Shown here: positions 1 to 64,000 of the stretch, one piece after another | How positions within the stretch are numbered: the stretch's first letter is position 1 | How the letters are laid out: the number at the start of each line of letters is the position of its first letter | Notes under the pieces: model-generated | What the model was told of the DNA's origin: nothing | Database searches by the model: none | What the model saw: only the letters and a program-made list of their open reading frames with translations | IMG/VR virus record: IMGVR_UViG_3300045988_149975 | Source of the DNA: a virus | DNA: 64,000 nucleotides | Strand: one strand, 5' to 3' | Translations under genes and position numbers: made by a program

Positions 1-78
1 TTTACAGATTGTTTTTTCCTCATGTAATTCCCAATCCTTTAAGTATTCAATACCATTAGTAAGATTTAAGTAAATCAT
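1..78 (-). CDS. 5'-partial CDS running off the window start (N-terminus MIYLNLTNGIEYLKDWELHEEKTICK...), function unknown
   Basis: ATG at 76-78 (minus) preceded by GAGGTGATAAA RBS; frame is open to the window edge. Confidence 0.3.
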   Translation of the reverse strand, partial: MIYLNLTNGIEYLKDWELHEEKTICK

Positions 79-152
79 TTTATCACCTCATTAATAATGC
101 CTTATCTTTGTACTTATTATAGCAAAGATAAGGCATCTTGTCAATAGGTAAA

Positions 153-617
153 TTACATATTTTTTACTACACTTACATAATATCTAAAGGCTTTTCCTGG
201 GGGAACATCTTTATCTGTAAGCCAAAGTTTAGTATAATTTACATAATAATCCGTATTATCACCAAATAAAGGCTTTAAATCACTGTAAGCCATATTAAGA
301 ACATAATACCAATCATAACTATTAAAATGTTCTTTATTAAAATCTATACCTGCTTTTTGTGCAAGTTGAATAGACTGTTCCACAGTCCAATGTCCACCCC
401 TTGTACCGTCAACATTTTCCATTCCCCTTACAGCTTCGTCAGCAAGCATGGGAGTAAAACATTCACCATAAATAGCAGTATAGATGGCTTTGAACAGTTT
501 TAAAGATTCTTCTTTATGCTCTTCAAAATAATTTTTAAAAAAAGTCATCATGAGTTTTAAAGCATCAGGATTACTTTCTGCTGCTGTAATTAAAGATTTA
601 ATATCCATAATTTGCAC
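153..617 (-). CDS. hypothetical protein
   Basis: 154-aa ORF in the minus-strand gene array; no recognisable motifs. Confidence 0.5.
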   Translation of the reverse strand: MQIMDIKSLITAAESNPDALKLMMTFFKNYFEEHKEESLKLFKAIYTAIYGECFTPMLADEAVRGMENVDGTRGGHWTVEQSIQLAQKAGIDFNKEHFNSYDWYYVLNMAYSDLKPLFGDNTDYYVNYTKLWLTDKDVPPGKAFRYYVSVVKNM

Positions 618-783
618 TACCTTTCTTTCCTTCTAAAATATCATCAAAGAAATTCATAAAATTACTACCATAACCCTCAAAACATTCTTTATATATATCA
701 GGGTCTATAATAGCCTTTTTGAACTTATCACACCCATAAGTATAGTTGAAATTTCTAAAGTATTTACACTCCCTGCACCGCAT
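598..783 (-). CDS. small Cys-rich protein (possible zinc ribbon)
   Basis: 61-aa ORF; CxxC...C pattern at the N-terminus; overlaps neighbours by a few nt, as in an operon. Confidence 0.35.
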   Translation of the reverse strand: MRCRECKYFRNFNYTYGCDKFKKAIIDPDIYKECFEGYGSNFMNFFDDILEGKKGSANYGY

Positions 784-967
784 AGAACTTTACCTCTTTT
801 CCTGCATATAATTCAACCCAATCCTTTAACTCTACTATACAATCAAGTATATATGTTTTACCGTTTATTACAATATATACATCTTTTCCTGCCCTTAATC
901 CAAGTAAATCATTGGATTTTAAAGTAATATCAGTATTAGAAGGTTTATAATTCATTTGTTTCTCCAT
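764..967 (-). CDS. hypothetical protein
   Basis: 67-aa ORF, minus strand. Confidence 0.35.
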   Translation of the reverse strand: MEKQMNYKPSNTDITLKSNDLLGLRAGKDVYIVINGKTYILDCIVELKDWVELYAGKEVKFYAVQGV

Positions 968-1103
968 ACAAGATTACCTCACCATTAATAAAATCTAAAT
1001 CATCAATGTATGTACAAAAATTTTCATATTTACTATCAATACTAATAAAACATTCTACATTCCCTTGCTTATCTCTTACTTCAATGAGTGCATCAATAAG
1101 TTC
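945..1103 (-). CDS. hypothetical protein (the tracker ORF runs to 1154; ATG at 1101-1103 with an AAGGAGAGG RBS is the likelier start)
   Basis: MKLNELIDALIEV... start is preceded by a strong RBS and overlaps the stop of the upstream methyltransferase. Confidence 0.4.
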   Translation of the reverse strand, partial: ELIDALIEVRDKQGNVECFISIDSKYENFCTYIDDLDFINGEVILYGETNEL

Positions 1104-1813
1104 ATTTAATTTCATTAGAAATCCTCTCCTTTGCAATGTTGAAATAATTTTCATCTTTTTCTATTCCAATAAACTTACGATTATTCTTTAAAGCTGCTAC
1201 ACCAGTGCTACCACTACCCATACAATTATCCAATACTACATCACCTTCACTTGTATAAGTCTTAATAAAGTATTCAAGCAATGCAACAGGTTTTTGTGTA
1301 GGATGTAATCTACATTTATCTTTATTAAAATCTAATACATCTACTGGATAGCGTTTTCCATCATTTACCGTTACTACTGATACTTGCTCTCCATAATTAC
1401 TACTACCTCTACCACTTTTGCAGGTATAAGGTTTCCCTTCTCTAAATTGTGGATGGTACGGGGGGGGAGGAATAGAATACTAAAATATTTTCATGGTTCT
1501 TTAAAGGCATTTTCTTTGCGTTTAAATGTCCTGTTCCCTGTGGTTTACGCCATATCCACTCATACTTGAGATTTTTGATATTGCTTACACCTAATACCTT
1601 ATCAAAAGGAGTCTGTGCAAAGAGTAGGATAGCACCATTATCTTTTATAATACGATTATATTCTTTCCACATTAAGTCCAAATCTATAACACTATCCCAT
1701 TTATTCCTTGTAGTACCAAAAGGCGGATCACAAAGAATTAAATTAACACACTTATCAGGTATATCTTTCATTACCTCTAAACAATCACCTAAATACAATT
1801 TTAGTTTATCCAT
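1090..1813 (-). pseudogene. DNA methyltransferase (beta-class N4/N6 type, DPPF motif), reading frame broken at a G8 homopolymer
   Basis: N-part ORF 1442..1813 carries CDPPFGTT. The C-part in another frame (about 1090..1459) reads ...KPYTCKSGRGS...HPTQKPVALLEYFIKTYTSEGDVVLDNCMGSGSTGVAALKNNRKFIGIEKDENYF, the classic AdoMet-binding region. The frame switch is at GGGGGGGG, 1460-1467 on the plus strand. Confidence 0.7.
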
Positions 1814-2373
1814 CTAACTACAGTTTCTCCTTTAAATCCCTTTTCCCAAATAAACCAAGCATAAGCAATCGCATTGGATGGGTATTTATCAAAATCACCA
1901 TTCTTTGCGCAAGAAAGCCTACCCCTTGCAACATATACATACTTTGGTGGATTTTCTTTATAAAATTCTCCACGCTCTTTGCCTTCTAAAAATTGAAGGC
2001 GTAAAAAGAACGCTACAGAGTTACCTTTAGGAATAATATCTAATGCGTGTTTCACAAATGGAAGTGCTTGTTTGTAAGGAGGATTAGAAACAATATCTCC
2101 GCCCCATTCAGTCACATCAAAGAAATTTTGTACCTTACCATATCCTCTATCATAAAGGTCAATACTTTCTACAATATAGTTAGCTTTTTCTAACTCTTTA
2201 CTGATATGCCCCTCACCACAACAACACTCTAAAATTTTCGGAGCAAATTTGTACTCTGCAAGTAGTAATTGTACTGCTTTAGGCTGTGTAGCATAGTAAT
2301 CCTCTAATTGCCTTTCTTCCCTTGAATGATTACTTGCACCAAGAGTTACATATACATTATGCTTTCCGTTCAT
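1801..2373 (-). CDS. DNA methyltransferase, probably N6-adenine (SNPPY motif)
   Basis: 190-aa ORF with ...GGDIVSNPPYKQALPFVKHA... catalytic motif IV. Confidence 0.55.
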   Translation of the reverse strand: MNGKHNVYVTLGASNHSREERQLEDYYATQPKAVQLLLAEYKFAPKILECCCGEGHISKELEKANYIVESIDLYDRGYGKVQNFFDVTEWGGDIVSNPPYKQALPFVKHALDIIPKGNSVAFFLRLQFLEGKERGEFYKENPPKYVYVARGRLSCAKNGDFDKYPSNAIAYAWFIWEKGFKGETVVRWIN

Positions 2374-2701
2374 ACTTAACCTCCAATTTTACTTTAGTGC
2401 TAAATTCAGAGTCTTTCAATGCTTCAATTCTTTCTTTCAAATACTTACAGCAATTTTCCTCTGTCATTGTTTTAATAAATTCGCAGTTCTGTAACAAAAC
2501 TTTCATTAAATAATCTTCAGTAGGGCAAAAATCGTACATTTTATCACTATGCGCTTTAAGCACATACCTATCGAATGTTACTGTTAAATCAGTAATATAG
2601 CTACTTCCATAATCACAAGTGGGGCAGCCTTTAAAGGCTTCTTTATCATAATCAATGTTTACAATACCACCGTCTACTAATTTCATTAAATAATCTTTCA
2701 T
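2357..2701 (-). CDS. hypothetical Cys-rich protein
   Basis: 114-aa ORF, CPTC and CC pairs. Confidence 0.4.
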   Translation of the reverse strand: MKDYLMKLVDGGIVNIDYDKEAFKGCPTCDYGSSYITDLTVTFDRYVLKAHSDKMYDFCPTEDYLMKVLLQNCEFIKTMTEENCCKYLKERIEALKDSEFSTKVKLEVKYERKA

Positions 2702-3214
2702 TTTTTAATCTCCTCAAATATAATTTGTTTTGGTAAAATATTATGACATACATATACGCTTGAAAACGGTGGATTAAGAGATGGTTTTTGTTCTCTATAA
2801 TCTTTGAAGTATGCAACTCTCTTATTAAAGTACATAATTTCAAAGTCATTATCTTTGAACATATTAAATCTCTTTTGGCTTTCAAATAATCCTACAACAC
2901 CTACAAGCATTGCAAAGGGTTTACCAATCTCAAACAGCCTTTGTAATACCTCGCCCTTTAAAGAATAGGGAGGATTACTTATAATATAATCACAATCAGG
3001 AATAGGCTCTTTAAAGAAATCTTTACCCTCATTTATATGTGAGTGTATAACCTCATTTCCCCCCCCCTAAAATCTTTACAAAATTCGACTCTTCAGTATC
3101 AAAGGGACACCAAATTGTAGAACCAGGTTTTAGATATTTAATTAAAGGTTCAATAGCATATACAGGAGTGTAAAATTCATCATTACCGCTGCTTGCCACT
3201 TTATCCATTTTCAT
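2698..3214 (-). pseudogene. Dam-like DNA N6-adenine methyltransferase (EFYTP...ISNPPY), frame broken at a C9/G9 homopolymer
   Basis: Upstream frame reads MKMDKVASSGNDEFYTPVYAIEPLIKYLKPGSTIWCPFDTEESNFVKIL. After the run CCCCCCCCC (plus 3059-3067) the frame continues ...DCDYIISNPPYSLKGEVLQRLFEIGKPFAMLVG...SLNPPF... (tracker ORF 2698..2910). Confidence 0.7.
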
Positions 3215-3558
3215 TCCTTATCATACCTTTCTACGTTAGGTTTATCAAAAGTTTCCCACTTATAAGCACGCCAACCAGTTATAATAGAACCGTTACTCGC
3301 TACTACATAACAAAAATCACATTGACGCATTGGTATTCTTACACACACTTTTATAATCTTATCACCACTCATTGCCATTTCAAAAACCATATTTTTTGAA
3401 AGTTTATCCTTTTGTACAAGCGGTAATCTTTTTTGTCTTGCCCTTACCATAAAATGATGAGTAAAATTTACCCTTTCAAAGCCATCCCAAAACTTCTGCA
3501 TATCTACTTTAGGCATAAATATATTTTTGTGATACAGTTTCATAATAACAACCTCCAA
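3211..3558 (-). CDS. hypothetical protein
   Basis: 115-aa ORF. Confidence 0.45.
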   Translation of the reverse strand: MEVVIMKLYHKNIFMPKVDMQKFWDGFERVNFTHHFMVRARQKRLPLVQKDKLSKNMVFEMAMSGDKIIKVCVRIPMRQCDFCYVVASNGSIITGWRAYKWETFDKPNVERYDKE

Positions 3559-3611
3559 TCTTTTCTATGGTTTTATTATACACTACTATTATCACTATGT
3601 CAATACCTTTT

Positions 3612-3643
3612 AATAAAAAAGCCGCCCAAAATCGAGCGGCTAT
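3612..3643 (-). terminator. rho-independent terminator (AGCCGC-loop-GCGGCT followed by U6 on the minus strand)
   Basis: Inverted repeat 3620-3641 with a plus-strand A-run 3614-3620, directly downstream of the minus-strand gene 3640..3951. Confidence 0.5.
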
Positions 3644-3951
3644 TTAGTTAAAGTTTCTTTTACATAAATCTTATATTTAGAATTGCCATAAGTAGAACTT
3701 TCAAATGTATTTGTTGGAATTTTAAAAACACTTTGAAAATTCTCACCAACTGATGATGTGTCTATACAAATAAAATAATCCTTGCTTATATAGACAATAA
3801 AAGCACAAGTGAGAAAATCCTTTCCCTCATCTATTAATATTCTAACAGGGAAATTGTTACTAACATATATACAACTCATTAAAAATAATAAGTTGCCATT
3901 ATTAGGAACATATTTATCCCCATTCTCACTAATAATATATTCGGGAAACAA
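3640..3951 (-). CDS. hypothetical protein
   Basis: 103-aa ORF. Confidence 0.45.
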   Translation of the reverse strand: MFPEYIISENGDKYVPNNGNLLFLMSCIYVSNNFPVRILIDEGKDFLTCAFIVYISKDYFICIDTSSVGENFQSVFKIPTNTFESSTYGNSKYKIYVKETLTK

Positions 3952-3964
3952 CTCTACTCACCTC

Positions 3965-4231
3965 TTAATCTTCATCTTCCAAATCACTAACATTTATAAA
4001 ATCAATAGTTTTAACTGTAGCAAGATTTACATATTTTAAAATATAATTATCTTCAAATACTGTTAAATCCTTGTCATTAATCGTAAAATCTTCACGATCA
4101 GCATAAAGTTCCTCCATGTCATTATTAGCATAAGTAATTAAAATCTGTACCATTATATATTCCTCCTTAATTAAAACCCATAATAATGGTGCATAACACC
4201 AAGCGCAAAACCTACAACACCACCAAACCAA
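3965..4231 (-). CDS. hypothetical acidic protein (the true start is probably the internal MVQILITY...)
   Basis: 88-aa ORF downstream of a consensus promoter. Confidence 0.4.
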   Translation of the reverse strand: MVWWCCRFCAWCYAPLLWVLIKEEYIMVQILITYANNDMEELYADREDFTINDKDLTVFEDNYILKYVNLATVKTIDFINVSDLEDED

Positions 4232-4302
4232 AAGTAACCATTCGTAAATACTTCTTTAACTTTATTATATAATTCCACTCTTTTCACCTCCATTATGTGC
4301 TT

Positions 4303-4331
4303 ATTATAACATATTTTTACTGAAATGTCAA
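4303..4331 (-). promoter_or_regulatory. sigma-70-type promoter: TTGACA, 17 nt, TATAAT, minus strand
   Basis: Minus-strand TTGACAtttcagtaaaaatatgtTATAAT; member of the conserved promoter family in this window. Confidence 0.5.
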
Positions 4332-4337
4332 GTAAAA

Positions 4338-4376
4338 TTTATTCCACACTTTGACGCATTTTTATTCCACACTTTG
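4338..4376 (-). promoter_or_regulatory. two 16-bp direct repeats (TTTATTCCACACTTTG), 23 bp apart, immediately upstream of the -35 box
   Basis: Exact repeats at 4338-4353 and 4361-4376; candidate regulator binding sites. Confidence 0.4.
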
Positions 4377-4377
4377 G

Positions 4378-5451
4378 CTATTCATTGTTTTTAAGTAAGA
4401 AATCAGGATTAATGACTTTAAAGGATATATCCTCTCTATAATTTCTTACAACAATACCTTCCCTATCTATATCATATAAAAGAGATTTACCTCTTGCTTT
4501 TTCTACAATATCATGAATAGTTGGGGGAAGTATAAAATCATTTGTAAGTACAGGAACATTGTTAAGCCCTAATTTTTTGCAGATAAAACTTGCCTTATCT
4601 TGTTCAATGCGTAAATCATCTATAATTACATTGTAAACAAAGAAGTCATATCCTGAAACATGATATTTATTTCCTTGTATAGATTTACCTATAATCTCAC
4701 CTTGTATTACTACTTTATTAGCATTATATGTTTTAGCTATATCTTTTAAACAATCTTTTAAACCAAAACGCCTTGCCACTTCCCAATATGGGGAATCATC
4801 TTCTTTTCTTAACCATACATTTCTACTGCATACACCAAATTTTCCTTCATTTAAAAAATATGTAGCACTACATCCGTCTAATTTTTCAGTCATATAGAAC
4901 TTAACATTGTCCTTATGCCATTTTTCATATTGATTAGGTAAATTTTGTACCCTTTCTTCATCTGTCTTATTACATATATTTACAGGAAATGAAGCATTTG
5001 TAGTTTTAAATTTCGCTAAAAGTTTTCTAAACCACCTGTATTTCATTAAAAACCGTAAAAATCTTGGGTAACTTACACTTTGTTTAATAAGTTTTGTTTC
5101 AGCTTCAGCCTGCGGGTCATATTTAGTTATACCAAGTTCTTTTGTAACATCATCACCGATTTCATGATAACTGCCCCTTAAATAACTAATAGGTAATACC
5201 AAACCTTGTGAAATTTGCTTCCTTAATTTAATAGTTCTTACCCTGTACTTTCTATCCTTCATAAAAGCAAATTCAGGACGAGGAGGCAAAATGGAATCTA
5301 CTTCTACAAAAATAACTTTATCCCCTACATTAAAATTATCAGATTTAGATACAACACATTCCCATCCCCTTACAGTAGCCTTGAGTATTCTATCCGCATT
5401 GGGAATAGGTTCTAAACTTTCAATTCTTGCTATAGTTGCTAATTTACGCAT
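4378..5451 (-). CDS. ATP-dependent RNA ligase (Rnl-type nucleotidyltransferase, KxDG motif)
   Basis: 357 aa; MRKLATIARIESLEPIPNADRI... OB-like N-terminus typical of DRB0094-type RNA ligases; lysine motif EKLDGCSATYF. Confidence 0.6.
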   Translation of the reverse strand: MRKLATIARIESLEPIPNADRILKATVRGWECVVSKSDNFNVGDKVIFVEVDSILPPRPEFAFMKDRKYRVRTIKLRKQISQGLVLPISYLRGSYHEIGDDVTKELGITKYDPQAEAETKLIKQSVSYPRFLRFLMKYRWFRKLLAKFKTTNASFPVNICNKTDEERVQNLPNQYEKWHKDNVKFYMTEKLDGCSATYFLNEGKFGVCSRNVWLRKEDDSPYWEVARRFGLKDCLKDIAKTYNANKVVIQGEIIGKSIQGNKYHVSGYDFFVYNVIIDDLRIEQDKASFICKKLGLNNVPVLTNDFILPPTIHDIVEKARGKSLLYDIDREGIVVRNYREDISFKVINPDFLLKNNE

Positions 5452-5461
5452 TTATTATACC

Positions 5462-7327
5462 TCACTTTACTACCTCTGCTTCAATAGGTTTTTCTTCTGT
5501 TAAAAGTGCTTCAAGTATTCCTCCGCTGCGTGGATTACTACCCTTTACAACGGTACTTTCTATAGTTCCACCTTTTACTACCGTTTTACTTACTGTTACA
5601 GGATTACCATTTACCTCATTCTGTAATTTATGTAGTTTTTCTAAATAACCCCATGCATCTTTCATTAAATCAGAAGTTCTTTCTGTAGCTATACCACCTT
5701 GTTGAGTTTCTTGTAAATATGATTTCTGTACTCTTTCCAAAGCTAAATCGGCTAAAGAAGTCATACCATCTATTACATCATCTTGATTACGAGTATTAAA
5801 CTTACGGAAAAGATTATCGTAAGCACAGATATATCCTGCTTGATATTCAGGACAATTAGTTGCTAATACGCACCTGTCACATGATAATCTTGCTATTGCT
5901 TTAGTAGAAATTTTCTTTTGTTTTCTTAATTTTTTAATACCTGCCTTAATATTACCGTCTTTATCATATATAGGTGTAATATCATTTCTAATAAGTTCTT
6001 TTTCTACCTCATCCTTATCATAACCTGCTGTAAGCAGCGCAGGAAGAAGTTTTCCACATTCCTCTCTTGATAACTCCACCTCTGTATACTCTTTATCTGT
6101 AATATACTGCTGACGCTCTAATGCTTTACGTTCATTATCTAAAGGCTCATGTAAATTCTGTAAAGCCCTCTCCTGTCCATTTAAAGCGTTTTTAAAAGCC
6201 TCTTTTAAGAAGGCTATACATTTATCCTTTGTATTATATTTAACACCCTCTGCGCCAAAATATGCGCAAATTTCAACTAAATCTTCAAGCTGATAAGCAT
6301 TTAAGTCTTTATTATTAATAAAGTTATAAAAATCTAATAATAAAGTAGTGCCAAAATCTTTAGGTACTTGTGTATCTATACCTGCTTCATCTAACTTATC
6401 TTCCCAATCGTTCATATCAGTTGAAAACCACTCATAAGAAGGTAACTTATACATCTTTCTATCACTCCAATACTTTTTAGGGAACATAACCTGTTTTACA
6501 TACTCTTCCATTTTCTTAAAAGCAATAGCTGATGCTTTCATAAGTTCAGTTGACGCTTCTATATCCAATAATTTAGGATTAAGTTTAAGTGCTTCTAACT
6601 TTCCACGATATTCCCCATCTTTCCATTGCTCTTTTTTCAACCTTTTAAGTTTACCACCTTCAAAATAGTTTACTTCCCCGAACTGTGAACCCGTAAGCCA
6701 ACTTGTCATATCAGCAGAGAAAAAAGGATGTTTGAGTAATAATTTATTACTTCCTACACCAAAACCATGTATTTTAGCTTTATTTTTGACTGCTATCTCA
6801 AAAAGTTTATCAATATACTCAATAGGATTATCTAAACTTGCGTTCATTTCAACAGCAGAAAAACCAACATAAGGATGTTTTCTACAAAGTTTATCAAAAT
6901 CCTCAAAGCTATCATCTAAATGATATACATATATTACAGGTATACCCTCTTCTTCTAAAGGCATAAAATATTCTTTACGCCATCTTTCTACAACATCTTT
7001 GCCAACAAGACTTGATAAGTCAAGTTCTACACAAGCAAAGATTAAATCTCTATGCTTTTTAACAAAGCCTATGTATTTCTTTAGATAATCTTCCCACCAC
7101 TCTACGCTTTTATCACGATATTGAGCGTCATTTATGAAAGTATGTGCGCCACTGTCAATAAGAAATTTCATTCCTTTTTTCTTGTATAACCGTTCTTCTA
7201 TCTCCTCTTTACCTCTACGCCTTATATAGTAATAAGACAATAATAAATTTTTAGTGACTGCACTTGCTATATCATAAATTTGTTTAGGCTCAACACCTGA
7301 TAAAAATAATGTAAATTCGCTTTTCAT
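5462..7327 (-). CDS. dpdA: DpdA-like protein: TGT-family (tRNA-guanine transglycosylase fold) N-terminal domain plus a roughly 350-aa C-terminal extension; candidate 7-deazaguanine DNA transglycosylase
   Basis: FLIDSGAHTF resembles the TGT LMTDSGGFQ motif and HGFGVGSNKLL resembles the TGT nucleophile region; queC and queE homologues lie nearby. Confidence 0.5.
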   Translation of the reverse strand: MKSEFTLFLSGVEPKQIYDIASAVTKNLLLSYYYIRRRGKEEIEERLYKKKGMKFLIDSGAHTFINDAQYRDKSVEWWEDYLKKYIGFVKKHRDLIFACVELDLSSLVGKDVVERWRKEYFMPLEEEGIPVIYVYHLDDSFEDFDKLCRKHPYVGFSAVEMNASLDNPIEYIDKLFEIAVKNKAKIHGFGVGSNKLLLKHPFFSADMTSWLTGSQFGEVNYFEGGKLKRLKKEQWKDGEYRGKLEALKLNPKLLDIEASTELMKASAIAFKKMEEYVKQVMFPKKYWSDRKMYKLPSYEWFSTDMNDWEDKLDEAGIDTQVPKDFGTTLLLDFYNFINNKDLNAYQLEDLVEICAYFGAEGVKYNTKDKCIAFLKEAFKNALNGQERALQNLHEPLDNERKALERQQYITDKEYTEVELSREECGKLLPALLTAGYDKDEVEKELIRNDITPIYDKDGNIKAGIKKLRKQKKISTKAIARLSCDRCVLATNCPEYQAGYICAYDNLFRKFNTRNQDDVIDGMTSLADLALERVQKSYLQETQQGGIATERTSDLMKDAWGYLEKLHKLQNEVNGNPVTVSKTVVKGGTIESTVVKGSNPRSGGILEALLTEEKPIEAEVVK

Positions 7328-7512
7328 CTATCAAAGGAACGGTATAAAGGATTACGGCGAAGCCTATCTACTCTCGAACTTAACCTATTCCATGTTCGCT
7401 GATTCCATGTCGGTCGATTTCGGCGTAAACGCCCTGTATCATTACGTTTAATGTCAATAGACACATCATTATTACTATTGCCTAATGTATTATAATCTTT
7501 TCTACTACCCAT
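7324..7512 (-). CDS. small Arg-rich ORF (62 aa) or a non-coding GC-rich spacer between dpdA and queC
   Basis: Locally GC-rich; repeated ACATGGAAT and GGCG...CGCC hairpins; the coding assignment is doubtful. Confidence 0.2.
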   Translation of the reverse strand: MGSRKDYNTLGNSNNDVSIDIKRNDTGRLRRNRPTWNQRTWNRLSSRVDRLRRNPLYRSFDR

Positions 7513-8090
7513 TATAATTCCCCCATTTCATTTTTAGTTAAATAGAATTTATATTTCTGTGCTTCTCGCCATTTACAGTCAGTACATTGTCCACAAGGCT
7601 CTCCTACATTATTTGCAAAATTACAGGAAAAAGTATCTTCTAAATTAACATTTAAAGAGCAGCCTATACGATACACTTCATCTTTATCCTTGTCTATAAA
7701 TGGTGCAATTACTTTATATTTGTCCTCAAATTCCACTCTTAAATAAGCATTTATAGCATCCACCCACTTTTGAGTAGTATCTATAAATTCTGTATTAGCA
7801 ATTAATCCTATATAAATATTAGCGTCCTTTGGATATACCCTATTAATTAATTCTAATACAAATCTTGCATTACGGCAAGGATTAAAACCATCTTTTTCAA
7901 TTTTGGAGCGCATTTTATCAAAATAATCAAACTCTTTATTCTCCAAAATTTCACCTACATTAATAAGTTTACTATCTGTATCTTCCATAATAAAGAAAAA
8001 TGTTTTAGGATTTAAACCTTTATGTTCCATCCATGCCTTCAACACTGTACTGTCATAACCATGACTCCATAATAAAAAATTATCTCTCAA
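7512..8090 (-). CDS. queC: QueC-like PP-loop ATPase (7-cyano-7-deazaguanine synthase family) with SGG changed to SHG
   Basis: FLLWSHGYDSTV aligns with the SGGxDS PP-loop; C-terminal CGQCTDCKWRE matches the QueC Zn site CGxCxxCxxR. Confidence 0.65.
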   Translation of the reverse strand: MRDNFLLWSHGYDSTVLKAWMEHKGLNPKTFFFIMEDTDSKLINVGEILENKEFDYFDKMRSKIEKDGFNPCRNARFVLELINRVYPKDANIYIGLIANTEFIDTTQKWVDAINAYLRVEFEDKYKVIAPFIDKDKDEVYRIGCSLNVNLEDTFSCNFANNVGEPCGQCTDCKWREAQKYKFYLTKNEMGEL

Positions 8091-8295
8091 TCCAAACTAC
8101 GCCCCTTTTCTTTCTATATTTTGTAACAAGAGTATATAAACTCTTTGTACCAAATATAAATACCTTATTAAAGTTGAAAGCATTAAGAATATCTATATCG
8201 CCACCATAAAAAATTTCAAAAGGTACATTAAACTTTTTACAGAAATTATAAACTGCCACAATATTTATGTCCCCTATACTGCAAAAGATATTCAT
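8080..8295 (-). CDS. hypothetical protein
   Basis: 71-aa ORF; start sits in an A9 run that separates it from a 30-codon upstream ORF. Confidence 0.3.
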   Translation of the reverse strand: MNIFCSIGDINIVAVYNFCKKFNVPFEIFYGGDIDILNAFNFNKVFIFGTKSLYTLVTKYRKKRGVVWIER

Positions 8296-8355
8296 TTTTT
8301 TTTGCCATTTAAGTGAAATTCAAGCACATCTGATATATCCTCTTCTGTCAAAATC

Positions 8356-8748
8356 TTATTTGACAGGACAAGTGCTTGCTGCATTTAATTTTACCTCCAA
8401 GTCTGTTAAGTTATCAACAGAACTATCATCTAAATAAACGTGGGCAAATACTTTTCTTGCTCTTAAATTTTCTATCCACCATTTCATACCGTCAGGGAAC
8501 ATTTCTTTTATACGCTCCAAATCATCATTAACAGCGTCAAACTCTAATCCCAACTTTTTACAATAAGAAACTGCCTCATCTAAACTCTTACCACACCTGC
8601 AAGTCCAAAGGATTAATTCGTTCCCTGCTTCTTTTAATTCTATGAGTTTTTCTATTACACATCTACCGCTTTTATCTTCTTTAAGATAGCCAATATTCGG
8701 AAAAGCATTTTCTACGATAGTTCCATCAAAATCTACTGCTATAATCAT
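8356..8748 (-). CDS. HAD-superfamily phosphatase, T4 Pnk-phosphatase-like (DxDGT)
   Basis: MIIAVDFDGTIVEN... motif I and a C-terminal ...VYLDDSSV motif. The tracker ORF extends to 8862 through an N-terminal region that overlaps the RNR 3' end; start at internal M39. Confidence 0.5.
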   Translation of the reverse strand: MIIAVDFDGTIVENAFPNIGYLKEDKSGRCVIEKLIELKEAGNELILWTCRCGKSLDEAVSYCKKLGLEFDAVNDDLERIKEMFPDGMKWWIENLRARKVFAHVYLDDSSVDNLTDLEVKLNAASTCPVK

Positions 8749-8791
8749 TTTATACTCCTTATAAAATAGTGCGCCAAAAGGCGCACCATAA

Positions 8792-11671
8792 TTAACATTT
8801 ACTATAGCCACAATTATTACAATAAGCACACTTACCATCAGGAATAAGAGTATACTCACCACATTCAGGGCATTTCATTTTGCCATTATGAATATCATCC
8901 TTTACCTCATGAATAGCTTTCTGCGTTTCCTCTGTAAGTGCTTTTTCAAAAGTATTTTTAGCATCCTCTATAGCTGTCTTATTTTCTTGCAAGTCTTTAT
9001 AAATATCTCTAATTGCACTTGCAATACAAGAAGCGCAAGATTTAGAAATATCTTTTCTACCGCTACGCATTAAATAACTACAAGCAGGACAGTTAGCGTT
9101 GCTTAACTCATCAGCAATATCTAATGCTTTACCACCAAGCCTTAAAGCATAGCTTGTAAGTCTTGCAATAGTAGAAATATTAGCTTGACAGCCTGTTTCT
9201 GCACCTACAAAAACCTCAAAAATGTGATTATCTTTTACATTTACTGTTACATAAAAATTTCTTACACAAGCTGTATGGTAAACAAAAGTGCGCCCCCAAA
9301 GGGATTTCACTCCATTACGTTTAACAGGCTCAAGATTATCTAACTGTCTTGCTTGCATATCATCTACTGTAACAGGTTCTTTAATAATCTCAACTTTTGG
9401 CACATGATTTTTAACTTCTTTATTCTCTACATCAGCACGTTTTACACCATGGTCAGTACCAAGGATATTAATGCGTTTGCAGTTATCACGAAAAATAGTA
9501 ATACCCTTACAACCATTTGACCATGCCTGCAAATAAAGGTTAAAAATATCATCTACAGTTGCACTCTCTTTAAGATTAATAGTAGAAGAAATTGCATTAT
9601 CTACATAAGACTGCATAGTAGATTGTAAATCAACCCTATCCTTGGGGTCAATATCATAAGTATCTACAATATAAGGAAACTTTTCTTTAATCTGTTCAGC
9701 AGTAAGTTCATTGGGATTATAACCTCTAAATTTTAAAAGATTTTCCACTGCAAGCATATTAATATGGAAAGATTTACCTTCTTTTTCAAGAACATGAGTA
9801 GTTCTATCATAAGACACTTGATAGTATGGTTCTACACCACCACTTTCTCTAAAGAGCATTGAAATTGAACCGGTAGGTGCAATACTCAATAAAGTGCCAT
9901 TACGCATATTTTGAGATAAATCCTTTGCCACTCTTGAAGTAAATCTGTACTGAATATCATGTACCATACCACTTTTATCAAATTTTTCTTTGTCAAATTT
10001 ACCAAAACTACCCTTTTCTGCCCCTAATTTTGCAGAAGTGGCATAGGCAGTAGTCTGCATATTGCGCATAATAGATGCTATAAGTTCAATACTTTTTTGA
10101 CTGCCATATTTAATACCCATTGCTACAAACATATCTGCCATACCAAATATGCCTAAACCAATGCTACGCCAATCATCAATACATTTCCTATTCTTATCTA
10201 AAGGTTGAAGTTCATAACCATAATCAAGAATTTCATCTAATGCGGTTACAGCATTTTTAACTGTATCACAGAATCGCTCCATATTGAAATGCGCCGTATC
10301 AGTATAAGGATTATCTACGAAGTTATAAAGATTAATACTACCTAAATTACAAGCATTATACTCTGAACCTGCAAATTCACCACAATTCCCTGTCAAAACA
10401 CCATTGGCAATGAAGGTATGATTTTTAGGCTCATTCATACAATAAACAGTATCAACTACTTCTGCTTCTTCGATAGCTACAACGCTAATTTTAGGGCAGG
10501 CATAAGCTGTTACAATAAAATCAAGGTCATTATTAAAAACAGGATGTTTATACCAATCTAAAGTGTCACCAACTTTTAAATCTTTAGCTTCAACTCTGCC
10601 GACATCCCTCAATACCCATTTATGGTAAGGGGTACACTGAACAGTAGCACCATTAGAGAATTTAATCTTTAAAGTCTTTTGGTCATGCCCTGTTACTTTA
10701 GGAGTAACTTTGCTCCACTCATAACCATTCCAAACTTCTACCTCTTTACCTGCTAATTCCCCAATAGGTTTATACCCCTTTTTAGTAAGAATAAGGGTAT
10801 CACCAGTTACACAAGGGTTTGTAGTATCAATCCTATATTCATTAATAGGATAGCCACTCAATAAGTTACATTCTCTTACATTATCAATAAATAATGCCCC
10901 AGGCTCTCCCCAATCATACTGCGCTTCACAAAATTTCCTAAAGAAATCTCTTGCATTAATTTCTTTTTTAACCTCTTCACCATTTTCTTCATTTTTAAAG
11001 TGCAACTCAAAATTCTCATTACTAATTACACTTGTCATAAAATCATCAGTGAAACATATAGAAATGTTCGCACCCTGAATTTTATCATTATTCTGTTTAA
11101 TAGTTAAAAATTCTTCAATATCAGGATGGTCACAATTCAAGGAAATCAGAATTGCTGCCCTTCTTCCGTTATTTCCAATAACTTCACCAATTACATTATA
11201 GACATCCATGAAGGAAACTGCACCGCTTGAAGTCTTTGCAGAATTATTAACTTTAGCACCCTTTGGGCGAAGGTTACTCAAATTAATACCTGCTCCACCG
11301 CCAAAGCTAAAAATTCTTGCCATTTCCTTACCTACATCAAAAATAGATTCAATGTTATCTTTAGGTGAGGGAAGAATATAACAATTACTTGTTGTGGCTC
11401 TAAATTTTCCTTTACAACCTGCTGCATAAAGTGTTCTGCCCGCAGGTAAGAAAGTACCATCTATAATACTCTCTACCATAAAATCTTGTAATTCTTTTGT
11501 AGAAAAAATACTTGATACTCTTTTAATGAAAGCATTAAATCCTGCATCAAAACCTTCCTGTTCTACAATTTTTAACTCGTCATCGTGCATATATTTTTTC
11601 TTTATAATATTTTGCGGAATTTCATCATCCCACCATACTTTATACATATTTACATTACTAATTCTACCCAA
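8792..11671 (-). CDS. nrdJ: ribonucleotide reductase (probably class II, adenosylcobalamin-dependent, monomeric type) containing a mini-intein
   Basis: Active-site NPC-GE split as ...TTNP / CVTGDTLILT...FIANGVLTGN / CGEFAGSEYNACNLGSINL; no ATP cone; Cys-rich C-terminal zinc-ribbon tail. Confidence 0.75.
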   Translation of the reverse strand: MGRISNVNMYKVWWDDEIPQNIIKKKYMHDDELKIVEQEGFDAGFNAFIKRVSSIFSTKELQDFMVESIIDGTFLPAGRTLYAAGCKGKFRATTSNCYILPSPKDNIESIFDVGKEMARIFSFGGGAGINLSNLRPKGAKVNNSAKTSSGAVSFMDVYNVIGEVIGNNGRRAAILISLNCDHPDIEEFLTIKQNNDKIQGANISICFTDDFMTSVISNENFELHFKNEENGEEVKKEINARDFFRKFCEAQYDWGEPGALFIDNVRECNLLSGYPINEYRIDTTNPCVTGDTLILTKKGYKPIGELAGKEVEVWNGYEWSKVTPKVTGHDQKTLKIKFSNGATVQCTPYHKWVLRDVGRVEAKDLKVGDTLDWYKHPVFNNDLDFIVTAYACPKISVVAIEEAEVVDTVYCMNEPKNHTFIANGVLTGNCGEFAGSEYNACNLGSINLYNFVDNPYTDTAHFNMERFCDTVKNAVTALDEILDYGYELQPLDKNRKCIDDWRSIGLGIFGMADMFVAMGIKYGSQKSIELIASIMRNMQTTAYATSAKLGAEKGSFGKFDKEKFDKSGMVHDIQYRFTSRVAKDLSQNMRNGTLLSIAPTGSISMLFRESGGVEPYYQVSYDRTTHVLEKEGKSFHINMLAVENLLKFRGYNPNELTAEQIKEKFPYIVDTYDIDPKDRVDLQSTMQSYVDNAISSTINLKESATVDDIFNLYLQAWSNGCKGITIFRDNCKRINILGTDHGVKRADVENKEVKNHVPKVEIIKEPVTVDDMQARQLDNLEPVKRNGVKSLWGRTFVYHTACVRNFYVTVNVKDNHIFEVFVGAETGCQANISTIARLTSYALRLGGKALDIADELSNANCPACSYLMRSGRKDISKSCASCIASAIRDIYKDLQENKTAIEDAKNTFEKALTEETQKAIHEVKDDIHNGKMKCPECGEYTLIPDGKCAYCNNCGYSKC
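10385..10813 (-). mobile_element. mini-intein (about 143 aa, no endonuclease domain) inserted at the RNR catalytic Cys
   Basis: Begins CVTGDTLIL and ends ...GVLTGN, followed by +1 Cys of the C-extein CGEF; residues 287-429 of the ORF. Confidence 0.7.
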
Positions 11672-11684
11672 TTCATTCCCTCCA

Positions 11685-12281
11685 TTATAATAAAAATTCT
11701 TCTGCCATTGGCAACTTCTCTACAAAATCCATGAATACTTTATTCCACGCTTTAAGTCTATGGTTTTTACGCTGCGATACCATAGTTTTAATTTGCTGAT
11801 AATTTGTAGAAATACGAGCAGTAAGCTGATAACCCATTGGTACATTAGCAAGTACAGTATCAAAATCACATTCACCTTTATTGTATCTATCTACATATTC
11901 TTCAGCAATAGCGATAACTCTTTCATCTGTACCTTCTACACACATCTTTGCAATATCTGCTTTAAGTAACTTGTGCATTTTACTTGTGCTACTTACAATC
12001 TGCTGAAAATGATACCTTTGCCATTCTGCCCAAAAATATTGTGGCATTTCTAAATCAAACTGAACTATAATACCAGTTAAAAAATTATTATGACCGCTTC
12101 CGATAGGTGCTTTGGCTAATGCTTCTGCTCTAATAATATGTTTATTTTCATCATCCAATAATGCAATTTTCATTGTCTGTTTATCAAATTCTTTAGCATT
12201 AGGAGTTTTCAATAACATAGGATAACCCGAAGCCAAAATACTTTCCTCTAAACCATACACATTTACATTACTTATCTCCAT
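11685..12281 (-). CDS. thyX: ThyX-family flavin-dependent thymidylate-synthase-like protein (divergent: RHR replaced by RYHF)
   Basis: [30 protein letters not shown] parallels the ThyX [39 protein letters not shown] parallels LRADSHAQWEI. Confidence 0.5.
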   Translation of the reverse strand: [198 protein letters not shown]

Positions 12282-12495
12282 TTTTTACCTCCAAATACTG
12301 TCCTGTCTTAATAATATAACCTTTTAACCCACATTTTGAACATACTATATCTTTCAACCATAATTTTGTAGGTGCTACAATAATGCCACGATATAAACAT
12401 TTTAAACAGATGCCCTCAAATACTTGATGAGGAATCTTCTGTTCCCTTAATTCATCCATATCAATTACCATCTTGTTCTTCCTCAAATAATTCAT
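12268..12495 (-). CDS. zinc-ribbon protein (CLKC...CSKCG)
   Basis: 75-aa ORF with two CxxC pairs. Confidence 0.35.
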   Translation of the reverse strand: MNYLRKNKMVIDMDELREQKIPHQVFEGICLKCLYRGIIVAPTKLWLKDIVCSKCGLKGYIIKTGQYLEVKNGDK

Positions 12496-12856
12496 TTAAA
12501 ACCCTGGGAGCATAAGCACGTCCTTCAGTTTTAGCTAATGCTTTTTTAGTTTCATTGACAATCTTACCCATCCTATTAATAGAATTATTATCATATCCAT
12601 TTGCAAGCGGCGTAAGAATATCAATTAAATCTTTAGCTACCCTACGTTCTTTAGAGTATTCATTAATTAACCTACATATTTTAGTCCGCATTTTTCTATC
12701 AGTAGGATAATTAAATTCACAAAAGTGGCGAATATCACCAAAGGCTTTATCTGCTTCATTAACAGTAGTACTACAAATTGAAATATCGGATTTTGCATCC
12801 TTTAAAACTTCATAAAAATCAGAAATAATTTGACAAATCTCTTCTTTTGTTTTCAT
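12461..12856 (-). CDS. hypothetical protein
   Basis: 131-aa ORF with GAGGTGAT RBS, directly downstream of a consensus promoter. Confidence 0.45.
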   Translation of the reverse strand: MKTKEEICQIISDFYEVLKDAKSDISICSTTVNEADKAFGDIRHFCEFNYPTDRKMRTKICRLINEYSKERRVAKDLIDILTPLANGYDNNSINRMGKIVNETKKALAKTEGRAYAPRVLNELFEEEQDGN

Positions 12857-12874
12857 ATAATCACCTCAATAATG

Positions 12875-12903
12875 ATTATACCACAAAATATCTAAAATGT
12901 CAA
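12875..12903 (-). promoter_or_regulatory. sigma-70-type promoter (TTGACA, 17 nt, TATAAT with TGG extended -10)
   Basis: Minus strand TTGACAttttagatattttgtggTATAAT, then GAGGTGAT and the start codon at 12856. Confidence 0.5.
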
Positions 12904-13545
12904 TTACTTTACATTTAAAATTTTATGTAATTGTATACCTATCCTGCCCTTTATACTTCCGTCCAGTAAAGTTTTATTTATAAGTTTTACAGATTCCTCA
13001 TTGTTATTAACTGGTGAAAGAATTATTTCTGCTTTTGTAGGATATTTCTTCAAAATCTTTTTAGCAAATTCAATATCCCTCTCATTATCAATCACAAACT
13101 TAACTTCATCATAGGATTTTAATACAGCTAAATTATTATACTTATTAAGCCCTTCTACACCACTACATGGACATTTTATATCCATTACATAATTATAGCT
13201 TCTTTTATAGTCATCACTATCTATATCTATAAGTCCGCTTGTTTCAATACTTACAATATATGAAAAAGATAAAAGTTCATAAATAAGCGGGTAAATATCA
13301 TTCTGTAATAAAGGCTCTCCACCTGTTAAACAAACATATTTATTACCTAATTTACTTACCTCTAACATAATTTTATCCAAACTCATTAAACTATAATTCT
13401 TACCCTCACAAGCATATATTGAATCACAATATCTACAAAATGGCTTTGCAACACATCCATAAAACCTAATAAAAGTAGTAGGATAGCCCGTATACTTCCC
13501 CTCACCTTGTATTGATGAAAAAATTTCAACTACTTTCATTTTCAT
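12904..13545 (-). CDS. queE: 7-carboxy-7-deazaguanine synthase QueE (radical SAM)
   Basis: VEIFSSIQGEGKYTGYPTTFIRFYGC...C..C motif, and LTGGEPLL. Confidence 0.75.
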   Translation of the reverse strand: MKMKVVEIFSSIQGEGKYTGYPTTFIRFYGCVAKPFCRYCDSIYACEGKNYSLMSLDKIMLEVSKLGNKYVCLTGGEPLLQNDIYPLIYELLSFSYIVSIETSGLIDIDSDDYKRSYNYVMDIKCPCSGVEGLNKYNNLAVLKSYDEVKFVIDNERDIEFAKKILKKYPTKAEIILSPVNNNEESVKLINKTLLDGSIKGRIGIQLHKILNVK

Positions 13546-13909
13546 ACCCCCAATCTAATTTGACAACATCACCATTCTTTCTTCTTCCAAAATTTCTTGA
13601 AAAACTATCGACTAATAAAAAACGTAACTCTTCTTCAGATTTAACTTTAACTTTAAAATATTCCTTTAAATCTAACTTACTATAGTCATATTTATTTAAT
13701 GGTGTAACACGTTCTGCAATATTGCATAAACCAAACGGTAAGGAAACATACAACTTGGTAAGATACTTACTTCTATTCCTGTTTTGCCATTCATATTTAT
13801 TCTGTTTTATGCCTTCACCAACTGTACGATAGTATGGAAATTTTAAAACAAAGTTACCTATAATCAATATAAACCTACTACCACCTCTTGTAGTATAAAA
13901 CCATTTCAT
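13526..13909 (-). CDS. hypothetical protein
   Basis: 127-aa ORF; no QueD-like HGH motifs. Confidence 0.45.
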   Translation of the reverse strand: MKWFYTTRGGSRFILIIGNFVLKFPYYRTVGEGIKQNKYEWQNRNRSKYLTKLYVSLPFGLCNIAERVTPLNKYDYSKLDLKEYFKVKVKSEEELRFLLVDSFSRNFGRRKNGDVVKLDWGYENESS

Positions 13910-13933
13910 TACCCCAACTCCAAATTGGAAGCC

Positions 13934-13964
13934 TTAAAAAAGAAGCCCCCATAAGAGGGCTTTT
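13934..13964 (-). terminator. rho-independent terminator downstream of spoVS
   Basis: AAGCCCCC-loop-GGGGCTT hairpin followed by a U-run on the minus strand. Confidence 0.4.
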
Positions 13965-14244
13965 AATTTAAACTTGTAAATAATTTAATCAAAGTGCGTT
14001 CTTCACCTTCAACTACAGTAACATCAAATCCTGGGCGCACAACTATATCCCTACCATTTGAAGCAAGAAAACCTCTTGCAACAGCAACTGCTTTTACAGC
14101 TTGTGATAAACTTGCAGCACCTATACAATGTAATACTACATTTGAAGCTACTGTATTGCCCTCACCTTTAAGAGTTTTAGCAATACAGCCTGCAAGAGAT
14201 TTAACATTACTGCTACCACTTACTTTTAATACTACCTCTTTCAT
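13963..14244 (-). CDS. spoVS: SpoVS (stage V sporulation protein S) homologue
   Basis: 93 aa. Strong full-length similarity to SpoVS (VLKVS..SN..SLAGCIA...QAVKAVAVARGFLA...EGEERT.IKL). Locally higher GC than its surroundings. Confidence 0.8.
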   Translation of the reverse strand: MKEVVLKVSGSSNVKSLAGCIAKTLKGEGNTVASNVVLHCIGAASLSQAVKAVAVARGFLASNGRDIVVRPGFDVTVVEGEERTLIKLFTSLN

Positions 14245-14334
14245 TGCCTTACCTTCCTATATTTTCTGCTTATTTATTATACTTTTAATCTACATTTAAA
14301 GCCTCAATTATACATATTTATTTCTATACTTTAT

Positions 14335-14362
14335 ATTATAACATATTTTGATAAAAATTCAA
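14335..14362 (-). promoter_or_regulatory. candidate promoter for spoVS (TTGAAT, 16 nt, TATAAT)
   Basis: Minus strand TTGAATttttatcaaaatatgtTATAAT, about 90 nt upstream of the start codon. Confidence 0.3.
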
Positions 14363-14892
14363 CATTGATTTATAATTTTTTTCTCATCAATAATAGAGAA
14401 AAAATCATTAAATTTCAACATTACAAAATCTTGTGACTTAAACTTTCCTTTTACCTGACTTTGGTGCATTATAAGTACAGGTATTTTTCCATTAATGCAA
14501 TCATTTTCTGCCTGTTTAAACCATTCCTGAACGGAAGTCCATCCATTCTTATGATTTTTAAGTTCTAAATGTAAGAGAAAATTTACATTATCAGTATAAC
14601 ATACTACATCTCCTCGCAAAGCATTATTCTCAATTCCCTTTAAATAACCACCACTTGATGCTGTTCTACCGAATTTAAGTAAAGGAAAAATTTTATTCAA
14701 CTCATTGACTATTTTCCTTTCAAAATTTGCACCTTTAGTTTTAGAGGATTTACCTAAATTGCTTTTTTTAATTTGTTTTTCTAATTTCTCTATTTCAGGA
14801 CTGTCAGGAGCATTTTCTTTCAAGAAAACTAATTTATCTTTTAATAAATCAACCCTACGCATTAAACTTTCCGCTCCTATTACTATCTTCAA
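14359..14892 (-). CDS. putative PD-(D/E)xK nuclease (Holliday-junction-resolvase-like)
   Basis: GDVVCYTDNVNFLLHLELKNHK gives a D...ExK pattern; lies in the recombination/replication module. Confidence 0.3.
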   Translation of the reverse strand: MKIVIGAESLMRRVDLLKDKLVFLKENAPDSPEIEKLEKQIKKSNLGKSSKTKGANFERKIVNELNKIFPLLKFGRTASSGGYLKGIENNALRGDVVCYTDNVNFLLHLELKNHKNGWTSVQEWFKQAENDCINGKIPVLIMHQSQVKGKFKSQDFVMLKFNDFFSIIDEKKIINQC

Positions 14893-15331
14893 AATCTTTC
14901 AAGCGGCGGGAAAGTTCACGGCTCACAAGGAAAGTACCATCTTCATAAGATTTAAGAATATCACTTAAATAATCATACTTTTCAAGTGCATATTCCATTG
15001 CTTTCCTACTCCCCTCTGCAAAAGAGTCATTGAATACCCTTAACTCTTTTTCTGTTACACTCATTCGTGGAGGACATTCTGAAAATACCCTGCATTTCTC
15101 TTTATCAAAAATTGATTTAGCTTCCCTATATACCGCCCTTGCATCACTCATAAGTGTTCTTACATACATTCTCTGCTGCACAATAGCATTAAGATATTTA
15201 CTAATATCTGATGTGGATAAAATAGTTAAATCCTTGGGCAATGTAAGATAATCAATTTCTACATTTTTATTATTAAACAATACTACCCCATCTTCCTGTA
15301 ATTCTTTCTTAATTCTTTCTATATTTGTCAT
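14855..15331 (-). CDS. hypothetical protein
   Basis: 158-aa ORF. Confidence 0.45.
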   Translation of the reverse strand: MTNIERIKKELQEDGVVLFNNKNVEIDYLTLPKDLTILSTSDISKYLNAIVQQRMYVRTLMSDARAVYREAKSIFDKEKCRVFSECPPRMSVTEKELRVFNDSFAEGSRKAMEYALEKYDYLSDILKSYEDGTFLVSRELSRRLKDFEDSNRSGKFNA

Positions 15332-15339
15332 AACTTACC

Positions 15340-15855
15340 TCACTTATAATTTGTGGAAAACATTATTCCTACTGCTGATGTTTCACCATCTGTCATTCCC
15401 CAAGCATGGATAGGAGAATGTCCTAACCTCAAAGTTGCTATTCCTGCAACCTTTTTATTAGTAGATATGCCTACACCCACACCCCATGTTGGCTCTAAAG
15501 GTTTATTATCAATACTTAAATTATACTTACTTTCCTGCTTTAAACTTACATAATCCCTGCCATACTCAAATGTATCTTTATTTTCAGGCTTTAAGTTAAA
15601 CCTTTCACCGTTTAATTCTACATCAAAAGTTTGTTTACTATTATAAACTAAATCAGGGTCAGAAGTGTTCTTTTTAGTTTGAACACTCACTGACGCTGTA
15701 TTTTCCGTTCTGACAACTTCAGTTACTACAGGGGTACTAACTACCCTTTCTATAACTTTCTCACTTGTAGGTGGATTTATGTGGATATAAACGGCATATA
15801 TAATGCAAACTATTGCTATTATATAAGGTAACGTGTCTTTAATTTTTTCCCACAT
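15340..15855 (-). CDS. membrane-anchored protein (N-terminal TM helix)
   Basis: 171 aa; IIAIVCIIYAVYIHI hydrophobic segment. Confidence 0.4.
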   Translation of the reverse strand: MWEKIKDTLPYIIAIVCIIYAVYIHINPPTSEKVIERVVSTPVVTEVVRTENTASVSVQTKKNTSDPDLVYNSKQTFDVELNGERFNLKPENKDTFEYGRDYVSLKQESKYNLSIDNKPLEPTWGVGVGISTNKKVAGIATLRLGHSPIHAWGMTDGETSAVGIMFSTNYK

Positions 15856-16054
15856 TTACTTTATCCTTAAAATTAAAGAATAAACTAACAAGCAGGGTAT
15901 AGAACACTAAATAAAAGAAGTATAAATTAAGCCCTGTAAAATGTGAAGCACCATAAGCTGCTACTACAGTCCACAAACAAGCTGCCACATATACAGTTCC
16001 TACTACAATAGCCATTAAAAGTACAATAACTAAACCCATAAGTAAATATTTCAT
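15839..16054 (-). CDS. small integral membrane protein (2 TM)
   Basis: 71 aa, almost entirely hydrophobic. Confidence 0.4.
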   Translation of the reverse strand: MKYLLMGLVIVLLMAIVVGTVYVAACLWTVVAAYGASHFTGLNLYFFYLVFYTLLVSLFFNFKDKVNVGKN

Positions 16055-16921
16055 CTAATTTCCCCTTTCACACAAATCTTTAAATGCACACCATTTACAA
16101 TAACGTGTATTATCCTTTTTAGGAATGATTCCTTCTGCTACATACTTATTAATCTCCTTACAACGATTAAGCAAATCACTAATTAAATCTCTATCCCATT
16201 CAAAGGGAAATTCCTTCAATTCTTGTGTATCTTTACATTCATAAAGAAAAATAATCTTTCTAATAGGTTTAGGATATTCCTCTAAAAGTTCAAGAGTTTT
16301 ATCAAAGATTGCCATTTTCTTTTCCAACTTCTGCTCTTTTGTATATTTTCTACCATCCTCTAAAAAACTCTCTAATTTAGTTTTATAAAGATTTCTTAAC
16401 CATTCCCCATCACCTAAAAGAACTTTTTTACGCATTTCATCTAAACAATACATATATAAACTTGCTTGAAGTTTATGTTCAGGTTTTGCATCAGTTAAAG
16501 CATTAAAACCGTTACTATTAATACTCTTAATTTCAAGTATTGATAACCTGTCACTATCTTTAAGTAAACCATCTGTATTACCCATTACTTCATATTCCAC
16601 ATTAAATACAGGTGCCTCATCAAGTAAAAGTACGCCTGCTTCTTTTAAATAACCTTGTAATCTCTCATGTACAAAAGTGCCATTATTTAAAATGCGGAGG
16701 GAACGTGGGTCATCATTAGCATTAGTCTTTTTAGCAAAACAACGGTTATAATAAGAAGCCCTCATGCAACCTCCTATACCACTTGGACTATTCCATCCAT
16801 GCCCCCTATCCTCTGTTCCGCTATCCTTCATTAAAAGCATATCAATAGCAGGAATTAACAGGCTGTTCTTTGTAAGTGTATTTAAAGAGGGAACACTTCC
16901 TACTACTTTAAACTTCTTCAA
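16055..16921 (-). CDS. PD-(D/E)xK exonuclease, Cas4/RecB-nuclease-like, with a 4-Cys cluster
   Basis: N-terminal Cys plus C-terminal CKWCAFKDLC; DGLL...LEIKS (D..ExK). Confidence 0.55.
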   Translation of the reverse strand: MKKFKVVGSVPSLNTLTKNSLLIPAIDMLLMKDSGTEDRGHGWNSPSGIGGCMRASYYNRCFAKKTNANDDPRSLRILNNGTFVHERLQGYLKEAGVLLLDEAPVFNVEYEVMGNTDGLLKDSDRLSILEIKSINSNGFNALTDAKPEHKLQASLYMYCLDEMRKKVLLGDGEWLRNLYKTKLESFLEDGRKYTKEQKLEKKMAIFDKTLELLEEYPKPIRKIIFLYECKDTQELKEFPFEWDRDLISDLLNRCKEINKYVAEGIIPKKDNTRYCKWCAFKDLCERGN

Positions 16922-17367
16922 ATTACTGCTACCTCCTTAAAATCCTCTAATCTTGTTATCTGCCAAACTGCACCACCGTTGAATCTATACAAATATAAAT
17001 ACCCCACATCAATATAATTTAAAATATCAGCAGAAAGTTTAGAACTCTCCTTGCAATCTAATACATCACTCTCATTATAGTAATTATAAAAATCATAAGC
17101 CCTATAAGCAATATAATCTTTATCTTTAACTCTTATTGCAAGTAAGGGTATTCTATTACATTTAAGTGCCTCATTCTCAATCTTGCTTAAAATCTTCCCC
17201 TTTAAAATGTAATAATCTTTTTCAGTTGCTTTACACTCAATTAAATAATCATCTGTTACTACATCACCTTTTGCAAAATATAATGCGCCTGAAGCTATTA
17301 CTGTTTTTCCACCTAAACTTTCTGCTATAAATGTTTCATGCTTATTACTTAACTTCTTCGGTTTCAT
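16918..17367 (-). CDS. hypothetical protein (possible nuclease fold, D...ECK)
   Basis: 149-aa ORF. Confidence 0.4.
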   Translation of the reverse strand: MKPKKLSNKHETFIAESLGGKTVIASGALYFAKGDVVTDDYLIECKATEKDYYILKGKILSKIENEALKCNRIPLLAIRVKDKDYIAYRAYDFYNYYNESDVLDCKESSKLSADILNYIDVGYLYLYRFNGGAVWQITRLEDFKEVAVI

Positions 17368-17677
17368 CTTTCACATCCTCTGGTTTCCAAAAACAACAAA
17401 ATGTTCTACCTTCCTCTGTTACCATATCAAAAGGGGTAACAAAAGAATTTTGGCAGATGTCATTTTCGTCATAATATTTACAACTCTCACACCTTGAAAT
17501 GAAATGGGCAGCTTTCATTAAGGCTACATAAAGCCTTGTATCATAGCCTACATGAAAATCCAATACCTCACCTCCTTTATTGTAACTCTTGATAAGCAAA
17601 TTCACCAAAATATTTGAGTTCACCTGCTCTCCTTGCTTGTTTAGCCTCTTCCTCTGTTGTATAACACCATAGTTCAC
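17345..17677 (-). CDS. hypothetical protein
   Basis: 110-aa ORF. Confidence 0.4.
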   Translation of the reverse strand: MNYGVIQQRKRLNKQGEQVNSNILVNLLIKSYNKGGEVLDFHVGYDTRLYVALMKAAHFISRCESCKYYDENDICQNSFVTPFDMVTEEGRTFCCFWKPEDVKDETEEVK

Positions 17678-18753
17678 ATTCTTTTCACAATTTCAGCAAA
17701 CAATGATTCATTTTCCCTTAAAAGACGGACTAAATTATCTTGACCTTGTGCAAGCATTTGGGAATCCATGTAATACCACGCTCCCTTACGCTCTATAATA
17801 CCTTTAAGAACAGCTAATACAACTAACTCTTTAGCGGTATCAATAGAACCTTTAGGAAGTAATCCATCATCAGTATATAAATCGTATTCACCTGTTGTAA
17901 AAGCAGCACCTAATTTATTTTTCTGAATTTTCCATTTAATTACACGCCCTACAATTTTAGCATTAGTACCAGTGCCTTCTTTAATGTAATCGCCTGCCCT
18001 TAAACGGATTTCGATACTATTAGTAAACTTTTGGCTATTTCCTCCAGGAACAGTAGTAGGATCACCATAACCACCAATTTTATCCCTAAATTGATTTATG
18101 GATAAGACAGTAGTAGGCAGTTTACCATTCCTCTCCAAAGTATTATTAAAACTTTGAAATTTACCGTGATAAGTCTGTAATTTCAATGGTTTAATACCCA
18201 TTTGAGCAGTATCAGAAATATCTGTTTCAATATACTTTGTGGGTAACATGGCAGCAATAGAATCTATCACAATAAATTCCACACCCGCTTTTTGCAATTC
18301 TACTGCAATATCTAATGCTTGTTCCATACCTTCAGGTTGACAAAATAGTAATTTATCATTATCAATACCATTCTGCGCTCCCCATTCCTCACTATAACTA
18401 CCACTTTCAATTTGAATTAAAGCAGCTTGTAGGGGTATATCACCATCATCAGCTACTACCTCATATTCAAAATTGCCTTTAGTTATTTTCTTCTTATACA
18501 TATTCTGTACGGCAGCAATGGCTTTATAAGCAAGTAAAGATTTACCACTACTCTCTTGCCCTGCAAGTGTAATATATCGCCCCGAAGGTAAGCCACCACC
18601 TAATGCGTCATTAAGTGATACACTACCTAAAGGAATTTTGAAATTCATTTCATCATTTATATCTGCGCCCTTACGGATGGCATTTACGCCAAAGCGTTTG
18701 TTTATATCTTTTATTAGTGTATTTATATCTGCCATAATTTCCTCCTTTATCAT
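17674..18753 (-). CDS. RecA/UvsX-family recombinase
   Basis: ALGGGLPSGRYITLAGQESSGKS Walker A within a RecA-like N-terminal architecture. Confidence 0.7.
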   Translation of the reverse strand: MIKEEIMADINTLIKDINKRFGVNAIRKGADINDEMNFKIPLGSVSLNDALGGGLPSGRYITLAGQESSGKSLLAYKAIAAVQNMYKKKITKGNFEYEVVADDGDIPLQAALIQIESGSYSEEWGAQNGIDNDKLLFCQPEGMEQALDIAVELQKAGVEFIVIDSIAAMLPTKYIETDISDTAQMGIKPLKLQTYHGKFQSFNNTLERNGKLPTTVLSINQFRDKIGGYGDPTTVPGGNSQKFTNSIEIRLRAGDYIKEGTGTNAKIVGRVIKWKIQKNKLGAAFTTGEYDLYTDDGLLPKGSIDTAKELVVLAVLKGIIERKGAWYYMDSQMLAQGQDNLVRLLRENESLFAEIVKRM

Positions 18754-21008
18754 TTTGCGGTGTAATAATCCCTACCGTACCCGGTCTCTGCCTCCAAAGG
18801 AATAGTAAGGTGTATTCCTCTGCGTGGCATACAATGGCTCATAATATATTGCATACGCTCCATACACAAGTGTACAAACTCTGTGGGGCACATCATTACA
18901 ACCTCATCGTGTACAGAACTTACTTGATATGCGCCAATAGAATTAAGAATTGTATCATTGTCTAAATCTATCTGTGCAAATGCTACTGCATCAGCAGCAC
19001 TACCCTGCGAAAGCACATTCACTGCTACTCTTTCAAGATAAGAACGTACCCTCATATCTTCACTATTTATATCCCAAAGATGTCTTTTATGTCCACCCAA
19101 AGTTTTTACATAGCCATTTTCCCTTGCAAACTTTACTGCTGCTTTATCATAAGCGTGTAAACCGCTGAAACCCTCAAAATATTTATCAATATATCCTTGT
19201 GCTTCTTCTTTACTAATCTCAAGGTTTTTAGATACTGCTATACTCGTGCCCCCATAATCCACAGCGAAGCCTATCTTTTTAGCTATCTGCCTCTTTTCAG
19301 GGGCAATCTTTTTAACATCATTAGGGTTTACATCTTTAAGTTCAGGAAAAACCAAAGTAGCTACTGTTCCGTGGGGGTCAAGATTTTCTACCATCATTTT
19401 AATAAGCATTTTATCTTGAGATAAATGTGCTGTTAAAAATTTTTCCAAGGCATGATAATCGGCTGCCACTACTGAATAACCTTCATCTGCTATAAAAAGT
19501 TTTCTTATTTCAAATCTATCCCAAAAATCAAAATAAGTTCTATCTTCACCCTCTTTAGGCTCTTCTAAAGGATGAGGAAGCTGCTGAAGATTAGGCTGTT
19601 GACAAGATAAACGGAAACTATCTGTACCACACAACCCAAAACTACAATGCACTTTACCATCTTCATAAATTAAATCCCAAAGTCCATCCATAAAAGCACT
19701 TTTTAATTTTACTAACTTCTTATAATCAGTAAGACAATCTATAAATTTATGTGCTTCTTCTGATACTTTTTGGCGTTTTAATTTCTTTAACTCATCTTTA
19801 CCTACCTTCGGCGTTTTTAATTCCTCATAGGCATATTGCCCTCCTGCTGTCCATTCTACCACTTTAAAACCAAAATTTCTACTTACAAAATCTTTATTAT
19901 AACTTTCCTTAAAGATTACATTTGCCCTTTCAGACATTAACTGTTTCTTATAGCTTAATTTATCTTTTGTCGCCAAATTCTTTGCTACTTCATCATACGC
20001 TTTTTGCGCACTCTCATTAAGCTGTACAGCTTTCTTTTTAAAACCGAATAATAACTCATAAAGATTTTGTGAACTTGAAGGATTAAATTCTACCCCCGCT
20101 AAACTATATAGCTTATATTCAAGATTTTTAATCTCTATCTCTGCTTCTTTAGACATTTTCTCTAAAAGCTGTGTATCAATTCTAAAACCTTTTCGCTCCA
20201 TTTTCCACAACACTTTGAGATAAGGAATACGCACTTTATAATAGTAATCTGTCATTCCCTCATTCTTTAAGCCCTCAATAAGCTGCGGAAACATCTGTTT
20301 CATAAACCATACGTCCTCGGCAGAGTATTGTCCACCAATGGGAATCTGTACTTGCATAAAAGCGGCATTAGCATTGGCTTTTATACCTACTGATAATTTC
20401 TCATCATTTGTAACAGTCTTAATAACATCACTATAATGTGACTTTTCTACGCCATAAATCATTTTAGTTACTGCTTCCAAATTCTTTTCCACAGTTTCAT
20501 CTATAGTATGAACCATTACCATTGTATCTTCAATAATATTTTTATTAAAAACTTTTACTATATCTATATCCTCATTAGCAATGGCGTGTAAGTCAAAATC
20601 TATATTATGGGCAATATATGTCTTGCCCTCATTTTCCATTATTAATCTCAATCTCTGTGCAAAATTATAGGCATCTACATTGTAATATTCCCCTTCAAAC
20701 TTTGATTTATCAAAATCAGGAAAATATTTAGGATTAAAAAATTTCGGAGGAACAAGTCTAAAACGATTATTCTCTTTATATAATCCTTCAAAATCATGCC
20801 TCACAGGAACATAAAATACATCTTTAGATACTTCATCTTCAAAAGCAAATGTATAACCTACTACATAATCTTTCCCTGTCCATCTTACACTTGTCCCTGA
20901 AGTTTCAGTATCAAAATATACCATCTTTGCCTTTTCAAATAAAGCAAAAAAGGAGTCTAAAGAATGTTCCTGCACAATACTTAAATTAAAATATTTTTGG
21001 TGAAACAT
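18750..21008 (-). CDS. DNA polymerase, family A (Pol I-like) with a 3'-5' exonuclease domain
   Basis: Motif B RQIAKKIGFAVDYGG, motif C VHDEVVMM, and exo motifs upstream. Confidence 0.8.
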   Translation of the reverse strand: MFHQKYFNLSIVQEHSLDSFFALFEKAKMVYFDTETSGTSVRWTGKDYVVGYTFAFEDEVSKDVFYVPVRHDFEGLYKENNRFRLVPPKFFNPKYFPDFDKSKFEGEYYNVDAYNFAQRLRLIMENEGKTYIAHNIDFDLHAIANEDIDIVKVFNKNIIEDTMVMVHTIDETVEKNLEAVTKMIYGVEKSHYSDVIKTVTNDEKLSVGIKANANAAFMQVQIPIGGQYSAEDVWFMKQMFPQLIEGLKNEGMTDYYYKVRIPYLKVLWKMERKGFRIDTQLLEKMSKEAEIEIKNLEYKLYSLAGVEFNPSSSQNLYELLFGFKKKAVQLNESAQKAYDEVAKNLATKDKLSYKKQLMSERANVIFKESYNKDFVSRNFGFKVVEWTAGGQYAYEELKTPKVGKDELKKLKRQKVSEEAHKFIDCLTDYKKLVKLKSAFMDGLWDLIYEDGKVHCSFGLCGTDSFRLSCQQPNLQQLPHPLEEPKEGEDRTYFDFWDRFEIRKLFIADEGYSVVAADYHALEKFLTAHLSQDKMLIKMMVENLDPHGTVATLVFPELKDVNPNDVKKIAPEKRQIAKKIGFAVDYGGTSIAVSKNLEISKEEAQGYIDKYFEGFSGLHAYDKAAVKFARENGYVKTLGGHKRHLWDINSEDMRVRSYLERVAVNVLSQGSAADAVAFAQIDLDNDTILNSIGAYQVSSVHDEVVMMCPTEFVHLCMERMQYIMSHCMPRRGIHLTIPLEAETGYGRDYYTAK

Positions 21009-21294
21009 CTTTACTCTCCTTTACTACTTTCCTATACCTCTCTGTCATACTTGGCACAATGCGAGTTACTTTAGCATATTCTATCTGTCCTGTAAGCACG
21101 TTATGATATTTTTTGGGCTTTGATTCTGCAATATGGTAATCCATAATAGGGTATAACCTAAAACGCTTATATCCGTCTTTAGTTAAATCTTCAATAGCGA
21201 GTAATACATTATCTACCATCTTTCTTGCCTCATTAAGTGATACATTCTGCATTGTCCCGATTTTCCTTGCAATAATCTCTCTATTTGCTAACAT
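20986..21294 (-). CDS. HU/IHF-like DNA-binding protein
   Basis: 102 aa; layout resembles bacterial HU (N-terminal helices, beta-arm with conserved R/K/P spacing). Confidence 0.45.
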   Translation of the reverse strand: MLANREIIARKIGTMQNVSLNEARKMVDNVLLAIEDLTKDGYKRFRLYPIMDYHIAESKPKKYHNVLTGQIEYAKVTRIVPSMTERYRKVVKESKDVSPKIF

Positions 21295-21348
21295 AACATA
21301 CTCCTTAATAAACTAAAGCCCCATTCACAGGGGCTTTAGTATTATACC

Positions 21349-22074
21349 TTAAAGTCTTTTAAGTCCAGTAGCTTGCTGTACTTCTTTAGGCTCTTCTACT
21401 TCAGTTTCACCATAAGGTACAAACAAATTCTGTAATACACCCATAAAACCTTCAGTCTTTGCAATCTCCTTATATTTTTCAGGCAGTGATTCAATAATCT
21501 TTTCTTTAGCTTCCTCTGTTAAAGGTGCTTTAGACCAGTACAGAGGGTCTTTACCTGCGGGGCAATCATCTACCCTATCAAAGTTATAAGGATTTTTCTT
21601 ACCATTCTTACTTACATAATATGCTCTATCAAGTAAACCATACTTTTCTTTATTACGCTGAATAGCTGCAACATCAGAAGTACCTCTCACCATTACTCTT
21701 ACTTGGTCAGTATACTCAATAACTTTACCAGTAGGTACGCCATTTACTACCTCATCTTTTGTAGTTACAGTACCATCAAGTACAAGGAAGGCAGATTTAA
21801 TGGAGCGTTTATTAAGTTTACTTGCGTCAAAACTATCAGGCTGCTGACAACCTTTGCAATCAGGTTCACCAGTGCATACAAATACACGAGGTACAGTACC
21901 TACCTTAATAGTATGGGCGTAAAAAGAAAGCGGCTCATCAGTTAAGAAACGCATAAGTTTCTCTTCCCCATCTTTTACATAAAAATCATAAATACCAGTT
22001 CTACCTGAATTTGCTTTTGCTTCTTCACTCATTTTATTAACTGCGTCAAAACCTTTTTGAAAAAAACTTTTCAC
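21349..22074 (-). CDS. putative ssDNA-binding protein (gp32-like, Cys/His cluster)
   Basis: Sits between the polymerase and primase; VCTGEPDCKGCQ cluster; assigned by position and weak similarity only. Confidence 0.3.
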   Translation of the reverse strand: MKSFFQKGFDAVNKMSEEAKANSGRTGIYDFYVKDGEEKLMRFLTDEPLSFYAHTIKVGTVPRVFVCTGEPDCKGCQQPDSFDASKLNKRSIKSAFLVLDGTVTTKDEVVNGVPTGKVIEYTDQVRVMVRGTSDVAAIQRNKEKYGLLDRAYYVSKNGKKNPYNFDRVDDCPAGKDPLYWSKAPLTEEAKEKIIESLPEKYKEIAKTEGFMGVLQNLFVPYGETEVEEPKEVQQATGLKRL

Positions 22075-22085
22075 TTTACATTCTC

Positions 22086-23040
22086 CTATTCATATAAACT
22101 ATAATTTCTCTTTGGATAAATTTCCAAATTACTAAACATTACTTTTAATTCATTTTCATTACAATCTTGTATATCTTTTTTACCATCAGGAAATCTACAA
22201 CGCATAAAAGTAAAATCATTCTTTAAATACTTATAAATTCTTTTACAACCATCTTCTCCTGCCTTATCATTATCTAAAGCTAAAATAATTTTATCCGCTT
22301 TAAACATTTTAAGTTTTTCAATTTGTGTCTTACTAATTTGAGCAGATATAATGGAAAGAGTATTAGTATAACCAAATCTATATAACCAAATTGCATCTAA
22401 TAAACCCTCCACTAAAATAATCTCATCTTTAGGTTCAAATAAGTTCATGGGGTAGAAATAATCTTTAGCATTAAAATGATTATAAATCTTATATTTAGGC
22501 TCATTACCATAAATAGAATTATAACCTCTATCCTTTTCGGATAATACTGCCCTACTACTAAACCCTAAAAGATTACCACTATAATCAAAAAAGGGAATTG
22601 TAATACGTTTTAATTCACCATCCCAACCTAATTTAAACTTAACAAAATCTTCCTCACTAAAACCTCTCTTTAATAAATAAGGATGTACAATTTCTCCACT
22701 TTTAAAAGGCGCAAGCGCACTCATAGACAATACATCTTCTTTAATCTCATCGGATTCTTCGTATAGATTTCTATGTCTACTTACAGCCATTCTAAAATCT
22801 TTATTAAAGTAACTGTTAAGAAATTCATAAGCGTCCATAATTGAAATATCTTTTACAAACGCTACTAAAGACACTAAATTGAATTTTGCACCACAAGCAA
22901 AACAACCACCTACCTCTTTCTCTGCATGAATACCACAAGAGGGATTACGTTCACCATGATAGATAAGGACAGCAAAACATAATATTTTCGCCCCTAACTG
23001 TTACTTTTTCAAGCCCCAGTTCATTGCAAAAATTCTTCAT
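22086..23040 (-). CDS. DnaG-type DNA primase (Zn-finger plus TOPRIM); the frame is interrupted between the Zn-finger halves
   Basis: TOPRIM EGLLDAIW and ALDNDKAGEDG lie in ORF 22086..22874. The upstream frame reads MKNFCNELGLEKVTVRGENIMFCCPY then stops; the Zn motif continues in another frame as YHGERNPSCGIHAEKEVGGCFACGAKF. The shift occurs at TATCTATC. Confidence 0.65.
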
Positions 23041-23051
23041 TTCATCTACTG

Positions 23052-23642
23052 TCACATAACCACCTCCTGTTTTATTCTAAAAAATACTTTTACGCCATCA
23101 ATTACAGAACATCCTCTGTTACTACTAATAGTATGCCCTCTTATCATAGCGTGTACTATTGACTTATCTTTATTAGGAAATAAGGTACGAGAAGCAGCCT
23201 TACTGCTCTTAAAAGTAGCTAATACCTCATTACTTTCCACAGAAACCATCTCAACTGGTTTTTCAAATAACCTATGTAACTTTTTAGCGGATATTCTTGC
23301 TTTCTCACGAACATTCTCTCTTAAACCGATATTCCACGAATGTAATAAATTATCTTTGTTTTCTATCCACTCTAAATTTTCAACATGGTTATTTAATTTA
23401 TTACCGTCTTTATGATTTACTTGTGGTAAATTTTCGGGGTTAGGTATAAATGCTTCTGCTACTAAACGATGTACCCTTTTAGGATAACACTTACCATCTT
23501 TAGCTAATGCTACCTGTAAATAACCCTTTGTAGTTGTGTTTGCCATCAAACACCTCTCTTTATTATACTTATGAGATATTACTACCCCTTCATCTGTAAC
23601 AGTATAATCAGGAAAATCTTTTACAATAGCTTCTATAAGCAT
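23052..23642 (-). CDS. HNH homing endonuclease (NUMOD4-HNH type)
   Basis: NHKDGNKLNNHVENLEW motif; own promoter; close paralogue of ORF 57615..58145. Confidence 0.75.
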   Translation of the reverse strand: MLIEAIVKDFPDYTVTDEGVVISHKYNKERCLMANTTTKGYLQVALAKDGKCYPKRVHRLVAEAFIPNPENLPQVNHKDGNKLNNHVENLEWIENKDNLLHSWNIGLRENVREKARISAKKLHRLFEKPVEMVSVESNEVLATFKSSKAASRTLFPNKDKSIVHAMIRGHTISSNRGCSVIDGVKVFFRIKQEVVM

Positions 23643-23663
23643 TTCACCTCCATTACTTCATAT

Positions 23664-23692
23664 ATTATATCATAAAATTACCAATTTGTCAA
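23664..23692 (-). promoter_or_regulatory. sigma-70-type promoter driving the HNH endonuclease gene
   Basis: Minus strand TTGACAaattggtaattttatgaTATAAT, then GGAGGTGAAAT and the ATG at 23642. Confidence 0.5.
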
Positions 23693-24936
23693 GATAATTT
23701 TTTCAAAGTTTGTGGTTTATCTACCTTAAATGTTCGCTCTTTCTTATCATCAAAATTTGCATAGACTACATCATAATTCATTTCCCTAAAATCAAATTGC
23801 ATTGTAAATTTTGGTGTCCATTCACCATCACGAATTTTAAGAGTTTGAATTTCAACCTCTTTAGCTGCCCTCTGTACTTCATCCTGTAACATTGCCCACA
23901 TTCCATCACAATACTGTTTAAGACTTGTAGCATAAGCAATATTACCCTTATCAGTAAGCTGTGTAGTAGTAATAATGGGTATTTTCCTGTTTAAAGCAAT
24001 AATTTTAAATGCCTTAAATACTGCTAATACTGCTTTCCAATCTTCAGGGTCTTTACCCTCACTCATAAGATAACCACCATCTATTAAAACTATATCAGGT
24101 TTATAGGCATCTATTTTAGCTGCGCACTCTGCTACACCGTTTATAATAAGTTCAATGCTTAATTTAGAAGCATACTTTGGCGCAATATTTTCAAGATAAT
24201 CTTTATAAATACTTTCTTCATCATTAGTTAAAGCACCATCTTTTAAACGGCTATAACTTACACCACTCATTATAGCATCCACCCTTTTTAATATTTGATG
24301 TGGACTCATTTCCTTTGTAAGAAAAAGTGTCTTATAACCTGCTTTAATTAAATTAGAAGCTATAATACATAACAAAAAAGTTTTACCTACACCTGACTTT
24401 GCAAGGAATGATATTAAATCTACCTCTTTTATGCCACCAGTTTGTTTATCAAGAGGGTAAATCCCAAGGGGTATACCTGTCATACCTCCTGTAGCTTTAT
24501 TTACTAAATAATCTTGAAAACGCTTCTCTGTATTTGCCCCTAAATCAACTTTTTCAGTAAAGGTAAAATCACTATTTACTTCTGAAATTAAACTCTCCAA
24601 AAGGGTATAACATTTATCTACATCCCTATCATTTATAAGATTATCTATCTTTTCTAAAGTAGTTACTAACTTATTATGCCTAATCTTACGGCGCAGTTCA
24701 TCACAATAATAACCTACTGTTTCAGGACTTTCAATGTTAAGATTGACTTCAGGAAAATGCTTTTTAAAAGTTTCCTTATCAGGCAATTCACCATACTTAA
24801 CTTTAAAATCAGATAACCACTTAAAAGCCCTTTTATTTGCACCTGAAAAATAGTCAGCAGTTATATCTTTGTTAAGTACAGTTTCCCATTCTTTTGTTTC
24901 AATAAGTTTTCTTAAAAAAGAATTTTCTACTGACAT
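23689..24936 (-). CDS. DnaB-like replicative helicase
   Basis: 415 aa; Walker A LAKSGVGKT; RecA-fold C-terminal domain with an N-terminal helical domain. Confidence 0.75.
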   Translation of the reverse strand: MSVENSFLRKLIETKEWETVLNKDITADYFSGANKRAFKWLSDFKVKYGELPDKETFKKHFPEVNLNIESPETVGYYCDELRRKIRHNKLVTTLEKIDNLINDRDVDKCYTLLESLISEVNSDFTFTEKVDLGANTEKRFQDYLVNKATGGMTGIPLGIYPLDKQTGGIKEVDLISFLAKSGVGKTFLLCIIASNLIKAGYKTLFLTKEMSPHQILKRVDAIMSGVSYSRLKDGALTNDEESIYKDYLENIAPKYASKLSIELIINGVAECAAKIDAYKPDIVLIDGGYLMSEGKDPEDWKAVLAVFKAFKIIALNRKIPIITTTQLTDKGNIAYATSLKQYCDGMWAMLQDEVQRAAKEVEIQTLKIRDGEWTPKFTMQFDFREMNYDVVYANFDDKKERTFKVDKPQTLKKLS

Positions 24937-25325
24937 TAATACATCTCCTTAAATTTCTCTAAACTGATAGCATTTTCCACAAATTCCGTGGTATGTGTTT
25001 CATCTATATAATACTTGTACAAATATATGCAATTACTGTATAATTCATTAAGAGAAATCTTTTCAATTTGATTAAAAAATAAATATTTACCAAACAACTC
25101 ATCCTCATATACACTTATATCCTCTTTTGTTGATATAATATGTATGTTAAATTTATCAAAAAGTTTTAAAGTTAAATCTCTATATTCAGGATTAAACTTA
25201 TATTTAAAACTATCACCAAATATACCTTTCAATCTTTGCATTGTAGTAGGTTTTCTGTTAAAAATTGTTTCAAAATTTATAGCAATTATTGGAGCAGTTT
25301 TATTGCTAATATCACCGTTTTTCAT
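24936..25325 (-). CDS. hypothetical protein
   Basis: 129-aa ORF. Confidence 0.45.
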   Translation of the reverse strand: MKNGDISNKTAPIIAINFETIFNRKPTTMQRLKGIFGDSFKYKFNPEYRDLTLKLFDKFNIHIISTKEDISVYEDELFGKYLFFNQIEKISLNELYSNCIYLYKYYIDETHTTEFVENAISLEKFKEMY

Positions 25326-25492
25326 GATACTTCTTATCCAATTCCGCTACTGATAAATCACCATTTAAAACAGCCAGTGTATGATAATCACATAACGGTA
25401 CTGCATTTTCTCCTGCTTTACTACGAATTGTATAATTATCCTTACCTTCTAACAAACAAGCAAAACATTTTTCTTTTACCATTTTAACCCTC

Positions 25493-26107
25493 CTATTTCA
25501 AATACTGTAATGCGGATTTACTTCTTAAAGTTGTTTTCCGCACATCTTCACCTGTAATATCAATCTTGATATACTCACTTAACATAGAAAATACTGTATT
25601 TCCATACCTTGTCTTAATAGTATTCAAATCTAAATTTGTACAAATTATTGTAGGTAAACCTTTTGAAAATCTTTGTTTTAAAAGTTCCTCTAATAATGAT
25701 TTTTCAGAGGAACTTTTAAGATTGACCTCTGCTCCTAATTCATCTAATACTAAAAAATCGACATTATAATAAATATCTACATCCTCATTATTAAAAGTCT
25801 TTGAAATTAAATCCTTAAAGGTCAAAAGTCTTGCAGTATAATAACAGGAATAAACATATTGTAAGATAATAGAAGAAGCATAAGTTTTTCCAACACCATT
25901 ACTACCACTTAAAAGAATACAAATGTTATCTCTATACATTTCATCACAATGACTTGTATAACCAGTCAATACCTTTTTGAGTCCCTCATTTGTAAACCTA
26001 AAATCTTTCCATGTCAAACCTTGATAAGTAACAGGAATACCCATTAAAGTAAGTGCTTCACTACTAATAACATCTCTTGTTCCTCGTTTAAAATTCAATA
26101 GTAACAC
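25493..26107 (-). CDS. DnaC/IstB-like AAA+ helicase loader
   Basis: LLSGSNGVGKTYAS Walker A and LVLDELG Walker B. Confidence 0.55.
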   Translation of the reverse strand: MLLLNFKRGTRDVISSEALTLMGIPVTYQGLTWKDFRFTNEGLKKVLTGYTSHCDEMYRDNICILLSGSNGVGKTYASSIILQYVYSCYYTARLLTFKDLISKTFNNEDVDIYYNVDFLVLDELGAEVNLKSSSEKSLLEELLKQRFSKGLPTIICTNLDLNTIKTRYGNTVFSMLSEYIKIDITGEDVRKTTLRSKSALQYLK

Positions 26108-26528
26108 CTTCCTTAACTGCTTCCCTACCCCTTACAGGGGTTTCTTTATAGTTATTATACCACCTAATTGCCTTATTGTAAATACCATTTAACCATTTAT
26201 TGGATAAAAGAAAAAGCCCATAAGATGTATAATTTAATACACCATCTTTAGTATAAATTCTCTCATCACTATCCCAAAGATAATCCATCATTATTTTAAT
26301 CTCACTACTCTTAAAATTCTTCATAAGACTCTTAATAATTGCTCGGTCACTGTATTTAACAGGAACATAAATAATATCTTTTTCCTTTGCTTTAGTTTTC
26401 CAGTATTTCATAAAATCATCAGCAGTATAGTTTTCTACATCTAAAGCAGATTTTAAAACACCCTCTGCTTTAGATGTAACTACTGCTTTACCAAATAAAA
26501 CTTTGCTCATTGCTTTATTATAAAACAT
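26088..26528 (-). CDS. hypothetical protein
   Basis: 146-aa ORF. Confidence 0.45.
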   Translation of the reverse strand: MFYNKAMSKVLFGKAVVTSKAEGVLKSALDVENYTADDFMKYWKTKAKEKDIIYVPVKYSDRAIIKSLMKNFKSSEIKIMMDYLWDSDERIYTKDGVLNYTSYGLFLLSNKWLNGIYNKAIRWYNNYKETPVRGREAVKEGVTIEF

Positions 26529-26719
26529 TAGCCTTGCAGCCCCTTAAATTCTTCCTCTAATACATTATCAATTTGAATAGAAAGTCTTTGAATTTCTTTT
26601 TCCCAATCCTTCTCATCTACAATAGTTTCAAAACCACATTCAACTCTTGCACTTTCATAATTACCCATATTTACTGTTTGACTTTTTACTAATCTAATTA
26701 ATCTTTCACCTTTATTCAT
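26528..26719 (-). CDS. hypothetical protein
   Basis: 63-aa ORF. Confidence 0.3.
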   Translation of the reverse strand: MNKGERLIRLVKSQTVNMGNYESARVECGFETIVDEKDWEKEIQRLSIQIDNVLEEEFKGLQG

Positions 26720-27116
26720 CTAATAACTCCCTTTCTAATGCTTCTTTAATTGCTAATTGTAATCTGCTCTTTAATACATCATTCCAAGAACTTTTCTTAT
26801 CTGCTCCACACTCAATAAATGTGAGTACAATAGCTTCAATCATTGCCCTTGTATAATAAGATTTTCTATTAATAATAATAGGACTTTCAGGTAAAATACC
26901 ATTTTTACGCCATAAATTAATAGTTTGATAAGTTCGTGGAATACCATAAGCAGAAAAGGCTTCTACTAATTTAGCTGTAGTATAAACCCTTAATTCTTTT
27001 CCATTAACCTTAATAATTCTGCCAATAGTTGCCCAATCTTTAAAATGCTGTGCGCAAAACTCCTTATTCGATTTCTTCTTCCTGCGTTTCCGCTTTTTCG
27101 ACTGCATAAAGTGCAT
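26712..27116 (-). CDS. hypothetical protein with a strongly basic N-terminus (KKRKRRKKK)
   Basis: 134-aa ORF. Confidence 0.4.
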   Translation of the reverse strand: MHFMQSKKRKRRKKKSNKEFCAQHFKDWATIGRIIKVNGKELRVYTTAKLVEAFSAYGIPRTYQTINLWRKNGILPESPIIINRKSYYTRAMIEAIVLTFIECGADKKSSWNDVLKSRLQLAIKEALERELLDE

Positions 27117-27507
27117 AACTCTCCTTTTGCTTAAACATTTTACTCAAATCTTCTTTATTTATTGTACCATCTTTTATATAATTTGTCAAGACATTTAAGT
27201 CATACTGTGGTACAAAAGTTACTACCTTATCATAAATGTGCAAGCGTTTAAGAATAGGGTCAGCCATAATTGGGTCAATTTCTTTAGTAATTCTTAAAGC
27301 ATTTTTAAAGTTACCATTAGAAGTTTCAATCCAATAGTTGCCACTACCATCCCTATTTACAAACTTGTCCTTTAATAACTCTTTAATCTCCTTGCGTCTT
27401 TTCTCTGCCATTGAAATAGTTTTTGTATACATTACATATTCATCGTACAAAGTATCTAAATCAATTTTCTTTTCTTCCTCCACTACAACCACATCTATTT
27501 TTTTCAC
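27064..27507 (-). CDS. hypothetical protein
   Basis: 147-aa ORF, acidic C-terminus. Confidence 0.4.
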   Translation of the reverse strand: MKKIDVVVVEEEKKIDLDTLYDEYVMYTKTISMAEKRRKEIKELLKDKFVNRDGSGNYWIETSNGNFKNALRITKEIDPIMADPILKRLHIYDKVVTFVPQYDLNVLTNYIKDGTINKEDLSKMFKQKESYALYAVEKAETQEEEIE

Positions 27508-29015
27508 TATTCTACCTCCATATTAAATATACCCATGTTTTTATAAAAAATATCTCTCTTATAACCATGATAACAAATACCTGATACAAAAGGATGACGA
27601 TAATCATAAAAGATTATTTTTTCTTTTCCTTCCTTTGTACGTCTTAATCTGCCTATTATTTGAATTAAATCTTTTTCGTTAGCTACACTTGATACTAAAA
27701 ATCCTACTTCCCATGACTTAACATTAGTACCTTCAGTAGCTATTGCAACAGTAGCTAATGTTACTAATACTTCTTTACTCTCTGCCTTTCTCAAAACCTC
27801 TTCTTTAGAGTCGCCCATATTACCATAAAATTTTTGAATTTTGGGGCAGGAAGGTAAGAGCATTTCATATAGATTATCTAACTGCTCAATAGTCTTACAG
27901 AATACTACACAGGATTTTCCCTCATTATAGTTCTTTTTAATATCAGCACATATCATCCTATTAAAGTTATCATCATTAGCAATTTTAGCGTATGCTTCAT
28001 GTAATCTTAAAGGATAGGCTTTTATCTTACCTAACGCTTCAAGTTCTATACACATATCACGCCATTCAGGAGTCCCTTCTACAAATTGATTACCTTTATA
28101 CACAAAACTATGTACGTCCTTCAAAGTTTTAACATCATAATAATATTTCTTATAATACCATTTCACATTACTCTTTCTTACCTTTATGAGTATGTTTTCA
28201 GGGGCTATTATAGCGTCAGATTTTAGTTTTGAGCCGTCAAAAACGGTTGCCCCACAGATTATATCTACCACATCAACAAGCCCGTCATTTCGCATTTTTG
28301 TAGCTGTAAGCCCTAACCTGAACATTGCAGGAAAATTAAATAATACTTTATAACTTGCTGCGCCAACATGATGTACCTCATCACAAATAATAAAACCAAT
28401 ATGCTCATAAAGCTGTTTAAGTTTAACTTCACCTAAACGAGAGAGAGTTTGTATTGTAGTAAGTGTAAAATGCTTACCAAGTTTAAATACTTTTCCTTTT
28501 ACAAGTCCTACATCAGCTTCTCCATTATATGCAAGTTCAATATCCTTTTTCCACCCTTCAATTAAATCATCTTTATTAACAACTATAAGAGTGCTTTCAG
28601 ACATTCGCCCTGCAAGATAAATGCCACAAAGACTTTTTCCGCTACCAGTTGGTAATACAAGAGTTCCGTATGGATAATTACTATTTAACCACGCTTCAGT
28701 AGCTTGCTTTTGTATATCCCTTAACTCTAAAACAAATTTAGGAAATCCCACAGTATTTACTACCCTTGAATCATTTACTACCTCAAAATCATCTACTTTA
28801 AGAACATAACCCATAGGCACTTCAATAAATGCTTTATTATCCTTATAGTAATGCAAATATGGAGGTACTTTTGTTTTAGCATATTTACTATATTTTAGTA
28901 CACTTTCATAGGCAGGATTTTTAAAAGTTAAATCTTTTCTTATCTGCATTTTTTGTTCTTCTGTTAAACAAAATATTCTTTTACAATTACTGTATGCTAC
29001 TTTTATCAATACCAA
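27507..29015 (-). CDS. superfamily-2 DEAD/DEAH-box helicase
   Basis: Walker A LPTGSGKS; DEVHH box FIICDEVHHVG. Confidence 0.7.
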   Translation of the reverse strand: MVLIKVAYSNCKRIFCLTEEQKMQIRKDLTFKNPAYESVLKYSKYAKTKVPPYLHYYKDNKAFIEVPMGYVLKVDDFEVVNDSRVVNTVGFPKFVLELRDIQKQATEAWLNSNYPYGTLVLPTGSGKSLCGIYLAGRMSESTLIVVNKDDLIEGWKKDIELAYNGEADVGLVKGKVFKLGKHFTLTTIQTLSRLGEVKLKQLYEHIGFIICDEVHHVGAASYKVLFNFPAMFRLGLTATKMRNDGLVDVVDIICGATVFDGSKLKSDAIIAPENILIKVRKSNVKWYYKKYYYDVKTLKDVHSFVYKGNQFVEGTPEWRDMCIELEALGKIKAYPLRLHEAYAKIANDDNFNRMICADIKKNYNEGKSCVVFCKTIEQLDNLYEMLLPSCPKIQKFYGNMGDSKEEVLRKAESKEVLVTLATVAIATEGTNVKSWEVGFLVSSVANEKDLIQIIGRLRRTKEGKEKIIFYDYRHPFVSGICYHGYKRDIFYKNMGIFNMEVE

Positions 29016-29235
29016 AAAACTCCTTCCTTACTTTAAAAATCAAATCCCAAAGTTTATCACTATCTTTATGTGGTAACATAATTGCCCTTAAAGAAAAATA
29101 AACATCACCCTTATCAGAAAAACTTACAAGTAATCCATCACTATCTTTAATACAAAGCCTTAAATTGTTATTTTCCTCTATAACCAACTTTATCACCTCT
29201 GTACATATATTACCATACTTTCTACATTTTGTCAA
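28987..29235 (-). CDS. hypothetical small protein (true start probably TTG/GTG after the GAGG RBS)
   Basis: The tracker ORF begins inside the promoter -35 box; the coding part is about 70 aa. Confidence 0.3.
   Translation of the reverse strand: MTKCRKYGNICTEVIKLVIEENNNLRLCIKDSDGLLVSFSDKGDVYFSLRAIMLPHKDSDKLWDLIFKVRKEFFGIDKSSIQ
29207..29235 (-). promoter_or_regulatory. sigma-70-type promoter (TTGACA, 17 nt, TAATAT)
   Basis: Minus strand TTGACAaaatgtagaaagtatggTAATAT, immediately after a terminator hairpin. Confidence 0.45.
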
Positions 29236-29243
29236 GTCTTATA

Positions 29244-29278
29244 AATAAAAAAAGTAACAAGAGATAACTCTTGTTACT
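29244..29278 (-). terminator. rho-independent terminator after the endolysin gene
   Basis: GTAACAAGAG-loop-CTCTTGTTAC stem followed by U7 on the minus strand. Confidence 0.55.
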
Positions 29279-29807
29279 GTAAATAATCTGTTACACCTCT
29301 TGCAATGGCTCTTGCAATATCATCTTTTTTATTTACTAAAATATTTGCATCGTCCATATTATCAATAAAGGCAATTTCTACTAAAACGGCAGGCATTGAA
29401 GTAGAATTTAATACCACTAAACCTGTTCGTTCTTTTAAACCTCTATCTACTGTGCCAATAGTGCTTACAAGCTGATTTTGTATACATTGCCCTAATTTTG
29501 CACCTGCACCATATAAACTATAAACACAAGTTTCAGTGCCTTTAGCTTCTGTATTAAAAGCATTACAATGTAAACTAATAAATAAATCAGCATAACTATT
29601 GGCAGATTCTACAACACATTCCCCTATACCATCATAATTAAGATTATCAGACTGCAAAAGTTTTACCTCAAAACCTGCATTTTCAAGATAACCTTTTAAC
29701 AAATTACCTATTTCAAGAACTGTATCAGCTTCAGTAATACCTAAAATATGATTTACTGCACCTGAATCGATACCAGGGCAATGCCCAGGATTTATAAAAA
29801 TCCTCAT
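29274..29807 (-). CDS. N-acetylmuramoyl-L-alanine amidase (Amidase_3, CwlD/CwlC-like), the endolysin
   Basis: INPGHCPGIDSGA, SLHCNAF and LVEIAFIDN motifs; no cell-wall-binding domain. Confidence 0.7.
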   Translation of the reverse strand: MRIFINPGHCPGIDSGAVNHILGITEADTVLEIGNLLKGYLENAGFEVKLLQSDNLNYDGIGECVVESANSYADLFISLHCNAFNTEAKGTETCVYSLYGAGAKLGQCIQNQLVSTIGTVDRGLKERTGLVVLNSTSMPAVLVEIAFIDNMDDANILVNKKDDIARAIARGVTDYLQ

Positions 29808-30130
29808 TTCTTATCCTCACCTTCCTCTAAAGCGTCAGGAGTACCATTGTTATTAGTATCTACAAGCATACCTAAAATAAAAGTTACGAAACCTACCATA
29901 GAACCGTCAATTAATATTCTCAAGTATGCTAAAAGTTCTGATAACATCACTTTGTCTAATACAAATAGATATATCCAACAACCTAAATATAATAATAAAA
30001 CAACGGCAACTATTAATATATACCCTATAAGTACATACTTCACAGGTTTAGGCATATTCTCTAAACCTACCCTTAACTTATTAAGAAGTTCAGGTATTTT
30101 AGATTTAATAGTATTTAATAAATTATTCAC
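29804..30130 (-). CDS. holin (two TM helices, charged C-terminus)
   Basis: 108 aa; TM segments; sits between the XhlA-like gene and the amidase. Confidence 0.5.
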   Translation of the reverse strand: MNNLLNTIKSKIPELLNKLRVGLENMPKPVKYVLIGYILIVAVVLLLYLGCWIYLFVLDKVMLSELLAYLRILIDGSMVGFVTFILGMLVDTNNNGTPDALEEGEDKK

Positions 30131-30138
30131 TTTCTCAC

Positions 30139-30459
30139 CTACTTTAAAATACCTAATAAAATTGAACTTATTAAAGATATAATAAAAGCAATTATAGAAG
30201 CCATTCTATATATATTTTCCATTTTATCGTCTAATAATTTAGAAAAATCTACTTGCCTATCCCTATTTAACTTCTTTTCCGTTTCAAGCCCTCTATCAAC
30301 ACTTTTTAAAGAAACTTCAAGCACGGCAATATCTTTGCCGTGCTTTTCAAGTTCTTTTGCTTTCTCTTTTAAATCTTCAGCAAGTGCTTTCTGTGCTTGA
30401 TTTACCTCTGCCAATTTAGAAGTGGCATCTAAAAGAAGTTCTAAAATTTCTTTCTCCAT
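30139..30459 (-). CDS. XhlA-like protein (coiled coil plus C-terminal TM anchor)
   Basis: 106 aa; the architecture matches PBSX XhlA at the head of the lysis cassette. Confidence 0.45.
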   Translation of the reverse strand: MEKEILELLLDATSKLAEVNQAQKALAEDLKEKAKELEKHGKDIAVLEVSLKSVDRGLETEKKLNRDRQVDFSKLLDDKMENIYRMASIIAFIISLISSILLGILK

Positions 30460-30489
30460 AAAATCACCACTTTAAATATGGTAAGAAAA

Positions 30490-30981
30490 TTATGCTACTT
30501 TAACAACAGTCATGGAAGCATTAGTAAGTGTTACCGCAGTATCTACCTGTACTTGTAAACTTGCGCCCACATTAGGATTACAAGCACATGGTTTAGCAAC
30601 CCTAATTAAAGTTGTAAAACTTAAATTATCAGTATCACCTGCTACACCTGTTACAGACGCTTCTGCACCATTTACATCTACACCATTATTTACTAATCTA
30701 ATAGAATATAAACCTGCAACAGTAGGTACTGCATCTACATTTACCTCTACTAAATATATACCTTCTCCACACAAATTAATAGTTGTATCAATACCTCTTT
30801 GTTGGCACAAATTTTGTACCATTCCTTGTAACTGCTGCTCATTCATTCCCTTATACTGATTCATAATTCCTTGTACTTCGGGATTATTACCAAACATCCT
30901 CATAAACATTTGTTCAGGATTAGGATTGTTTCTTATTTGAGCCGCCATTTGCAGAACCTGCATTAGTGATTGGTCTAACAT
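30490..30981 (-). CDS. hypothetical protein (Q/N-rich N-terminus)
   Basis: 163-aa ORF. Confidence 0.4.
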   Translation of the reverse strand: MLDQSLMQVLQMAAQIRNNPNPEQMFMRMFGNNPEVQGIMNQYKGMNEQQLQGMVQNLCQQRGIDTTINLCGEGIYLVEVNVDAVPTVAGLYSIRLVNNGVDVNGAEASVTGVAGDTDNLSFTTLIRVAKPCACNPNVGASLQVQVDTAVTLTNASMTVVKVA

Positions 30982-31396
30982 TGCCCATCTCTCCTTTCAG
31001 CTTTTCAACATCATTTACAAGTTTTCTCAAAGTATCATCATACTTCTTAAAATACTCTTCAGGTTGAACATTTGTAGGCTGATACAATTTATAGGTTAAG
31101 AAATCTGATGTACCATTTGCTAAATTATACTGTTTAGTATAAATCTCTCCTTGAGATACATTAACAAATACATACATACTACCATCTAAATCTACTATTG
31201 CCGCCTTTGCCTCTTCAAGAGATGTTACAGGCAATGCCTTTAAGTACACTCTTGCAGATTGATTATTAGGAACATAATTAGACAAACTGTTTAGACCAGG
31301 ACTTGTTTGTCTATTCATATCCCAATTATTATAATTAACGCCATTATTAGGCGCAGGGTAACTAAAACCATTTCCATAATTATTATTATATAGCAT
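30920..31396 (-). CDS. hypothetical protein with an Asn-rich low-complexity N-terminus
   Basis: 158-aa ORF. Confidence 0.4.
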   Translation of the reverse strand: MLYNNNYGNGFSYPAPNNGVNYNNWDMNRQTSPGLNSLSNYVPNNQSARVYLKALPVTSLEEAKAAIVDLDGSMYVFVNVSQGEIYTKQYNLANGTSDFLTYKLYQPTNVQPEEYFKKYDDTLRKLVNDVEKLKGEMGNVRPITNAGSANGGSNKKQS

Positions 31397-31461
31397 AATT
31401 TCTTACCTCCATAATACTATTATACCACACTTTGGCAAAATTGCCACACTCATTTTCAATA

Positions 31462-31746
31462 CTATTTTAACATCTTATCAATAAGAATTTGTATCTCTTT
31501 AGGATATAACTCATAGTCATCATTCATAAGGCGTTTCATTTCAAGCCTTGAAGTGCTTAATAAATTACTTGCGGATTCATAGGTAAGAACCATCTTTTCT
31601 GATATATCCCAAAGACTATCTTGATTTACATATTTTAACATTAATATTTCTTCATTTCTTCTATGTAAACCAAGAGCAGGTATTAATGTTTTTAAGGTAT
31701 TTACATTAGCCAACTTTAACTTTCTACTAAACTCCTTCTTATCCAA
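31462..31746 (-). CDS. ArpU/sigma-70 region-4-like HTH protein (possible late-gene regulator)
   Basis: EILMLKYVNQDSLWDISEKMVLTYESASNLLSTSRLEMKRL resembles sigma region 4. Confidence 0.35.
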   Translation of the reverse strand: MDKKEFSRKLKLANVNTLKTLIPALGLHRRNEEILMLKYVNQDSLWDISEKMVLTYESASNLLSTSRLEMKRLMNDDYELYPKEIQILIDKMLK

Positions 31747-31748
31747 TC

Positions 31749-33148
31749 TTATGCCCCTAATTTTTCCACAATCTCATCTTTTGTAAAACCAAGGTTTTTA
31801 TAAAGACTCCGTGGATTTTCTACATATTCGTATTTTAAAATGGTAGTCTTACCATTTTCTTCCATTGTTTCATATTTAACTGTATCTGTATTCTTGCCTG
31901 CTTTTTCTACCTCACCTGCATAAATCCAAATATAATCATCAAATAATAGATTACCCCATAAAGGCTTCCAAACTTCCTCGTTGAAATTTTCTGCCATATA
32001 ATAGTAATCCTCTTTAGAACTTAATACTTTTGGTATACCTCTCATTAATAACTCAATCCTTTCTTTAACAGAATCTAATTTTATACTTTTACGAAAATTA
32101 TAGGTATTTGCCCACTTCATCCAACCTTCTATACTGGCTACCATACCTCTTGCATAGTCCAAATCTAAATCAGCAGTCTTTAATAGACTATCCAATTTTC
32201 TAAACCTGCGTTTTATCCTTTTTGCTGTACTCTTTCTTAATAAAACACAGTTGTTAGGAAATGTCCTATAACCAAGAAAGTCTACACCTTGCGTTATAGG
32301 AAATACATTACTTTTACTTAATAACAGGTTTAACTTATCATAAGCAAATACCTTCGCTTTTTCAGCTACCTCATGTAACTCCTTCTTATCATTACCGAAA
32401 ATTATAAAATCATCACAATACCTTATATATGCACTACATTTTAAATCATACTTTATATAAGTGTCTAATTCATTCATGTATAGATTACCAAACCACTGTG
32501 AAAGATAATTTCCAATAGGTACGCCCGCCTTTCTATGACCAAATTCCTCTACATATCTTTCAAGTTTTCCACGCATTATATCAGCATCTTTACGCCCTTC
32601 AAAATTCTTCAAATAACCTATATTAGCTTCTCTTGTTGCAAGGCTATCTATTATTATATCAAGAATACTTAATAAATCTTTATCTTTAATCTTTTTACGC
32701 AATATTATTTTCAATATTTCATGGTCAATATTTACATAAAATTGTGAAATATCAAGTTTAGCACAATACTTATACTTTCTTACATATTCAGAGCATTTTA
32801 TCATTCCCTTATGCTGCCCCTTACCTTTACGACAAGCATAACTATCATATATAAATAAACTATCCCAAATAGGCTCTAACACATTCATTATAGCATGATG
32901 TACTATTCTATCAGGATAATATGGAAGTACATAAATTAAACGCAATTTAGGCTCATACATTGAATAAATCCTATAAACGGAGTTCTTATAATTTCCATCC
33001 ATTAAATCTTTTTGTAATGATAATAGGTTAGCTTCCAAATTTTCTCTTACTTTAATAACCTCTGATAAATTTCCTTTACCTTTTCCTGCTTTTAATTCAG
33101 CAATTTTAAGATTTTCAATATCAATAATTCTATTCCAAAGATTTCCAT
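31749..33148 (-). CDS. diversity-generating retroelement (DGR) reverse transcriptase
   Basis: YIRYCDDFIIFG (YxDD); PIGNYLSQWFGNLYMNELD, the DGR-specific IGxxxSQ signature; N-terminal NLWNRIIDIENLKIAELKAGKGKGN. The conserved N-terminus extends upstream of the tracker start at 33038; see findings. Confidence 0.8.
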
Positions 33149-33397
33149 ATCTTCGTATTTGAAAAACACCCTCTCTATTAAAAAGTTTAACAAATTGGCA
33201 CTCTTTATAAAGAGTGCCAAAATGCTATTTAGGTATTTAGGTAAATTGATTTTCGCCTTAACTACTAACCCCTTTACCATCCTGTAATGTGTTTCTGCTT
33301 TCGCAGAGGATAGAGATTCAGCCGAAGGATTAGCTTTATACCTATTGTATGATACCTTCGTATCACTACAGCTACGCTCGCCGTTGTTAGAGTTCAC
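33092..33397 (-). CDS. doubtful ORF overlapping the TR and the RT 5' end (no convincing Avd features)
   Basis: 101-aa ORF; its C-terminal third overlaps the conserved RT N-terminus in another frame. Confidence 0.15.
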   Translation of the reverse strand: MNSNNGERSCSDTKVSYNRYKANPSAESLSSAKAETHYRMVKGLVVKAKINLPKYLNSILALFIKSANLLNFLIERVFFKYEDMEIFGIELLILKILKLLN

Positions 33398-33481
33398 ATT
33401 CGCTGAAGCATTATTGACATTAACTGAACGAGAACTGCAACTCGAACTGTTATTCCAGTTACTGCCGAGTTTCGCCTTTAT
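33362..33481 (-). repeat. DGR template repeat (TR)
   Basis: About 120 bp, near-identical to the VR except at roughly 25 positions. At every one of those positions the TR carries A on the minus (transcribed) strand. Confidence 0.75.
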
Positions 33482-33611
33482 AACCTCTACCCTTTTAGTT
33501 GCAACTATTTATATATATAAATTGGGGGTACGAGATGGTTGTCTACATTACCTCTCCAAGTTTATATCAACTTAAACACCACATTAACTTGAATTAATGG
33601 GCTACGCCAAC

Positions 33612-34673
33612 TCAATTCCCAAGTTTATGGAGCGGCTCACCACAGCCACGCCCGCCGCTGAAAGAGTCCACAAGCGCCGAAGCACCATTGACATCAACCG
33701 AACGAGAACCGCAACCCGAACCGCCACCCCAGAGACCGCCGAGCCTCGCCCTGTACAAAGTACCATAGCTTCTACCATAAGACTGGTCATCTACACCACT
33801 ATTATATACAGAATCATTCCAACCACTTGAACCGTTTACACCAACATCACTTGCCCATTGCCATAAGAAACCACAAGCATCTTCAAGCCCATAATTACTT
33901 ATCATTCTTCTGCCCGCTGTATCAACGTGTCCACCAGTTGTATTGGCATCTGTACTACCTTGTATATTAGTACCTTCATTACTTCCTTTTGCCGCCACCT
34001 GAAACTCATATCTCCACGGCAATCTTTTCTTTATATCAGCAAGTCTTTCTACAAACTGTTCACCATGAAATTTCTTTGTAGAAGCACCATCTGCTGTTGT
34101 TCCACCATTTACACTCACAAGTTTACTTCCATTCCACGAGTTTAAGTAAATGTCCATCCATATATCTACTTCAGGAATATAAACCATTCCTTCAGGTGAA
34201 CATTTTGGGCGATGAATTAAATCCCATACTGATTGTGGTAATATATCACCTGCTACATAACCACTTAATGTATGCCCGCTTATCGTACCCACATTTGTAC
34301 ATAAACAATGGAAACCACCTATTTTTCTACTATTATCTGCATTATAACCATTAGGTACAGTAGAATTTAAAGATAATACAAAATCTAATCCATTATTTTC
34401 TACTGCATACACATAAACATCTTTACCGTTTCTATTTGCCAAACTTAAAGACAATGTTTTATCCATATCAGTAGAGTATACATTATCATTTATTCTTAAA
34501 ACCATCCCCGCAGGTATTGTTACAGTAGTCTTATTTGTAGTCATTAAACTTTTTCTATTAAAATAAGTATCAATATACTTTGCCAAAATTTCTTCACTAA
34601 AATTTTCACCATCTATTAAAGAGTTTAAATATGCTCTAATTGTTTCTACCCTTAAATTATTTAATTTATCCAT
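33612..34673 (-). CDS. DGR target protein: tail fibre / receptor-binding protein with a C-type-lectin (FGE-like) fold VR at the C-terminus
   Basis: 353 aa; C-terminal ...YRARLGGLWGGGSGCGSRSVDVNGAS... is encoded by the VR; lies in the tail-fibre gene block. Confidence 0.7.
   Translation of the reverse strand: MDKLNNLRVETIRAYLNSLIDGENFSEEILAKYIDTYFNRKSLMTTNKTTVTIPAGMVLRINDNVYSTDMDKTLSLSLANRNGKDVYVYAVENNGLDFVLSLNSTVPNGYNADNSRKIGGFHCLCTNVGTISGHTLSGYVAGDILPQSVWDLIHRPKCSPEGMVYIPEVDIWMDIYLNSWNGSKLVSVNGGTTADGASTKKFHGEQFVERLADIKKRLPWRYEFQVAAKGSNEGTNIQGSTDANTTGGHVDTAGRRMISNYGLEDACGFLWQWASDVGVNGSSGWNDSVYNSGVDDQSYGRSYGTLYRARLGGLWGGGSGCGSRSVDVNGASALVDSFSGGRGCGEPLHKLGN
33636..33755 (-). repeat. DGR variable repeat (VR) at the 3' end of the target gene
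   Basis: Matches the TR 33362-33481. All mismatches are TR-A to VR-G/C/T on the coding strand; locally GC-rich. Confidence 0.75.
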
Positions 34674-34684
34674 TATCTCACTCC

Positions 34685-34957
34685 TTAAACTTTCAATTTA
34701 TAGTAATACTTACCACTTATAGGCTCTTCCAAAACAATATTATTGCTGCTTGTATCATATAAAACAGAATTATTATTACTATCTACTACTGCAAGCGGTA
34801 ATCTTTCTGCCGTTACTGCTAAAGTATATACATCCCCACTTTGTGTAAAATCATCGGCAGAAAAAGACTGTGACTCTGCTGTACTTCCACTACTGCCGCT
34901 ATTTGCTACATTTATAAGTTCCCAAGTTACAGAACCATCTACAATTAAACTACTCAT
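34685..34957 (-). CDS. hypothetical protein
   Basis: 90-aa ORF. Confidence 0.4.
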   Translation of the reverse strand: MSSLIVDGSVTWELINVANSGSSGSTAESQSFSADDFTQSGDVYTLAVTAERLPLAVVDSNNNSVLYDTSSNNIVLEEPISGKYYYKLKV

Positions 34958-34969
34958 TTTATTTCCTCC

Positions 34970-35197
34970 TTATATAATTAAGAATAAATACCATACCCCT
35001 AAAACCGCACCTAATATTATAAAATACTTTATGTATATTAAAATATAAAGCGCAATTAAATCATACATGGTCATTACATGGGCAGAGGTACGATTACTAA
35101 TACAATAACTAAATACTATACAAACTATTACTGCTAATACAAACCATACTGCTAATGCTATCTCTAAAACCCCAATCATTCTTCTACCTCTTTCCAT
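34970..35197 (-). CDS. small membrane protein
   Basis: 75 aa, two hydrophobic helices. Confidence 0.35.
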   Translation of the reverse strand: MERGRRMIGVLEIALAVWFVLAVIVCIVFSYCISNRTSAHVMTMYDLIALYILIYIKYFIILGAVLGVWYLFLII

Positions 35198-35886
35198 CCT
35201 TGCGGATATGCTTCAGGACTCCATACATTATTATCTATTACACTTTCATAAATTTTTCCATTGAATTTTACTTTGTCACCTTTCATATAAGGATTAGTTG
35301 AAGATGGTTGCTCCCAATCTAATATTTCTCCCTCACTTGTCAGCACTTTTGCAAATAAAGAGGGCGCAGAAGTTGGTGTCCATCCTTCTTGAGATGTATG
35401 ATTTTGTAATACTTTGTATAATACATTATTATATAATACTTTATCACCTACTACATATTCTTTACTATTACCATTCCAGTGAGGGAATACTTCGGTCATT
35501 TTTAACGCCGCTCCATCACTAATAGAACGCAGTTTAGTTTGATAAGTATTCTTTGTTTCTACTAAATCATCATCTGCTAATGACATCATCATAGCATTTA
35601 TGGCTAAAGTTTGTAATTCATTTTTTGCTGCCGCTGCTTCTTGTTCATCTAACTCATCTTGTGTTGGCACATAAGGTGGCTCTTCTTCATAAACTACTTC
35701 ACCATCTACTTCCTTGCGTATATACACTTTACCATCCGTATTACCTATAAGTAATTGATAATCTTCCTCATTAATCTCTATATAACCTTCATCTAAAAGT
35801 TCTTGTATTCTTTCTTCTGTCATTTCTTCTTTTACATAAGTTTCTTGACGATTTCCATTTTCATCGAACTTAATAATATATGTCAT
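35176..35886 (-). CDS. protein with two CBM5/12-like carbohydrate-binding repeats (tail-associated)
   Basis: GDKVLYNNVLYKV...GWTP and YMKGDKVKFNGKIYESVIDNNVWSP repeats; acidic N-terminal half. Confidence 0.4.
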   Translation of the reverse strand: MTYIIKFDENGNRQETYVKEEMTEERIQELLDEGYIEINEEDYQLLIGNTDGKVYIRKEVDGEVVYEEEPPYVPTQDELDEQEAAAAKNELQTLAINAMMMSLADDDLVETKNTYQTKLRSISDGAALKMTEVFPHWNGNSKEYVVGDKVLYNNVLYKVLQNHTSQEGWTPTSAPSLFAKVLTSEGEILDWEQPSSTNPYMKGDKVKFNGKIYESVIDNNVWSPEAYPQGWKEVEE

Positions 35887-35946
35887 ATTATCATTCCTTT
35901 CTTTCAGTTTTCATAATTTATATGCCCATCATCAGAAAGTATATCT

Positions 35947-36237
35947 TTGGACAATCTCCAAAGGTACTAATGGTTGGGCGAGGGAGAGTAGCACAGGATT
36001 CACAATTCAATGGGGGAGAGGCACAACATCTTCAAATTGGAATACAAAAATTTTTTTAATAGAAGTTTTAGTAGTATTTATACTATAAATTTAGATATTT
36101 ATAATCCTAATGGTAGTCCTGCAAGTGGGGTTTATCAGGACAGCGGCGGTATTACGTATTTTGATAATGATGGTTTTTACGGCGGTTTTTCACGAGTTGG
36201 TTACACGTTTTTTTGGATAGCAGTAGGTATATCTTAA
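35947..36237 (+). other. silent tail-fibre C-terminal cassette 1 (plus orientation, internally frameshifted)
   Basis: Begins with a 33-nt stretch identical to the inverse of the main gene at 37058-37090, then encodes ARESSTGFTIQWG. After an A5T7 run it continues in another frame ...NFFNRSFSSIYTI...GYTFFWIAVGIS*. Confidence 0.5.
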
Positions 36238-36240
36238 TGT

Positions 36241-36286
36241 TTGCTGAAATGCAATTTTTAAAAATTTAAAAATTGCATTTCAGCAA
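36241..36286. repeat. 46-bp perfect palindrome between convergent cassettes
   Basis: TTGCTGAAATGCAATTTTTAAAAATTTAAAAATTGCATTTCAGCAA; hairpin that could act as a bidirectional terminator or a recombination element. Confidence 0.6.
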
Positions 36287-36308
36287 ACAAATTAGCTTAT
36301 TCCAATGG

Positions 36309-36556
36309 CTATCCAATTACATCTATTAAACCACGGGCTACCCCCATATCTTGTTGATATAAGTAAAATCCACTTTTATCTACAGTTCTTACTTGAAATT
36401 CTCCATCATATCTTGAGGGATTATTAGTATCAGTATTTACTAAACTTACCATCATAGTATAATAAGTAGTAAAAGTTCGAGGAAAATTGAATTTACCAAT
36501 TTGTTGTTCAGATGCACTATTAGTGCCTACTACTTGCCCCCATTGAATTGTGAATC
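36309..36556 (-). other. silent tail-fibre C-terminal cassette (minus orientation)
   Basis: Starts with GGATTCACAATTCAATGGGGG (GFTIQWG), a 21-nt perfect inverted copy of 35996-36016; encodes ...FNFPRTFTTYY...GLIDVIG*. Confidence 0.45.
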
Positions 36557-36561
36557 CTTAA

Positions 36562-36816
36562 AAATTCACTTTATAAACCCCATTTTATACTGGTTTTACT
36601 ATACAATGGGGTTCAACTGGTACTTTAAGCGGCACTGCAACAATTTCTTTTCCTCGCACATTTTCTACTGTTTATCAAGTTATACCTGTCGGAAATGTAG
36701 AAGAAACAAATGAAAACTGGGGTTTCCCATTAAATGAACGTCCTACAACAAAGAATTTTAAAGCTGCACATTGGTATAGTGGTCAGTGGAGATACATTGC
36801 AGTAGGAATTAGCTAA
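36562..36816 (+). other. silent tail-fibre C-terminal cassette 2 (plus orientation)
   Basis: Contains TACTGGTTTTACTATACAATGGGG, a 24-nt perfect inverted copy of the expressed gene at 37022-37045. Encodes GFTIQWGSTGTLSG...ISFPRTFSTVYQ...WRYIAVGIS*; its stop overlaps the main gene stop inside the palindrome GGAATTAGCTAATTCC. Confidence 0.5.
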
Positions 36817-38242
36817 TTCCAATAGCATACCATAATAAATATCCTCCTGTAGTATACATTTGACCCCAAAGCCAATTAAAATTTGTTGTAGAAAAAGATT
36901 TTATACGGGAAGTATATTTTTCGTCATTAGTATTTAAACCTGTTTGTGTTAAATATACTCCATATAAAGTTGTAAACTTTCTGGGAAAAGTTGTAGTACC
37001 GGCTACTGCTTTGCCTGTAGTTCCCCATTGTATAGTAAAACCAGTAGATGATTCACGTGCCCAACCATTAGTACCTTTGGAGATTGTCCATCCATTATTA
37101 GTAATACTACCACTTCCGCCGCCGATTCCTGCACCATCAGCAGGGTCAGGTGAAGGCTGTGTACTTCCTGTTGTACCTGCTACTTTACATACCAAAAAAC
37201 AACCTGCATATTGCTTACCTACAAGTTTACGCACTGTATCTCTTGTAACAGTTTCATTAGGCTGCCAATATCCAGTATCTACATCTGTTAAAACTCTTTT
37301 CCATACATAATTAGTATCTTCACTTGCTGTATCAATAGAAAATTGCAATACATAATTTACTGCATACCCATTTCCACTCTCTGTTGTAATCTCATAAAAA
37401 ACATGATTAGTATGCGCTCTTACTACTGTCAAATTACCAGTTTGAGAAGGATAATTATATGTATTACCTTCCCCACCAATTCCCACTATGAGCATTGAAT
37501 TTGCAGGTAAAGCATTACCTATTGCATAAGGTGAATTATCTAATACTCCCCCGCTTAACCCTATTTGACTTAATTGACTATAAGTCTTAATATTTGTTAA
37601 ATCATTAAGCGATTTTTTATTTACCACATCATAATCATTTACAGGGCTTTTATCTGTCTGTAAACTTTTAAATAATGTAGGGATTACATTCATATCACTA
37701 CCTAAAGTTACTAAATTCGTAACAGATGTATTTACCACAGGGGCAATCCACTCTTCTGTTGTATAACCACTTACCCATAAAGTATCTGCATTACCAGTTG
37801 TTAGTTTTAAGCCCGCATATTTTATATTATTATATGTAAAAGTACAAGGCTCTGCTTTGGCATCATCACTATTTGTAGTATTAAAATTTACATTACATTC
37901 ATTAGAATTGTGTACTTTTTGTAAATTAATGTCACAATTTACCGCTGCTGTACTACCATTTTTAGTAGACATTACTACCTTCAATGAGCAAGCAGAGAAT
38001 TTTGCAATATCTATATTATCTAATACTGCTAAAGGCAATACCTGTGTAGTACCTGTTCCTAAAGTTGTTTCATGAATTAAGAATTTAGCATTAGTTCCTT
38101 TAAACTGTACAGGCATTACCTGCCAACGAGAAGCATCATCTACATATTCTTTTAAAGAATTAAAATTCTCATTTAATAAAGGGGCAAGTTCTGTATCTAC
38201 ATATTCTTCCCCTGTAAAAATGTGTAAATCTCCTAAAGCCAT
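36809..38242 (-). CDS. tail fibre protein whose C-terminal roughly 85-aa module is exchangeable with the silent cassettes
   Basis: 477 aa; C-terminus ...STGFTIQWGTTGKAVAGTTTFPRKFTTLYG...GGYLLWYAIGIS*, homologous to the three cassettes. Confidence 0.6.
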   Translation of the reverse strand: MALGDLHIFTGEEYVDTELAPLLNENFNSLKEYVDDASRWQVMPVQFKGTNAKFLIHETTLGTGTTQVLPLAVLDNIDIAKFSACSLKVVMSTKNGSTAAVNCDINLQKVHNSNECNVNFNTTNSDDAKAEPCTFTYNNIKYAGLKLTTGNADTLWVSGYTTEEWIAPVVNTSVTNLVTLGSDMNVIPTLFKSLQTDKSPVNDYDVVNKKSLNDLTNIKTYSQLSQIGLSGGVLDNSPYAIGNALPANSMLIVGIGGEGNTYNYPSQTGNLTVVRAHTNHVFYEITTESGNGYAVNYVLQFSIDTASEDTNYVWKRVLTDVDTGYWQPNETVTRDTVRKLVGKQYAGCFLVCKVAGTTGSTQPSPDPADGAGIGGGSGSITNNGWTISKGTNGWARESSTGFTIQWGTTGKAVAGTTTFPRKFTTLYGVYLTQTGLNTNDEKYTSRIKSFSTTNFNWLWGQMYTTGGYLLWYAIGIS

Positions 38243-38254
38243 TCATTTACCTCC

Positions 38255-39448
38255 TTAATCATTATATCTCAATATAATCCATCCGTCTTGTCCTGGACTT
38301 GCACCACCTGCATAAGAAATGCCATTTGCACCATCATGTCCTTTAACCCAAGTCCAACCATCATCACTTTTTCGTGAAACATAACCACCACTACCTGCAC
38401 CACCGCCTCTTGCAGTAGCACCAAAAGCAGTAGTATTTCCACCTGCTGTACCACTTCCTGCACTTACAGGAGTTTCACCTTTTCTTGTAGCATCACTACC
38501 ATTAGTGCCACCTTTACCTACTACAAGACTATACTTTTGACCCGCTGTAACATTTACAGTACCACTTACTAATTCGCCAGTACCGCCATCACCACCATAA
38601 CCTACTCCATGGTAGACATCATCTTGGTCATCATAATCGGCTCTTGCAGTACCACCTGCACCACCACCTGCACCATAAAGTGAATAGTTTACAGTTTTTA
38701 CATTTGCAGGGCAAGTCCATTGCTGACTACTTGTAATTTTTAAATAATTTTTATAACCACTATATGTAACCTCTACTTGAAAAGGGTCAATATACAATGC
38801 TGCGTGTTTATTATTATTCTCATACATTCTAATCCACAAATCAAAAGTATTAACGCCGCCTTTTAAGCCAACTTCAATATTCTCACCTAAAGTCATCCAT
38901 TTAATAACGCCTGGCATATTACTCTCATCTGCTCTACCTGTACTATAAGGATAGAAAATACTTTCAGCTAATGTATGCTGTCCTGTATCTGTTAAAATAT
39001 CGTTACCAAAACGTGTTTGAAACTGATAAGCAGAGTTTCTTCTATAATTATGATAATCATTGTAACTACCTGCCCATTTAACTTTAGAAGTTATAGTATA
39101 TAAACCATCTTCAGGAACATTAACAGTACAACTTAAAACCTTGGCTAAACCATAACTTGCACTCCCGCCTGATATATACTTGTAAAAATGTCCTGTAGAA
39201 ACAAACGGTTCACCTTGTTCAAATGCAGATGTTAAAAAATAGTACCTTATACCGTCTACTATTACACCTGCATTTACACTCATATCAGAACGTGTTGTAG
39301 TAAGAGGAGCATAAAGATCTTTATTAAATGTTTTTATCCGTACATATTTTCCATTATAAAAATCTCTATAATCATCATATAAAGGGAGGCTATGTTTTGC
39401 TGAACCTATTGTTAAATTTAATCTTGTTTTTGTATCTATATTAGCCAT
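38255..39448 (-). CDS. glycine-rich tail fibre protein
   Basis: 397 aa with long GxGG-rich tracts, typical of phage receptor-binding fibres. Confidence 0.5.
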   Translation of the reverse strand: MANIDTKTRLNLTIGSAKHSLPLYDDYRDFYNGKYVRIKTFNKDLYAPLTTTRSDMSVNAGVIVDGIRYYFLTSAFEQGEPFVSTGHFYKYISGGSASYGLAKVLSCTVNVPEDGLYTITSKVKWAGSYNDYHNYRRNSAYQFQTRFGNDILTDTGQHTLAESIFYPYSTGRADESNMPGVIKWMTLGENIEVGLKGGVNTFDLWIRMYENNNKHAALYIDPFQVEVTYSGYKNYLKITSSQQWTCPANVKTVNYSLYGAGGGAGGTARADYDDQDDVYHGVGYGGDGGTGELVSGTVNVTAGQKYSLVVGKGGTNGSDATRKGETPVSAGSGTAGGNTTAFGATARGGGAGSGGYVSRKSDDGWTWVKGHDGANGISYAGGASPGQDGWIILRYND

Positions 39449-39452
39449 AACC

Positions 39453-40061
39453 TTAACTCCCTATAAAAATAGTATTACCATTAGTAGAGGTAAGTGAACC
39501 ATCATCATTAAATACAGCCACATTATCAGGAATTACAGAATCATTGAGTTTCCCTTTTGATACCAAAACAGGAATCTGCCCTTCCTTTACGCCTAAATTT
39601 AATACACCTGTAGGAATTTTTCCATCTGCCCCTACCTGTACTATTTGATTAGCCTTTGTACCAGTATCAATTAAAGATGTAGCTATATGGTTATTATCAC
39701 CTACAGCTACTAATTGCCCATTTTCAACACCAGTATACATTAATGACATTTTAACTTTTTTAGTAAGAGGGTCTATCAAATTATCTACCCTACTAATATC
39801 AATGTGCATACTATCAACATATTCTTTATCTACATAAGTTAAAGTAAGCTGCGCTATCTTAACCCATAATCTATCATGTACATTCGCTAAAACATATAAT
39901 GCTAACTCATCTGTCCTAAAACACGCTTGCCCTAATTCCAAATTAGAAACTGGAAAGCTAATACCACTATTCTGTGATAAAAGACTTTGCCAGTTTTCAT
40001 TCATTGGTGCAAGAGAATTAGCTATTGTCCATTCCTCTTGTATTGTCTGAACATTTTGCAA
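39453..40061 (-). CDS. tail fibre / baseplate-associated protein
   Basis: 202-aa ORF in the fibre block. Confidence 0.45.
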   Translation of the reverse strand: MQNVQTIQEEWTIANSLAPMNENWQSLLSQNSGISFPVSNLELGQACFRTDELALYVLANVHDRLWVKIAQLTLTYVDKEYVDSMHIDISRVDNLIDPLTKKVKMSLMYTGVENGQLVAVGDNNHIATSLIDTGTKANQIVQVGADGKIPTGVLNLGVKEGQIPVLVSKGKLNDSVIPDNVAVFNDDGSLTSTNGNTIFIGS

Positions 40062-40064
40062 TTC

Positions 40065-40736
40065 TTACTCCCCCTTATACGCAAATTCACCAAACAACTC
40101 TTCTCTTAACTCTTTAGCGACTTTTGCTGCTTCCTCTTCAGTGTCATAACTGCCACCATAAAAACGCTTACCATCTTTGCTACAATACGCTTTCCATTTA
40201 CCCGTTTCCTTATTATAAGAATAACCCTTACGCCTATGATTCATATTGTTTTGCCTTACTGTACAAATTCTTAAATTGCACTTCCTATTATCTGCTTTAT
40301 CGTGGCTAATATGGTCAACTATCATTCCTTCAGGGCAATCCATAATAAACCTGTTTAAACGAATATGTGTATGTGTAGTTTGCCAATAACCTTTAGAACC
40401 TAATGTAAAATAATGCGGTTTTACTTTCTCAATATCCTCCGTATCTATTAAAGTATAATTTCCCTTATTATCATACATTTTTGTAACTTCACCATCTATA
40501 TAATATGTGTTATAAGCCCTGTTCTTTAAAGAAATTGCCTTTCTCATATTACAACCACAAGAAGTTGTACTACCTTGTCTTAAAGAACGATATATAACAG
40601 GTTTTACATTTCCACAATCACATTGACATAAAACCTGCGCTTCAGTATTGCCTGACTTTGTAATCTTGTCAGGCAATAATCCAATAATTTCCATTCTACC
40701 ATATCTTTCCCCAATTTGAGGAATAATCTTTCTCAT
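40065..40736 (-). CDS. HNH homing endonuclease with a C-terminal AP2 DNA-binding domain
   Basis: Cys-rich N-terminus; HNH region MIVDHISHDKADNRKCNLRICTVRQNNMNH; AP2-like KWKAYCSKDGKRFYGGSYDTEEEAA. Confidence 0.7.
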   Translation of the reverse strand: MRKIIPQIGERYGRMEIIGLLPDKITKSGNTEAQVLCQCDCGNVKPVIYRSLRQGSTTSCGCNMRKAISLKNRAYNTYYIDGEVTKMYDNKGNYTLIDTEDIEKVKPHYFTLGSKGYWQTTHTHIRLNRFIMDCPEGMIVDHISHDKADNRKCNLRICTVRQNNMNHRRKGYSYNKETGKWKAYCSKDGKRFYGGSYDTEEEAAKVAKELREELFGEFAYKGE

Positions 40737-40749
40737 ACCTACACCTCCA

Positions 40750-41478
40750 TTAGTAACCTCTACTTGCCCAAGAAATCGTGCCCGCTACATATTCACTACC
40801 CATTTTCATTGTCACATCAAATGATTTAGTAGTAATATTATAAACAATTATTGTAGGCGTTCCATCAATTCCACTATAAGATTTAATAGTAGTATTTACA
40901 TCAGGCACAATATGTAAAGGTCTTGTAAATTCTACTGTATATGGCTGATTATCTTCCGTAAGTTCTGCAATGCCTGTTTCATAAGTATCTGGGCAGTCTA
41001 TTTTATGAATATAAGTTCTTGCATTAGGTCTATCAGCATTTAAACTTGCTTGCATTACAAACTTACAAAGACATTTTTGATAAATATAATCACCTGTAAT
41101 TAATTCTTTCCATTTACCATAACCAAATGGAGTAATTGTTTCATCCCAATTAGTTTCATTTAATACCTTGTTATAAAATCTAATGTCACCAATTACTTGC
41201 CCCGCATTTGATACCTTCAAGAAACCTACATCTAAATTAATAGGCACATTTTTAGTAAAATTATTTACTACTGTGGTATCCATATTAACATTAATATTAA
41301 AATTTCTTATAAAAGCGTTAGTTGTAGTAAATGGTAATTCTACATCTAAAGTATCTAACCATGTATTTAAATATTCTATACCATTTACATCTTTAATCTT
41401 ATAGTGTAATTCATTCATTTTAAAAGGCAATTCAATCATTTTATAACTTCTCGCCTTTTGACTGATTACAACACTCAT
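40750..41478 (-). CDS. tail/baseplate structural protein (hypothetical)
   Basis: 242-aa ORF. Confidence 0.4.
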   Translation of the reverse strand: MSVVISQKARSYKMIELPFKMNELHYKIKDVNGIEYLNTWLDTLDVELPFTTTNAFIRNFNINVNMDTTVVNNFTKNVPINLDVGFLKVSNAGQVIGDIRFYNKVLNETNWDETITPFGYGKWKELITGDYIYQKCLCKFVMQASLNADRPNARTYIHKIDCPDTYETGIAELTEDNQPYTVEFTRPLHIVPDVNTTIKSYSGIDGTPTIIVYNITTKSFDVTMKMGSEYVAGTISWASRGY

Positions 41479-41933
41479 ACCGTTTCTACCTCATTAAATA
41501 ATAATGTAAAACTAATTATATAAGTATCTAATTCCTCTTTATTTATAACAGGATAAGTTACCCTGTCAAACATTGTTCCTTCTGTCGCCGCATTAAATAT
41601 ACCTGCCTCTGTTAAAGCCCCTGTTGCTACGCCTGCGCCAAAAGTTGCACTCAATGTTAAAAACTTATCGGCAGAAGTATGACTATAACCCGCTTTAAGC
41701 CTTTCTATTTCTGCAACAAGTGTAGTATCAGTTAAAGCAGGTGCTGTAGTACCTGTTCCTACTGCTATATATTCCATAGGGTCAGGGCGTGTTGCATTTG
41801 CAAAACAATTACATAAAAAATCATAACCCACATTAGTTATAAGATTATGTTTTATAAATTTTTGTTTTAAATTTCCTTCCCCATCTAATAACTCACCTGT
41901 TACAATAACTTTTATTGCACTTTTTGTATTCAT
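41475..41933 (-). CDS. tail structural protein (hypothetical)
   Basis: 152-aa ORF. Confidence 0.4.
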   Translation of the reverse strand: MNTKSAIKVIVTGELLDGEGNLKQKFIKHNLITNVGYDFLCNCFANATRPDPMEYIAVGTGTTAPALTDTTLVAEIERLKAGYSHTSADKFLTLSATFGAGVATGALTEAGIFNAATEGTMFDRVTYPVINKEELDTYIISFTLLFNEVETV

Positions 41934-41944
41934 TTTATACCTCC

Positions 41945-44900
41945 TTATAAATCACCGTATAAAGCAAACTGATTATATACTTTCGGCGTTTCATAACGCT
42001 CCCTGCTTATTTCAAAAGAATCGTAAGTAAGACTATACATTACAAAAGTAAAATAACCATCGCCCTGTGATATTACAAAACTCAAAAAGTCTGCTTTACC
42101 TGAAAAATCTTTCAATGTATATTCTTTTCCATCTGATAATGTTACTACAAATCTATCATCTGTTTCCCTATAATGTAGCCATATATAATCGCCCTCATCA
42201 TTTTTCATTGTAAAAACAGTATAATTATTTGTACTATCAAACGGTACATACATTGTAAAACTGATTGAAAACTTCTCTGTTAAATCAATATCTGTCCACT
42301 TTGGTCGACATTTTCCATCTATTAGTAAACCTTTTTCATACCTATTTTCTGCATAAGATGGTACACCATAACCACTTAAAGGATTATTCCCTTCATCTGA
42401 TACAAGTGTTTCATTTAAAGATAACCTATCCTGCACAGATTCCTTATTAGCCTCACTATAAGTAGTTATCTCTGTCCAAGAATTATACATATCGTCTACA
42501 CCTAATGGAAACCATAACCTACGGCGTGCATCTTCACTATTCCATACAAAATGTGCATCTTTCCATTTTAATTCCAACGCTTCATTTGCAGGTTTAATTA
42601 CCTTTTCAATCCAGTTCCTCGCACAATATTCTTGGTCAAGTTCTATCTCATAAGTGTAATCACCATATACCTTTGCAGTATCAAGCTGTAAACCTTCAGC
42701 ATTAACATGGGTATTATAGAATCTGCCATTCCAATCTTCTGCAACAGCGTCATACTCCTTAATCATATTTCTATTAGGTATAGAAGCTACTGTTAAAGTA
42801 CAATATGCAGGATTTTCACAGGAAACACCTTTATCTGTATAAGCCTTTAACCAAAACATTGTACTTTGCGCCCACGCATAAGGATAACTGAAGAATTGAC
42901 CTGCACTTGTAGCAAGTATATTACCATATTCCCAATTATCGCCCTCTTTTAATACATAATAGGCTGCACCTTCTACTTTATCCCAATGGAACTCAATATT
43001 ACGTTCATTCTGAACACAGTCAAAACCACCAACATCTCTTGGTCTTGCAATTTCCATTTCCAATACAGCAGGAGTAGAACGATTACCCACAGTATCTACT
43101 GCAATAAGTAAAAATCTATACTCACCAACATCTGCACTATAATAAAAATTATCAGCGTGTATATCTCTTGCAATAGCTGTTTCATCTGATACAACACCTA
43201 AATATAATTCATAATGGTCTACATCTAACTCACCTTTATCCCAATATAACTGGAAACCACCAACTACTTCTTCCCCTCTAAAATTCAAGGGCATTGCAGG
43301 TGCTACATTATTTCCTGTTATATAAATTTCAGGTGAATAAGTATAGGCTGATACTTTACCATATTTACTTGTATTTTGAAATCTAAAAATATAAGTTTCA
43401 AAAATCTCCATATCACCTACAATAGCAGTATATTGTCCATCATCAACAAAGCCGCCGTCTACCCACTCGTCACTACCAACTTTTCTGTAACTTACGTTAA
43501 ATCCTTTATTGTAAGTAAATTCAGCATAAGAAACATTTAACTTAACATTACTTACCACCACCTTATCAGGTAAGATATAATATTCTTGCTCATTAGATAT
43601 ATAAACAATTTCAGGCGGCGCTTCTTGTGGGTCTGCCAAATTTGACACATTAATGATTGGATTACTTGCACCACGTTGTTCAGAATATATATCTTCATTA
43701 TATTCTCTACAAGTAAGTTTAATGCTGCCATCTTGAGTATCTTCTATTTTTTGAATACGGAATTTCTTATCAATGAACTCTGTAACATAATCTGTTACAG
43801 ATATTACATCACCTACTGTTCTATTTAAAGCACGCCTATCTGTTTCAAATTCTATATAAGTCTGACAAGTAAGTGCTTGGTTCAAATAAAACCATGCTAA
43901 TCTACTTGCCTGGTCAAAATTAGTTACACCATACAACTCCATTGTTTCTACTAAAGGCTGTTTTCTAATATAACTTTCAGGACTTAACGATGCTTCAGCA
44001 TTTACTTTTACCCATTCATTATTAGGGTCAACATAGACTACCCTATAAATATCGGGAACATCCTGTAATGGCGCAAAACTAATAGATAAACCACTCTTTA
44101 TTTCAGCAGGAGTATAACTCTGTACTACCTCGTCTGCCTTTTCTACAAATAGACTATATTTACCCGCTCTATATACAAGCATTGAACGGCAGCAATTAAG
44201 CATATACTGTACCCACTCTAACCTACTACGCTGTTCATCCAAACATAAGTTCAAAGTATAATCCTTTTCATCAAAAAACTTTGCACCGTCTATAAAACTT
44301 TGTACATCAATTTCGTCTAAATCCATACCGCACCCGTTATAACGTGTCATGAAATCAAGTACACACCATGCAGGATTATCTGACCATTCTTCCGTATAAT
44401 CTGTTAAATCTTCAGCATTATTATATTTTTTAACAATAGAACCATCTACTATACAAGTAAAATTAAAACTACCATTCAAATTTTCATTGGCATTTGCTTG
44501 CAAAGCTGCATAGGCTAAATGCCTTAAACCACCTACTGTTTCAGCTTTAGTTTCTTGGTCACCACCAGTAACACGCCCATCAATTTGTTGAGTACCGTCA
44601 CCTACATAAGTATTCCACGATACACCTTCAAATTTATCTGAATTAATAGGTAAATCATCTAATTCCAACTCTCTGATTTCTTTAATTTTACCATCACACA
44701 AAGCGATAATCTTATAAATTGTTTTTTTATCACTACTTAAACGAGAATAAATTAAATTACCTGCTACTTTTACAGTACCATAAATAATTGGTATAGGACT
44801 TGTATTGCTTACACTTGTTTGTAGTGCGCCGTCACTATATGTATAAGACTGCCTTTTTTTAGATAACTCTTTTTGCTTTCTTAAACCTACAAACGTACTT

Positions 44901-44956
44901 ACAAGAGTAAGTGCTATACCAATCCAACCAAAAACTGAACCTAATACTTTGGACAT
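41945..44956 (-). CDS. large tail-tip / host-specificity protein (gpJ-like) with an N-terminal TM segment
   Basis: 1003 aa; follows gpM/L/K-like genes. Confidence 0.55.
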   Translation of the reverse strand: MSKVLGSVFGWIGIALTLVSTFVGLRKQKELSKKRQSYTYSDGALQTSVSNTSPIPIIYGTVKVAGNLIYSRLSSDKKTIYKIIALCDGKIKEIRELELDDLPINSDKFEGVSWNTYVGDGTQQIDGRVTGGDQETKAETVGGLRHLAYAALQANANENLNGSFNFTCIVDGSIVKKYNNAEDLTDYTEEWSDNPAWCVLDFMTRYNGCGMDLDEIDVQSFIDGAKFFDEKDYTLNLCLDEQRSRLEWVQYMLNCCRSMLVYRAGKYSLFVEKADEVVQSYTPAEIKSGLSISFAPLQDVPDIYRVVYVDPNNEWVKVNAEASLSPESYIRKQPLVETMELYGVTNFDQASRLAWFYLNQALTCQTYIEFETDRRALNRTVGDVISVTDYVTEFIDKKFRIQKIEDTQDGSIKLTCREYNEDIYSEQRGASNPIINVSNLADPQEAPPEIVYISNEQEYYILPDKVVVSNVKLNVSYAEFTYNKGFNVSYRKVGSDEWVDGGFVDDGQYTAIVGDMEIFETYIFRFQNTSKYGKVSAYTYSPEIYITGNNVAPAMPLNFRGEEVVGGFQLYWDKGELDVDHYELYLGVVSDETAIARDIHADNFYYSADVGEYRFLLIAVDTVGNRSTPAVLEMEIARPRDVGGFDCVQNERNIEFHWDKVEGAAYYVLKEGDNWEYGNILATSAGQFFSYPYAWAQSTMFWLKAYTDKGVSCENPAYCTLTVASIPNRNMIKEYDAVAEDWNGRFYNTHVNAEGLQLDTAKVYGDYTYEIELDQEYCARNWIEKVIKPANEALELKWKDAHFVWNSEDARRRLWFPLGVDDMYNSWTEITTYSEANKESVQDRLSLNETLVSDEGNNPLSGYGVPSYAENRYEKGLLIDGKCRPKWTDIDLTEKFSISFTMYVPFDSTNNYTVFTMKNDEGDYIWLHYRETDDRFVVTLSDGKEYTLKDFSGKADFLSFVISQGDGYFTFVMYSLTYDSFEISRERYETPKVYNQFALYGDL

Positions 44957-45336
44957 TATTTATCACCTACATATCTAAAAATACCTTTTACACGGTCTTT
45001 ATACCTTGCATAAGAGATTATCTCGGTTTTAATATGCCCTGTACAGTGAATCGCCTTTCCATCACCTAAACAAACCATTAAATGCCATTTATTTAACGGT
45101 AATTTTACAACCAAAATATCACCATACTGAATATCTTTAAATTCTTTTATTTCTTCACAATGCTCTTTAAAATATTGTAACATATTAACTTCTTCACTTA
45201 CTGGATATTTGAACTTCCATGTTTCAGGAATTATTTCATACATAGGTGCAAGCTAAAGACAACCCCAAGCAAAGCCGTCCTTTTCGTCAATAAATGGCTG
45301 TCCTACCAGTTTTACAGCTTCATTTCGAGTCAACAT
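44956..45336 (-). CDS. NlpC/P60-like tail protein (gpK-like) interrupted by an in-frame TAG
   Basis: ATG at 45336 with a GGAGGTGG RBS. MLTRNEAVKLVGQPFIDEKDGFAWGCL, then TAG at 45253-45255, then the same frame continues LAPMYEIIPETW...HLMVCLGDGKAIHCTGH (tracker ORF 44956..45243). Confidence 0.4.
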
Positions 45337-45347
45337 TAAACCACCTC

Positions 45348-45965
45348 CTATTTATTAATCAAATATTCTCTCGGCACACTTGGATAACCACCAAAATTTA
45401 ACTGATTATGCCTTTGAATACAATCATTTAAAGTTTTACCGCAAGAATAATACTCTAATCCATTATAGCCACATCTATCACTCTTAAATACAAGTTGACA
45501 ATTTACATCATAAGTCATTAAGGGGGCTTCTTGTTCATAATCCCCTAAAACCCTTACTACCGAAAGTGAAAATGTTTCGGCAGTCATTTTAATATCATCA
45601 AGTATTCCTGAATACATTGCAACTGGTTCATCTTCAGGATAGTCAGGAAACCATTCATATAAAGTGCATTTTTTACCTAAAAACTCATTACCATGATTAG
45701 CTACTATTGCTGCCCATTCTTGCCATTTATTGCTTAATTCAAGTGAAATACTTTCGATAGAGTTATCAGAATTTTCCTCTCTTGTACCCCTTACAATCGG
45801 CGCAGATTGATATACATTGCCATCTATTTCTACACTCTCTACACTATCGTCAGCTATAAATCTATAAATATTATTTTCATCATACCATATTACTACTAAT
45901 AATCTTGTCTGTACCTCATCAGTTTCTAAATACTCTGCTATCTCATTTTTAATACCAACAGTCAT
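45348..45965 (-). CDS. minor tail protein L-like (four-Cys C-terminus)
   Basis: 205 aa; C-terminal CQLVFKSDRCGYNG...YYSCGKTLNDC; lies after the TMP. Confidence 0.4.
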   Translation of the reverse strand: MTVGIKNEIAEYLETDEVQTRLLVVIWYDENNIYRFIADDSVESVEIDGNVYQSAPIVRGTREENSDNSIESISLELSNKWQEWAAIVANHGNEFLGKKCTLYEWFPDYPEDEPVAMYSGILDDIKMTAETFSLSVVRVLGDYEQEAPLMTYDVNCQLVFKSDRCGYNGLEYYSCGKTLNDCIQRHNQLNFGGYPSVPREYLINK

Positions 45966-45997
45966 TTAGTCACCTCCAATAATTTAAGGGGCATATT

Positions 45998-46426
45998 TTA
46001 TGCCCCATTTCTGACCTCCAATAAGTCGATTGTTACAACTCGATAGCCCATTTCATTAATTTGAAACTGCAAATCATCTGAAGCGAACCTTACATAATAC
46101 CATTGGTCATCTCCGCCCATATCAGTACCATCCTCATAAGTCTTTGACCACTTGAACTTAAAGGCTTTGAACTGACCTCTAACCTCTTTAAAGAAGTTTT
46201 CAAGTTTTCTACCACCATCAGGTGTCTTTCTAAACTCTAAAGTCCATTTTCTGCGTGGATAAGTCCACTGCTGTCTACGCTGTTCATTCCCTGTCCACTT
46301 CTCATCAACAAGTGTATTATAACTTAAAGTATAGGAATAAACCTGTAATGCCATAATCCCCCACGCTTCTACGCCATTAGCTACATCTTTATAGTCGCTA
46401 TTACTTGTTACATCAAGTCCTATCAA
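45998..46426 (-). CDS. minor tail protein M-like
   Basis: 142-aa ORF immediately downstream of the TMP. Confidence 0.35.
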   Translation of the reverse strand: MIGLDVTSNSDYKDVANGVEAWGIMALQVYSYTLSYNTLVDEKWTGNEQRRQQWTYPRRKWTLEFRKTPDGGRKLENFFKEVRGQFKAFKFKWSKTYEDGTDMGGDDQWYYVRFASDDLQFQINEMGYRVVTIDLLEVRNGA

Positions 46427-46438
46427 GTTGTCACCTCC

Positions 46439-49400
46439 TTACTTTGTTGCACCTTTTGCAGCGTTCCTCATACTTGAATTAGTCTGCAAATCCTTTATAA
46501 TCTGTGAACGAATCATAGGATATTGCTGTTTCCACATATCCATATTAGCTTTAGGGTCTACAGATTGGAAGTTATTATTTATCGCTAATTGAATAGGCTG
46601 TCCACCCACTGCCCCACTATTACTTGCAAGGTCAGCACTTGTGTCTGCCGTTACATAACCACCTTCAGCATAACGGAATTTAGGTAACTTACCTTTACCA
46701 CTTAATCCACTACCTGCTGTATTTAACCTATCTAAAAAGTCTGTTCCTAAAGCCCTTACTGCTTTTGCCCTTACTACATATTCACCATCTGACAATCTTG
46801 CAGGTATACTATCACTTGTAGATGTTCCTGCACCACTTACATAACCGCCTCCTGCAAAACCAAATCCCAATAAACTTGAAGATTGTGCTTTGGCTGCCTG
46901 CATTTGCATCCACATTTGCCAAATCTGCATTACTGCCATTAAAATCATCATTGCATTAGATAATTTTTCCGAATTAGCAGAAGCACCTATTAAGGCTGCC
47001 CCCATACTAATTGCATTTGCTGCGGCGATTTCATTAGCATAGTTATAACCAGTCTGTGCTGTATCACCAAATTTAACAGCAGAACCTAAACTTGTCATTT
47101 TCTCGCCTGTAGCTGTTACAACATCACCTAACTCAAGGAAATCATTATCTAACTGCATACTGCCATTTACACCGTTTACAGTAGTTGAACTACCCCTGCC
47201 CATATTATAACCTGTATTTGTAAAGCCACCTGTTACAGTAGTTGTAGTACCACCACCTAAAGATGTTGTAGTTCCACCAGTAGTATCAGATACCTGAATA
47301 CCTACTGCACCGCCTATCTTCTGTGCCGCCTGTGTTACCACATCACCTAACTGCCTAATTGGAGGAATAGCAGTATTTACAATGGCATTTTGGAAATCCA
47401 AAGAAGCCTGTTTAAACTTATCTTGAAATTCTTTAGAATCTACATCTATTATCTTTAACTTACTCTGTACAGTAGAATCAATTTCCACCTCTCTATTACC
47501 GACCTGTTCATTAGAGGGTAGTATTGCACTGAATAAGCTGTCTGTAATATTTGTAGCCATCCTATCAAATATCTTCTTACTCCACGTTTGCAGTACAGAT
47601 TTTGCAAAATCTTGTAATGCTTCTTTAGCTGTTTTTTCACCCCAAAGCATACTTTGGAAAGCATCTGATAAACTACCAATAAACTCTTCCTTAATAACTC
47701 TTTGGAATGGAGGTACAGCGTCAGTAAGTTCAAGCAATGCTTGTTTAGCATCTAATGCCTGTTGCCTAAAATTATTTGCCTGTGTTAAACTACCTCTTTG
47801 GGCAGCAACCTGTGACATTTTAGTATATAAAGCAATCATATCTGTATATGCGTCTATATACTCATCCATGTGTTCTTTACGGAAATCGAATAAATCACCT
47901 TCAGCGTCTGCTTCTGTATAAGCTAATCTATTAGCTTGATTTTTCTTACTAATATATTGCTCTTGTACATCAAGATTTATTCTCTCTATCTGTGCATTAG
48001 CTTGCTGTGCTTGCTTCTCAAGGTTTCTTAATCTAATAATATCTTCTAAATTATTTATTGTCCCCTCTAAAGCAGTTTTACGGATTCCCCATGCATCTAT
48101 CTCTGCTTGCTTACCACTCTCTACTGCCTGTGCATAACGTTCTTGAGCAGTAGTCATTTCAGCAAGTAATCTTGAATAATCACCTGCAAATTCTCTAATT
48201 AAATTCTGTTCAAATGCTTGCCTTGACTCGCCTGCTATATCTTGATATTTCTTATTTATCTCATCTAATCTATCGTCTAACTTTTTATATTCTTCAATCA
48301 GCTTTCTTGTATATTCAGCTTCTAAATTCATTGCCTTCTGTCTTGCTTCAGCAATTTTATTATCAAACTGCTCTACATCAGAAGTTTGTCCCAAGGACTG
48401 TGCAATTTCTTTACGCTTTTCATAATTTGCAATTTCCTCATCAAGCTGTTGCTTTGATAATTCCATTGATGCTTCTATATAATTTTGAGTAGATACTAAA
48501 TCATTTTTATATGCAGAATCTAACGCCTTTTGCTGTTCCTTTAAAGATGTTAAAGCAAGTTTTAACTCTGCCTCTAATGCTTTATAAGCACTTTTAGCTA
48601 ATTTACCTGCCCCTTTTCCTGCACTTCCTGCATCAGCACTATCACCTGCTGTAAACAAAGCCTTAATATTATCAGGTAACAAACTGCTATCTGCAAAATC
48701 CTTCATAAGATTATCAGGATTTAAAGTATCTTTAACTTTATTTGCCGCCGCTTTAGCATCTGCTACAAACTCATCCATTATGTCACCCATAGTGGTTGAG
48801 TCATAAGCGTTCCACGCATTATTTACGGCATTGGTTAAAGTATCAATTTCACCCTGCATTGCATTAGCAGCGTCTTTATCTGTTAAGGAATACCAAAATT
48901 GCTCTATTTTCTTTTTAGCTAAATCTACTTCGAGTCCGATAGCGTTCCACAATTTATTCCATTTCTGTCCTAATGCACTTGAAGCGTCAGACACTTTGTA
49001 AACTGCATATACAACAGTTCCTATTGCCGCAACTATTGCCGCTATGGAAGCCACTGTTGCCGCTGACGCAACTAAAAATGCCGCTATTCTTGCAACTAAT
49101 AATGCAACTTGTTTTGCCGCATTTTTTAAACCAATGGATAAGGTATTAGTAATAACTGACCATATAGCTGTCGCACCTGAAGCCGCTGTCTGTGCTACTG
49201 TAGAAAGTGTAACTTGTCCTGTAAATAAACCTATAATAGTTCTTCCAGTTGCCAATACACCATTAAAAATAGCTTGTGCTGCTGACCATGCTGTTGTAGC
49301 TATCCTACCTGCTATTGTTGAATCTGCAAATGCTTTAGTTGCATTTGCCATAGCTGTTATAGCACCTGTAAATGTTGTACTTTGTGAGATAGCGACACCC

Positions 49401-51232
49401 AACAATCTCCATTGATTAACTAAATTAGCTAATGTTGTAGAAATTCCTGCTAATTTAGTTAAGCCACTTGCAGAACTAAACATATTTGCAAATTCACTTA
49501 CTAAACCTATAATACTATTTTTAGCTGTTACTACTATTGCACTTGTTGTAGCTATTACAGCTAACAAAGCACCATATTCACTTACAAATCTGCCAATAGA
49601 AGTATCAGAGAATGAGGCTATAAAATTATACATCTCTGCTGCCGCATTACTTATAATACTTATTAACGGCTGTAACATAGTCAATGCACCATTTAAAGTT
49701 ACAACTAATATATTTATAACATTTAATGCACCATTAAAAGCCGCATTAAAAGCAGGCATCGCAGTTTTACCAATAGTCCAAATCAAATCAAGTAGATTAG
49801 ATAATGTATTATAAAACTTTGTCATTGTACTCAAAGTTTGCTGATTCAAATTTATATCCGTTACTACTTCTCTTGTCTGCTGTTGACCATTACTATCAGT
49901 ATAAGTAAAATCCTCTTTCTGCAAAGTAAACAACATATCTGTTATTTCTTTTAATTTACTTTTAGTATTCTGATAAAGATTTTCTACTGCTACACTTGCA
50001 ATCTTATTTACACCATCAGCAAAGTTGTTTAACATACCTTCCCAAGTGGTACTTAAATCATAAGAGGCTGCTTCAAAACCCGCCATACGTTTCCTAATAT
50101 CTTCATACAGCGTTCCCTCTTCACGCAGTTTATTTACAGTTGCAGTAGTATAGCCCAAAACTGTAGCCATCATATCTACACCTGGGCGGATTGCATCACC
50201 GCTAATTAAACCACGAATTTCCTGTATTACCTGCTGTTTCGGTAAACCGAATGATTTAACTGCATTTGCAGAAGCTACTACTAAATCCATTATTTGATTT
50301 AAGTCCATACCTGCATTTAAACCACCTGCTAATGCAGATTGATACGCTTCTGATAATTCAGAAACGGTTAAAGTAGTGCGCATTGCTTCTATCTGCATAC
50401 GTTTAAGTATTTGTTCAGATATTTGTAAACCTTGTGCATAACTTGTCTGCTGCCCATTTATTTCAGTAGTAGATGCTAAAATACCTGCCATGCCTATCCT
50501 CATAGTTTCCATTGAGGAAGCAAATTGGAAACCTGGGGCTACAAGACTTTGTACTGTCCCTGCAATCATTTGAAAAGACTGTTCCAAAATAAATGCCTGG
50601 AAAGAAATCTTACTAATCATCTGCCAACTACTACTTAAACTACCAAAGAATGAATTTGCGCTCTTTGCTGCCCCATCCATACTACCCGCTAAATTGGTAT
50701 TCCTTGTAGGGGTAGTAGACTGTTTACTTGTTGGCGTTTTTACATTTGCTCCGCTTGCTAAAGCCTTATTTGTAGCTTCTGCTTGCTTTTGTATAGCTTG
50801 TAAATTAGATACTACTGTTTTAGTATTCTTTGTACTTGCAGTAGCTAATTTATTCAAACCTGTTGTAAAATCCTTATTTGTCGCCTTTTGTAGATTAGCA
50901 AACTCTTTAGACAACTTTTGTAATTCTTTTACAACATCTGCTCTCATTTTATTAATTGCTTTTGTAGTTGTTACTGTATTTGAAGCCATAGAATCATTTA
51001 ATACTTTAAAACTATTCTGTAACTTCTTTGTTTGTGAAATTACAGAGTTTGTATTTTCATTAACTGATTTATTTATAGCTACTAAATGCGTATTAATATT
51101 CTTACTTGCTTGCTGAAATGATTTAGAAAGCTGGTTTAAATCTTTTTCGGCAGTTTTTACACCTTTTTCAAGGTCAGTAGTATCTAATGTAATATCAGCA
51201 GATACACTACCTACTTTAAAATCGTCTGCCAT
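46439..51232 (-). CDS. tail tape measure protein
   Basis: 1597 aa; long coiled-coil/Ala-rich repeats, hydrophobic segments, Gly-rich C-terminal part. Confidence 0.85.
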   Translation of the reverse strand: MADDFKVGSVSADITLDTTDLEKGVKTAEKDLNQLSKSFQQASKNINTHLVAINKSVNENTNSVISQTKKLQNSFKVLNDSMASNTVTTTKAINKMRADVVKELQKLSKEFANLQKATNKDFTTGLNKLATASTKNTKTVVSNLQAIQKQAEATNKALASGANVKTPTSKQSTTPTRNTNLAGSMDGAAKSANSFFGSLSSSWQMISKISFQAFILEQSFQMIAGTVQSLVAPGFQFASSMETMRIGMAGILASTTEINGQQTSYAQGLQISEQILKRMQIEAMRTTLTVSELSEAYQSALAGGLNAGMDLNQIMDLVVASANAVKSFGLPKQQVIQEIRGLISGDAIRPGVDMMATVLGYTTATVNKLREEGTLYEDIRKRMAGFEAASYDLSTTWEGMLNNFADGVNKIASVAVENLYQNTKSKLKEITDMLFTLQKEDFTYTDSNGQQQTREVVTDINLNQQTLSTMTKFYNTLSNLLDLIWTIGKTAMPAFNAAFNGALNVINILVVTLNGALTMLQPLISIISNAAAEMYNFIASFSDTSIGRFVSEYGALLAVIATTSAIVVTAKNSIIGLVSEFANMFSSASGLTKLAGISTTLANLVNQWRLLGVAISQSTTFTGAITAMANATKAFADSTIAGRIATTAWSAAQAIFNGVLATGRTIIGLFTGQVTLSTVAQTAASGATAIWSVITNTLSIGLKNAAKQVALLVARIAAFLVASAATVASIAAIVAAIGTVVYAVYKVSDASSALGQKWNKLWNAIGLEVDLAKKKIEQFWYSLTDKDAANAMQGEIDTLTNAVNNAWNAYDSTTMGDIMDEFVADAKAAANKVKDTLNPDNLMKDFADSSLLPDNIKALFTAGDSADAGSAGKGAGKLAKSAYKALEAELKLALTSLKEQQKALDSAYKNDLVSTQNYIEASMELSKQQLDEEIANYEKRKEIAQSLGQTSDVEQFDNKIAEARQKAMNLEAEYTRKLIEEYKKLDDRLDEINKKYQDIAGESRQAFEQNLIREFAGDYSRLLAEMTTAQERYAQAVESGKQAEIDAWGIRKTALEGTINNLEDIIRLRNLEKQAQQANAQIERINLDVQEQYISKKNQANRLAYTEADAEGDLFDFRKEHMDEYIDAYTDMIALYTKMSQVAAQRGSLTQANNFRQQALDAKQALLELTDAVPPFQRVIKEEFIGSLSDAFQSMLWGEKTAKEALQDFAKSVLQTWSKKIFDRMATNITDSLFSAILPSNEQVGNREVEIDSTVQSKLKIIDVDSKEFQDKFKQASLDFQNAIVNTAIPPIRQLGDVVTQAAQKIGGAVGIQVSDTTGGTTTSLGGGTTTTVTGGFTNTGYNMGRGSSTTVNGVNGSMQLDNDFLELGDVVTATGEKMTSLGSAVKFGDTAQTGYNYANEIAAANAISMGAALIGASANSEKLSNAMMILMAVMQIWQMWMQMQAAKAQSSSLLGFGFAGGGYVSGAGTSTSDSIPARLSDGEYVVRAKAVRALGTDFLDRLNTAGSGLSGKGKLPKFRYAEGGYVTADTSADLASNSGAVGGQPIQLAINNNFQSVDPKANMDMWKQQYPMIRSQIIKDLQTNSSMRNAAKGATK

Positions 51233-51289
51233 TTAAACTCCCCTTTCTTTTATAAAAAAAGTCGAGATAGTAACACTACCTCGACTGTC

Positions 51290-51930
51290 TTATTTTCCTT
51301 TTATCATCTTACCTGACCATAATTTAAAAAGTTCAGGTGTCATCTTTGGTAAATCGGAAACATCCTTATTAGGTTTTTTAGATGGATTTTCTACACTCAA
51401 ATGGTAGTCCAATAATGCGAAAATCTTTGCAGGAGAACTACTCCAAAATTCAATATCTGACATTTTAAGCACCCTCTTTGCAAAATAATAAAATGCTACC
51501 CAATCCCACTCACCATCATCATTGGAAAGAGTTTTCTTTAGTTTTTTCCGCTTTTAGGTGCTTTTTCTGTATTTTCAGGTAATGAAGAAGTAAGAGCATC
51601 TGTGATTACCTCTACAAGTTGTGTAATGTTTCGTGGTGTAAGATAAGAACCCAACTCTTTAGTTGAAATATCAACATCACTTGAAGCCATACCTGCCTTA
51701 ATAATATTAAGAATATCTATCATTCTTGCATTAACTGACATTGCTTCAAATGCTTTTTGAACAGACCCAAACTTCTCCTCTAACTCTGCAAAAGCGTTAA
51801 AATCATAAACTAATTCAATATCTTTACCACCCAAGCTAATAGTAACACCTTTAGCCTTAACAAGATTTAATTTACTCATATATTTATTACTCCATTCTTT
51901 TCTAACTTTTATACATATATTATACCACAA
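51290..51930 (-). CDS. tail assembly chaperone G-T fusion product via a -1 programmed frameshift
   Basis: The G frame ends ...APKSGKN* at 51538. The -1 frame is open from the slippery heptamer A_AAA_AAC (plus 51541-51547) through ORF 51290..51472. Confidence 0.5.
51538..51879 (-). CDS. tail assembly chaperone (gpG-like); start taken at the internal MSKLNLVKAKG...
   Basis: ISLGGKDIELVYDFNAFAELEEKFG matches the TAC signature; promoter just upstream. Confidence 0.6.
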   Translation of the reverse strand: MSKLNLVKAKGVTISLGGKDIELVYDFNAFAELEEKFGSVQKAFEAMSVNARMIDILNIIKAGMASSDVDISTKELGSYLTPRNITQLVEVITDALTSSLPENTEKAPKSGKN

Positions 51931-51947
51931 AAATTACATTTTGTCAA
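51919..51947 (-). promoter_or_regulatory. sigma-70-type promoter (TTGACA, 17 nt, TATAAT, TGG extended -10)
   Basis: Minus strand TTGACAaaatgtaatttttgtggTATAAT. Confidence 0.5.
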
Positions 51948-51954
51948 GTAAAAT

Positions 51955-51990
51955 TTTAAAAAAATAAGGGGTAAATTAATTTACCCCTCT
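51955..51990 (-). terminator. rho-independent terminator after the major tail protein region
   Basis: AGGGGTAAATT/AATTTACCCCT perfect stem followed by U8 on the minus strand. Confidence 0.6.
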
Positions 51991-52440
51991 GGCTCATAAG
52001 ACAGTTCAAAAGCATAATTCTTTGTTACTTCCCTTGAACCTGTGGCATTTACTTTAATCTGTAAGGATTTTTTCTTTGCTTCTGTATCAGTATTACCCAG
52101 GAAAACAATTCCAATGAAATCTTCATCAAAATTTACTGCACCTTTCTTACCATTAACAACTTGGAAAGAAGCTACACCTCTTGACTCATCCCAATCTTCG
52201 GGTTTTTCAAGTTTAAAAGGTAAGAAATAACCTTCTTGTTCAGTAGGCTCTGATGCATTAAAACCTGTATAACCTGTTACATATTTCAAACTACCACTAA
52301 TTACGCCATTAACACCGTCATTACCTATGTTAAAGGCTATATTGGAAGCTAAATCAGAAGTTTGTTTCCCTAACAAATCCTGTTCAGCAACAGCGGTTAA
52401 GGTAATCTCACCGCTATCTACTTCCCCGCACCAATTTCCT
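51981..52440 (-). CDS. Ig-like-domain C-terminal extension of the major tail protein, reachable by a -1 shift at the end of ORF 52418..53011
   Basis: Open in the -1 frame from before the upstream stop: ...CGEVDSGEITLTAVAEQDLLGKQTSD.... The domain resembles the C-terminus of 55258..55875. Confidence 0.4.
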
Positions 52441-53011
52441 CCGCAGTAGCATTAAGTACCATATCCCACCATTTACCGCTAAAGTTAGTAGGTACGGCAG
52501 AACCAGTGAAGGAACATTCACCGAAGTCACCGCTTGCATCATTAATATCAAAGTCAGGTGCTTCAGTCATACGGCACTTATAAAGTGTAACATGGGCATC
52601 GGCTACCGTACCGTCTGTTGACGGATAATTCCACTTACCTTCAATTTTAAAGTAAGGAGGTGTAGCTGCATCTGCTGTCATACTATAAGTAACTTTTTCA
52701 GTTAAATCAGTACCACCTCTTGAAACTTTACCGCCCATAATAACTTCCAAACCACTAAAACTCAATACACTGTTAGTAACTGTAAAATTAATACCAGTAA
52801 TACGAGAATAAGTGTCCATAATAATGGAATCGCCCTGTAAATTCTTTGTTTCCATTTCAGGGGAAATCTGTAAAGTTAAAATACCTGCTAAATCTACCCA
52901 TTCACTATAAGTAGGCTCGGCAGTTGATGGGTCAGTTAAAAGTTTAGCAACTTTAACATCCTGCAACTCCATAAGTACAACTTTTGTATCGTCAATACTT
53001 GCTGCCATCAA
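52418..53011 (-). CDS. major tail protein
   Basis: 197 aa; position upstream of the chaperone/TMP; composition typical of siphovirus tube proteins. Confidence 0.55.
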   Translation of the reverse strand: MMAASIDDTKVVLMELQDVKVAKLLTDPSTAEPTYSEWVDLAGILTLQISPEMETKNLQGDSIIMDTYSRITGINFTVTNSVLSFSGLEVIMGGKVSRGGTDLTEKVTYSMTADAATPPYFKIEGKWNYPSTDGTVADAHVTLYKCRMTEAPDFDINDASGDFGECSFTGSAVPTNFSGKWWDMVLNATAEEIGAGK

Positions 53012-53409
53012 TAATCAATCCTTTCATAATTTAAAGCTAATCCAGTTACATTTAATATCCAGTTAGCCCTGTTTGAATCATCATACATAAGAAATGTAGG
53101 AGGATTTAAAGGTCTTATACAAAACCTTTTATCATTCCCATCCCTAATTTCTCCTTTATTTAACAATAAATAAATATCATGTGCAATCTTTACTGCCATA
53201 TCATTTTGTTGATTTCTAACTCTAATCTGACAAGTAAAATCTACACTATTTCTTTCTCGCCCTCTTATTGCATAAGAAGCGGTATCGTATACACATATTG
53301 AATTATCTGCTTCCCCACGCCTTGAAGGAAACCTATTAATAAAAATATCTTTATCAATAGTACCAAAATTTGATTTTTCTAAAAAAGTCGCCATACTCTT
53401 TGCAAACAT
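53008..53409 (-). CDS. tail completion / neck protein (hypothetical)
   Basis: 133-aa ORF in the connector block. Confidence 0.35.
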   Translation of the reverse strand: MFAKSMATFLEKSNFGTIDKDIFINRFPSRRGEADNSICVYDTASYAIRGRERNSVDFTCQIRVRNQQNDMAVKIAHDIYLLLNKGEIRDGNDKRFCIRPLNPPTFLMYDDSNRANWILNVTGLALNYERIDY

Positions 53410-53822
53410 TATTTTCTCATTTCCTCTCTCACTATACTAATTAATTTATCAGCATTACGCCTTAAAGGCTCTTCCAAATACTTCGCTTGCCCTACTTCAT
53501 GATGGTATTCAAGATTTTCATGCTGTATCATAGCATAGTTATAACCAGTTTCAGGATTTTCAGTAGAATATACCACACTATAACCTTTTGGAATCTCTAC
53601 TACTTTCCCCGATTCTTTCAATCTACCAGTATCAACAGGAACTAAAGGCTGTGATTCTTCTAACAAATATTCAGCAGCTTTTTTGCAACCTCTCATAGCT
53701 TTTTGCTTTGTAGTATTTGCAAATTCCTGTATAAATTTAGGGTTTAAATCAAGATACAGTTTGACACTGCCACCATATTTAAACTTACCTAATGTTGCTA
53801 ATGCCATTATCTGCCCATTCAA
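53409..53822 (-). CDS. HK97 gp10-like head-tail joining protein
   Basis: 137 aa; ...LVPVDTGRLKESG... pattern. Confidence 0.45.
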   Translation of the reverse strand: MNGQIMALATLGKFKYGGSVKLYLDLNPKFIQEFANTTKQKAMRGCKKAAEYLLEESQPLVPVDTGRLKESGKVVEIPKGYSVVYSTENPETGYNYAMIQHENLEYHHEVGQAKYLEEPLRRNADKLISIVREEMRK

Positions 53823-54291
53823 AATCAGTAAAAGTAGAAGTCATTTCAAAGGCTCTCACACTTACATAAACACCTTGTAACAGAACGCCATTATCTATGC
53901 CTACAATTAAATAATTAGCTGTTCTTCCATCAACAAACTCTATGTAAATTCTATCTAAAACCTGTACTTTATGAGGGGCAATACTATCTAATGTAAATTG
54001 TATAGTGACAATCTTTTTATTTGTTGTAAGCTGCGCAGTAGTGGTTTCTAAATCAACATCACTTGTTTGAGTAGAGTTTATAGTAGCATTAATAGGGATT
54101 TTATTCTCAAAATCATAATCTATATAATCAAGACTATTTTTAAAACCCCTTGACAATATAGGCACATAATAGTATTTCATGCCTATACCACCTAACCAAC
54201 TATAAACTTCATCAAAAGATTTACTCAAATATTCTAAATCATTCATAAGGCAATGTCTTTCCTGTAATTTCAGATGCTGTAAAAGAACCAT
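53785..54291 (-). CDS. head-tail connector protein (hypothetical)
   Basis: 168-aa ORF. Confidence 0.35.
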   Translation of the reverse strand: MVLLQHLKLQERHCLMNDLEYLSKSFDEVYSWLGGIGMKYYYVPILSRGFKNSLDYIDYDFENKIPINATINSTQTSDVDLETTTAQLTTNKKIVTIQFTLDSIAPHKVQVLDRIYIEFVDGRTANYLIVGIDNGVLLQGVYVSVRAFEMTSTFTDFEWADNGISNIR

Positions 54292-54991
54292 CTCTACTGT
54301 AAAAAACTATTACAATATAATAGCTTGTATCAGCTTCTAAATCTGTTAAACGGTATTTCAAACGCTTAATATCATAAAAATCAAATTTTGTTATATCTAA
54401 ACCATCCCGCAACTTTGTTTCGGCGTATTCATCATAAATAGGTTCTTTACTATACATTAAAGTGTACTTATAAAAGTTACCCTTCGACATATCATATCTA
54501 TTCCATTCTAACTCGAAAGAATAAACATTTGTACTATTTATTTTGAATTTAATTGTTTGTTCTTGGGATAATTTATAGTTCCGTAAAGAACCATCTCTTG
54601 CCCTCAATATAATATCTTTTACTTCAACAGGTGAATTGGAGATTGCCTCATCTAATTCCTCTTTAATTTTATCGGCTAAAGAGGTATAATGATAAACCCT
54701 ATCACCTTTTTTAAATGTCACCTGTTCAGTGCTTGCATCATATTCAGGTGCTACAGCAAGTGCTAATCTTAAATAAATTGTATGTAAACACTTTAAAATT
54801 ACAATGTTTATTTCCTCTGATGTCAACTCTTCCGCATTATCTTTACCTATGCTTACCATTGACATTTTAATTATGGTAGGAATACTCTTTTCAACACTTG
54901 CAAAAGCGGGGTCATTTTCAATAGAAGGTGTAGATAACATTAAGCTATCTATCAAATATTGAGTAATTAACTCTAAATTTGAATCCGCCAT
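54239..54991 (-). CDS. head-tail adaptor-like protein with a C-terminal FN3-like segment
   Basis: 250 aa, acidic N-terminal part. Confidence 0.35.
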   Translation of the reverse strand: MADSNLELITQYLIDSLMLSTPSIENDPAFASVEKSIPTIIKMSMVSIGKDNAEELTSEEINIVILKCLHTIYLRLALAVAPEYDASTEQVTFKKGDRVYHYTSLADKIKEELDEAISNSPVEVKDIILRARDGSLRNYKLSQEQTIKFKINSTNVYSFELEWNRYDMSKGNFYKYTLMYSKEPIYDEYAETKLRDGLDITKFDFYDIKRLKYRLTDLEADTSYYIVIVFYSRDGSFTASEITGKTLPYE

Positions 54992-55009
54992 TTTACACCT
55001 CCAAATCTA

Positions 55010-55258
55010 TTAAAGAACTGCTAATGCTCCCTGTAAACGAAGATACTCTTTAATTTCAGGAATAACAGATACTTTCTCACCTTTATTGAAGAAATACCAT
55101 CTATCCCCATAATAAATTTTTAAATCCTCATTAGTAGCTACTTCTACTTTCTTTTCCACAGGGGCTTTTTTAGTTTCAACCTTGGTTTCAACTTCTACTG
55201 TTGGCATTGTTACTTCAATTGCTTTATCTTCTTTCTTAATTGCCATAATTTCCTCCAT
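55010..55258 (-). CDS. hypothetical protein
   Basis: 82-aa ORF. Confidence 0.35.
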   Translation of the reverse strand: MEEIMAIKKEDKAIEVTMPTVEVETKVETKKAPVEKKVEVATNEDLKIYYGDRWYFFNKGEKVSVIPEIKEYLRLQGALAVL

Positions 55259-55875
55259 TATTCATTAAATGTAGCTGTCGCAACTGATAATGTTAAAGTT
55301 ACATTATCATTCGTTTTAAGCTGTACAGTTACAGCCCTTGCAGTTGTAGAATCTGCACCTAAAAATACAACAGCAGTTTTATCAGAATCATCTATAGTAC
55401 GCCATTCTTGTAAACGTGAGGAGTACATTTGAATCGAAGTAGAACCTTTAGGTAATTCTACTGTAAATGGTAAATAATAACCATTCTGTTCATCTTCTTT
55501 ACTACTAAAATCTGTCCAACCTGTTATTTTTTTAAATGTACCAGTTACTACACCTGTTTCACCATATACAGGACTCTCTACTAAATCAGAAGTATTCTTT
55601 CCTAATAATGTAATAGTAGGTGCTTTAACTACAATTTTCCTTTCTACTGGCGGCTCACTACCACCATCAACTGCTTTTACAAAAGCACTACTACCTGCTT
55701 CAGCATAAAATACTTGTGAGGGTTTAACGCCTAATTTTGTGGCTACTTTATAAGGGTCTTGCTCCATATAAAACACCTCATTTGCTGTTACATTTTTACC
55801 TAATGCTTTTGCTAACTTTTGTGGAGATTGTTTTGCGTACAGTACATCATTTGCTGTTATACTCATGTTCAACAC
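55258..55875 (-). CDS. head-associated protein with a C-terminal Ig-like domain (decoration-like)
   Basis: 205 aa; C-terminal GTFKKITGWTDFSSKEDEQNGYYLPF...AVVFLGAD.. is paralogous to the major-tail extension domain. Confidence 0.45.
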   Translation of the reverse strand: MLNMSITANDVLYAKQSPQKLAKALGKNVTANEVFYMEQDPYKVATKLGVKPSQVFYAEAGSSAFVKAVDGGSEPPVERKIVVKAPTITLLGKNTSDLVESPVYGETGVVTGTFKKITGWTDFSSKEDEQNGYYLPFTVELPKGSTSIQMYSSRLQEWRTIDDSDKTAVVFLGADSTTARAVTVQLKTNDNVTLTLSVATATFNE

Positions 55876-55922
55876 TCCTAAATATAAATGGAAGGGAAAC
55901 CTAACGGTTTCCCTAAAATTAA

Positions 55923-56258
55923 TTACGCAGTTTCAATTATTACGCCATGTGTAGGATTAAGAACTGCTGTACCCCAAATGCCATACCAAGCAATCTTAAC
56001 TTCACGCCCAAAATCTTCAGTATCATCTGTACGAATTTCAGGGGCTAAAGATTCTGCAAGTGCATAATAATCTTCGCCAAAGATTACTGCCTGATATACG
56101 TTAGCACTGGAAGCACCTGCGGCTTTAAGTTCTGCTACATAGCCTAAATCGCTTTCAGCAGCAGCACCATTAGGCATAATGGTTGTTTCAATAAAACGAA
56201 CATCGTCAATTCTACCGATTTCCAATCTGTTACTATGGGCGGTAAATACCCATTTCAC
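55923..56258 (-). CDS. major capsid protein (HK97 fold), 3' exon
   Basis: ...AVIFGEDYYALAESLAPEIRT...KIAWYGIWGTAVLNPTHGVIIETA matches the HK97-family C-terminus. The tracker M is GTG; the exon probably begins 1-2 nt inside. Confidence 0.65.
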   Translation of the reverse strand: MKWVFTAHSNRLEIGRIDDVRFIETTIMPNGAAAESDLGYVAELKAAGASSANVYQAVIFGEDYYALAESLAPEIRTDDTEDFGREVKIAWYGIWGTAVLNPTHGVIIETA

Positions 56259-56358
56259 TTACTTTATGTAAGCGGGGGCGTACTTCTATGAGTGTCTTTA
56301 CACTCGACTGCCCCTCTTATGTTCACACATAAGGTCTGACTATCTCTTTACCCCTTTC

Positions 56359-57246
56359 TTATGTTCGAGGTATCTCGTGTATAGTCGATAGACTTTTTTC
56401 AGATAATTTATAACTCATTGATTTTGGTATAAATTCTTTTATGTAGTCGCAAAACTTTGTAAAACTTTTTGAAGGTATTCTTATCATCGGATAACCACAT
56501 TCAAGCTGAACATAGGTTTCAATTTTAATAATTTCATTTAAAGAATTGCTCAATAACTGACACTCCTCAATAGTAAAACAACAAGTTGCTATCTTACCCC
56601 AATTTCCTTTACCTTTACTACCATCATCTGCATACCATATAGCGATTGATAAAGGATTGAGCATTTCCTTAATGTTATTAGGAATAATCTTTGTTTTACC
56701 TTTATAGAACATTTCCCTTAACTGTTTTATATCTCCAAAGGCTTTTGTCCTTTTCCTAACCGATTGATAACCTTCTTTAGTTTTTCTATAATAACTACTG
56801 CTTATATCATTGCCAAAGAAACTTGCCTTATAGTTTAAGTAATCTTCTTGTTTAAGCGAATGACTTAAATAAAGTACCCTTCCATCAAGATAACCGTCAC
56901 CTAAAATGCTACCAATTACAACACTTCTTTGATTATCTGTTAAGTGCTTATAATCACTTTGTACAGCAGATATGCCATAATGTGTTAGCCATTTTGTAAC
57001 TGTACTATTCTTTACATTAAACTTTTCGCCGACATCTTTCTTCCTACCACCATTTTGAAAAACCTCTAATATCTCCTCTTTCGGTGGTATATAAGCAAAA
57101 TGTTCAAAAGTTCCTAACTTATACTCTTTAACAAGTCTTTTTATAACTTTTAAACTTACACTAAAATGTTTTGCAACTAATTTCTGACTTTTTAAGTCAT
57201 TATATACTTTTTGTAAATCTTCTTTTGCAATATAAATCTTTTTCAT
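56359..57246 (-). CDS. LAGLIDADG homing endonuclease (two-motif, intron-encoded), N-terminal HTH
   Basis: VIGSILGDGYL and SIAIWYADDGSKG motifs; its stop lies between P8 and P7' of the downstream intron core. Confidence 0.8.
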   Translation of the reverse strand: MKKIYIAKEDLQKVYNDLKSQKLVAKHFSVSLKVIKRLVKEYKLGTFEHFAYIPPKEEILEVFQNGGRKKDVGEKFNVKNSTVTKWLTHYGISAVQSDYKHLTDNQRSVVIGSILGDGYLDGRVLYLSHSLKQEDYLNYKASFFGNDISSSYYRKTKEGYQSVRKRTKAFGDIKQLREMFYKGKTKIIPNNIKEMLNPLSIAIWYADDGSKGKGNWGKIATCCFTIEECQLLSNSLNEIIKIETYVQLECGYPMIRIPSKSFTKFCDYIKEFIPKSMSYKLSEKSLSTIHEIPRT

Positions 57247-57614
57247 TATAAATTACCTTCCTTTAGTACGGTATTACCCCTCTGGGGTTCACTTTCTATA
57301 TACATAGTATTATAGGCTTTTTAAAGCCAACCGTTTAGCGAGATGCTTTGTACTTGTTTTTATTCAAGCACAACGGCAAAATCTACCGTTAAATAACTGT
57401 TCAGGCGCACCATAGTTGCTCGCATTACAGCACTATTACTTTCACCCACTATGGTAAGGGTTACTGACTAATATCTCTATTAGCGGGGCAACTGCTTCTC
57501 TAAAGTGTCTTTACACTTGAGTCACCCTCTTATGGTTTCCCATAAGGTTAGACTATCTCATCCCCCGATTTTTTACATCGGGGGCTTCGTCCATAGTCGT
57601 TGCAAGGGTATCAA

Positions 57615-58145
57615 TTAAACATATTCAAACCTATACGTTCCTAATAATACATTATTTCTTAACAATGCAGAAGTTATTGATGGGTATTTAAGATTGAGTT
57701 TCTCTGACGCTTCTCTCGTACTATTAAACTCAAACTTTTCTCCTGTTTTTATATTCTCACATTTAATTTTGCGACTTCTATGTTTTATACCATTTTCTCT
57801 CGCCGCTTTGCTATGTGCTTCTGTCATAACATTTATCAGACCATGTGCATAAGCGTGTCTAATATTATAACTTGAATCACACCATTCTAAATTCTCAACG
57901 TGGTTATTTAACTTGTTACCATCTATATGATTTACTTGCGGTAAATTATCAGGGTTAGGTATAAAATTCATTGCTACAAGCCTATGAATTTTCTTTGAAT
58001 GTTTACCATCCTTATCATATAAGTTTACATATAAATAACCGCCTTTGTTGACAGTTTGAACTAAAAACTTTTGTGTAAATGTGGAATATACCCTTCCATC
58101 ATCATAAATATAATAATTTTCAAAACCTTTAATTTTTCGTTTCAC
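57615..58145 (-). CDS. HNH homing endonuclease (NUMOD4-HNH), intron-encoded
   Basis: IPNPDNLPQVNHIDGNKLNNHVENLEW, near-identical motif block to ORF 23052..23642; followed at once by the intron P7-P8-P7'-P9. Confidence 0.8.
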   Translation of the reverse strand: MKRKIKGFENYYIYDDGRVYSTFTQKFLVQTVNKGGYLYVNLYDKDGKHSKKIHRLVAMNFIPNPDNLPQVNHIDGNKLNNHVENLEWCDSSYNIRHAYAHGLINVMTEAHSKAARENGIKHRSRKIKCENIKTGEKFEFNSTREASEKLNLKYPSITSALLRNNVLLGTYRFEYV

Positions 58146-58279
58146 TTACGTTACTCCTCTCTTTATGTTTAATCTTAACCTTCTCACAGGATTGGCATGA
58201 CTTTTCAGTTTTAGCTTTCCCTGTTTTCACGAAGTTTAATCGAGTACATTACTGTACAAGTGGACTAATGCTAATGGCT

Positions 58280-58972
58280 TTATGCCACTCTTTCAATCCA
58301 TTCAGGGCAATCTCTCAAATCACGGCTCTGATGAGGATGAACAAATGCGATATAATAACTACCATCAATTTTCGGTGCATTATTAGTAGAAAGAATTTCT
58401 ACTGCATCTTTAATAGTAGCTACTGTAAGGGTATTTACACCTGCTGCTAATTGATTACGCTGTGTAACTTTAGCACCGTCTTTCTGTCTACCAAATACTT
58501 TAGAAGTACCACTGCCACCTTTAACAGCTACATCACGCAGTTCCAGTTCAAGAGTAGTTACATAGTTTCTTGCTAACTGACGCATTGCAATTTCAAGTTC
58601 GTTTACAAAGGAGAAACGAATTGCAGCTTCAGTAATCATTACAGCAGTACCATGTTCTACTACTTTAATGGATTTAGTGCTGGAACTTAAAGTCTGTGTT
58701 TTAATGTGCTTACCTTCTTCAAGAGGTGAAGATACTTTTAAATTATTATAAGTAAGCATTTTAATTTCATTACCAGGATTTACAGTTAAATCCGTTTTTC
58801 TTGCCGCAAAATCATAAAAGCGATACACAGGCTCTGACAGGAAAAGAATTTCTCTGCTCAAAACAGGTGCTAAAGAATTTACTAACTGTACGGCAGTACC
58901 ACTATCCAGTTCAGTATCAGTAGTCTGAATAATAGTATTGATTTCATTGCCAAGCGGCCATTTTGTTGCCAT
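58280..58972 (-). CDS. major capsid protein (HK97 fold), 5' exon
   Basis: ...AAIRFSFVNELEIAMRQLARNYVTT...SYYIAFVHPHQSRDLRD... matches the central part of HK97-family capsid proteins; ends in a stop at the intron boundary. Confidence 0.65.
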   Translation of the reverse strand: MATKWPLGNEINTIIQTTDTELDSGTAVQLVNSLAPVLSREILFLSEPVYRFYDFAARKTDLTVNPGNEIKMLTYNNLKVSSPLEEGKHIKTQTLSSSTKSIKVVEHGTAVMITEAAIRFSFVNELEIAMRQLARNYVTTLELELRDVAVKGGSGTSKVFGRQKDGAKVTQRNQLAAGVNTLTVATIKDAVEILSTNNAPKIDGSYYIAFVHPHQSRDLRDCPEWIERVA

Positions 58973-58989
58973 TATTTAATCACTCCTAA

Positions 58990-59640
58990 TTATCTTTTAA
59001 ATCTTCTTGCCTCACGATATTCCTCATCAGACATTGAATTTAACTTACTAACAAGGTCATTGATTGATGTAGGCATTTGTCTTCTTCCTTGTTTCGGTGG
59101 TTTCGGTAAAGGCTCTCTATTTTTACCATACTTTTCTTTAACAGAATCTTGTAGGGCTTTTATCTCTGTATAAGAAGCATCAATTTCCTCTTTTGTACTA
59201 CCTTTTACCAAATTCTTAAAGTCATCATCAATATCTGACAGCTTACTTTCCCTGTAAGCCTTTAACTCTTCGGCATTTTTATAATCAGCAAAATCTTTTT
59301 CTGATTTCGCTAATTTAGCTTTATAATCTTCTAATTCCTTTTTGAGATTTTCAATCTCTGCTGTTGCTTCCATTTTCCCCTCATCCTTTGCCTTTGTAAT
59401 TTTTTCATTCAAATCGGAAAGTTCTTTCTCTTTTGCTTTAATGGTTTTTTCTAATTCATTGATTTTAAGAAAATTACCATTTGCATCTTTTACCTTGTTT
59501 GCTACCTCATCTTTCCATTTCTGAACCTCATCTTTCAGCTTTTGAATTTCAGGGTACAATTTATCCCTTTCCTGTTTTCTTGCTTTTTCTATTTCTGCTT
59601 GAATATCCACATTTGAATTAGTATCAATGTTATCTGCCAT
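58990..59640 (-). CDS. scaffolding protein
   Basis: 216 aa; highly charged, predicted coiled coil; between portal and capsid. Confidence 0.6.
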   Translation of the reverse strand: MADNIDTNSNVDIQAEIEKARKQERDKLYPEIQKLKDEVQKWKDEVANKVKDANGNFLKINELEKTIKAKEKELSDLNEKITKAKDEGKMEATAEIENLKKELEDYKAKLAKSEKDFADYKNAEELKAYRESKLSDIDDDFKNLVKGSTKEEIDASYTEIKALQDSVKEKYGKNREPLPKPPKQGRRQMPTSINDLVSKLNSMSDEEYREARRFKR

Positions 59641-59657
59641 TACTTTTTCCTCCTAAA

Positions 59658-59783
59658 TTATTTAGTTACTGTAAATTTAAGTTTCTGTTTATTTTGCGGT
59701 AATACAGGAGAATGTTTTGCAAACTTCTGTACTTTGGGAGCAGAAACTTTTTCAGAACTACCTTTCACTTTGTCATAACTCAT
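59658..59783 (-). CDS. small basic protein (41 aa)
   Basis: MSYDKVKGSSEKVSAPKVQKFAKH... between portal and scaffold; below the tracker cutoff. Confidence 0.2.
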   Translation of the reverse strand: MSYDKVKGSSEKVSAPKVQKFAKHSPVLPQNKQKLKFTVTK

Positions 59784-59786
59784 TAC

Positions 59787-61385
59787 TTATTCCTCCTTTG
59801 GGGGATTAGTATTACCTTCCCCTGTATTTAACTTATTATCCTCACCATTTCTATTACGCCCTACTGTATTCTTTAAATCAATTTGAGGATTAGCATTGCT
59901 ATCAGAATTTTGCTCTTTTTCCTTCACAATTACATTACCATCATAAGAATTTACGAGCCTACTTGATGTAGGCAAACTAATAGGTTGAATACCATAGAAC
60001 TGCGGATTATCTTTTACATCTTTTTCAATCTCACTTAAAAGGTCTTTTACCCTATCCTTATGCAATCTTGTCATTGCATCTTCTCTTGTAGTTAAACCTG
60101 CTTTAAGTTCAGATAAAATCATATCAAGAGTTGTTACTTCATCTTTAGGTAACATTTCACCCCACCAAATTCTATGATTATAAAAATCATAAGGACTTAC
60201 ATTATCAGGCATTGTTACTAAACCTTCTGTTAAACCTACTTTTAAAATTATCTTATTCAGATAAACTAAAGATTTTTCAGTCTGCACCCTTTTCTGATTA
60301 ATTAAATCAGTTAAAGGCATAAAGGCTATTTTAAGTGCTAAACCACTTAAATTACTTGGAGCAGTTTCACCACCAATAGCAAGTTTTGGCATACTACCTA
60401 TATTAAAGATTGAGTTTTCAATTCTATCTATATGAGTATTTGAAGCACTTAAATCACCATTTAATTCAAGATTATATGCTTTAGCTTTCTCACTCGGTAA
60501 GCACCATACTTTATTTGCACCTTTTTCGAGATTATGAAGTTTACATCCTTGTACAATAGTAGTAGGGGAAGCATTATAATCAAGAATCTGTGACACATCA
60601 CTTGCTTTTAAATTATATTCAATGTTAAGAGGAATTAAGTCTTTTAAATCTGACTGCCCAAACATCGAACCAACTAAAGGTAAATTTCTAAAAGGAACAA
60701 TAGGTATTACACCATATCTATTTTCTACTGTATAATCTTCTTCACCTTCAATATATCTTGTGATTCTTTCCCTTGTATACTCATATCTAACTACTTTTGT
60801 ATGTGAATTTAAAACACCATCTGTTTCTATCGGATATATAATATCAACTGCTTCTAATGCTTCAAAACTATCATCATACCCATCTTGATATTTAGGGAAT
60901 ACTAAACCTGACGGAATTGCAAATAATCTAATCCGTCCATTAGGATATATACCAAAGGGGTCTATTAAATCTTCTGCATCTTCAAAATATACTTGCACAT
61001 AAGCATCACCAGTTACATCTTTTGACTGTCCTACTTTACTCATTAAAGACGAACCATCATTATCATCCCAAACATTATTCAAAAAAGGTAATACTTTTTC
61101 CTCTATATCCTTATTTTCAAACTTAAATAAGAAACCACTATTAAACTCTGTTGCAACGTATTTATTAATAAACCTTGCTACCCAATTTGTTGTTATTTCA
61201 GGACTATCCTCATCATTTAAAACCTCTTCAAAATGATAGCCATTGTAGTAGTTCCAGTAGCGAGCATATTCCTTTACCCTTTGCCTGTCATCCTCATTTA
61301 AAAATTTAGTAATATCTGTTCCAGTCAAATATGGAGTTAAAAGTTTTTGCATTACTAATTTAGATAACTTATCTATGAACAACAT
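59787..61385 (-). CDS. portal protein
   Basis: 532 aa; immediately downstream of the large terminase. Confidence 0.65.
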   Translation of the reverse strand: MLFIDKLSKLVMQKLLTPYLTGTDITKFLNEDDRQRVKEYARYWNYYNGYHFEEVLNDEDSPEITTNWVARFINKYVATEFNSGFLFKFENKDIEEKVLPFLNNVWDDNDGSSLMSKVGQSKDVTGDAYVQVYFEDAEDLIDPFGIYPNGRIRLFAIPSGLVFPKYQDGYDDSFEALEAVDIIYPIETDGVLNSHTKVVRYEYTRERITRYIEGEEDYTVENRYGVIPIVPFRNLPLVGSMFGQSDLKDLIPLNIEYNLKASDVSQILDYNASPTTIVQGCKLHNLEKGANKVWCLPSEKAKAYNLELNGDLSASNTHIDRIENSIFNIGSMPKLAIGGETAPSNLSGLALKIAFMPLTDLINQKRVQTEKSLVYLNKIILKVGLTEGLVTMPDNVSPYDFYNHRIWWGEMLPKDEVTTLDMILSELKAGLTTREDAMTRLHKDRVKDLLSEIEKDVKDNPQFYGIQPISLPTSSRLVNSYDGNVIVKEKEQNSDSNANPQIDLKNTVGRNRNGEDNKLNTGEGNTNPPKEE

Positions 61386-61386
61386 C

Positions 61387-63798
61387 TCACCACCTTATCC
61401 TATGATTTCTTCTGCCTACAAATATATTCCTCTTTGTAGTCTGTATAAACTCATTGTTATCTACTACTTCAACTTCCCCAACATCATGCTTTAATCCCCA
61501 TACCATTAAGGCAGCACTAAATGGGTAATCATCATGTTTATTTCTTTCTTTAGGGGCAGCCACTACAAGTTTATCGCCCCTATAATCCTTTGTAAGTTCA
61601 AGACATTGCTCTTGAAATTTCCTATACTCAATAGTATCTTGTGCGCTCGAACTTGATGGATAGTGAAAACATTTATTATTAAGGTATGCACTAAAATTTT
61701 TCATTAACATACTCTTACTTGCAGGGGTAAATACAAAAGGTATCACTGGAAAATCTACATTAGCTGCTAATCTATCAGCTACTGGACTTCCTACACCGCT
61801 TCCATCTATAACACATAACTTGATATTAAATCTATTCAAATAATCCTTTACTTTATAAAACTGCTCTTCATAGTTGTCACCAACTATTTCCAACCAATCT
61901 ATTATCTTTATGTCATAAAGTACATAATCCTCTGCATCATACTCTGTTGCCTTTTCTAATACCACAGGACTTTCATAATTCGGAATACCTATTGTTACTA
62001 CTGTACTATCTTGTGATTTACCAACATCAATACCTGCTATGCAAACTTGATCTTTACAATAATCCATCCTATCTAATGTAGAATCTGCAACAGGGTCAGT
62101 AGTAAATAACTCTCCGTCAATGAACATACCAAACTGAAATACCCATTTCAAGCAGTTATGACTTGCAAGCCCCTCTGCTATAAAGGTATGTGTTGATGTT
62201 CTAATAGGAATTACTTTTCTATTACCGACAAATTTAACGCTTGTAACGTGAGGGTGTATATCCCTACCTAATTCACCATTTGAACATCTTAAAGTGCCCA
62301 AAGTATTAACATCAAGATTTTCAAGTAACCTTTTAGGTCTTACCATTCCTAAAAATTTGAGGGTTTCCCTCTTACCACCTGTTATTATGAGTCTATAAAC
62401 ATCATCTTGGTTTCTTTCAGCATATATAGGACTTGTATAATAACTATACTCAAATCCATATTTATCTAAACACTCTTTAACGTGCTTGAGCATTGCATTA
62501 TCTCTTTGTGCAAAACAAAGTTGTTGCAATCGCCCATCTGCGTGTCCTACATTACCTTCACCGTCAAAAGCAGCAGCTAAATAACCTAAATCATAATCAC
62601 TTTTTGGCATTTCCCATTTATTCAAAATTTTATATGCCCTATCAGTAAGTTTGAGGTCTTTAGTTTTTCTCCAACGTGTCAGTCTACCAGGTGTCATTAC
62701 AAGCCACTGATGCTCCTCCGAACAAGTAACTTTAGTACCATCCTCAAAAGTTACCTCATAACAAGGTCTTTCAATCTCACCTACATCTTCTACAATAGCT
62801 TCTCTGTATTTACGCTGTCCATATTTACCAGGTTTTTCCTCATCAAAACCTAATAATTTGTCGCCAACTTTAATAGAATCTGCTCTTACCCATCTTAAAT
62901 CTGCTGTAAGAATTTCCGTTTCAGGTGCAACACAGTAGTTCATTTCAAATTCCACACTGTTTTCACCCATTATCTTTTTAGCAGCTTCTACTGTTTTAGC
63001 GTATTTAGGATTATATTTAATAATCGTTTCATAGTTATACTCAAAATGATTTCTCTTTTTCTTGCCATTTTCATATTCTTTTTTATTTAATTCAATAGCA
63101 TCATAAAAAAAGTTTTTCTTAATTGACGGCGTACCAATAAGAATTTTAGTACCATTATAGAATGATACAGTAGGAAATATGGATTTCCTGTATTTATAAT
63201 TACTAATATCCTGTGCTTCATCACAAACATATAAATGGTATGAACCACCTTCAATGTTTGAACCGTCACTTGCTGAAAAACAAGTTATGGAAGATTTAAC
63301 ACCTAAATTATTAAATACAATAGTTACTCTCTCACCATTAAAAGTATCTTTAGTAATATTAAATTCATCACTTTCTAATATCTCTATTGCTCTTTTTGAT
63401 GATAAAAAATCTTTAATATTATTAAAGATAATCCTCGCCTGCGCCAGTGTTGGCGCAAATACGCCCATCATAATACCATTTTTAAACGGCTGTAAACGTG
63501 TATCATCTGCAAATAATGGCATATTAGCAAATACAGGTAGTATTACCATTAAACCTGATAATGTGGCTGATACTGTAAAACTTTTACCACTCTGTCGGGA
63601 CATAAGAGAAGTTATAGTGTCAGGGTCATTTGAAAGTACACCTTCGATAATTCTCCTACTAAATTGTGCTTGATGTGGAAAGAACTTTCTACCAGTCAAC
63701 ATTTCACAAAAAATCTGTATCTTACGAGTTAGTTCAGAAGTTTTAAGTGTTCTTCCTGTATAAGTAATAATATCACCACCTACATAACAAAAAACCAC
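61387..63798 (-). CDS. terminase large subunit containing a full-length intein
   Basis: Walker A SRQSGKS, Walker B HLYVCDEAQD, C-terminal nuclease domain. An intein lies between EFEMNY and CLKWVFQF. The true start is probably downstream of the tracker GTG, which sits inside a hairpin. Confidence 0.85.
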   Translation of the reverse strand: MVFCYVGGDIITYTGRTLKTSELTRKIQIFCEMLTGRKFFPHQAQFSRRIIEGVLSNDPDTITSLMSRQSGKSFTVSATLSGLMVILPVFANMPLFADDTRLQPFKNGIMMGVFAPTLAQARIIFNNIKDFLSSKRAIEILESDEFNITKDTFNGERVTIVFNNLGVKSSITCFSASDGSNIEGGSYHLYVCDEAQDISNYKYRKSIFPTVSFYNGTKILIGTPSIKKNFFYDAIELNKKEYENGKKKRNHFEYNYETIIKYNPKYAKTVEAAKKIMGENSVEFEMNYCVAPETEILTADLRWVRADSIKVGDKLLGFDEEKPGKYGQRKYREAIVEDVGEIERPCYEVTFEDGTKVTCSEEHQWLVMTPGRLTRWRKTKDLKLTDRAYKILNKWEMPKSDYDLGYLAAAFDGEGNVGHADGRLQQLCFAQRDNAMLKHVKECLDKYGFEYSYYTSPIYAERNQDDVYRLIITGGKRETLKFLGMVRPKRLLENLDVNTLGTLRCSNGELGRDIHPHVTSVKFVGNRKVIPIRTSTHTFIAEGLASHNCLKWVFQFGMFIDGELFTTDPVADSTLDRMDYCKDQVCIAGIDVGKSQDSTVVTIGIPNYESPVVLEKATEYDAEDYVLYDIKIIDWLEIVGDNYEEQFYKVKDYLNRFNIKLCVIDGSGVGSPVADRLAANVDFPVIPFVFTPASKSMLMKNFSAYLNNKCFHYPSSSSAQDTIEYRKFQEQCLELTKDYRGDKLVVAAPKERNKHDDYPFSAALMVWGLKHDVGEVEVVDNNEFIQTTKRNIFVGRRNHRIRW
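62155..62934 (-). mobile_element. intein (260 aa) with a LAGLIDADG homing-endonuclease domain, in the terminase ATPase domain
   Basis: CVAPETEILT N-terminal splicing block; YLAAAFDGEGNV LAGLIDADG motif; C-terminal THTFIAEGLASHN, then Cys+1. Confidence 0.8.
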
Positions 63799-63820
63799 AA
63801 TGGACTTTCATTGTGGTTTA
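63786..63820 (-). terminator. hairpin plus U6 just 5' of the terminase coding region (terminator or attenuator)
   Basis: AACCACAATG-loop-CATTGTGGTT followed by UUUUUUG on the minus strand. Confidence 0.4.
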
Positions 63821-63827
63821 CTACATT

Positions 63828-63929
63828 TTATTCTACAAAATAATAACCATATTTAACTCTTACTACTCGATTTTTATATCTTCTATCTTGCTTACAGGCA
63901 AGATATTCTCTTTTAGTAATTCTTCTCAT
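63828..63929 (-). CDS. 33-codon basic leader ORF with a strong RBS
   Basis: AAGGAG, 8 nt, ATG; MRRITKREYLACKQDRRYKNRVVRVKYGYYFVE. Confidence 0.25.
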   Translation of the reverse strand: MRRITKREYLACKQDRRYKNRVVRVKYGYYFVE

Positions 63930-63955
63930 TTAATACTCCTTTATTTTATACCTAT

Positions 63956-63984
63956 ATTATACCACAAAATTATTATTTTGTCAA
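63956..63984 (-). promoter_or_regulatory. sigma-70-type promoter (TTGACA, 17 nt, TATAAT, TGG extended -10) upstream of the structural gene block
   Basis: Minus strand TTGACAaaataataattttgtggTATAAT. Confidence 0.5.
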
Positions 63985-64000
63985 GTAATTTTTGAAAAAA

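Follow-up and report, generated by a model that had tools for sequence, protein, structure and literature searches.

Homopolymer tracts as probable phase-variation switches in two orphan DNA methyltransferase genes of an uncultured tailed phage

Introduction

Methyltransferase genes that are switched by slippage are known from bacteria, where the phase-variable methyltransferases of Type III, Type I and Type IIG systems constitute the phasevarions of Haemophilus, Neisseria, Helicobacter, Moraxella and Campylobacter (PMC12707154; PMC13076061). Phage-encoded cases, on the other hand, are barely documented. Hypermutable polyG tracts are reported from the Fletchervirus phages of Campylobacter (Sorensen et al., 2021, Cell Rep 35:109214, as cited in later work). 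Contingency loci have also been described from the coliphages T2 and T4, in which homopolymers within ORFs undergo reversible frameshifts through polymerase slippage, with bet-hedging as the proposed role (bioRxiv 10.1101/2025.10.21.683753); the word “methyltransferase” does not occur in the text of that preprint. A polyG tract within a methylase gene was reportedly recorded from Bordetella phage BPP-1 (Liu et al., 2004, J Bacteriol, as cited in that preprint).

Methyltransferases of phages are commonly regarded as a fixed defence against restriction. The Dam-type enzymes of T4 and P1 are phage orphan methyltransferases used against restriction. Gut phages encode many methyltransferases (PMC10477858), and the words “phase variation”, “homopolymer” and “frameshift” are absent from the text of that methylome paper. 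Here we analyse a 64,000-nt stretch of viral DNA (IMG/VR record IMGVR_UViG_3300045988_149975), hereafter termed the window, in which two of three methyltransferase genes are interrupted at long G/C homopolymers.

A methyltransferase operon in an uncultured phage

Genes for portal, terminase, tail, DNA polymerase, helicase and ribonucleotide reductase proteins mark the window as phage DNA; the source genome is an uncultured tailed phage of ~95-100 kb. Its GC content is 32.8%, with 11.8% G and 21.0% C on the + strand, and no tRNA genes were found in the window. Megablast of positions 1000-3300 against 50,697 cultured-phage records returned no close relative, the sole match being 95 nt in a Bacillus phage methyltransferase gene, and the best match of the portal protein, from Bacillus phage BCD7, is at most 35% identical. 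The hosts are probably gut Bacillota (Firmicutes).

All three methyltransferase genes lie in one operon on the minus strand, headed by a sigma-70-type promoter (3575..3603, minus strand) with a perfect TTGACA box, a 17-nt spacer and TATAAT. Seven perfect matches of this type occur across the window, every one on the minus strand; chance would give 0.06. An intrinsic-terminator-like hairpin (3620-3641) lies just upstream of the operon promoter. The first ORF (3211..3558, minus strand; 115 aa, phrog_24108) is of unknown function and has a stop that shares bases with the start codon of gene C (2698..3214, minus strand), a small NPPY DNA methyltransferase gene that is split here and encodes 171 aa when in frame. 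The next ORF (2357..2701, minus strand; 114 aa, phrog_20043), also of unknown function, begins with an ATG that overlaps the gene C stop (ATGA), an arrangement that points to translational coupling, and the order of genes around it is kept in relatives. It is followed by gene B (1801..2373, minus strand), an intact 190-aa NPPY methyltransferase without a homopolymer tract (PHROG 799, E 2e-60), and by gene A (1102..1813, minus strand), a beta-class N6/N4 DNA methyltransferase with a DPPF motif (PF01555), again split here. Only these three among the window ORFs carry a (D/N/S)PP(Y/F/W) motif. The neighbours of the methyltransferases are small unknown proteins and another methyltransferase, and no restriction or specificity subunit was found among the neighbouring ORFs. 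Genes A and C are orphan DNA methyltransferases and not part of a Type I, III or IIG system.

Two G/C tracts at the frame breaks

Because the genes lie on the minus strand, the G8 run of the + strand at 1460..1467 is read as C8 in gene A, where it encodes the Pro run of FYSSPP(P)YHPQF, and the C9 run at 3059..3067 is read as G9 in gene C, where it encodes a Gly-Gly-Gly loop. A preliminary description, made from the sequence alone, had judged the two runs unlikely to arise by chance, and the counts bear this out: no other G/C run in the 64,000 bases exceeds 5 nt. Since all remaining G/C runs are exactly 5 nt, the run-length distribution is bimodal. Under iid and first-order Markov models of the + strand, 0.002-0.015 G runs of at least 8 nt and 0.04-0.07 C runs of at least 9 nt are expected. 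The tracts are further built from the rarest codons for their amino acids, CCC making up 6.9% of Pro codons and GGG 8.9% of Gly codons; in the 44 other ORFs, CCC-CCC is used at none of 15 Pro-Pro pairs and GGG-GGG at none of 76 Gly-Gly pairs.

The tracts were also said to sit exactly at frame breaks, as they do. The upstream frame of gene A (MDKL...ILVFYSSPP) stops at 1442 after 123 aa (fragment 1442-1813), and the downstream frame (...YHPQFREGKPY...ISNEIK) runs to its stop at 1102; C7 or C10 restores the frame. In gene C, the upstream frame (MKMDKV...FVKILGGG) stops at 3053 after 53 aa (fragment 3053-3214), the downstream frame (NEVIHSH...FEEIKK) runs to its stop at 2698, and the frame is restored by G8 or G11, the G9 of the window being OFF. 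An A3 run (3056..3058, minus strand) directly follows the G tract in the coding direction and belongs to the variable segment of gene C, because the nearest in-frame relatives have A2 there.

A third switch was suspected from an A9 run (8295-8303) and a truncated match to QueC. This candidate was rejected: the A9 run is intergenic, and the QueC-like ORF (7512-8090) is complete and has a degenerate P-loop (SHGYDS).

Length alleles in near-identical genomes

Retrieval of relatives by exact-protein look-up was far more productive than a metagenome scan. With repaired gene A as query, the scan yielded a single member of the lineage (L292) among its best 80 matches, because frameshifted relatives score as split hits and drop below that limit. 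Pattern scans of IMG/VR with the tract flanks returned only two relatives, both recovered before. As a separate observation, phages and prophages of Oscillospiraceae hold up to 9 tracts per 6.5 kb, and tract-length changes are the only indels between near-identical contigs of that group.

Homopolymers of 8-9 nt are error-prone on several sequencing platforms, and the removal of one base would repair either site, so the true tracts might be in frame and the frameshifts mere miscalls of sequencing or assembly, an alternative that the preliminary description had itself raised. The relatives speak against it. A separately assembled Logan contig (L314, from run SRR2992900) matches the window with 100% identity across 6,813 nt and has the same C8 and G9+AAA, and the 53-aa gene C stub of the window has been called on 9 contigs from different samples. 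Tract lengths of gene A range from C7 to C13 in relatives and include three in-frame lengths, a spread too wide for miscalls, while the nearest ON alleles of gene C leave the G run unchanged and differ in the adjoining A run of 2-3 nt (G9+AA versus G9+AAA in the window), a context that is not error-prone. In addition, A/T runs of 7 nt within long ORFs (up to 1,597 aa) are all in frame without breaks. We consider the artefact reading largely refuted already and give it next to no chance.

The length differences stand out where little else has changed. A contig 97.3% identical to the window over 8.2 kb (L303) has 223 substitutions and two internal indels, both at the tracts, and there both genes are intact (gene C 171 aa, gene A 237 aa). 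Two others (L306 and L307) are set apart by a single substitution in 2,726 nt and by C9 versus C8, and the sole real indel between L315 and L319 is C8 versus C7. One contig 99.8% identical to the window (L308) has a single gap of 1 nt, matching C9 versus C8, and one at 99.4% (L331) has only two gaps, 6 nt in total, matching G10 versus G9 and C13 versus C8. The tracts are thus indel hotspots, polymorphic in length between near-identical assemblies. All four ON/OFF combinations of genes A and C were found among about 45 related contigs. Run SRR10499494, for instance, has the ON/ON state, and in run SRR14630075 gene C is OFF while gene A carries C13.

Gene A: alleles and enzyme family

At the DNA level the gene A tract occurs as C7, C8, C9, C10 and C13. 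Three of these lengths are ON (C7, 236 aa; C10, 237 aa; C13, 238 aa), and both other frames are OFF (C8, 123 aa; C9, 146 aa). Exact in-frame versions of the gene A protein of the window are public: within this one protein background the tract encodes PP (P0122, 236 aa), PPP (P0121, 237 aa) or PPPP (P0127, 238 aa; 7 contigs). The 90%-identity cluster, with 93 members, holds the in-frame forms together with truncations of 123, 124 and 146 aa. The suspicion that the annotated ORFs understate the true genes was therefore well founded, with full-length versions of 236/237/238 aa for gene A and of 171 aa for gene C present in close relatives.

Repaired gene A matches Pfam N6_N4_Mtase (PF01555) with E 8e-33 and 114.6 bits, above the cut-off of 26.7, and covers model positions 1-221 of 221. 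The catalytic motif CDPPFG (residues 28-33) precedes a SAM-binding-type motif, DNCMGSGST, near the C-terminus; this order, together with a score above the gathering threshold, places the protein in the beta class, whose solved relatives include CcrM, DpnA, M.RsrI and M.MboIIA.

Some relatives can dispense with gene A. Three lack it altogether (L334, L335, L349), a 108-nt in-frame deletion has removed its SAM-binding motif in L040/L292, and in L347 a mosaic allele without a tract takes its place. Of the loci retrieved by way of gene C, 9 carry gene A in the ON state and 19 in the OFF state; this 32% ON equals the expectation for random tract lengths, so that no current selection for ON is visible at gene A.

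Gene C: alleles, fold and recurrent tracts

In-frame gene C alleles occur in nature at 94-99% identity to the window (P0001-P0004), and the products in the cluster of 50 measure 168-172 aa when ON and 53-60 aa when OFF. Tract lengths of G7, G9 and G10 are found in relatives. The alleles with the AAA flank, a set retrieved by the exact OFF product, carry G9 or G10 and are both OFF. The site is also common to relatives of 75-79% identity, one of which has G8 (L158, ON) and another G7 (L168, OFF).

Repaired gene C has the NPPY motif and matches PHROG 799, “DNA methyltransferase” (E 8e-33); its match to EcoRI_methylase (PF13651) is weak, scoring 30.8 bits (cut-off 26.4) and spanning just 65 of the 345 positions of the model. 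The NCBIfam search gave no match, and a sequence search of solved structures gave nothing meaningful. An AlphaFold2 model (pLDDT 85) comes closest to gamma-class N6-adenine methyltransferases, namely PacII and the HsdM domains of Type I systems, with a TM of only ~0.5. Because the fold search of gene C thus returns only generic gamma-class/Rossmann methyltransferases, no target motif can be predicted.

In the model, the Gly-Gly-Gly stretch is predicted to lie in a surface loop between the helix at 44-50 and the strand at 54-57. Gene C homologues from other gut Clostridia phages carry tracts at nt ~47, 81-89, 148-152, 192-198 and 240, all five of which fall in loops of the same model. Frame-keeping as well as frame-breaking lengths occur at four of the five sites, the tract at nt 240 (C7, L125) being seen only in frame. 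Mutability has evolved repeatedly across the gene C homologues.

Selection and the reading frame

A stretch of frameshifted genes may simply be decaying, with the inactivating mutations happening to fall in the tracts. Both genes are indeed OFF in the window and in the first three relatives recovered (contigs 142217, 161036 and ERZ827088), the losses and internal deletions of gene A in several relatives fit such decay, and an ON fraction of about one third is what is expected without selection. Substitution patterns point the other way. In comparisons of the window with its relatives, dN/dS is 0.03-0.07 on either side of each tract, with dS of 0.25-0.72 downstream, values impossible for a permanently frameshifted gene; under neutrality, non-synonymous changes as few as these have a probability of 3e-9 in the downstream part of gene A and of 1.5e-14 in the downstream part of gene C. 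Strong purifying selection thus acts on both halves of genes A and C. Intact alleles with an identical protein exist, the frameshifts in both genes are confined to the tracts, the tracts use the rarest codons, and they recur at five different loops across the family. That the two genes are pseudogenes is therefore very improbable.

Another way to reconcile selection with an interrupted frame is programmed recoding, in which RNA polymerase slippage or ribosomal frameshifting makes the full-length enzyme from “OFF” DNA. Long homopolymers can cause transcriptional slippage, as is established for A/T runs, and selection maintains the genes although many alleles in the sample are out of frame. That said, G/C runs slip much less than A/T runs, and programmed sites have a fixed length and offset, whereas gene A occurs as C8, C9 and C10, in all three frames, among near-identical genomes. 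Some relatives would need a correction of -1 and others one of +1. Tract length and required correction vary among close relatives, which is not the behaviour of a programmed frameshift, and we regard recoding as very improbable as the explanation of these alleles. It could still act on top of switching at the DNA level.

Probable slipped-strand contingency loci in a DNA-modification operon

We conclude that both tracts are very probably slipped-strand contingency loci in two orphan methyltransferase genes of a DNA-modification operon. Four of the features that define SSR contingency loci are present: a repeat in excess of expectation, a change of frame, length polymorphism and a gene kept by selection. 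Phase variation by slippage, as proposed in the preliminary description, accords with the ON/OFF alleles in near-identical genomes and with the purifying selection on both gene halves.

Slipped-strand mispairing during DNA replication would add or remove G:C pairs within the tracts, and because the tracts lie inside the reading frames, their length decides between a full methyltransferase and an N-terminal stub, of 53 aa for gene C and of 123 or 146 aa for gene A. The tracts encode Gly or Pro stretches, proteins of working length result from several in-frame lengths, and the Pro tract of gene A presumably sits in a surface loop. Each of the two switches varies independently of the other, the window genome being OFF/OFF. 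An OFF gene C may have a further effect, since its frameshift ends translation ~350 nt before the next start and may thus lower expression of the coupled downstream genes.

Switching would keep genomes with differing methylation patterns in the phage population at all times. Once methylated, a genome would be safe from restriction-modification systems that act at sites covered by the enzyme, and a genome left unmethylated would be spared methylation-dependent (Type IV) restriction or some other cost of methylation. We infer that the phage thereby hedges the methylation of its DNA against restriction by the host.

The chances seem to us evenly balanced that the locus belongs to a wider class, in which gut Clostridia phages carry “epigenetic contingency islands”, clusters of DNA-modification genes with one to several polyG/polyC switches that hedge against restriction-modification and modification-dependent defences. 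The island genes would be N6-adenine and C5-cytosine methyltransferases and PAPS-reductase-like enzymes, the population would continuously make combinatorial DNA-modification states, and the window would be the two-switch version. We found no description of such islands in Clostridia phages in the searchable literature.

If phage methyltransferases can be stochastic switches, gene callers under-count them by splitting them into stubs, and the methylome of a phage “species” is a property of the population and not a fixed trait. The trade-off between evading classical restriction, by methylating, and methylation-dependent restriction, by staying unmethylated, would then become testable. That many gut Clostridia phages and prophages bear this signature points to a widespread, undescribed layer of phage-host conflict in the human gut, and in prophages it may be a source of epigenetic heterogeneity in the bacterial host.

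Comparison with known systems

With phasevarions the locus has in common an in-ORF repeat that slips, a methyltransferase that is turned ON and OFF, the tolerance of several in-frame lengths, and combinatorial methylomes from independent switches. It differs from them in that the genes are phage-borne and orphan, without an adjoining restriction or specificity subunit, and in that the two enzymes come from other families, gene A encoding a small beta-class PF01555 protein and gene C an NPPY protein of 171 aa. What is diversified here is presumably the phage's own DNA and not a bacterial regulon.

Among phage systems, the Fletchervirus tracts are reported to be similar, with 7-11 G in ORFs of a phage genome that is likewise AT-rich, ON/OFF subpopulations and bet-hedging. 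They reportedly lie in receptor-binding protein genes and alter host recognition, whereas the tracts here lie in DNA methyltransferase genes; the host there is Campylobacter and here probably gut Bacillota. The runs of T2 and T4 are mostly short (6 nt or more), typical of AT-rich genomes, and spread over many gene classes, in contrast to the composition-defying G/C runs confined to DNA-modification genes in our phage. The polyG tract reported from the BPP-1 methylase gene is the nearest precedent for a tract in a phage methylase. According to the preprint citing that work, it was noted but neither termed a contingency locus nor studied further, and no population allelic series, selection analysis or multi-gene combination is known to have been published for it. 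Finally, genes A and C resemble other phage orphan methyltransferases in standing alone, several to a genome, in a DNA-modification region; while the known ones are treated as constitutively functional, those described here are very probably switchable.

Homopolymeric Tracts in the Methyltransferase Operon

Three DNA methyltransferase genes, here termed A, B and C, lie on the minus strand, and homopolymeric tracts split two of them. Gene A (1102–1813, split at C8) matches the whole Pfam N6_N4_Mtase model (E 8e-33) and carries the motif DPPF; because its nearest solved relatives are CcrM, DpnA, M.RsrI and M.MboIIA, it was assigned to the beta-class amino-methyltransferases. Gene B (1801–2373), intact with 190 aa, and gene C (2698–3214, split at G9) both carry an NPPY motif and match PHROG 799 “DNA methyltransferase” (E 2e-60 and 8e-33, respectively), gene C also giving a weak, partial match to EcoRI_methylase. 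An AlphaFold2 model of P0001, a natural protein 99% identical to gene C, has a Rossmann methyltransferase fold (pLDDT 85), and its nearest solved folds are the gamma-class N6-adenine enzymes PacII and Type I HsdM, with a TM of only ~0.5. A (D/N/S)PP(Y/F/W) motif was not found in any further ORF of the window. Together with two small ORFs of unassigned function, the three genes form a single compact unit, where stop and start codons overlap at every junction. The unit is headed by a perfect TTGACA-17-TATAAT promoter (3575–3603, minus strand), with a terminator-like hairpin directly upstream of it (3620–3641). In related contigs a C5-cytosine methyltransferase of 359 aa (PF00145), the fourth such enzyme, is encoded ~2 kb downstream of gene A (9286–10365 in L303, 7884–8963 in L313) and would fall beyond the window's left edge; its gene contains no long G/C run in L303, and the L316 version is reduced to 213 aa.

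Sequence and three-frame translation confirmed what the preliminary description had claimed, that G8 at 1460–1467 and C9 at 3059–3067 (C8 in gene A and G9 in gene C on the coding strand) each sit exactly at a methyltransferase frame break, one reading frame ending exactly where another begins. The 5′ frame of gene A gives 123 aa ending in “...FYSSPPVPSTI*” and the downstream sequence continues in another frame as “...PPYHPQFREGK...ISNEIK*”, while in gene C a 53-aa frame ending in “...KILGGGK*” is followed by “...GGNEVIHSH...FEEIKK*”. Either frame is restored by the loss of one base or the gain of two, and the window genome is OFF at both sites (frame broken, leaving a short N-terminal stub), a single base from ON (full frame) at each. 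The tracts are the sole G/C runs longer than 5 nt in the 64 kb, all remaining ones being 5 nt. At 32.8% GC, and with a strongly skewed strand composition (11.8% G vs. 21.0% C on the plus strand), 0.002–0.015 G runs of at least 8 nt and 0.04–0.07 C runs of at least 9 nt are expected, in line with the earlier view that both are improbable by chance in an AT-rich genome. The window's longest homopolymer is A9 (8295–8303, coding strand), between ORFs upstream of a QueC-like gene; it was rejected as a gene-breaking tract, as it is intergenic and interrupts no gene.

ON and OFF Alleles in Related Genomes

One comparison came from L303 (ENA ERZ28596758), a 97.9 kb contig with the same gene order. Over 8.2 kb it shares 97.3% identity with the window (223 substitutions), and apart from one internal indel at each of the two tracts the alignment is free of internal gaps. 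Both genes are intact there, gene C with 171 aa (G9 followed by AA vs. AAA in the window) and gene A with 237 aa (C10 vs. C8), so the annotated ORFs indeed understate the genes. An exact-sequence look-up in public assemblies recovered the window's own gene A protein in PP (236 aa), PPP (237 aa) and PPPP (238 aa, 7 contigs) forms. These forms also occur in the 90%-identity cluster of gene A (93 members), together with truncations of 123, 124 and 146 aa, and the gene C cluster (50 members) holds forms of 168–172 aa and stubs of 57–60 aa.

For this phage lineage, we tabulated the tracts of ~45 loci recovered from many metagenomes. For gene A with the flank GTAC, C8 and C9 are OFF and C10 and C13 ON, C7 ON being deduced from the 236-aa protein P0122 outside the tabulated loci; with AATAT, C9 is ON and C7, C8 and C10 are OFF. 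For gene C, G9 and G10 are OFF with AAATGAG, G9 is ON with AATGAG, G7 is ON and G9 OFF with AGAATAGG, G7 is OFF with AATAGG, and G9 is OFF with AGAATAAG. All four combinations of gene A and gene C states were found. Near-identical pairs differ in length at the tract alone: L306 and L307 by one substitution in 2,726 nt plus C9 vs. C8, L315 and L319 by C8 vs. C7, and L308, which shares 99.8% identity with the window, has one 1-nt gap against it, consistent with C9 in L308 vs. C8 in the window. Retrieval by exact protein sequence skews allele frequencies of the queried gene; loci fetched through gene C, an unbiased sample for the state of gene A, comprised 9 ON and 19 OFF.

The region of gene A (equivalent to window 1102–1813) is also a variable cassette among relatives. 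It is missing from L334, L335 and L349, reduced to a 50-aa ORF in L345, and lacks 108 nt including the SAM-binding motif in L040/L292, while in L347 its N-terminal two thirds are swapped for a different methyltransferase sequence with a DLPY motif and without the tract.

Artefact, Pseudogene or Recoding

Homopolymer sequencing error, which the preliminary description had offered as an alternative, is very unlikely, as is assembly artefact. An independent assembly (L314, run SRR2992900) is 100% identical over 6,813 nt, both tracts included; gene calling gave the window's 53-aa stub of gene C on 9 contigs of different samples and its 123-aa stub of gene A on 4; and no frame break occurs in the window's long ORFs (largest 1,597 aa), even at the 7-nt A/T runs within them. 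Decay into pseudogenes is likewise very unlikely, given dN/dS of 0.03–0.07 between the window and relatives, both upstream and downstream of the tracts. Downstream, gene A has 15 synonymous and 2 non-synonymous changes (probability under neutrality 3e-9) and gene C 30 and 10 (1.5e-14), and these parts therefore cannot be permanently out of frame. The substitution pattern shows that both putative enzymes have been maintained as functional over evolutionary time. Programmed recoding, in which RNA polymerase slippage or ribosomal frameshifting would yield the full-length enzyme from OFF DNA, is an unlikely main mechanism, given that tract lengths in all three frames occur and the correction needed differs from relative to relative; it is possible as an additional effect.

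What the comparisons show is that the tracts behave as hotspots of replication slippage, their length setting the reading frame. The phase-variation reading of the preliminary description was thus supported, with ON and OFF tract lengths in near-identical genomes and both genes under purifying selection, all of this evidence coming from comparison between consensus assemblies.

Possible Selection for Mutability and Multi-Tract Relatives

There are signs in codon usage and site recurrence that tract mutability itself may be under selection. The tracts consist of the genome's rarest synonymous codons, CCC making up 6.9% of Pro and GGG 8.9% of Gly codons; outside the tracts, CCC-CCC occurs in 0 of 15 Pro-Pro pairs and GGG-GGG in 0 of 76 Gly-Gly pairs. 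Among gene C homologs at large, five sites bear G/C tracts (“YTPPY”, “YLPPPP”, “LGGG”, “SGGDFF” and “SNPPY”), all in predicted loops. Four have both in-frame and out-of-frame lengths in public contigs and cultured Clostridia genomes (including Flintibacter muris, Dysosmobacter segnis and Hominicoprocola fusiformis), and “SNPPY” (C7, L125) has the in-frame length only. The window's own gene C site is common to relatives of 75–79% identity, as G8 (ON) in L158 and G7 (OFF) in L168.

Relatives of gene C in 65–140 kb Oscillospiraceae phages and prophages bear 5–9 polyG/polyC tracts per 6.5 kb. Such loci came from IMG/VR (L082, L084, L102, L123–L146) and from Flintibacter, Dysosmobacter, Hominicoprocola and other Oscillospiraceae genomes (L147, L151, L157, L165, L166). 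Their tracts lie in N6-adenine methyltransferase, C5-cytosine methyltransferase (several in one ORF) and PAPS-reductase-like genes, and run lengths are bimodal, either 5 nt or 7–10 nt. Between L127 and L129 there are 6 substitutions over 6,515 nt, and 5 of the 9 tracts differ in length; no other indels separate them. At most of the recurrent sites, some contigs carry an ON length and others an OFF length, and fully open multi-tract ORFs occur in cultured isolates.

Genomic Surroundings and Possible Role

The window element is a tailed phage (portal, terminase, tail proteins, PolA-type DNA polymerase, DnaB-like helicase, ribonucleotide reductase) only distantly related to every cultured phage. 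All ORFs of at least 150 aa in the 64 kb are on the minus strand, and no tRNA genes were found in the window. Seven perfect TTGACA-N17-TATAAT promoters (116–144, 3575–3603, 4303–4331, 12875–12903, 23664–23692, 51919–51947 and 63956–63984), against 0.06 expected by chance, all lie on this coding strand, 5 of them with TG directly before the −10 hexamer.

A 7-deazaguanine DNA-modification module likely adjoins the operon, as judged from minus-strand homologs: a 621-aa DpdA-like ORF (5462–7327; PHROG 887 “queuine tRNA-ribosyltransferase”, E 1e-65), a 192-aa QueC-like ORF with a degenerate P-loop SHGYDS (7512–8090) and a radical-SAM protein, possibly QueE-like (12904–13545). A 357-aa RNA ligase with PHA02142 OB-fold and RNA_ligase domains is also encoded (4378–5451, minus strand); in L323, L324, L327 and L347 it has 720 aa (first ORF), with an intein containing a LAGLIDADG endonuclease. 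Since the operon's neighbors encode a DpdA-like transglycosylase and a QueC-like protein, the region resembles a DNA-modification/anti-restriction island, which looks like a fit to the idea of hedging by methylation. The switches would diversify methylation of the phage's own DNA, classical restriction favoring methylated genomes and modification-dependent restriction or other costs favoring unmethylated ones. The gene C frameshift may also lower expression of the coupled downstream genes.

Comparison with Known Systems

Bacterial contingency loci and phasevarions have been reviewed (PMC12707154; PMC13076061), and phage-encoded phase-variable methyltransferases are mentioned neither in these reviews of methyltransferase phase variation nor in the main gut-phage methylome study (PMC10477858). 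Phage precedents for such tracts are few: polyG tracts are known in receptor-binding genes of Campylobacter phages (Sorensen et al. 2021, Cell Rep 35:109214), and a preprint on homopolymer contingency loci in ORFs of coliphages T2 and T4 (bioRxiv 10.1101/2025.10.21.683753) mentions in passing one in a methylase gene of Bordetella phage BPP-1. The multi-tract DNA-modification clusters of Oscillospiraceae phages and prophages appear to be undescribed so far. The switches in the window are well supported by a natural allelic series as probable cases of the known mechanism by which contingency loci and phasevarions of bacteria operate. Bacterial phasevarions, however, belong to restriction-modification systems, whereas genes A and C are orphan genes of a phage, lacking a restriction partner, and therefore fall outside the phasevarions.

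Follow-up and report, generated by a model that had tools for sequence, protein, structure and literature searches.

A putative 7-deazaguanine DNA-modification module without queD or folE in a phage with siphovirus-type tail genes

Introduction

Hutinet et al. (2019; PMC6884629) described as 'group 2' those phages that encode DpdA together with the preQ0 pathway and no amidotransferase, for which dPreQ0 or dADG was the predicted DNA mark. Bacillus phage BCD7 is listed in their Supplementary Data 1 as a phage with DpdA and the full preQ0 pathway, and these genes lie in one cluster (gp21 DpdA, gp22 FolE, gp25 QueC, gp27 QueE and gp28 QueD). DpdA1 of Enterobacteria phage 9g and Escherichia phage CAjan has been shown experimentally to be a preQ0 DNA insertase; both phages encode a full FolE-QueD-QueE-(Gat-)QueC set (PMC10516641). 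The bacterial DpdA of S. Montevideo (7ui4), part of the Dpd restriction-modification system, requires the DpdB ATPase, and its catalytic and base-binding residues are D95, D130, H181, L236 and D256 (PMC10164549). The QueC family has the pyrophosphate-binding consensus SxGxDS, and its member Cap9 (type IV CBASS, 9nto), whose gene shares a bacterial defence operon with those for a CD-NTase and Cap10, conjugates 7-carboxy-7-deazaguanine (CDG) to a protein N-terminus (doi 10.1101/2025.04.06.647259). E. coli QueC needs the motif YxQxHxxE, its Y35A mutant being inactive (PMC13329287).

Here we analysed 64 000 nt of viral DNA (IMG/VR record IMGVR_UViG_3300045988_149975; the window), which probably carries a working but trimmed phage module that would put a 7-deazaguanine base in place of some guanines of the phage's own DNA. 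By gene content it would belong to the type already known as 'DpdA plus preQ0 pathway, no amidotransferase', and among catalogued phages BCD7 comes closest.

Results

Gene content of the locus

The sequence-only reading from which we started had proposed three genes of a guanine hypermodification set, and the ORF coordinates that it gave, all on the minus strand, were exact (Table 1). The content is indeed that of phage 7-deazaguanine DNA modification, whereas the dG+ product that had been offered as one option is unlikely because the amidotransferase is absent: when the remaining minus-strand ORFs of the window were all scanned against PHROG, no Gat (Gat-QueC), ArcS or QueF (QueF-L) was found. 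The gene order spoVS-(queD)-queE ... queC-small ORF-dpdA is kept across ∼25 related contigs, and the tail genes found by PHROG scan of the window are of the siphovirus type.

Table 1. Positions of genes, domains and motifs in the window
Feature	Position (nt)	Strand	Description	Basis
DpdA-like gene	5462..7327	minus	621 aa, ATG start	
DpdA-like C-terminal extension	5462..6457	minus	∼330 aa (aa 291-621 + stop)	homologue alignment
Cys4 motif of the extension	5825..5881	minus	C483-x2-C486-x5-C492-x8-C501	
DpdA-like N-terminal catalytic domain	6458..7327	minus	TGT fold (TIM barrel), aa 1-290	phrog_887, tblastn, AlphaFold/Foldseek
Small basic protein gene	7324..7512	minus	62 aa	ORF list
QueC-like gene	7512..8090	minus	192 aa, TTG start	
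Zn Cys4 site of QueC-like	7575..7625	minus	C156/C166/C169/C172 in ...CGQCTDC...	
PP-loop of QueC-like	8049..8066	minus	SHGYDS, aa 9-14	
QueE gene	12904..13545	minus	213 aa	
QueE cluster motif	13426..13455	minus	C31-x5-C37-x2-C40	
127-aa gene	13526..13909	minus	overlaps queE start by 20 nt; PHROG label 'function unknown'	phrog_4301
queD-less junction	13910..13962	minus		synteny with L002, L004

The DpdA-like protein and its extension

The 621-aa protein matched phrog_887 ('queuine tRNA-ribosyltransferase', 1.4e-65) and aligned by tblastn with BCD7 gp21 over its full length (33 % identity, 97 % coverage) and, over residues 49-259, with the DpdAs of phage 9g (∼25 % identity, E=6e-9) and other phages; mycobacteriophage DpdAs were also among its BLAST matches, and Pfam TGT and NCBIfam models gave none. 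As such, it groups with phage DpdAs and not with tRNA-modifying TGTs. The AlphaFold model has a pLDDT of ∼90 over residues 1-290, and its best Foldseek match in the PDB was Z. mobilis TGT (9e-6), with the bacterial DpdA 7ui4 at 4.6e-4. In an alignment of 23 homologues D58 (in DSG), D103, H136, G155, F189 and D206 were invariant; motif order and spacing, as opposed to structural superposition, suggest that these include the counterparts of the bacterial residues D95, D130, H181, L236 and D256, and H62 would by motif order occupy the aromatic stacking position.

The long C-terminal extension, previously put at 350 aa, is real and conserved, being kept in 23 of 23 homologues and in BCD7. It consists of a confidently modelled helical middle domain (aa ∼298-390), the Cys4 motif, and an end with two long helices followed by a conserved N598-P599..GGIL tail. 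Over its last ∼160 aa (nt 5465..5938) it shares homology with the C-terminal portion of actinophage proteins that carry the annotation 'small terminase', as seen in profile matches to phrog_6902 (1.3e-7) and phrog_16015 (1e-4), in BLASTP with Orf1 of Tsukamurella phage TIN2 (8e-11) and in tblastn matches to TIN2/3/4, GMA7, the GTE7 'TerS' and the BRock DpdA. No relative of solved structure was found, the best Foldseek PDB match having E=0.19. The extension had been taken as a sign of variant chemistry; however, it is also present in queD-containing relatives whose QueC has a canonical SGGYDS loop, and in BCD7, which encodes FolE, QueD, QueE and QueC. It is most likely a zinc-binding module for contact with DNA or a partner, and not a domain that changes the chemistry.

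The QueC-like protein and its possible products

The SHGYDS loop and the intact Cys4 zinc site of the 192-aa protein are as previously described, and R73-N74, D104 and K136 are also kept. Pfam QueC matched only its C-terminal half (5.2e-15), and the NCBIfam QueC equivalog model gave 47.8 bits against a cut-off of 150.3 bits; its family profile matched B. subtilis QueC (3bl5, 3.5e-15) and Cap9 (6e-11), and the best full-length profile match was the PADLOC defence-type 'QueC' model (3.7e-22). SHGYDS had been read as a further sign of variant chemistry, but it is one residue from SGGYDS and still satisfies SxGxDS, as S9, G11, D13 and S14 are kept; the argument for variant chemistry drawn from loop and extension is thus weak. 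What that reading had missed is that YxQxHxxE is absent, with M35, D37, D39 and L42 at its positions, and that no member of the short QueC family has it in the family alignment; the YPDC motif reads FIDT. Since the short family is without YxQxHxxE and the defence-type profile scores best, preQ0 and ADG cannot be told apart as products from sequence.

These same features leave some room for a different chemistry, in which the QueC-like protein would go no further than ADG, as is proposed for QueC* of Campylobacter phages, or couple adenylated CDG to another amine, the outcome being dADG, dCDG or an amide of 7-deazaguanine that is not among the eight known marks. The loss of YxQxHxxE and the altered YPDC throughout the short family, the likeness to Cap9, whose adenylation chemistry is the same but whose amine differs (doi 10.1101/2025.04.06.647259), and the rarity of SHG (of the best 150 cluster representatives, 128 had a readable PP-loop and one of these was SHG) all point this way, as does the known presence of dADG in phages with a standard gene set (PMC8306585). 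Against this, dADG is already a known mark, Cap9 retains the motif in the variant form YxQ(x)5E, so that its loss does not define conjugating enzymes (PMC13329287), the R-N pair, D104, K136 and the zinc site are retained, and Pfam, PHROG and NCBIfam searches found no gene resembling a new tailoring enzyme elsewhere in the cluster. We regard such a different chemistry as unlikely.

QueE and the adjacent gene

The gene at the far end of the module encodes a QueE-family protein, a predicted radical-SAM CDG synthase: its product matched TIGR04349 (2.6e-52) and TIGR03963 (2.9e-45), both under the curated cut-offs, as well as phrog_2076 (2.1e-36), is 49 % identical to BCD7 QueE and contains the SAM motif GGEPL. 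The cluster motif usual in QueE is Cx3Cx2C, and the Cx5Cx2C found here departs from that spacing. The overlapping 127-aa gene adjoins queE in part of the family and shows a kinase-like motif order in alignment. Its homologues occur in many unrelated phages, and it is absent from relatives (L026-L040) that keep QueD, QueE, QueC and DpdA; it is probably outside the pathway.

Absence of queD and folE

The earlier statement that the window holds neither queD nor folE was borne out. In tblastn of the window three QueD queries and a single FolE query gave nothing better than E=0.13, PHROG scans of the other minus-strand ORFs found neither gene, and neither was present in the flanks, of which near-identical contigs supplied ∼24 kb. 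Relatives' contigs further showed no queD in the ∼20 kb on the upstream side of terL or in the 4.5 kb that precede the window start; of the contigs used upstream of terL, two encode the window's own TerL and four share an identical upstream protein. Window and flanks together cover all but ∼3 kb of the ∼91-kb genome. When IMG/VR was scanned for QueD, contigs of queD-containing relatives came up and the 91-kb contig of this phage did not. Between spoVS and queE, relatives have a QueD of 117-126 aa; in the window, the interval from spoVS to the next gene holds nothing but the terminator hairpin of spoVS (13943..13962) and a ribosome-binding site. The same queD-less junction occurs in five assemblies (the window, L005, L006, L022 and L023), and this lineage has lost the queD that its relatives keep there.

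Such a loss could mark a decaying locus, with a mutated PP-loop, remaining genes that are drifting remnants and unmodified DNA. A sister lineage (L024/L025) has lost both queD and the QueE Fe-S cysteine motif, so that upstream steps do erode in this family, and in the window the gene that directly precedes queC carries a frameshift. Decay is nevertheless very improbable: within the queD-less clade (window versus L005, dS ∼0.8) dN/dS was 0.042 for DpdA, 0.090 for the QueC-like protein and 0.120 for QueE, all ORFs are intact in the five assemblies, SHGYDS itself is conserved across variants 85-96 % identical, and an identical DpdA protein represents 175 member sequences in public data. This strong purifying selection argues for a module that works and must draw 6-carboxy-tetrahydropterin (CPH4) from the host, in agreement with the suggestion that the precursor is scavenged. 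GTDB genome scans for host context gave only distant MAG matches.

The small ORF between queC and dpdA

A small basic ORF fills this slot in every lineage of the family. In the window it overlaps the stop of queC and the start of dpdA and is translationally coupled on both sides, its dN/dS is 0.17 (versus L005), and its product matched no family in profile searches, including PADLOC. The coupling of a QueC-like gene, an ORF starting MG and a TGT-like gene, the resemblance of the QueC-like protein to Cap9 in size and profile score, and the conjugation of CdnD at Gly2 (doi 10.1101/2025.04.06.647259) would suit an RNA or protein target, be it boosted or altered queuosine in host tRNA or a Cap9/Cap10-like deazaguanylation with the small protein as substrate, but this is the least credible reading, as the N-terminus of the ORF varies by lineage (MG, MS, MR, MF/MI), the TGT-like protein finds phage DNA transglycosylases and not TGT or Cap10 by BLAST and has no match to PADLOC TGT models, PHROG scans of the window found no CD-NTase or Qat partner, and the family pattern of queD and queE (with folE in BCD7) is that of base biosynthesis for DNA.

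Discussion

For a DNA-modifying module, the following route is proposed. CPH4 would come from host GTP cyclohydrolase I and host QueD, since the phage has neither folE nor queD. Phage QueE, assigned by family, would convert CPH4 to CDG, whose carboxylate the QueC-like protein would activate with ATP and amidate with ammonia, giving ADG; this would then probably be dehydrated to preQ0 by the same protein. Finally, the TGT-fold domain of DpdA would exchange guanine in double-stranded phage DNA for the modified base by the double displacement of TGT and DpdA enzymes, with D206 as the likely nucleophile and D58 as the likely general acid/base. The mark expected in virion DNA is dPreQ0 or dADG, and modified DNA, if made, would protect the phage against host restriction enzymes.

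Compared with known systems, the QueC-like protein shares with Cap9 (191 aa) a truncated QueC fold, PP-loop, R-N, PF(x)4K and Cys4, but lacks the Y/FxQ(x)5E that Cap9 keeps (PMC13329287) and, unlike Cap9, lies in a phage cluster for base biosynthesis and DNA insertion. TIN2 Orf1 and the GTE7/GMA7 proteins of phrog_6902 align through their C-terminal ∼160 aa, with the Cys-rich motif, long helices and tail, with DpdA aa 464-621. The N-terminal 250 aa of TIN2 Orf1 are unrelated to TGT/DpdA. Its gene is directly upstream of terL, while dpdA here is ∼55 kb from terL and in relatives a separate 251-aa ORF precedes terL. The 'TerS' label on the TIN2, GTE7 and GMA7 proteins is a database annotation of putative function.

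Sequence profiles did not connect bacterial DpdA with the DpdA-like protein, and PHROG scans of the window showed no DpdB or DpdC homologue; the two share a TGT-like TIM barrel and the same order of invariant residues. With DpdA1 of 9g and CAjan the DpdA-like protein shares the DSG aspartate and the downstream aspartate, and nothing in 9g aligns to the extension. BCD7 is a myovirus with a sheath gene, in contrast to the siphovirus-type tail genes here, it encodes both folE and queD where this phage has neither, and its QueC (215 aa, SGGFDS, YGQ...E motif) is 24.5 % identical to the SHG protein. The two phages nevertheless have in common the long DpdA architecture, including the Cys4 C-terminal module, spoVS upstream of the cluster and small basic ORFs between queC and dpdA.

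Genomic setting of the deazaguanine genes

The window has a GC content of ∼32 %, a strongly negative GC skew and genes that lie nearly all on the minus strand, and its layout was established by PHROG scans of every minus-strand ORF (see the table of features below). A sequence-only reading had placed a DpdA-like, a QueC-like and a QueE protein in the first 14 kb and had taken them for a 7-deazaguanine DNA-modification gene set; the three ORFs were confirmed at these positions, and the set is both real and correctly recognized. A megablast search of 50,697 phage records with this region returned no match, and the phage is without a close cultured relative. The same phage was found in public metagenome assemblies, for example in IMG/VR contigs of 51.7 and 91.4 kb (DpdA identity of 100 and 99 %, respectively). 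GTDB genome scans for a host yielded distant MAG matches only. Directly upstream of the cluster lies a SpoVS homologue (Pfam, 8e-24) that is kept from the window phage to Bacillus phage BCD7, which points to a spore-forming Bacillota host.

Coordinates of features in the window
Feature	Coordinates (strand)	Remarks
DNA methyltransferase genes (several)	1102..2373; 3053..3214	Downstream of RNA ligase gene; one split in two ORFs (1102..1281, 1442..1813)
Nucleotide-metabolism block	4-14 kb	Contains the deazaguanine genes
Sigma-70 promoter	4331..4303 (-)	Downstream of RNA ligase gene
dpdA	5462..7327 (-)	621 aa
Small basic ORF	7324..7512 (-)	62 aa
queC-like	7512..8090 (-)	192 aa
∼100-aa conserved gene	8083..8384	Just upstream of queC-like
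Ribonucleotide reductase	8792..11671	959 aa, with intein
Sigma-70 promoter	12903..12875 (-)	Just downstream of queE
queE	12904..13545 (-)	213 aa
127-aa gene	13526..13909 (-)	Overlaps queE start
spoVS terminator hairpin	13943..13962	
spoVS	13963..14244 (-)	
Replication block	14-30 kb	
Lysis gene	29-30 kb	
Diversity-generating retroelement	31749..34673	
Reverse transcriptase	31749..33038 (-)	phrog_1423, 4e-103
Template repeat (TR)	33363..33476	114 nt
Variable repeat (VR)	33637..33750	114 nt; within 3' end of tail protein gene
Tail protein gene	33612..34673 (-)	
Packaging, capsid and tail genes	36-64 kb	
Major capsid gene, apparently split	55923..58972	
Capsid C-part	55923..56258	phrog_1357
LAGLIDADG endonuclease ORF	56359..57246	Between capsid parts
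HNH endonuclease ORF	57615..58145	Between capsid parts
Capsid N-part	58280..58972	phrog_1357
Portal	59787..61385	
Large terminase (TerL)	61387..63798	803 aa, with intein

In the relatives the gene order is conserved as spoVS, a terminator, queD, in some cases the 127-aa gene, queE, a set of nucleotide-metabolism genes (ThyX or ThyX-like, ribonucleotide reductase and a HAD phosphatase), queC-like, the small basic ORF, dpdA and an RNA ligase gene. Two sigma-70 promoters, each a perfect 12/12 consensus with an extended -10 TG, flank a long operon in which queC-like and dpdA lie, and transcription of the genes as far as dpdA and the RNA ligase gene could start from the one beside queE. The ∼100-aa conserved gene carries a +2 frameshift in an A9 run near 8290. 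In the IMG/VR copy of this phage the run is A7 and the ORF is intact, whilst L006, a contig of a related phage, has A6 and is also broken. The break is due either to a sequencing error in the homopolymer or to slippage-prone variation.

Marking DNA with 7-deazaguanines, of which eight derivatives are known, is a major anti-restriction strategy of phages. Besides the DNA methyltransferase genes of the window, a C5 methylase is found in relatives, as is ArdA in their early region, which suggests heavy anti-restriction investment by these phages. Elsewhere in the window, all 26 mismatches between the two repeats of the retroelement fall at template adenines, and the interrupted capsid gene suggests an intron or introns with homing endonucleases; relatives have other endonuclease combinations at this locus. 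Inteins were assigned from Intein_splicing and LAGLIDADG Pfam matches in identical or related proteins. In L006 the RNA ligase adjoining dpdA also has an intein, and L004, another relative, has a bona fide ThyX with an intein in the slot of the window's 198-aa ThyX-like gene.

The catalytic domain of DpdA

DpdA matched phrog_887 ('queuine tRNA-ribosyltransferase') at 1.4e-65 and aligned with gp21 of BCD7 over 97 % of its length. In tblastn searches the DpdAs of BCD7, phage 9g, CAjan-like phages, mycobacteriophages and Streptomyces phage BRock were matched, with residues 49-259 aligning to the DpdA of 9g and to many other phage DpdAs. The Pfam and NCBIfam TGT models gave no match at E ≤ 0.01, and the protein is thus tied by sequence to phage DpdAs instead of to tRNA-modifying TGTs.

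An AlphaFold model built from 24 family sequences had a pLDDT of ∼90 over aa 1-290 and was confident for residues 1-390. Foldseek against the PDB placed Zymomonas mobilis TGT first (E=9e-6, probability 1.0), with bacterial DpdA (7ui4) at 4.6e-4, bearing out the TGT-type TIM-barrel fold that had been proposed for this protein; as other TIM barrels matched at ∼1e-3, however, the TGT fold alone is not specific. The family profile searched against the PDB returned only noise. In bacterial DpdA, D95 is the acid/base and D256 the nucleophile, whilst the base is read by D130 and H181 and stacked by F99 and L236 (PMC10164549). D58 (of a DSG motif), D103, H136, G155, F189 and D206 are invariant in the alignment of the 24 family sequences, and H, F or Y occupies position D58+4. 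By matching order and spacing, the invariant residues would correspond to the catalytic and base-binding positions of bacterial DpdA and Z. mobilis TGT. No cysteines occur between residues 206 and 300, and the zinc subdomain of tRNA TGTs is therefore absent.

A short QueC-like protein with an SHG loop

Membership of the QueC-like protein in the QueC superfamily is supported by Pfam PF06508 (5.2e-15; 56 bits against a cut-off of 22) and by the match of its family profile to Bacillus subtilis QueC (3bl5; 3.5e-15). Scores for the narrower models were TIGR00364 at 47.8 bits, far under its cut-off of 150.3, and NF008317 at 23.9 bits (cut-off 378). The best full-length profile match (3.7e-22) was a 190-position PADLOC 'QueC' model, which we take to be the type IV CBASS QueC, Cap9; in the PDB, Cap9 itself (9nto) was matched by the family profile at 6e-11. 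A CD-NTase, as encoded in type IV CBASS operons, was not found in the window, nor was there any other defence-system match. In a search of 1.84 billion cluster representatives we obtained 431 matches at E ≤ 0.001, 21 of them at E ≤ 1e-10, and the closest dozen were all of 184-215 aa (the 'short family').

A 2026 analysis of PF06508 lists YxQxHxxE, VPxRN, YPDC, K165 and the zinc motif as canonical QueC signatures, with Y35A, R99A and Y131A mutants inactive, Y131F partly active, and Y35 of YxQxHxxE essential in E. coli QueC (PMC13329287). Profile alignment to 2pg3 and 3bl5 shows that YxQxHxxE is missing from the QueC-like protein (M35, D37, D39 and L42 instead); short-family proteins with an SGG loop lack it as well. 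VPxRN has become NPCRN, with R73 and N74 invariant, YPDC has become FIDT, with D104 invariant, and K136 is invariant within PF(x)4K. The zinc site, C156-x9-C166-x2-C169-x2-C172, has a first spacer of 9 compared with 8 in the canonical C(x)8CxxCxxC, and its four cysteines are invariant in the family. Owing to the below-cut-off score, the missing YxQxHxxE and the Cap9-type profile match, we file the protein at superfamily level, as a putative ATP pyrophosphatase of the QueC superfamily, in a short subfamily restricted to phages, and not as a proven preQ0 synthase.

The intact zinc site and the SHGYDS pyrophosphate loop (residues 9-14) are as they had been read before: strict SGGxDS is not matched, through a single G-to-H change at position 2, with S, G, D and S kept. 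Among the best 150 of the 431 representatives the loop is SGG in 124, SSG in two (one in the short family) and SHG in a single case, the window's own cluster. All five assemblies of the clade have SHGYDS, as does a cluster with 91 % identity, and the loop is thus neither a sequencing error nor the mark of a drifting pseudogene. Compensation by a 'histidine swap' between the pyrophosphate loop and a histidine that many short QueCs have at the end of strand 2 was rejected, as several SGG members also lack that histidine. Nor is SHG strictly tied to queD loss, since two related contigs without queD (L024 and L025) have SGGYDS. The loop consensus quoted for QueC-family enzymes is SxGxDS (doi 10.1101/2025.04.06.647259), which SHGYDS fits. 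The case for variant chemistry made in the sequence-only reading, from the SHG loop and the DpdA extension, rests on the wrong features.

Loss of queD and reduction of the pathway

The identity of QueE as a radical-SAM enzyme was borne out by TIGR04349 (2.6e-52 over model positions 1-203 of 210; 177.6 bits, equivalog cut-off 300), by the cysteines C31, C37 and C40 and by a SAM-binding GGEPL; the cysteines have an unusual Cx5Cx2C spacing that the relative L002 shows too. The protein is 49 % identical to BCD7 QueE. Searches of the window for queD, folE, queF, Gat and arcS found none, in agreement with the earlier report that queD and folE are missing from it. Nor did tblastn detect QueD or FolE in 4.5 kb beyond the window start or in ∼20 kb upstream of terL, the latter read from relatives' contigs (two encoding the window's own TerL and four sharing an identical upstream protein), giving an estimated reach of ∼88 of 91 kb. 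The best 80 loci of an IMG/VR-wide QueD scan included contigs of queD-positive relatives, and the 91- and 52-kb contigs of the window phage were not among them.

In L002, L004 and fourteen further relatives, a QueD of 117-127 aa with a CxxxHGH motif lies at the junction downstream of spoVS. The corresponding interval in the window, from spoVS to the next gene, is 53 bp and holds the terminator hairpin and a ribosome-binding site, and this queD-less junction is shared with L005, L006, L022 and L023. We infer that queD has been lost in the window's lineage. A second lineage without queD is formed by L024 and L025 (DpdA 59 % identical), whose QueE homologue (L024:6391-6975) lacks both the three-cysteine radical-SAM motif and GGEP, whilst DpdA and a QueC with SGGYDS and YPDC intact are kept; these contigs represent a further step of pathway reduction. 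With queD lost in two lineages and QueE eroded in one, the upstream steps are repeatedly shed in the family and queC-like and dpdA always kept. BCD7 is the only family member with a folE within 10 kb of dpdA.

Comparison of the window with L005, which belongs to the same queD-less clade (dS ∼0.8), gave a dN/dS of 0.042 for DpdA, 0.090 for the QueC-like protein and 0.120 for QueE, values which argue that these genes still function. QueE is maintained and depends on CPH4, which must then presumably come from the host, in keeping with the earlier suggestion of a scavenged precursor. The family offers a natural deletion series, with folE missing from the cluster, queD from two lineages and queE eroded in one, and so reveals the extent to which phages that keep queC and dpdA can depend on the queuosine metabolism of the host.

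The 127-aa protein had no match in Pfam or the PDB, and has invariant residues in a protein-kinase-like order (VxK23, E40, D101-x4-N106, D119-W-G). A role as a pathway component or QueD substitute was rejected, as the gene coexists with QueD in some relatives and is absent from other QueD-positive ones, and as unrelated phages, T4-like and jumbo phages among them, have homologues of it.

The C-terminal extension of DpdA

Homologues of the long DpdA form 24 clusters with 34-100 % identity over the aligned region, and only the most distant of them, a protein of 455 aa whose alignment spans a third of the query, is without the extension. The extension comprises a confidently modelled helical domain (∼aa 298-390), an invariant C-x2-C-x5-C-x8-C motif (C483 to C501) in a lower-confidence region of the model, and, at the C-terminal end, a pair of long helices with a conserved NP..GGIL tail behind them. 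Over its last ∼160 residues DpdA shows homology to the C-terminal part of Orf1 of Tsukamurella phage TIN2 (BLASTP, 8e-11) and to related proteins of Gordonia phages (phrog_6902, phrog_16015). These actinophage proteins are annotated as small terminase and are encoded directly upstream of terL. In its N-terminal part TIN2 Orf1 has no relation to DpdA. In BRock the same C-terminal module is fused to DpdA.

That DpdA is itself the small terminase of the phage was rejected, given that dpdA lies ∼55 kb from terL and that relatives have a separate ORF of 251 aa ahead of terL; BCD7 has no annotated TerS. Modelled alone, the extension reached a pLDDT of 65.7; Foldseek against the PDB gave nothing below E=0.19 and matched no solved TerS, and a BFVD search returned another long DpdA and a weak match (E=0.04) to 'TerS' of Gordonia phage Jumbo, so that no function can be assigned from the fold. 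The most economical guess is a zinc-binding, DNA- or partner-docking module; coupling of modification to packaging is conceivable only as a possibility. The extension had also been taken as a sign of variant chemistry. It occurs throughout the family, also in BCD7, whose canonical pathway is complete, and in relatives that have queD and an SGG QueC, and is therefore no marker of altered chemistry.

A small basic ORF (60-77 aa) always lies between queC-like and dpdA (window, L002, L004, L024, L026 and L040) and is under purifying selection (dN/dS 0.17, window versus L005). A short NPLY motif is common to the window clade, L002 and L004, with NPYY in L024, and in L004 the product ends in GGIL, like the tail of DpdA. 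Its N-terminal glycine was rejected as a deazaguanylation acceptor because the N-terminus is not conserved.

Proposed pathway and relation to known systems

In the pathway we propose, host FolE and host QueD would supply CPH4, which the phage QueE would convert to CDG; the short QueC-like enzyme would then form ADG and probably, from it, preQ0, and DpdA is predicted to put the base into phage DNA. The dPreQ0, dG+ and dADG types had all been put forward for this phage. Since the window holds no amidotransferase or QueF, dG+ and dPreQ1 are unlikely, and dPreQ0 and dADG remain, a choice that sequence does not permit.

A bolder reading, to which we give only slight credence, combines two ideas that could apply together. 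The short QueC family (∼190 aa, without YxQxHxxE, in this phage with a histidine in the pyrophosphate loop, and profile-closest to Cap9) may have an activity other than preQ0 synthesis, perhaps ADG synthesis or amine conjugation, and the DNA mark in these abundant Bacillota phages would then be other than dPreQ0. In the second idea, the Cys4 module of the long DpdA, shared with terminase-adjacent actinophage proteins, may dock the enzyme on the packaging machinery, in which case modification would be coupled to packaging. This uncharacterized subfamily breaks a motif that is essential in E. coli and so provides a cheap test case for the role of that motif, and for the capacity of Cap9-like minimal QueCs to form preQ0. 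The C-terminal module of the long DpdAs is kept from Bacillus to Streptomyces phages.

Returning to the pathway ending in dPreQ0 or dADG, the system is nearest to the BCD7-type group-2 systems, a known kind of phage module. BCD7 shows the same cluster logic, with the addition of a folE adjoining dpdA. It has already been catalogued as a phage with DpdA and a full preQ0 pathway, and its group is predicted to carry dPreQ0 or dADG (Hutinet et al., 2019, PMC6884629). Set against that module, the twists found here are noteworthy but modest: the loss of queD with queE kept, a subfamily of minimal QueCs in which the rare SHG loop occurs, and an unexplained conserved DpdA module. Current understanding is not overturned by them, but predictions of which mark a phage carries would be refined.

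Follow-up and report, generated by a model that had tools for sequence, protein, structure and literature searches.

The window, by which we mean the whole stretch of 64,000 nucleotides analysed here (IMG/VR record IMGVR_UViG_3300045988_149975), has a GC content of 32.8% and carries nearly all of its genes on the minus strand. Its phage nature is confirmed by a set of structural genes (terminase, portal, major head protein, tape measure and tail proteins). Replication genes comprise helicases, a primase, DnaB, DnaC-like proteins and a family-A DNA polymerase, and the window furthermore carries a ribonucleotide reductase, an RNA ligase and a diversity-generating retroelement. The gene of interest encodes a SpoVS-family protein and lies, as described earlier, in the early/replication region, to which the neighbouring recombination and replication genes testify. 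The features that matter for the argument are as follows:

5462-7327: Tgt/DpdA-like gene, part of the 7-deazaguanine set
7512-8090: QueC, part of the 7-deazaguanine set
12904-13545, minus strand: QueE-like radical SAM enzyme, at the start of the 7-deazaguanine gene set
13526-13909, minus strand: phrog_4301 protein (profile matches), downstream of SpoVS
13934..13962, minus strand: putative intrinsic terminator with an 8-bp stem (5 G-C), a 4-nt loop and a T-run; the hairpin (13962..13943) comes directly after the SpoVS stop codon
13963..14244, minus strand: SpoVS-family (Alba-fold) protein gene, 93 aa, ATG start, Pfam PF04232
14245..14334, minus strand: leader of ~90 nt with a Shine-Dalgarno sequence (AGGAAGG, 14252-14258) and short conserved blocks
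14335..14362, minus strand: sigma-A-type promoter-like site with extended -10 (TTGAAT-16-TGtTATAAT), ~90 nt upstream of the SpoVS ATG
14359..14892, minus strand: PD-(D/E)XK (PDDEXK_15) putative Holliday-junction resolvase (Pfam PF24608, 70 bits; phrog_244)
16055-16921, minus strand: Cas4-like exonuclease, one of the recombination genes upstream of SpoVS
16918-17367, minus strand: resolvase-like gene, likewise one of these recombination genes
17674-18753, minus strand: RecA/UvsX-like gene; this set of recombination genes has colinear matches in phages BCD7, BS162P1 and BRock

The preliminary description had read the gene as a full-length SpoVS homologue, and this holds: residues 5-89 correspond to positions 2-81 of the 83 in Pfam profile PF04232, at a score of 83.6 bits (cut-off 24). 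Further matches are found to phrog_35646 ('sporulation protein', 2e-20) and to PDB 2eh1, a Thermus SpoVS-related protein (E 2e-13); an NCBIfam scan of the protein matched no family. The refutation named earlier, a profile search that places the protein in a different family, thus did not come about. The AlphaFold2 model, built on 44 homologues, has a pLDDT of 94.5 and consists of a single domain with beta-alpha-beta-alpha-beta-beta topology. Using Foldseek, it aligns to 2eh1, 2ek0 and 9a7h_B with TM-scores of 0.83-0.85 (0.85 for 2eh1; rmsd ~2.1 A) and to Alba, Ssh10b, Rpp20/25 and Pop6/7 with a probability of ~1.0 and TM-scores of 0.55-0.66. The residues that are invariant (G42, K51) or nearly invariant (Q48, A43, G64, F73, T84) in the alignments are all retained, as is the motif QAVKA..ARG.

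Pairwise dN/dS against relatives amounts to 0.10-0.20 (with dS saturated), and the gene is thus real, constrained and under purifying selection. A plus-strand ORF that overlaps it (13994-14299) was rejected as a shadow ORF, as both the family match and the constraint lie in the minus-strand frame. The exact protein is present on 335 public contigs of up to 107 kb, and also in IMG/VR. It is basic (pI 9.4, net charge +4), and the SpoVS proteins of the phage lineage described below have a pI of 7.9-9.7 against 5.0-6.2 for the canonical sporulation proteins. This difference in charge is modest, and some cellular homologues are basic too. The GC content, earlier described as locally elevated, indeed exceeds the gene mean (35.5% against 32.0%, sd 3.2), but the excess is marginal (+1.1 sd, rank 13 of 89). 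A recent horizontal capture on GC grounds was ruled out, the value being unremarkable.

The gene had also been proposed to form a transcription unit of its own, which stands in part: promoter-like and terminator-like signals do flank it, but the unit is not insulated and not universal in relatives. The promoter-like site reaches with its -35 into the stop codon of the gene upstream. At the same position, relatives L003, L051 and L052 show TGGACA/TTGACA-17-TGgTATAAT or TAAAAT, with up to 12/12 consensus matches. The terminator search yielded 2 hits where 0.4 were expected, and the hairpin and T-run are kept, with compensatory changes in the stem, in L001, L003/4/7, L051 and L052. Given that these same relatives (with SpoVS proteins that are 74-80% identical) retain both promoter and terminator despite diverged intergenic DNA, and that the stem changes are compensatory, the two signals are judged to be more than chance matches. 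Since L053 has no terminator, L054 has neither signal and the SpoVS gene of the related Bacillus phage BCD7 overlaps its upstream neighbour (and so has no separate promoter or terminator), the separate unit is the rule in the closest clade but not universal.

No terminator was found ahead of the SpoVS promoter, and the gene downstream starts 34 nt past the terminator without a good promoter of its own. For these reasons the layout suggests a promoter-proximal gene with boosted expression and an attenuating terminator behind it, instead of a fully insulated unit. The window contains many perfect sigma-A consensus promoters and eight terminators of this type on the gene strand (the SpoVS one included), from which the phage can be expected to use host RNA polymerase widely. 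A sigma-H-like motif (AGGAWWW-N10-13-RNNGAAT, which we take as the consensus) does not occur in the 200 nt upstream of SpoVS. A regulatory leader RNA was considered at this position and dropped, as RNAalifold predicts no pairs in the SpoVS leader (hence no conserved secondary structure) and Rfam gives no match over the whole window.

To which phages does the window belong? A megablast search with 10 kb around SpoVS against INPHARED gave no match at the DNA level. At the protein level, relatives of the portal are found in Bacillus phage BCD7 (35%), Bacteroides phage BS162P1 (26%), a gut phage scaffold and the Streptomyces phages BRock, LuckySocke, Alone3, GiJojo and pSt2308 (28-30%). Local tblastn with the 89 window ORFs matches 26 of them to BCD7 in strictly colinear order and 17 to BS162P1, with another 7 matching the replication half of BRock. 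The window is a BCD7-like myophage. The phages with a related portal and the SpoVS carriers of the lineage are one and the same: among the 11 phage records with a related portal, a SpoVS homologue is present in 10 and lacking only from a partial record of 43 kb.

The surroundings of SpoVS are equally shared. In BCD7, BS162P1 and BRock the slot is colinear (PolA, RecA, one or more resolvases, further genes, SpoVS and then, where present, Que/DpdA genes), and all examined metagenomic relatives (49-99% identity) show PDDEXK_15, in some cases an S26-like peptidase, SpoVS and QueD/QueE in this order. The PDDEXK_15 resolvase sits directly upstream of SpoVS throughout the window clade and has its BCD7 counterpart in gp034; the order of the 7-deazaguanine genes is the same in BCD7 and BS162P1. 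SpoVS thus closes the recombination module (PolA, RecA, resolvase/Cas4-like, PDDEXK_15) and stands just before the 7-deazaguanine genes. Because this slot is conserved and colinear and 10 of 11 portal-related records carry the gene, SpoVS is almost certainly a long-kept backbone gene of a widespread lineage of BCD7-like myophages of ~90-115 kb. The hosts of this lineage span Bacillota, Actinomycetota and Bacteroidota, two of which make no endospores.

A phylogeny of SpoVS homologues, suggested earlier as a check, is informative for the shallow branches only. In a neighbour-joining tree (300 bootstraps, 88 alignment columns) the window clade is solid at 99%, whereas window plus BCD7 reaches 53% and the whole lineage 4%, so that the deep branches are not resolved. 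Clustered at 50% identity, the PF04232 family as a whole comes to 1,332 representatives. As the tree does not recover a phage-lineage clade, the common, vertical descent of the lineage's SpoVS is argued from synteny and not from the gene tree.

The position directly before the QueD/QueE/QueC/DpdA genes, which is seen in the window clade, BCD7, L064 and L067, and the adjacency to QueC/DpdA-like genes in BS162P1, might suggest that SpoVS is an accessory to 7-deazaguanine DNA modification. It would then bind or mark modified phage DNA or help the DpdA-like transglycosylase, by analogy to TF1 of phage SPO1, which prefers hmU-containing DNA. We consider this very unlikely: no Que/DpdA genes were detected in the BRock-like phages of Streptomyces, either near SpoVS or in the 64 kb examined, the terminator parts SpoVS from the Que genes in the window, and the sporadic copies in TS-12, LysYB1 and KLEB27-3 have no Que neighbours. 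A literature search combining BCD7 and deazaguanine returned nothing.

We then compared the protein with its cellular counterparts. B. subtilis SpoVS (SP5S_BACSU, its sequence verified by exact look-up) is 44% identical to the window protein and falls into a single cluster of at least 90% identity, which holds 2,676 sequences across Bacilli, Clostridia and Negativicutes (Natroniella, Sporomusaceae, Pelotomaculum, Thermoanaerobacter and Tissierellia included). The window protein lies well outside this canonical cluster. Even the homologues of non-sporulating lineages are closer to B. subtilis SpoVS than the window protein is (69% for Acidimicrobiia, 64-65% for Chloroflexota, 58% for Thermus and 58% for Thermotogae). 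Conversely, SpoVS proteins of Clostridia, Thermotogae, Chloroflexota and Acidimicrobiia are all 37-52% identical to the window protein. The best cellular relative among 185,579 species genomes reaches 52%, in a scan that used a single protein and in which the peptide patterns (e.g. QAVKAVAV) bias the cellular homologues retrieved. This relative lies in the early region of a Clostridia prophage, among an S24 repressor, an SbcC-like ATPase, a small ORF, RecT (directly after SpoVS), an MBL-fold nuclease and a replication protein. The second 'cellular' match is a 115-kb contig binned as Saccharibacteria; with genes for WhiB, RtcB and an RNA ligase, it resembles an actinophage of the BRock type.

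With its best cellular match inside a prophage, its presence in 10 of 11 records and a GC content at +1.1 sd, the gene does not resemble a host-derived auxiliary gene or moron. Taking together this 52%, the 44% to B. subtilis SpoVS and the unremarkable GC, we conclude that the window SpoVS is not a recent host-derived sporulation gene.

The genomic context differs as well. Canonical spoVS is found in the order rny, ymdB, spoVS, with recA a few kb upstream of the cluster, in Peptococcaceae, Clostridiales and Chloroflexota (loci L023, L024 and L028 show the cluster), and directly after recA in Acidimicrobiia-type loci; the window gene instead sits between the PDDEXK_15 resolvase and the Que genes. 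As the cluster also occurs in non-sporulating Chloroflexota, cellular SpoVS does not seem to be sporulation-specific, in agreement with an earlier conclusion by which SpoVS is an Alba-fold protein of wide distribution and without a specific tie to sporulation (PMC2732212).

From these contexts it might also be argued that SpoVS, rather than binding nucleic acid freely, pairs with a nuclease or phosphoesterase or regulates one; it would then bind and tune the resolvase next to it, a metallophosphoesterase of the phage or the RNase Y/YmdB axis of the host. Cellular spoVS comes directly after ymdB (a metallophosphoesterase) and rny, a Metallophos gene directly follows SpoVS in relative L067, nuclease genes directly precede it in the window clade as well as in the Streptomyces phages, and in PDB 9a7h, an integrative model based on cross-linking, B. 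subtilis SpoVS is combined with YunD, presumably a phosphoesterase-type protein. All of this is guilt by association, however, and no metallophosphoesterase adjoins SpoVS in the window. We therefore regard the idea as quite unlikely; a search for literature on YunD-SpoVS (PDB 9a7h) yielded no paper.

The interpretation put forward in the preliminary description was that the phage copy manipulates host sporulation. In its strongest form, an over-produced SpoVS mimic would, through excess dose or mixed dimers, derail sigma-H/sigma-E-dependent entry into sporulation or septation, so that the cell stays vegetative and productive for the phage. The protein is a true member of the family with its core motifs kept, and the promoter-like site is of sigma-A type (constitutive, in this interpretation) rather than host-like sigma-H. 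Moreover, the related BCD7 infects B. cereus, deletion and overexpression of SpoVS1 each block sporulation in B. thuringiensis (PMC8510167), and spoVS is listed as a sporulation AMG in virome papers (PMC6172770, PMC8940887). Nonetheless, the same slot is conserved in phages of Bacteroides and Streptomyces, which form no endospores, and the protein shares no more than 44% identity with a protein that is ultra-conserved elsewhere. It has no close cellular donor (52% at best), its GC lies within about 1 sd of the mean, the cellular protein itself is not sporulation-specific (see above), and spoVS is not one of the 31 sporulation genes for which phages of spore-formers show enrichment (PMC10294663). 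Summarizing, host manipulation through sporulation finds no support here and is in our view unlikely as the role of the gene. An effect on sporulation in a sporulating host is possible, given that overexpression of SpoVS1 abolishes spores in B. thuringiensis (PMC8510167).

The wider spore-former theme, for which an Amidase_3 (CwlD-like) endolysin and an XhlA-like lysis gene had been adduced, proved weak. The endolysin is confirmed as a single-domain Amidase_3 protein at 29274-29807, but Amidase_3 is a general amidase family; the XhlA-like gene could not be recovered, as neither of the ORFs adjoining the endolysin has a Pfam match. The sole named cellular relative of the endolysin comes from Acidaminococcus intestini (58%), which does not sporulate. 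This relative is a weak hint to the host, since the GC content of Acidaminococcus is well above the 32.8% of the phage; the clusters of SpoVS representatives supplied no taxonomy.

The reading that we prefer is that SpoVS is a backbone gene that would serve the DNA/RNA transactions of the phage itself, with any effect on sporulation being secondary; as a whole, we give this reading an even chance. Its mechanistic part, a nucleic-acid-binding role in the phage, leans on the modelled fold, and here our confidence falls somewhat short of even. The extended -10 promoter of sigma-A type, the good ribosome binding site and the terminator would together yield more SpoVS than its neighbours, early in infection and by means of host RNA polymerase. 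The product would be a small, basic and (like Alba) probably dimeric protein that binds nucleic acid, or a nucleic-acid enzyme, in recombination, replication or RNA handling of the phage. Candidate roles are an accessory of recombination or replication, an architectural protein or a regulator; if the protein affects host sporulation at all, it would do so as a side effect, and in sporulating hosts only. SpoVS proteins are not known to have a biochemical activity, so that nucleic-acid binding is a prediction from the fold. The Alba fold predicted for SpoVS has been the ground for this idea before (PMC2732212, PMC11621453).

A link to recombination is supported by association in three independent backbones: PDDEXK_15 lies next to SpoVS in the window, a RuvC-like resolvase directly upstream of it in the Streptomyces phages and RecT beside it in the Clostridia prophage. 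Recombination and replication genes abound in the early regions of phages, so that adjacency is weak functional evidence. A counterpoint to a phage-intrinsic role is that BCD7 infects a spore-former.

A more specific version holds that the divergent SpoVS subfamily is a dedicated accessory of phage recombination or replication (or a modified-DNA-binding one), passed on along with the RecA-resolvase module in phages whose hosts are Bacillota, Actinomycetota and Bacteroidota. We think this doubtful, though worth stating: if true, the context would give a first mechanistic handle on the SpoVS family as a factor that is associated with nucleic acids or nucleases, tied in cells to recA, rny and ymdB, and not specific to sporulation.

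Whatever its role, the gene calls for caution with an established label. Phage "spoVS" is routinely listed as a sporulation-manipulating auxiliary gene in soil and marine viromes, and this can mislead, because the window gene is lineage-wide and syntenic, occurs in phages of hosts without endospores and is far from the sporulation protein. New here is the view of SpoVS as a lineage-wide, syntenic gene tied to a recombination module, by which the sporulation label is undercut. Culturable systems in which the role of this SpoVS/Alba-like family can be studied are BCD7 on B. cereus, BRock-like phages on Streptomyces and BS162P1 on Bacteroides.

The window gene does not represent a novel type of object, as SpoVS homologues of phages have been annotated before: in BCD7, in PHROG 35646, in the virome AMG lists and in BFVD, which includes a 'SpoVS' structure from an uncultured phage. 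Among the closest known systems is gp031 of BCD7 (genus Becedseptimavirus; JN712910 / NC_019515), named 'putative stage V sporulation protein S', which occupies the orthologous position. BCD7 shares 26 genes with the window and the order PDDEXK_15, SpoVS, QueD/QueE/QueC/FolE/Tgt-like (with other genes in between), and gp031 resembles the window protein in family, size (90 against 93 aa), basic character and a shared C-terminal end (...VSLN/...TSLN). It differs, however, in being only 44% identical, in overlapping the upstream S26-peptidase-like gene without a promoter of its own and in lacking the 5-residue insertion (GEGNTVASN region) that is typical of the window clade.

Among cellular proteins, B. 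subtilis SpoVS shares with the window protein the Pfam family, the fold, the single domain and the core IGAxxxxQAxKAxAxARG, but canonical SpoVS is neutral or acidic where the window protein is basic. Canonical spoVS is expressed in a sigma-H-dependent manner (PMC8510167) within its rny-ymdB-spoVS context, whereas the window gene has a sigma-A-type promoter-like site instead. The SpoVS-related protein of Thermus thermophilus (PDB 2EH1/2EK0), to which the closest structural match mentioned above belongs, is 39% identical to the window protein. Archaeal Alba (1H0X, 2Z7C) is more distant, with TM-scores of 0.60-0.66 in Foldseek and 14-19% identity. Finally, phage-borne SpoVS is also annotated in Stenotrophomonas phage TS-12, Lysinibacillus phages LysYB1/2 and gut phage MT835471. 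Unlike the window gene, these copies are 64-71% identical to B. subtilis SpoVS and are found in unrelated genomes and contexts; they look like separate and more recent captures, whereas the window SpoVS can be placed in a divergent subfamily that extends across its entire phage lineage.

The association of SpoVS with calcineurin-like phosphoesterases is recurrent. In cells, ymdB lies immediately before spoVS, and in L067, a metagenomic phage relative of the window, a Metallophos gene (6317-7297) follows SpoVS immediately. Furthermore, PDB entry 9a7h is an integrative model in which B. subtilis SpoVS is paired with YunD, which we take to be a phosphoesterase-type protein. The gene context in cells is shown by the loci L023, L024, L027, L028; L020 and L066. 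Downstream of recA, the genes RNase Y - YmdB - SpoVS form a cluster that is conserved. The same cluster occurs also in non-sporulating Chloroflexota, and at loci of the Acidimicrobiia type spoVS comes immediately after recA. This cellular neighbourhood (RNase Y, YmdB, recA) offers a lead to the role of SpoVS in cells.

The nearest 'cellular' relative of the window protein (52%) lies within the early region of a prophage, in an uncultured Clostridia MAG (L019, 328-9446). Here an S24 repressor is followed, in this order, by an SbcC-like ATPase, a small ORF, the SpoVS-like gene, RecT, an MBL-fold nuclease and a Lin1244-type replication protein. A 115-kb contig binned as Candidatus Saccharibacteria (L047) is probably a mis-binned actinophage resembling BRock, a Streptomyces phage that carries SpoVS: it encodes WhiB, RtcB and an RNA ligase in addition to its SpoVS-like gene, which clusters, at 74% bootstrap, with the copies from Streptomyces phages.

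In many database proteins the SpoVS domain is repeated, with 2-4 domains in tandem over a length of 197-494 aa (P0016, P0017, P0019 and about 60 other family representatives). One protein with four domains originates from the transcriptome of the diplonemid Namystynia karyoxenos.

The start codon of the SpoVS gene varies among close relatives (ATG in the window, TTG in L003, L051 and L053, GTG in L052), and its Shine-Dalgarno sequence is retained despite this change. On the gene strand of the window we found eight intrinsic terminators and six perfect TTGACA-17-TGnTATAAT promoters (at 63984, 51947, 23692, 12903, 4331 and 144); one further such promoter, at 3603, lacks the TG. The phage seems to depend heavily on the primary sigma factor of its host.

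The window also holds a gene set for 7-deazaguanine DNA modification (5462-13545, minus strand), which includes:
5462-7327, minus strand: Tgt/DpdA-like gene
7512-8090, minus strand: QueC
12904-13545, minus strand: QueE
A QueD (PTPS) gene follows SpoVS in the phage relatives L003 and L051-L053, and is absent from the window and from L001. Some relatives also have a Mom-like gene.

A complete diversity-generating retroelement occupies 31749-34673 (minus strand):
31749-33038, minus strand: reverse transcriptase
33363-33476, minus strand: template repeat of 114 nt
33612-34673, minus strand: Mtd-like target gene (PF21916)
33637-33750, minus strand: variable repeat, located at the 3' end of the Mtd-like gene and paired with the template repeat
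The two repeats are 77% identical, with nearly all mismatches at adenines of the template. Separately, a 163-aa ORF adjoining the lysis/tail region (30490-30981, minus strand) has a match to the BclA C-terminal domain that stays below threshold (22.6 bits against a cut-off of 38).

The major head protein gene is apparently in two pieces (55923-58972, minus strand), matching the N-terminal and the C-terminal part of gp100, the major head protein of Bacillus phage BCD7. The gap of about 2 kb between them holds two endonuclease-like ORFs:
58280-58972, minus strand: N-terminal piece
57615-58145, minus strand: I-HmuI/HNH-like ORF
56359-57246, minus strand: LAGLIDADG ORF
55923-56258, minus strand: C-terminal piece
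This arrangement suggests that the head gene is interrupted by one or more introns with homing endonucleases; Rfam gave no group I or group II intron match in the window. The large terminase (61387-63798, minus strand, 803 aa) probably carries an intein or insertion, since its family matches are confined to the two ends. Whereas the RecA and ribonucleotide reductase of the window are without inteins, those of its 99%-identical relative L001 both carry them, with LAGLIDADG domains (regions 1-2104 and 8437-11829).
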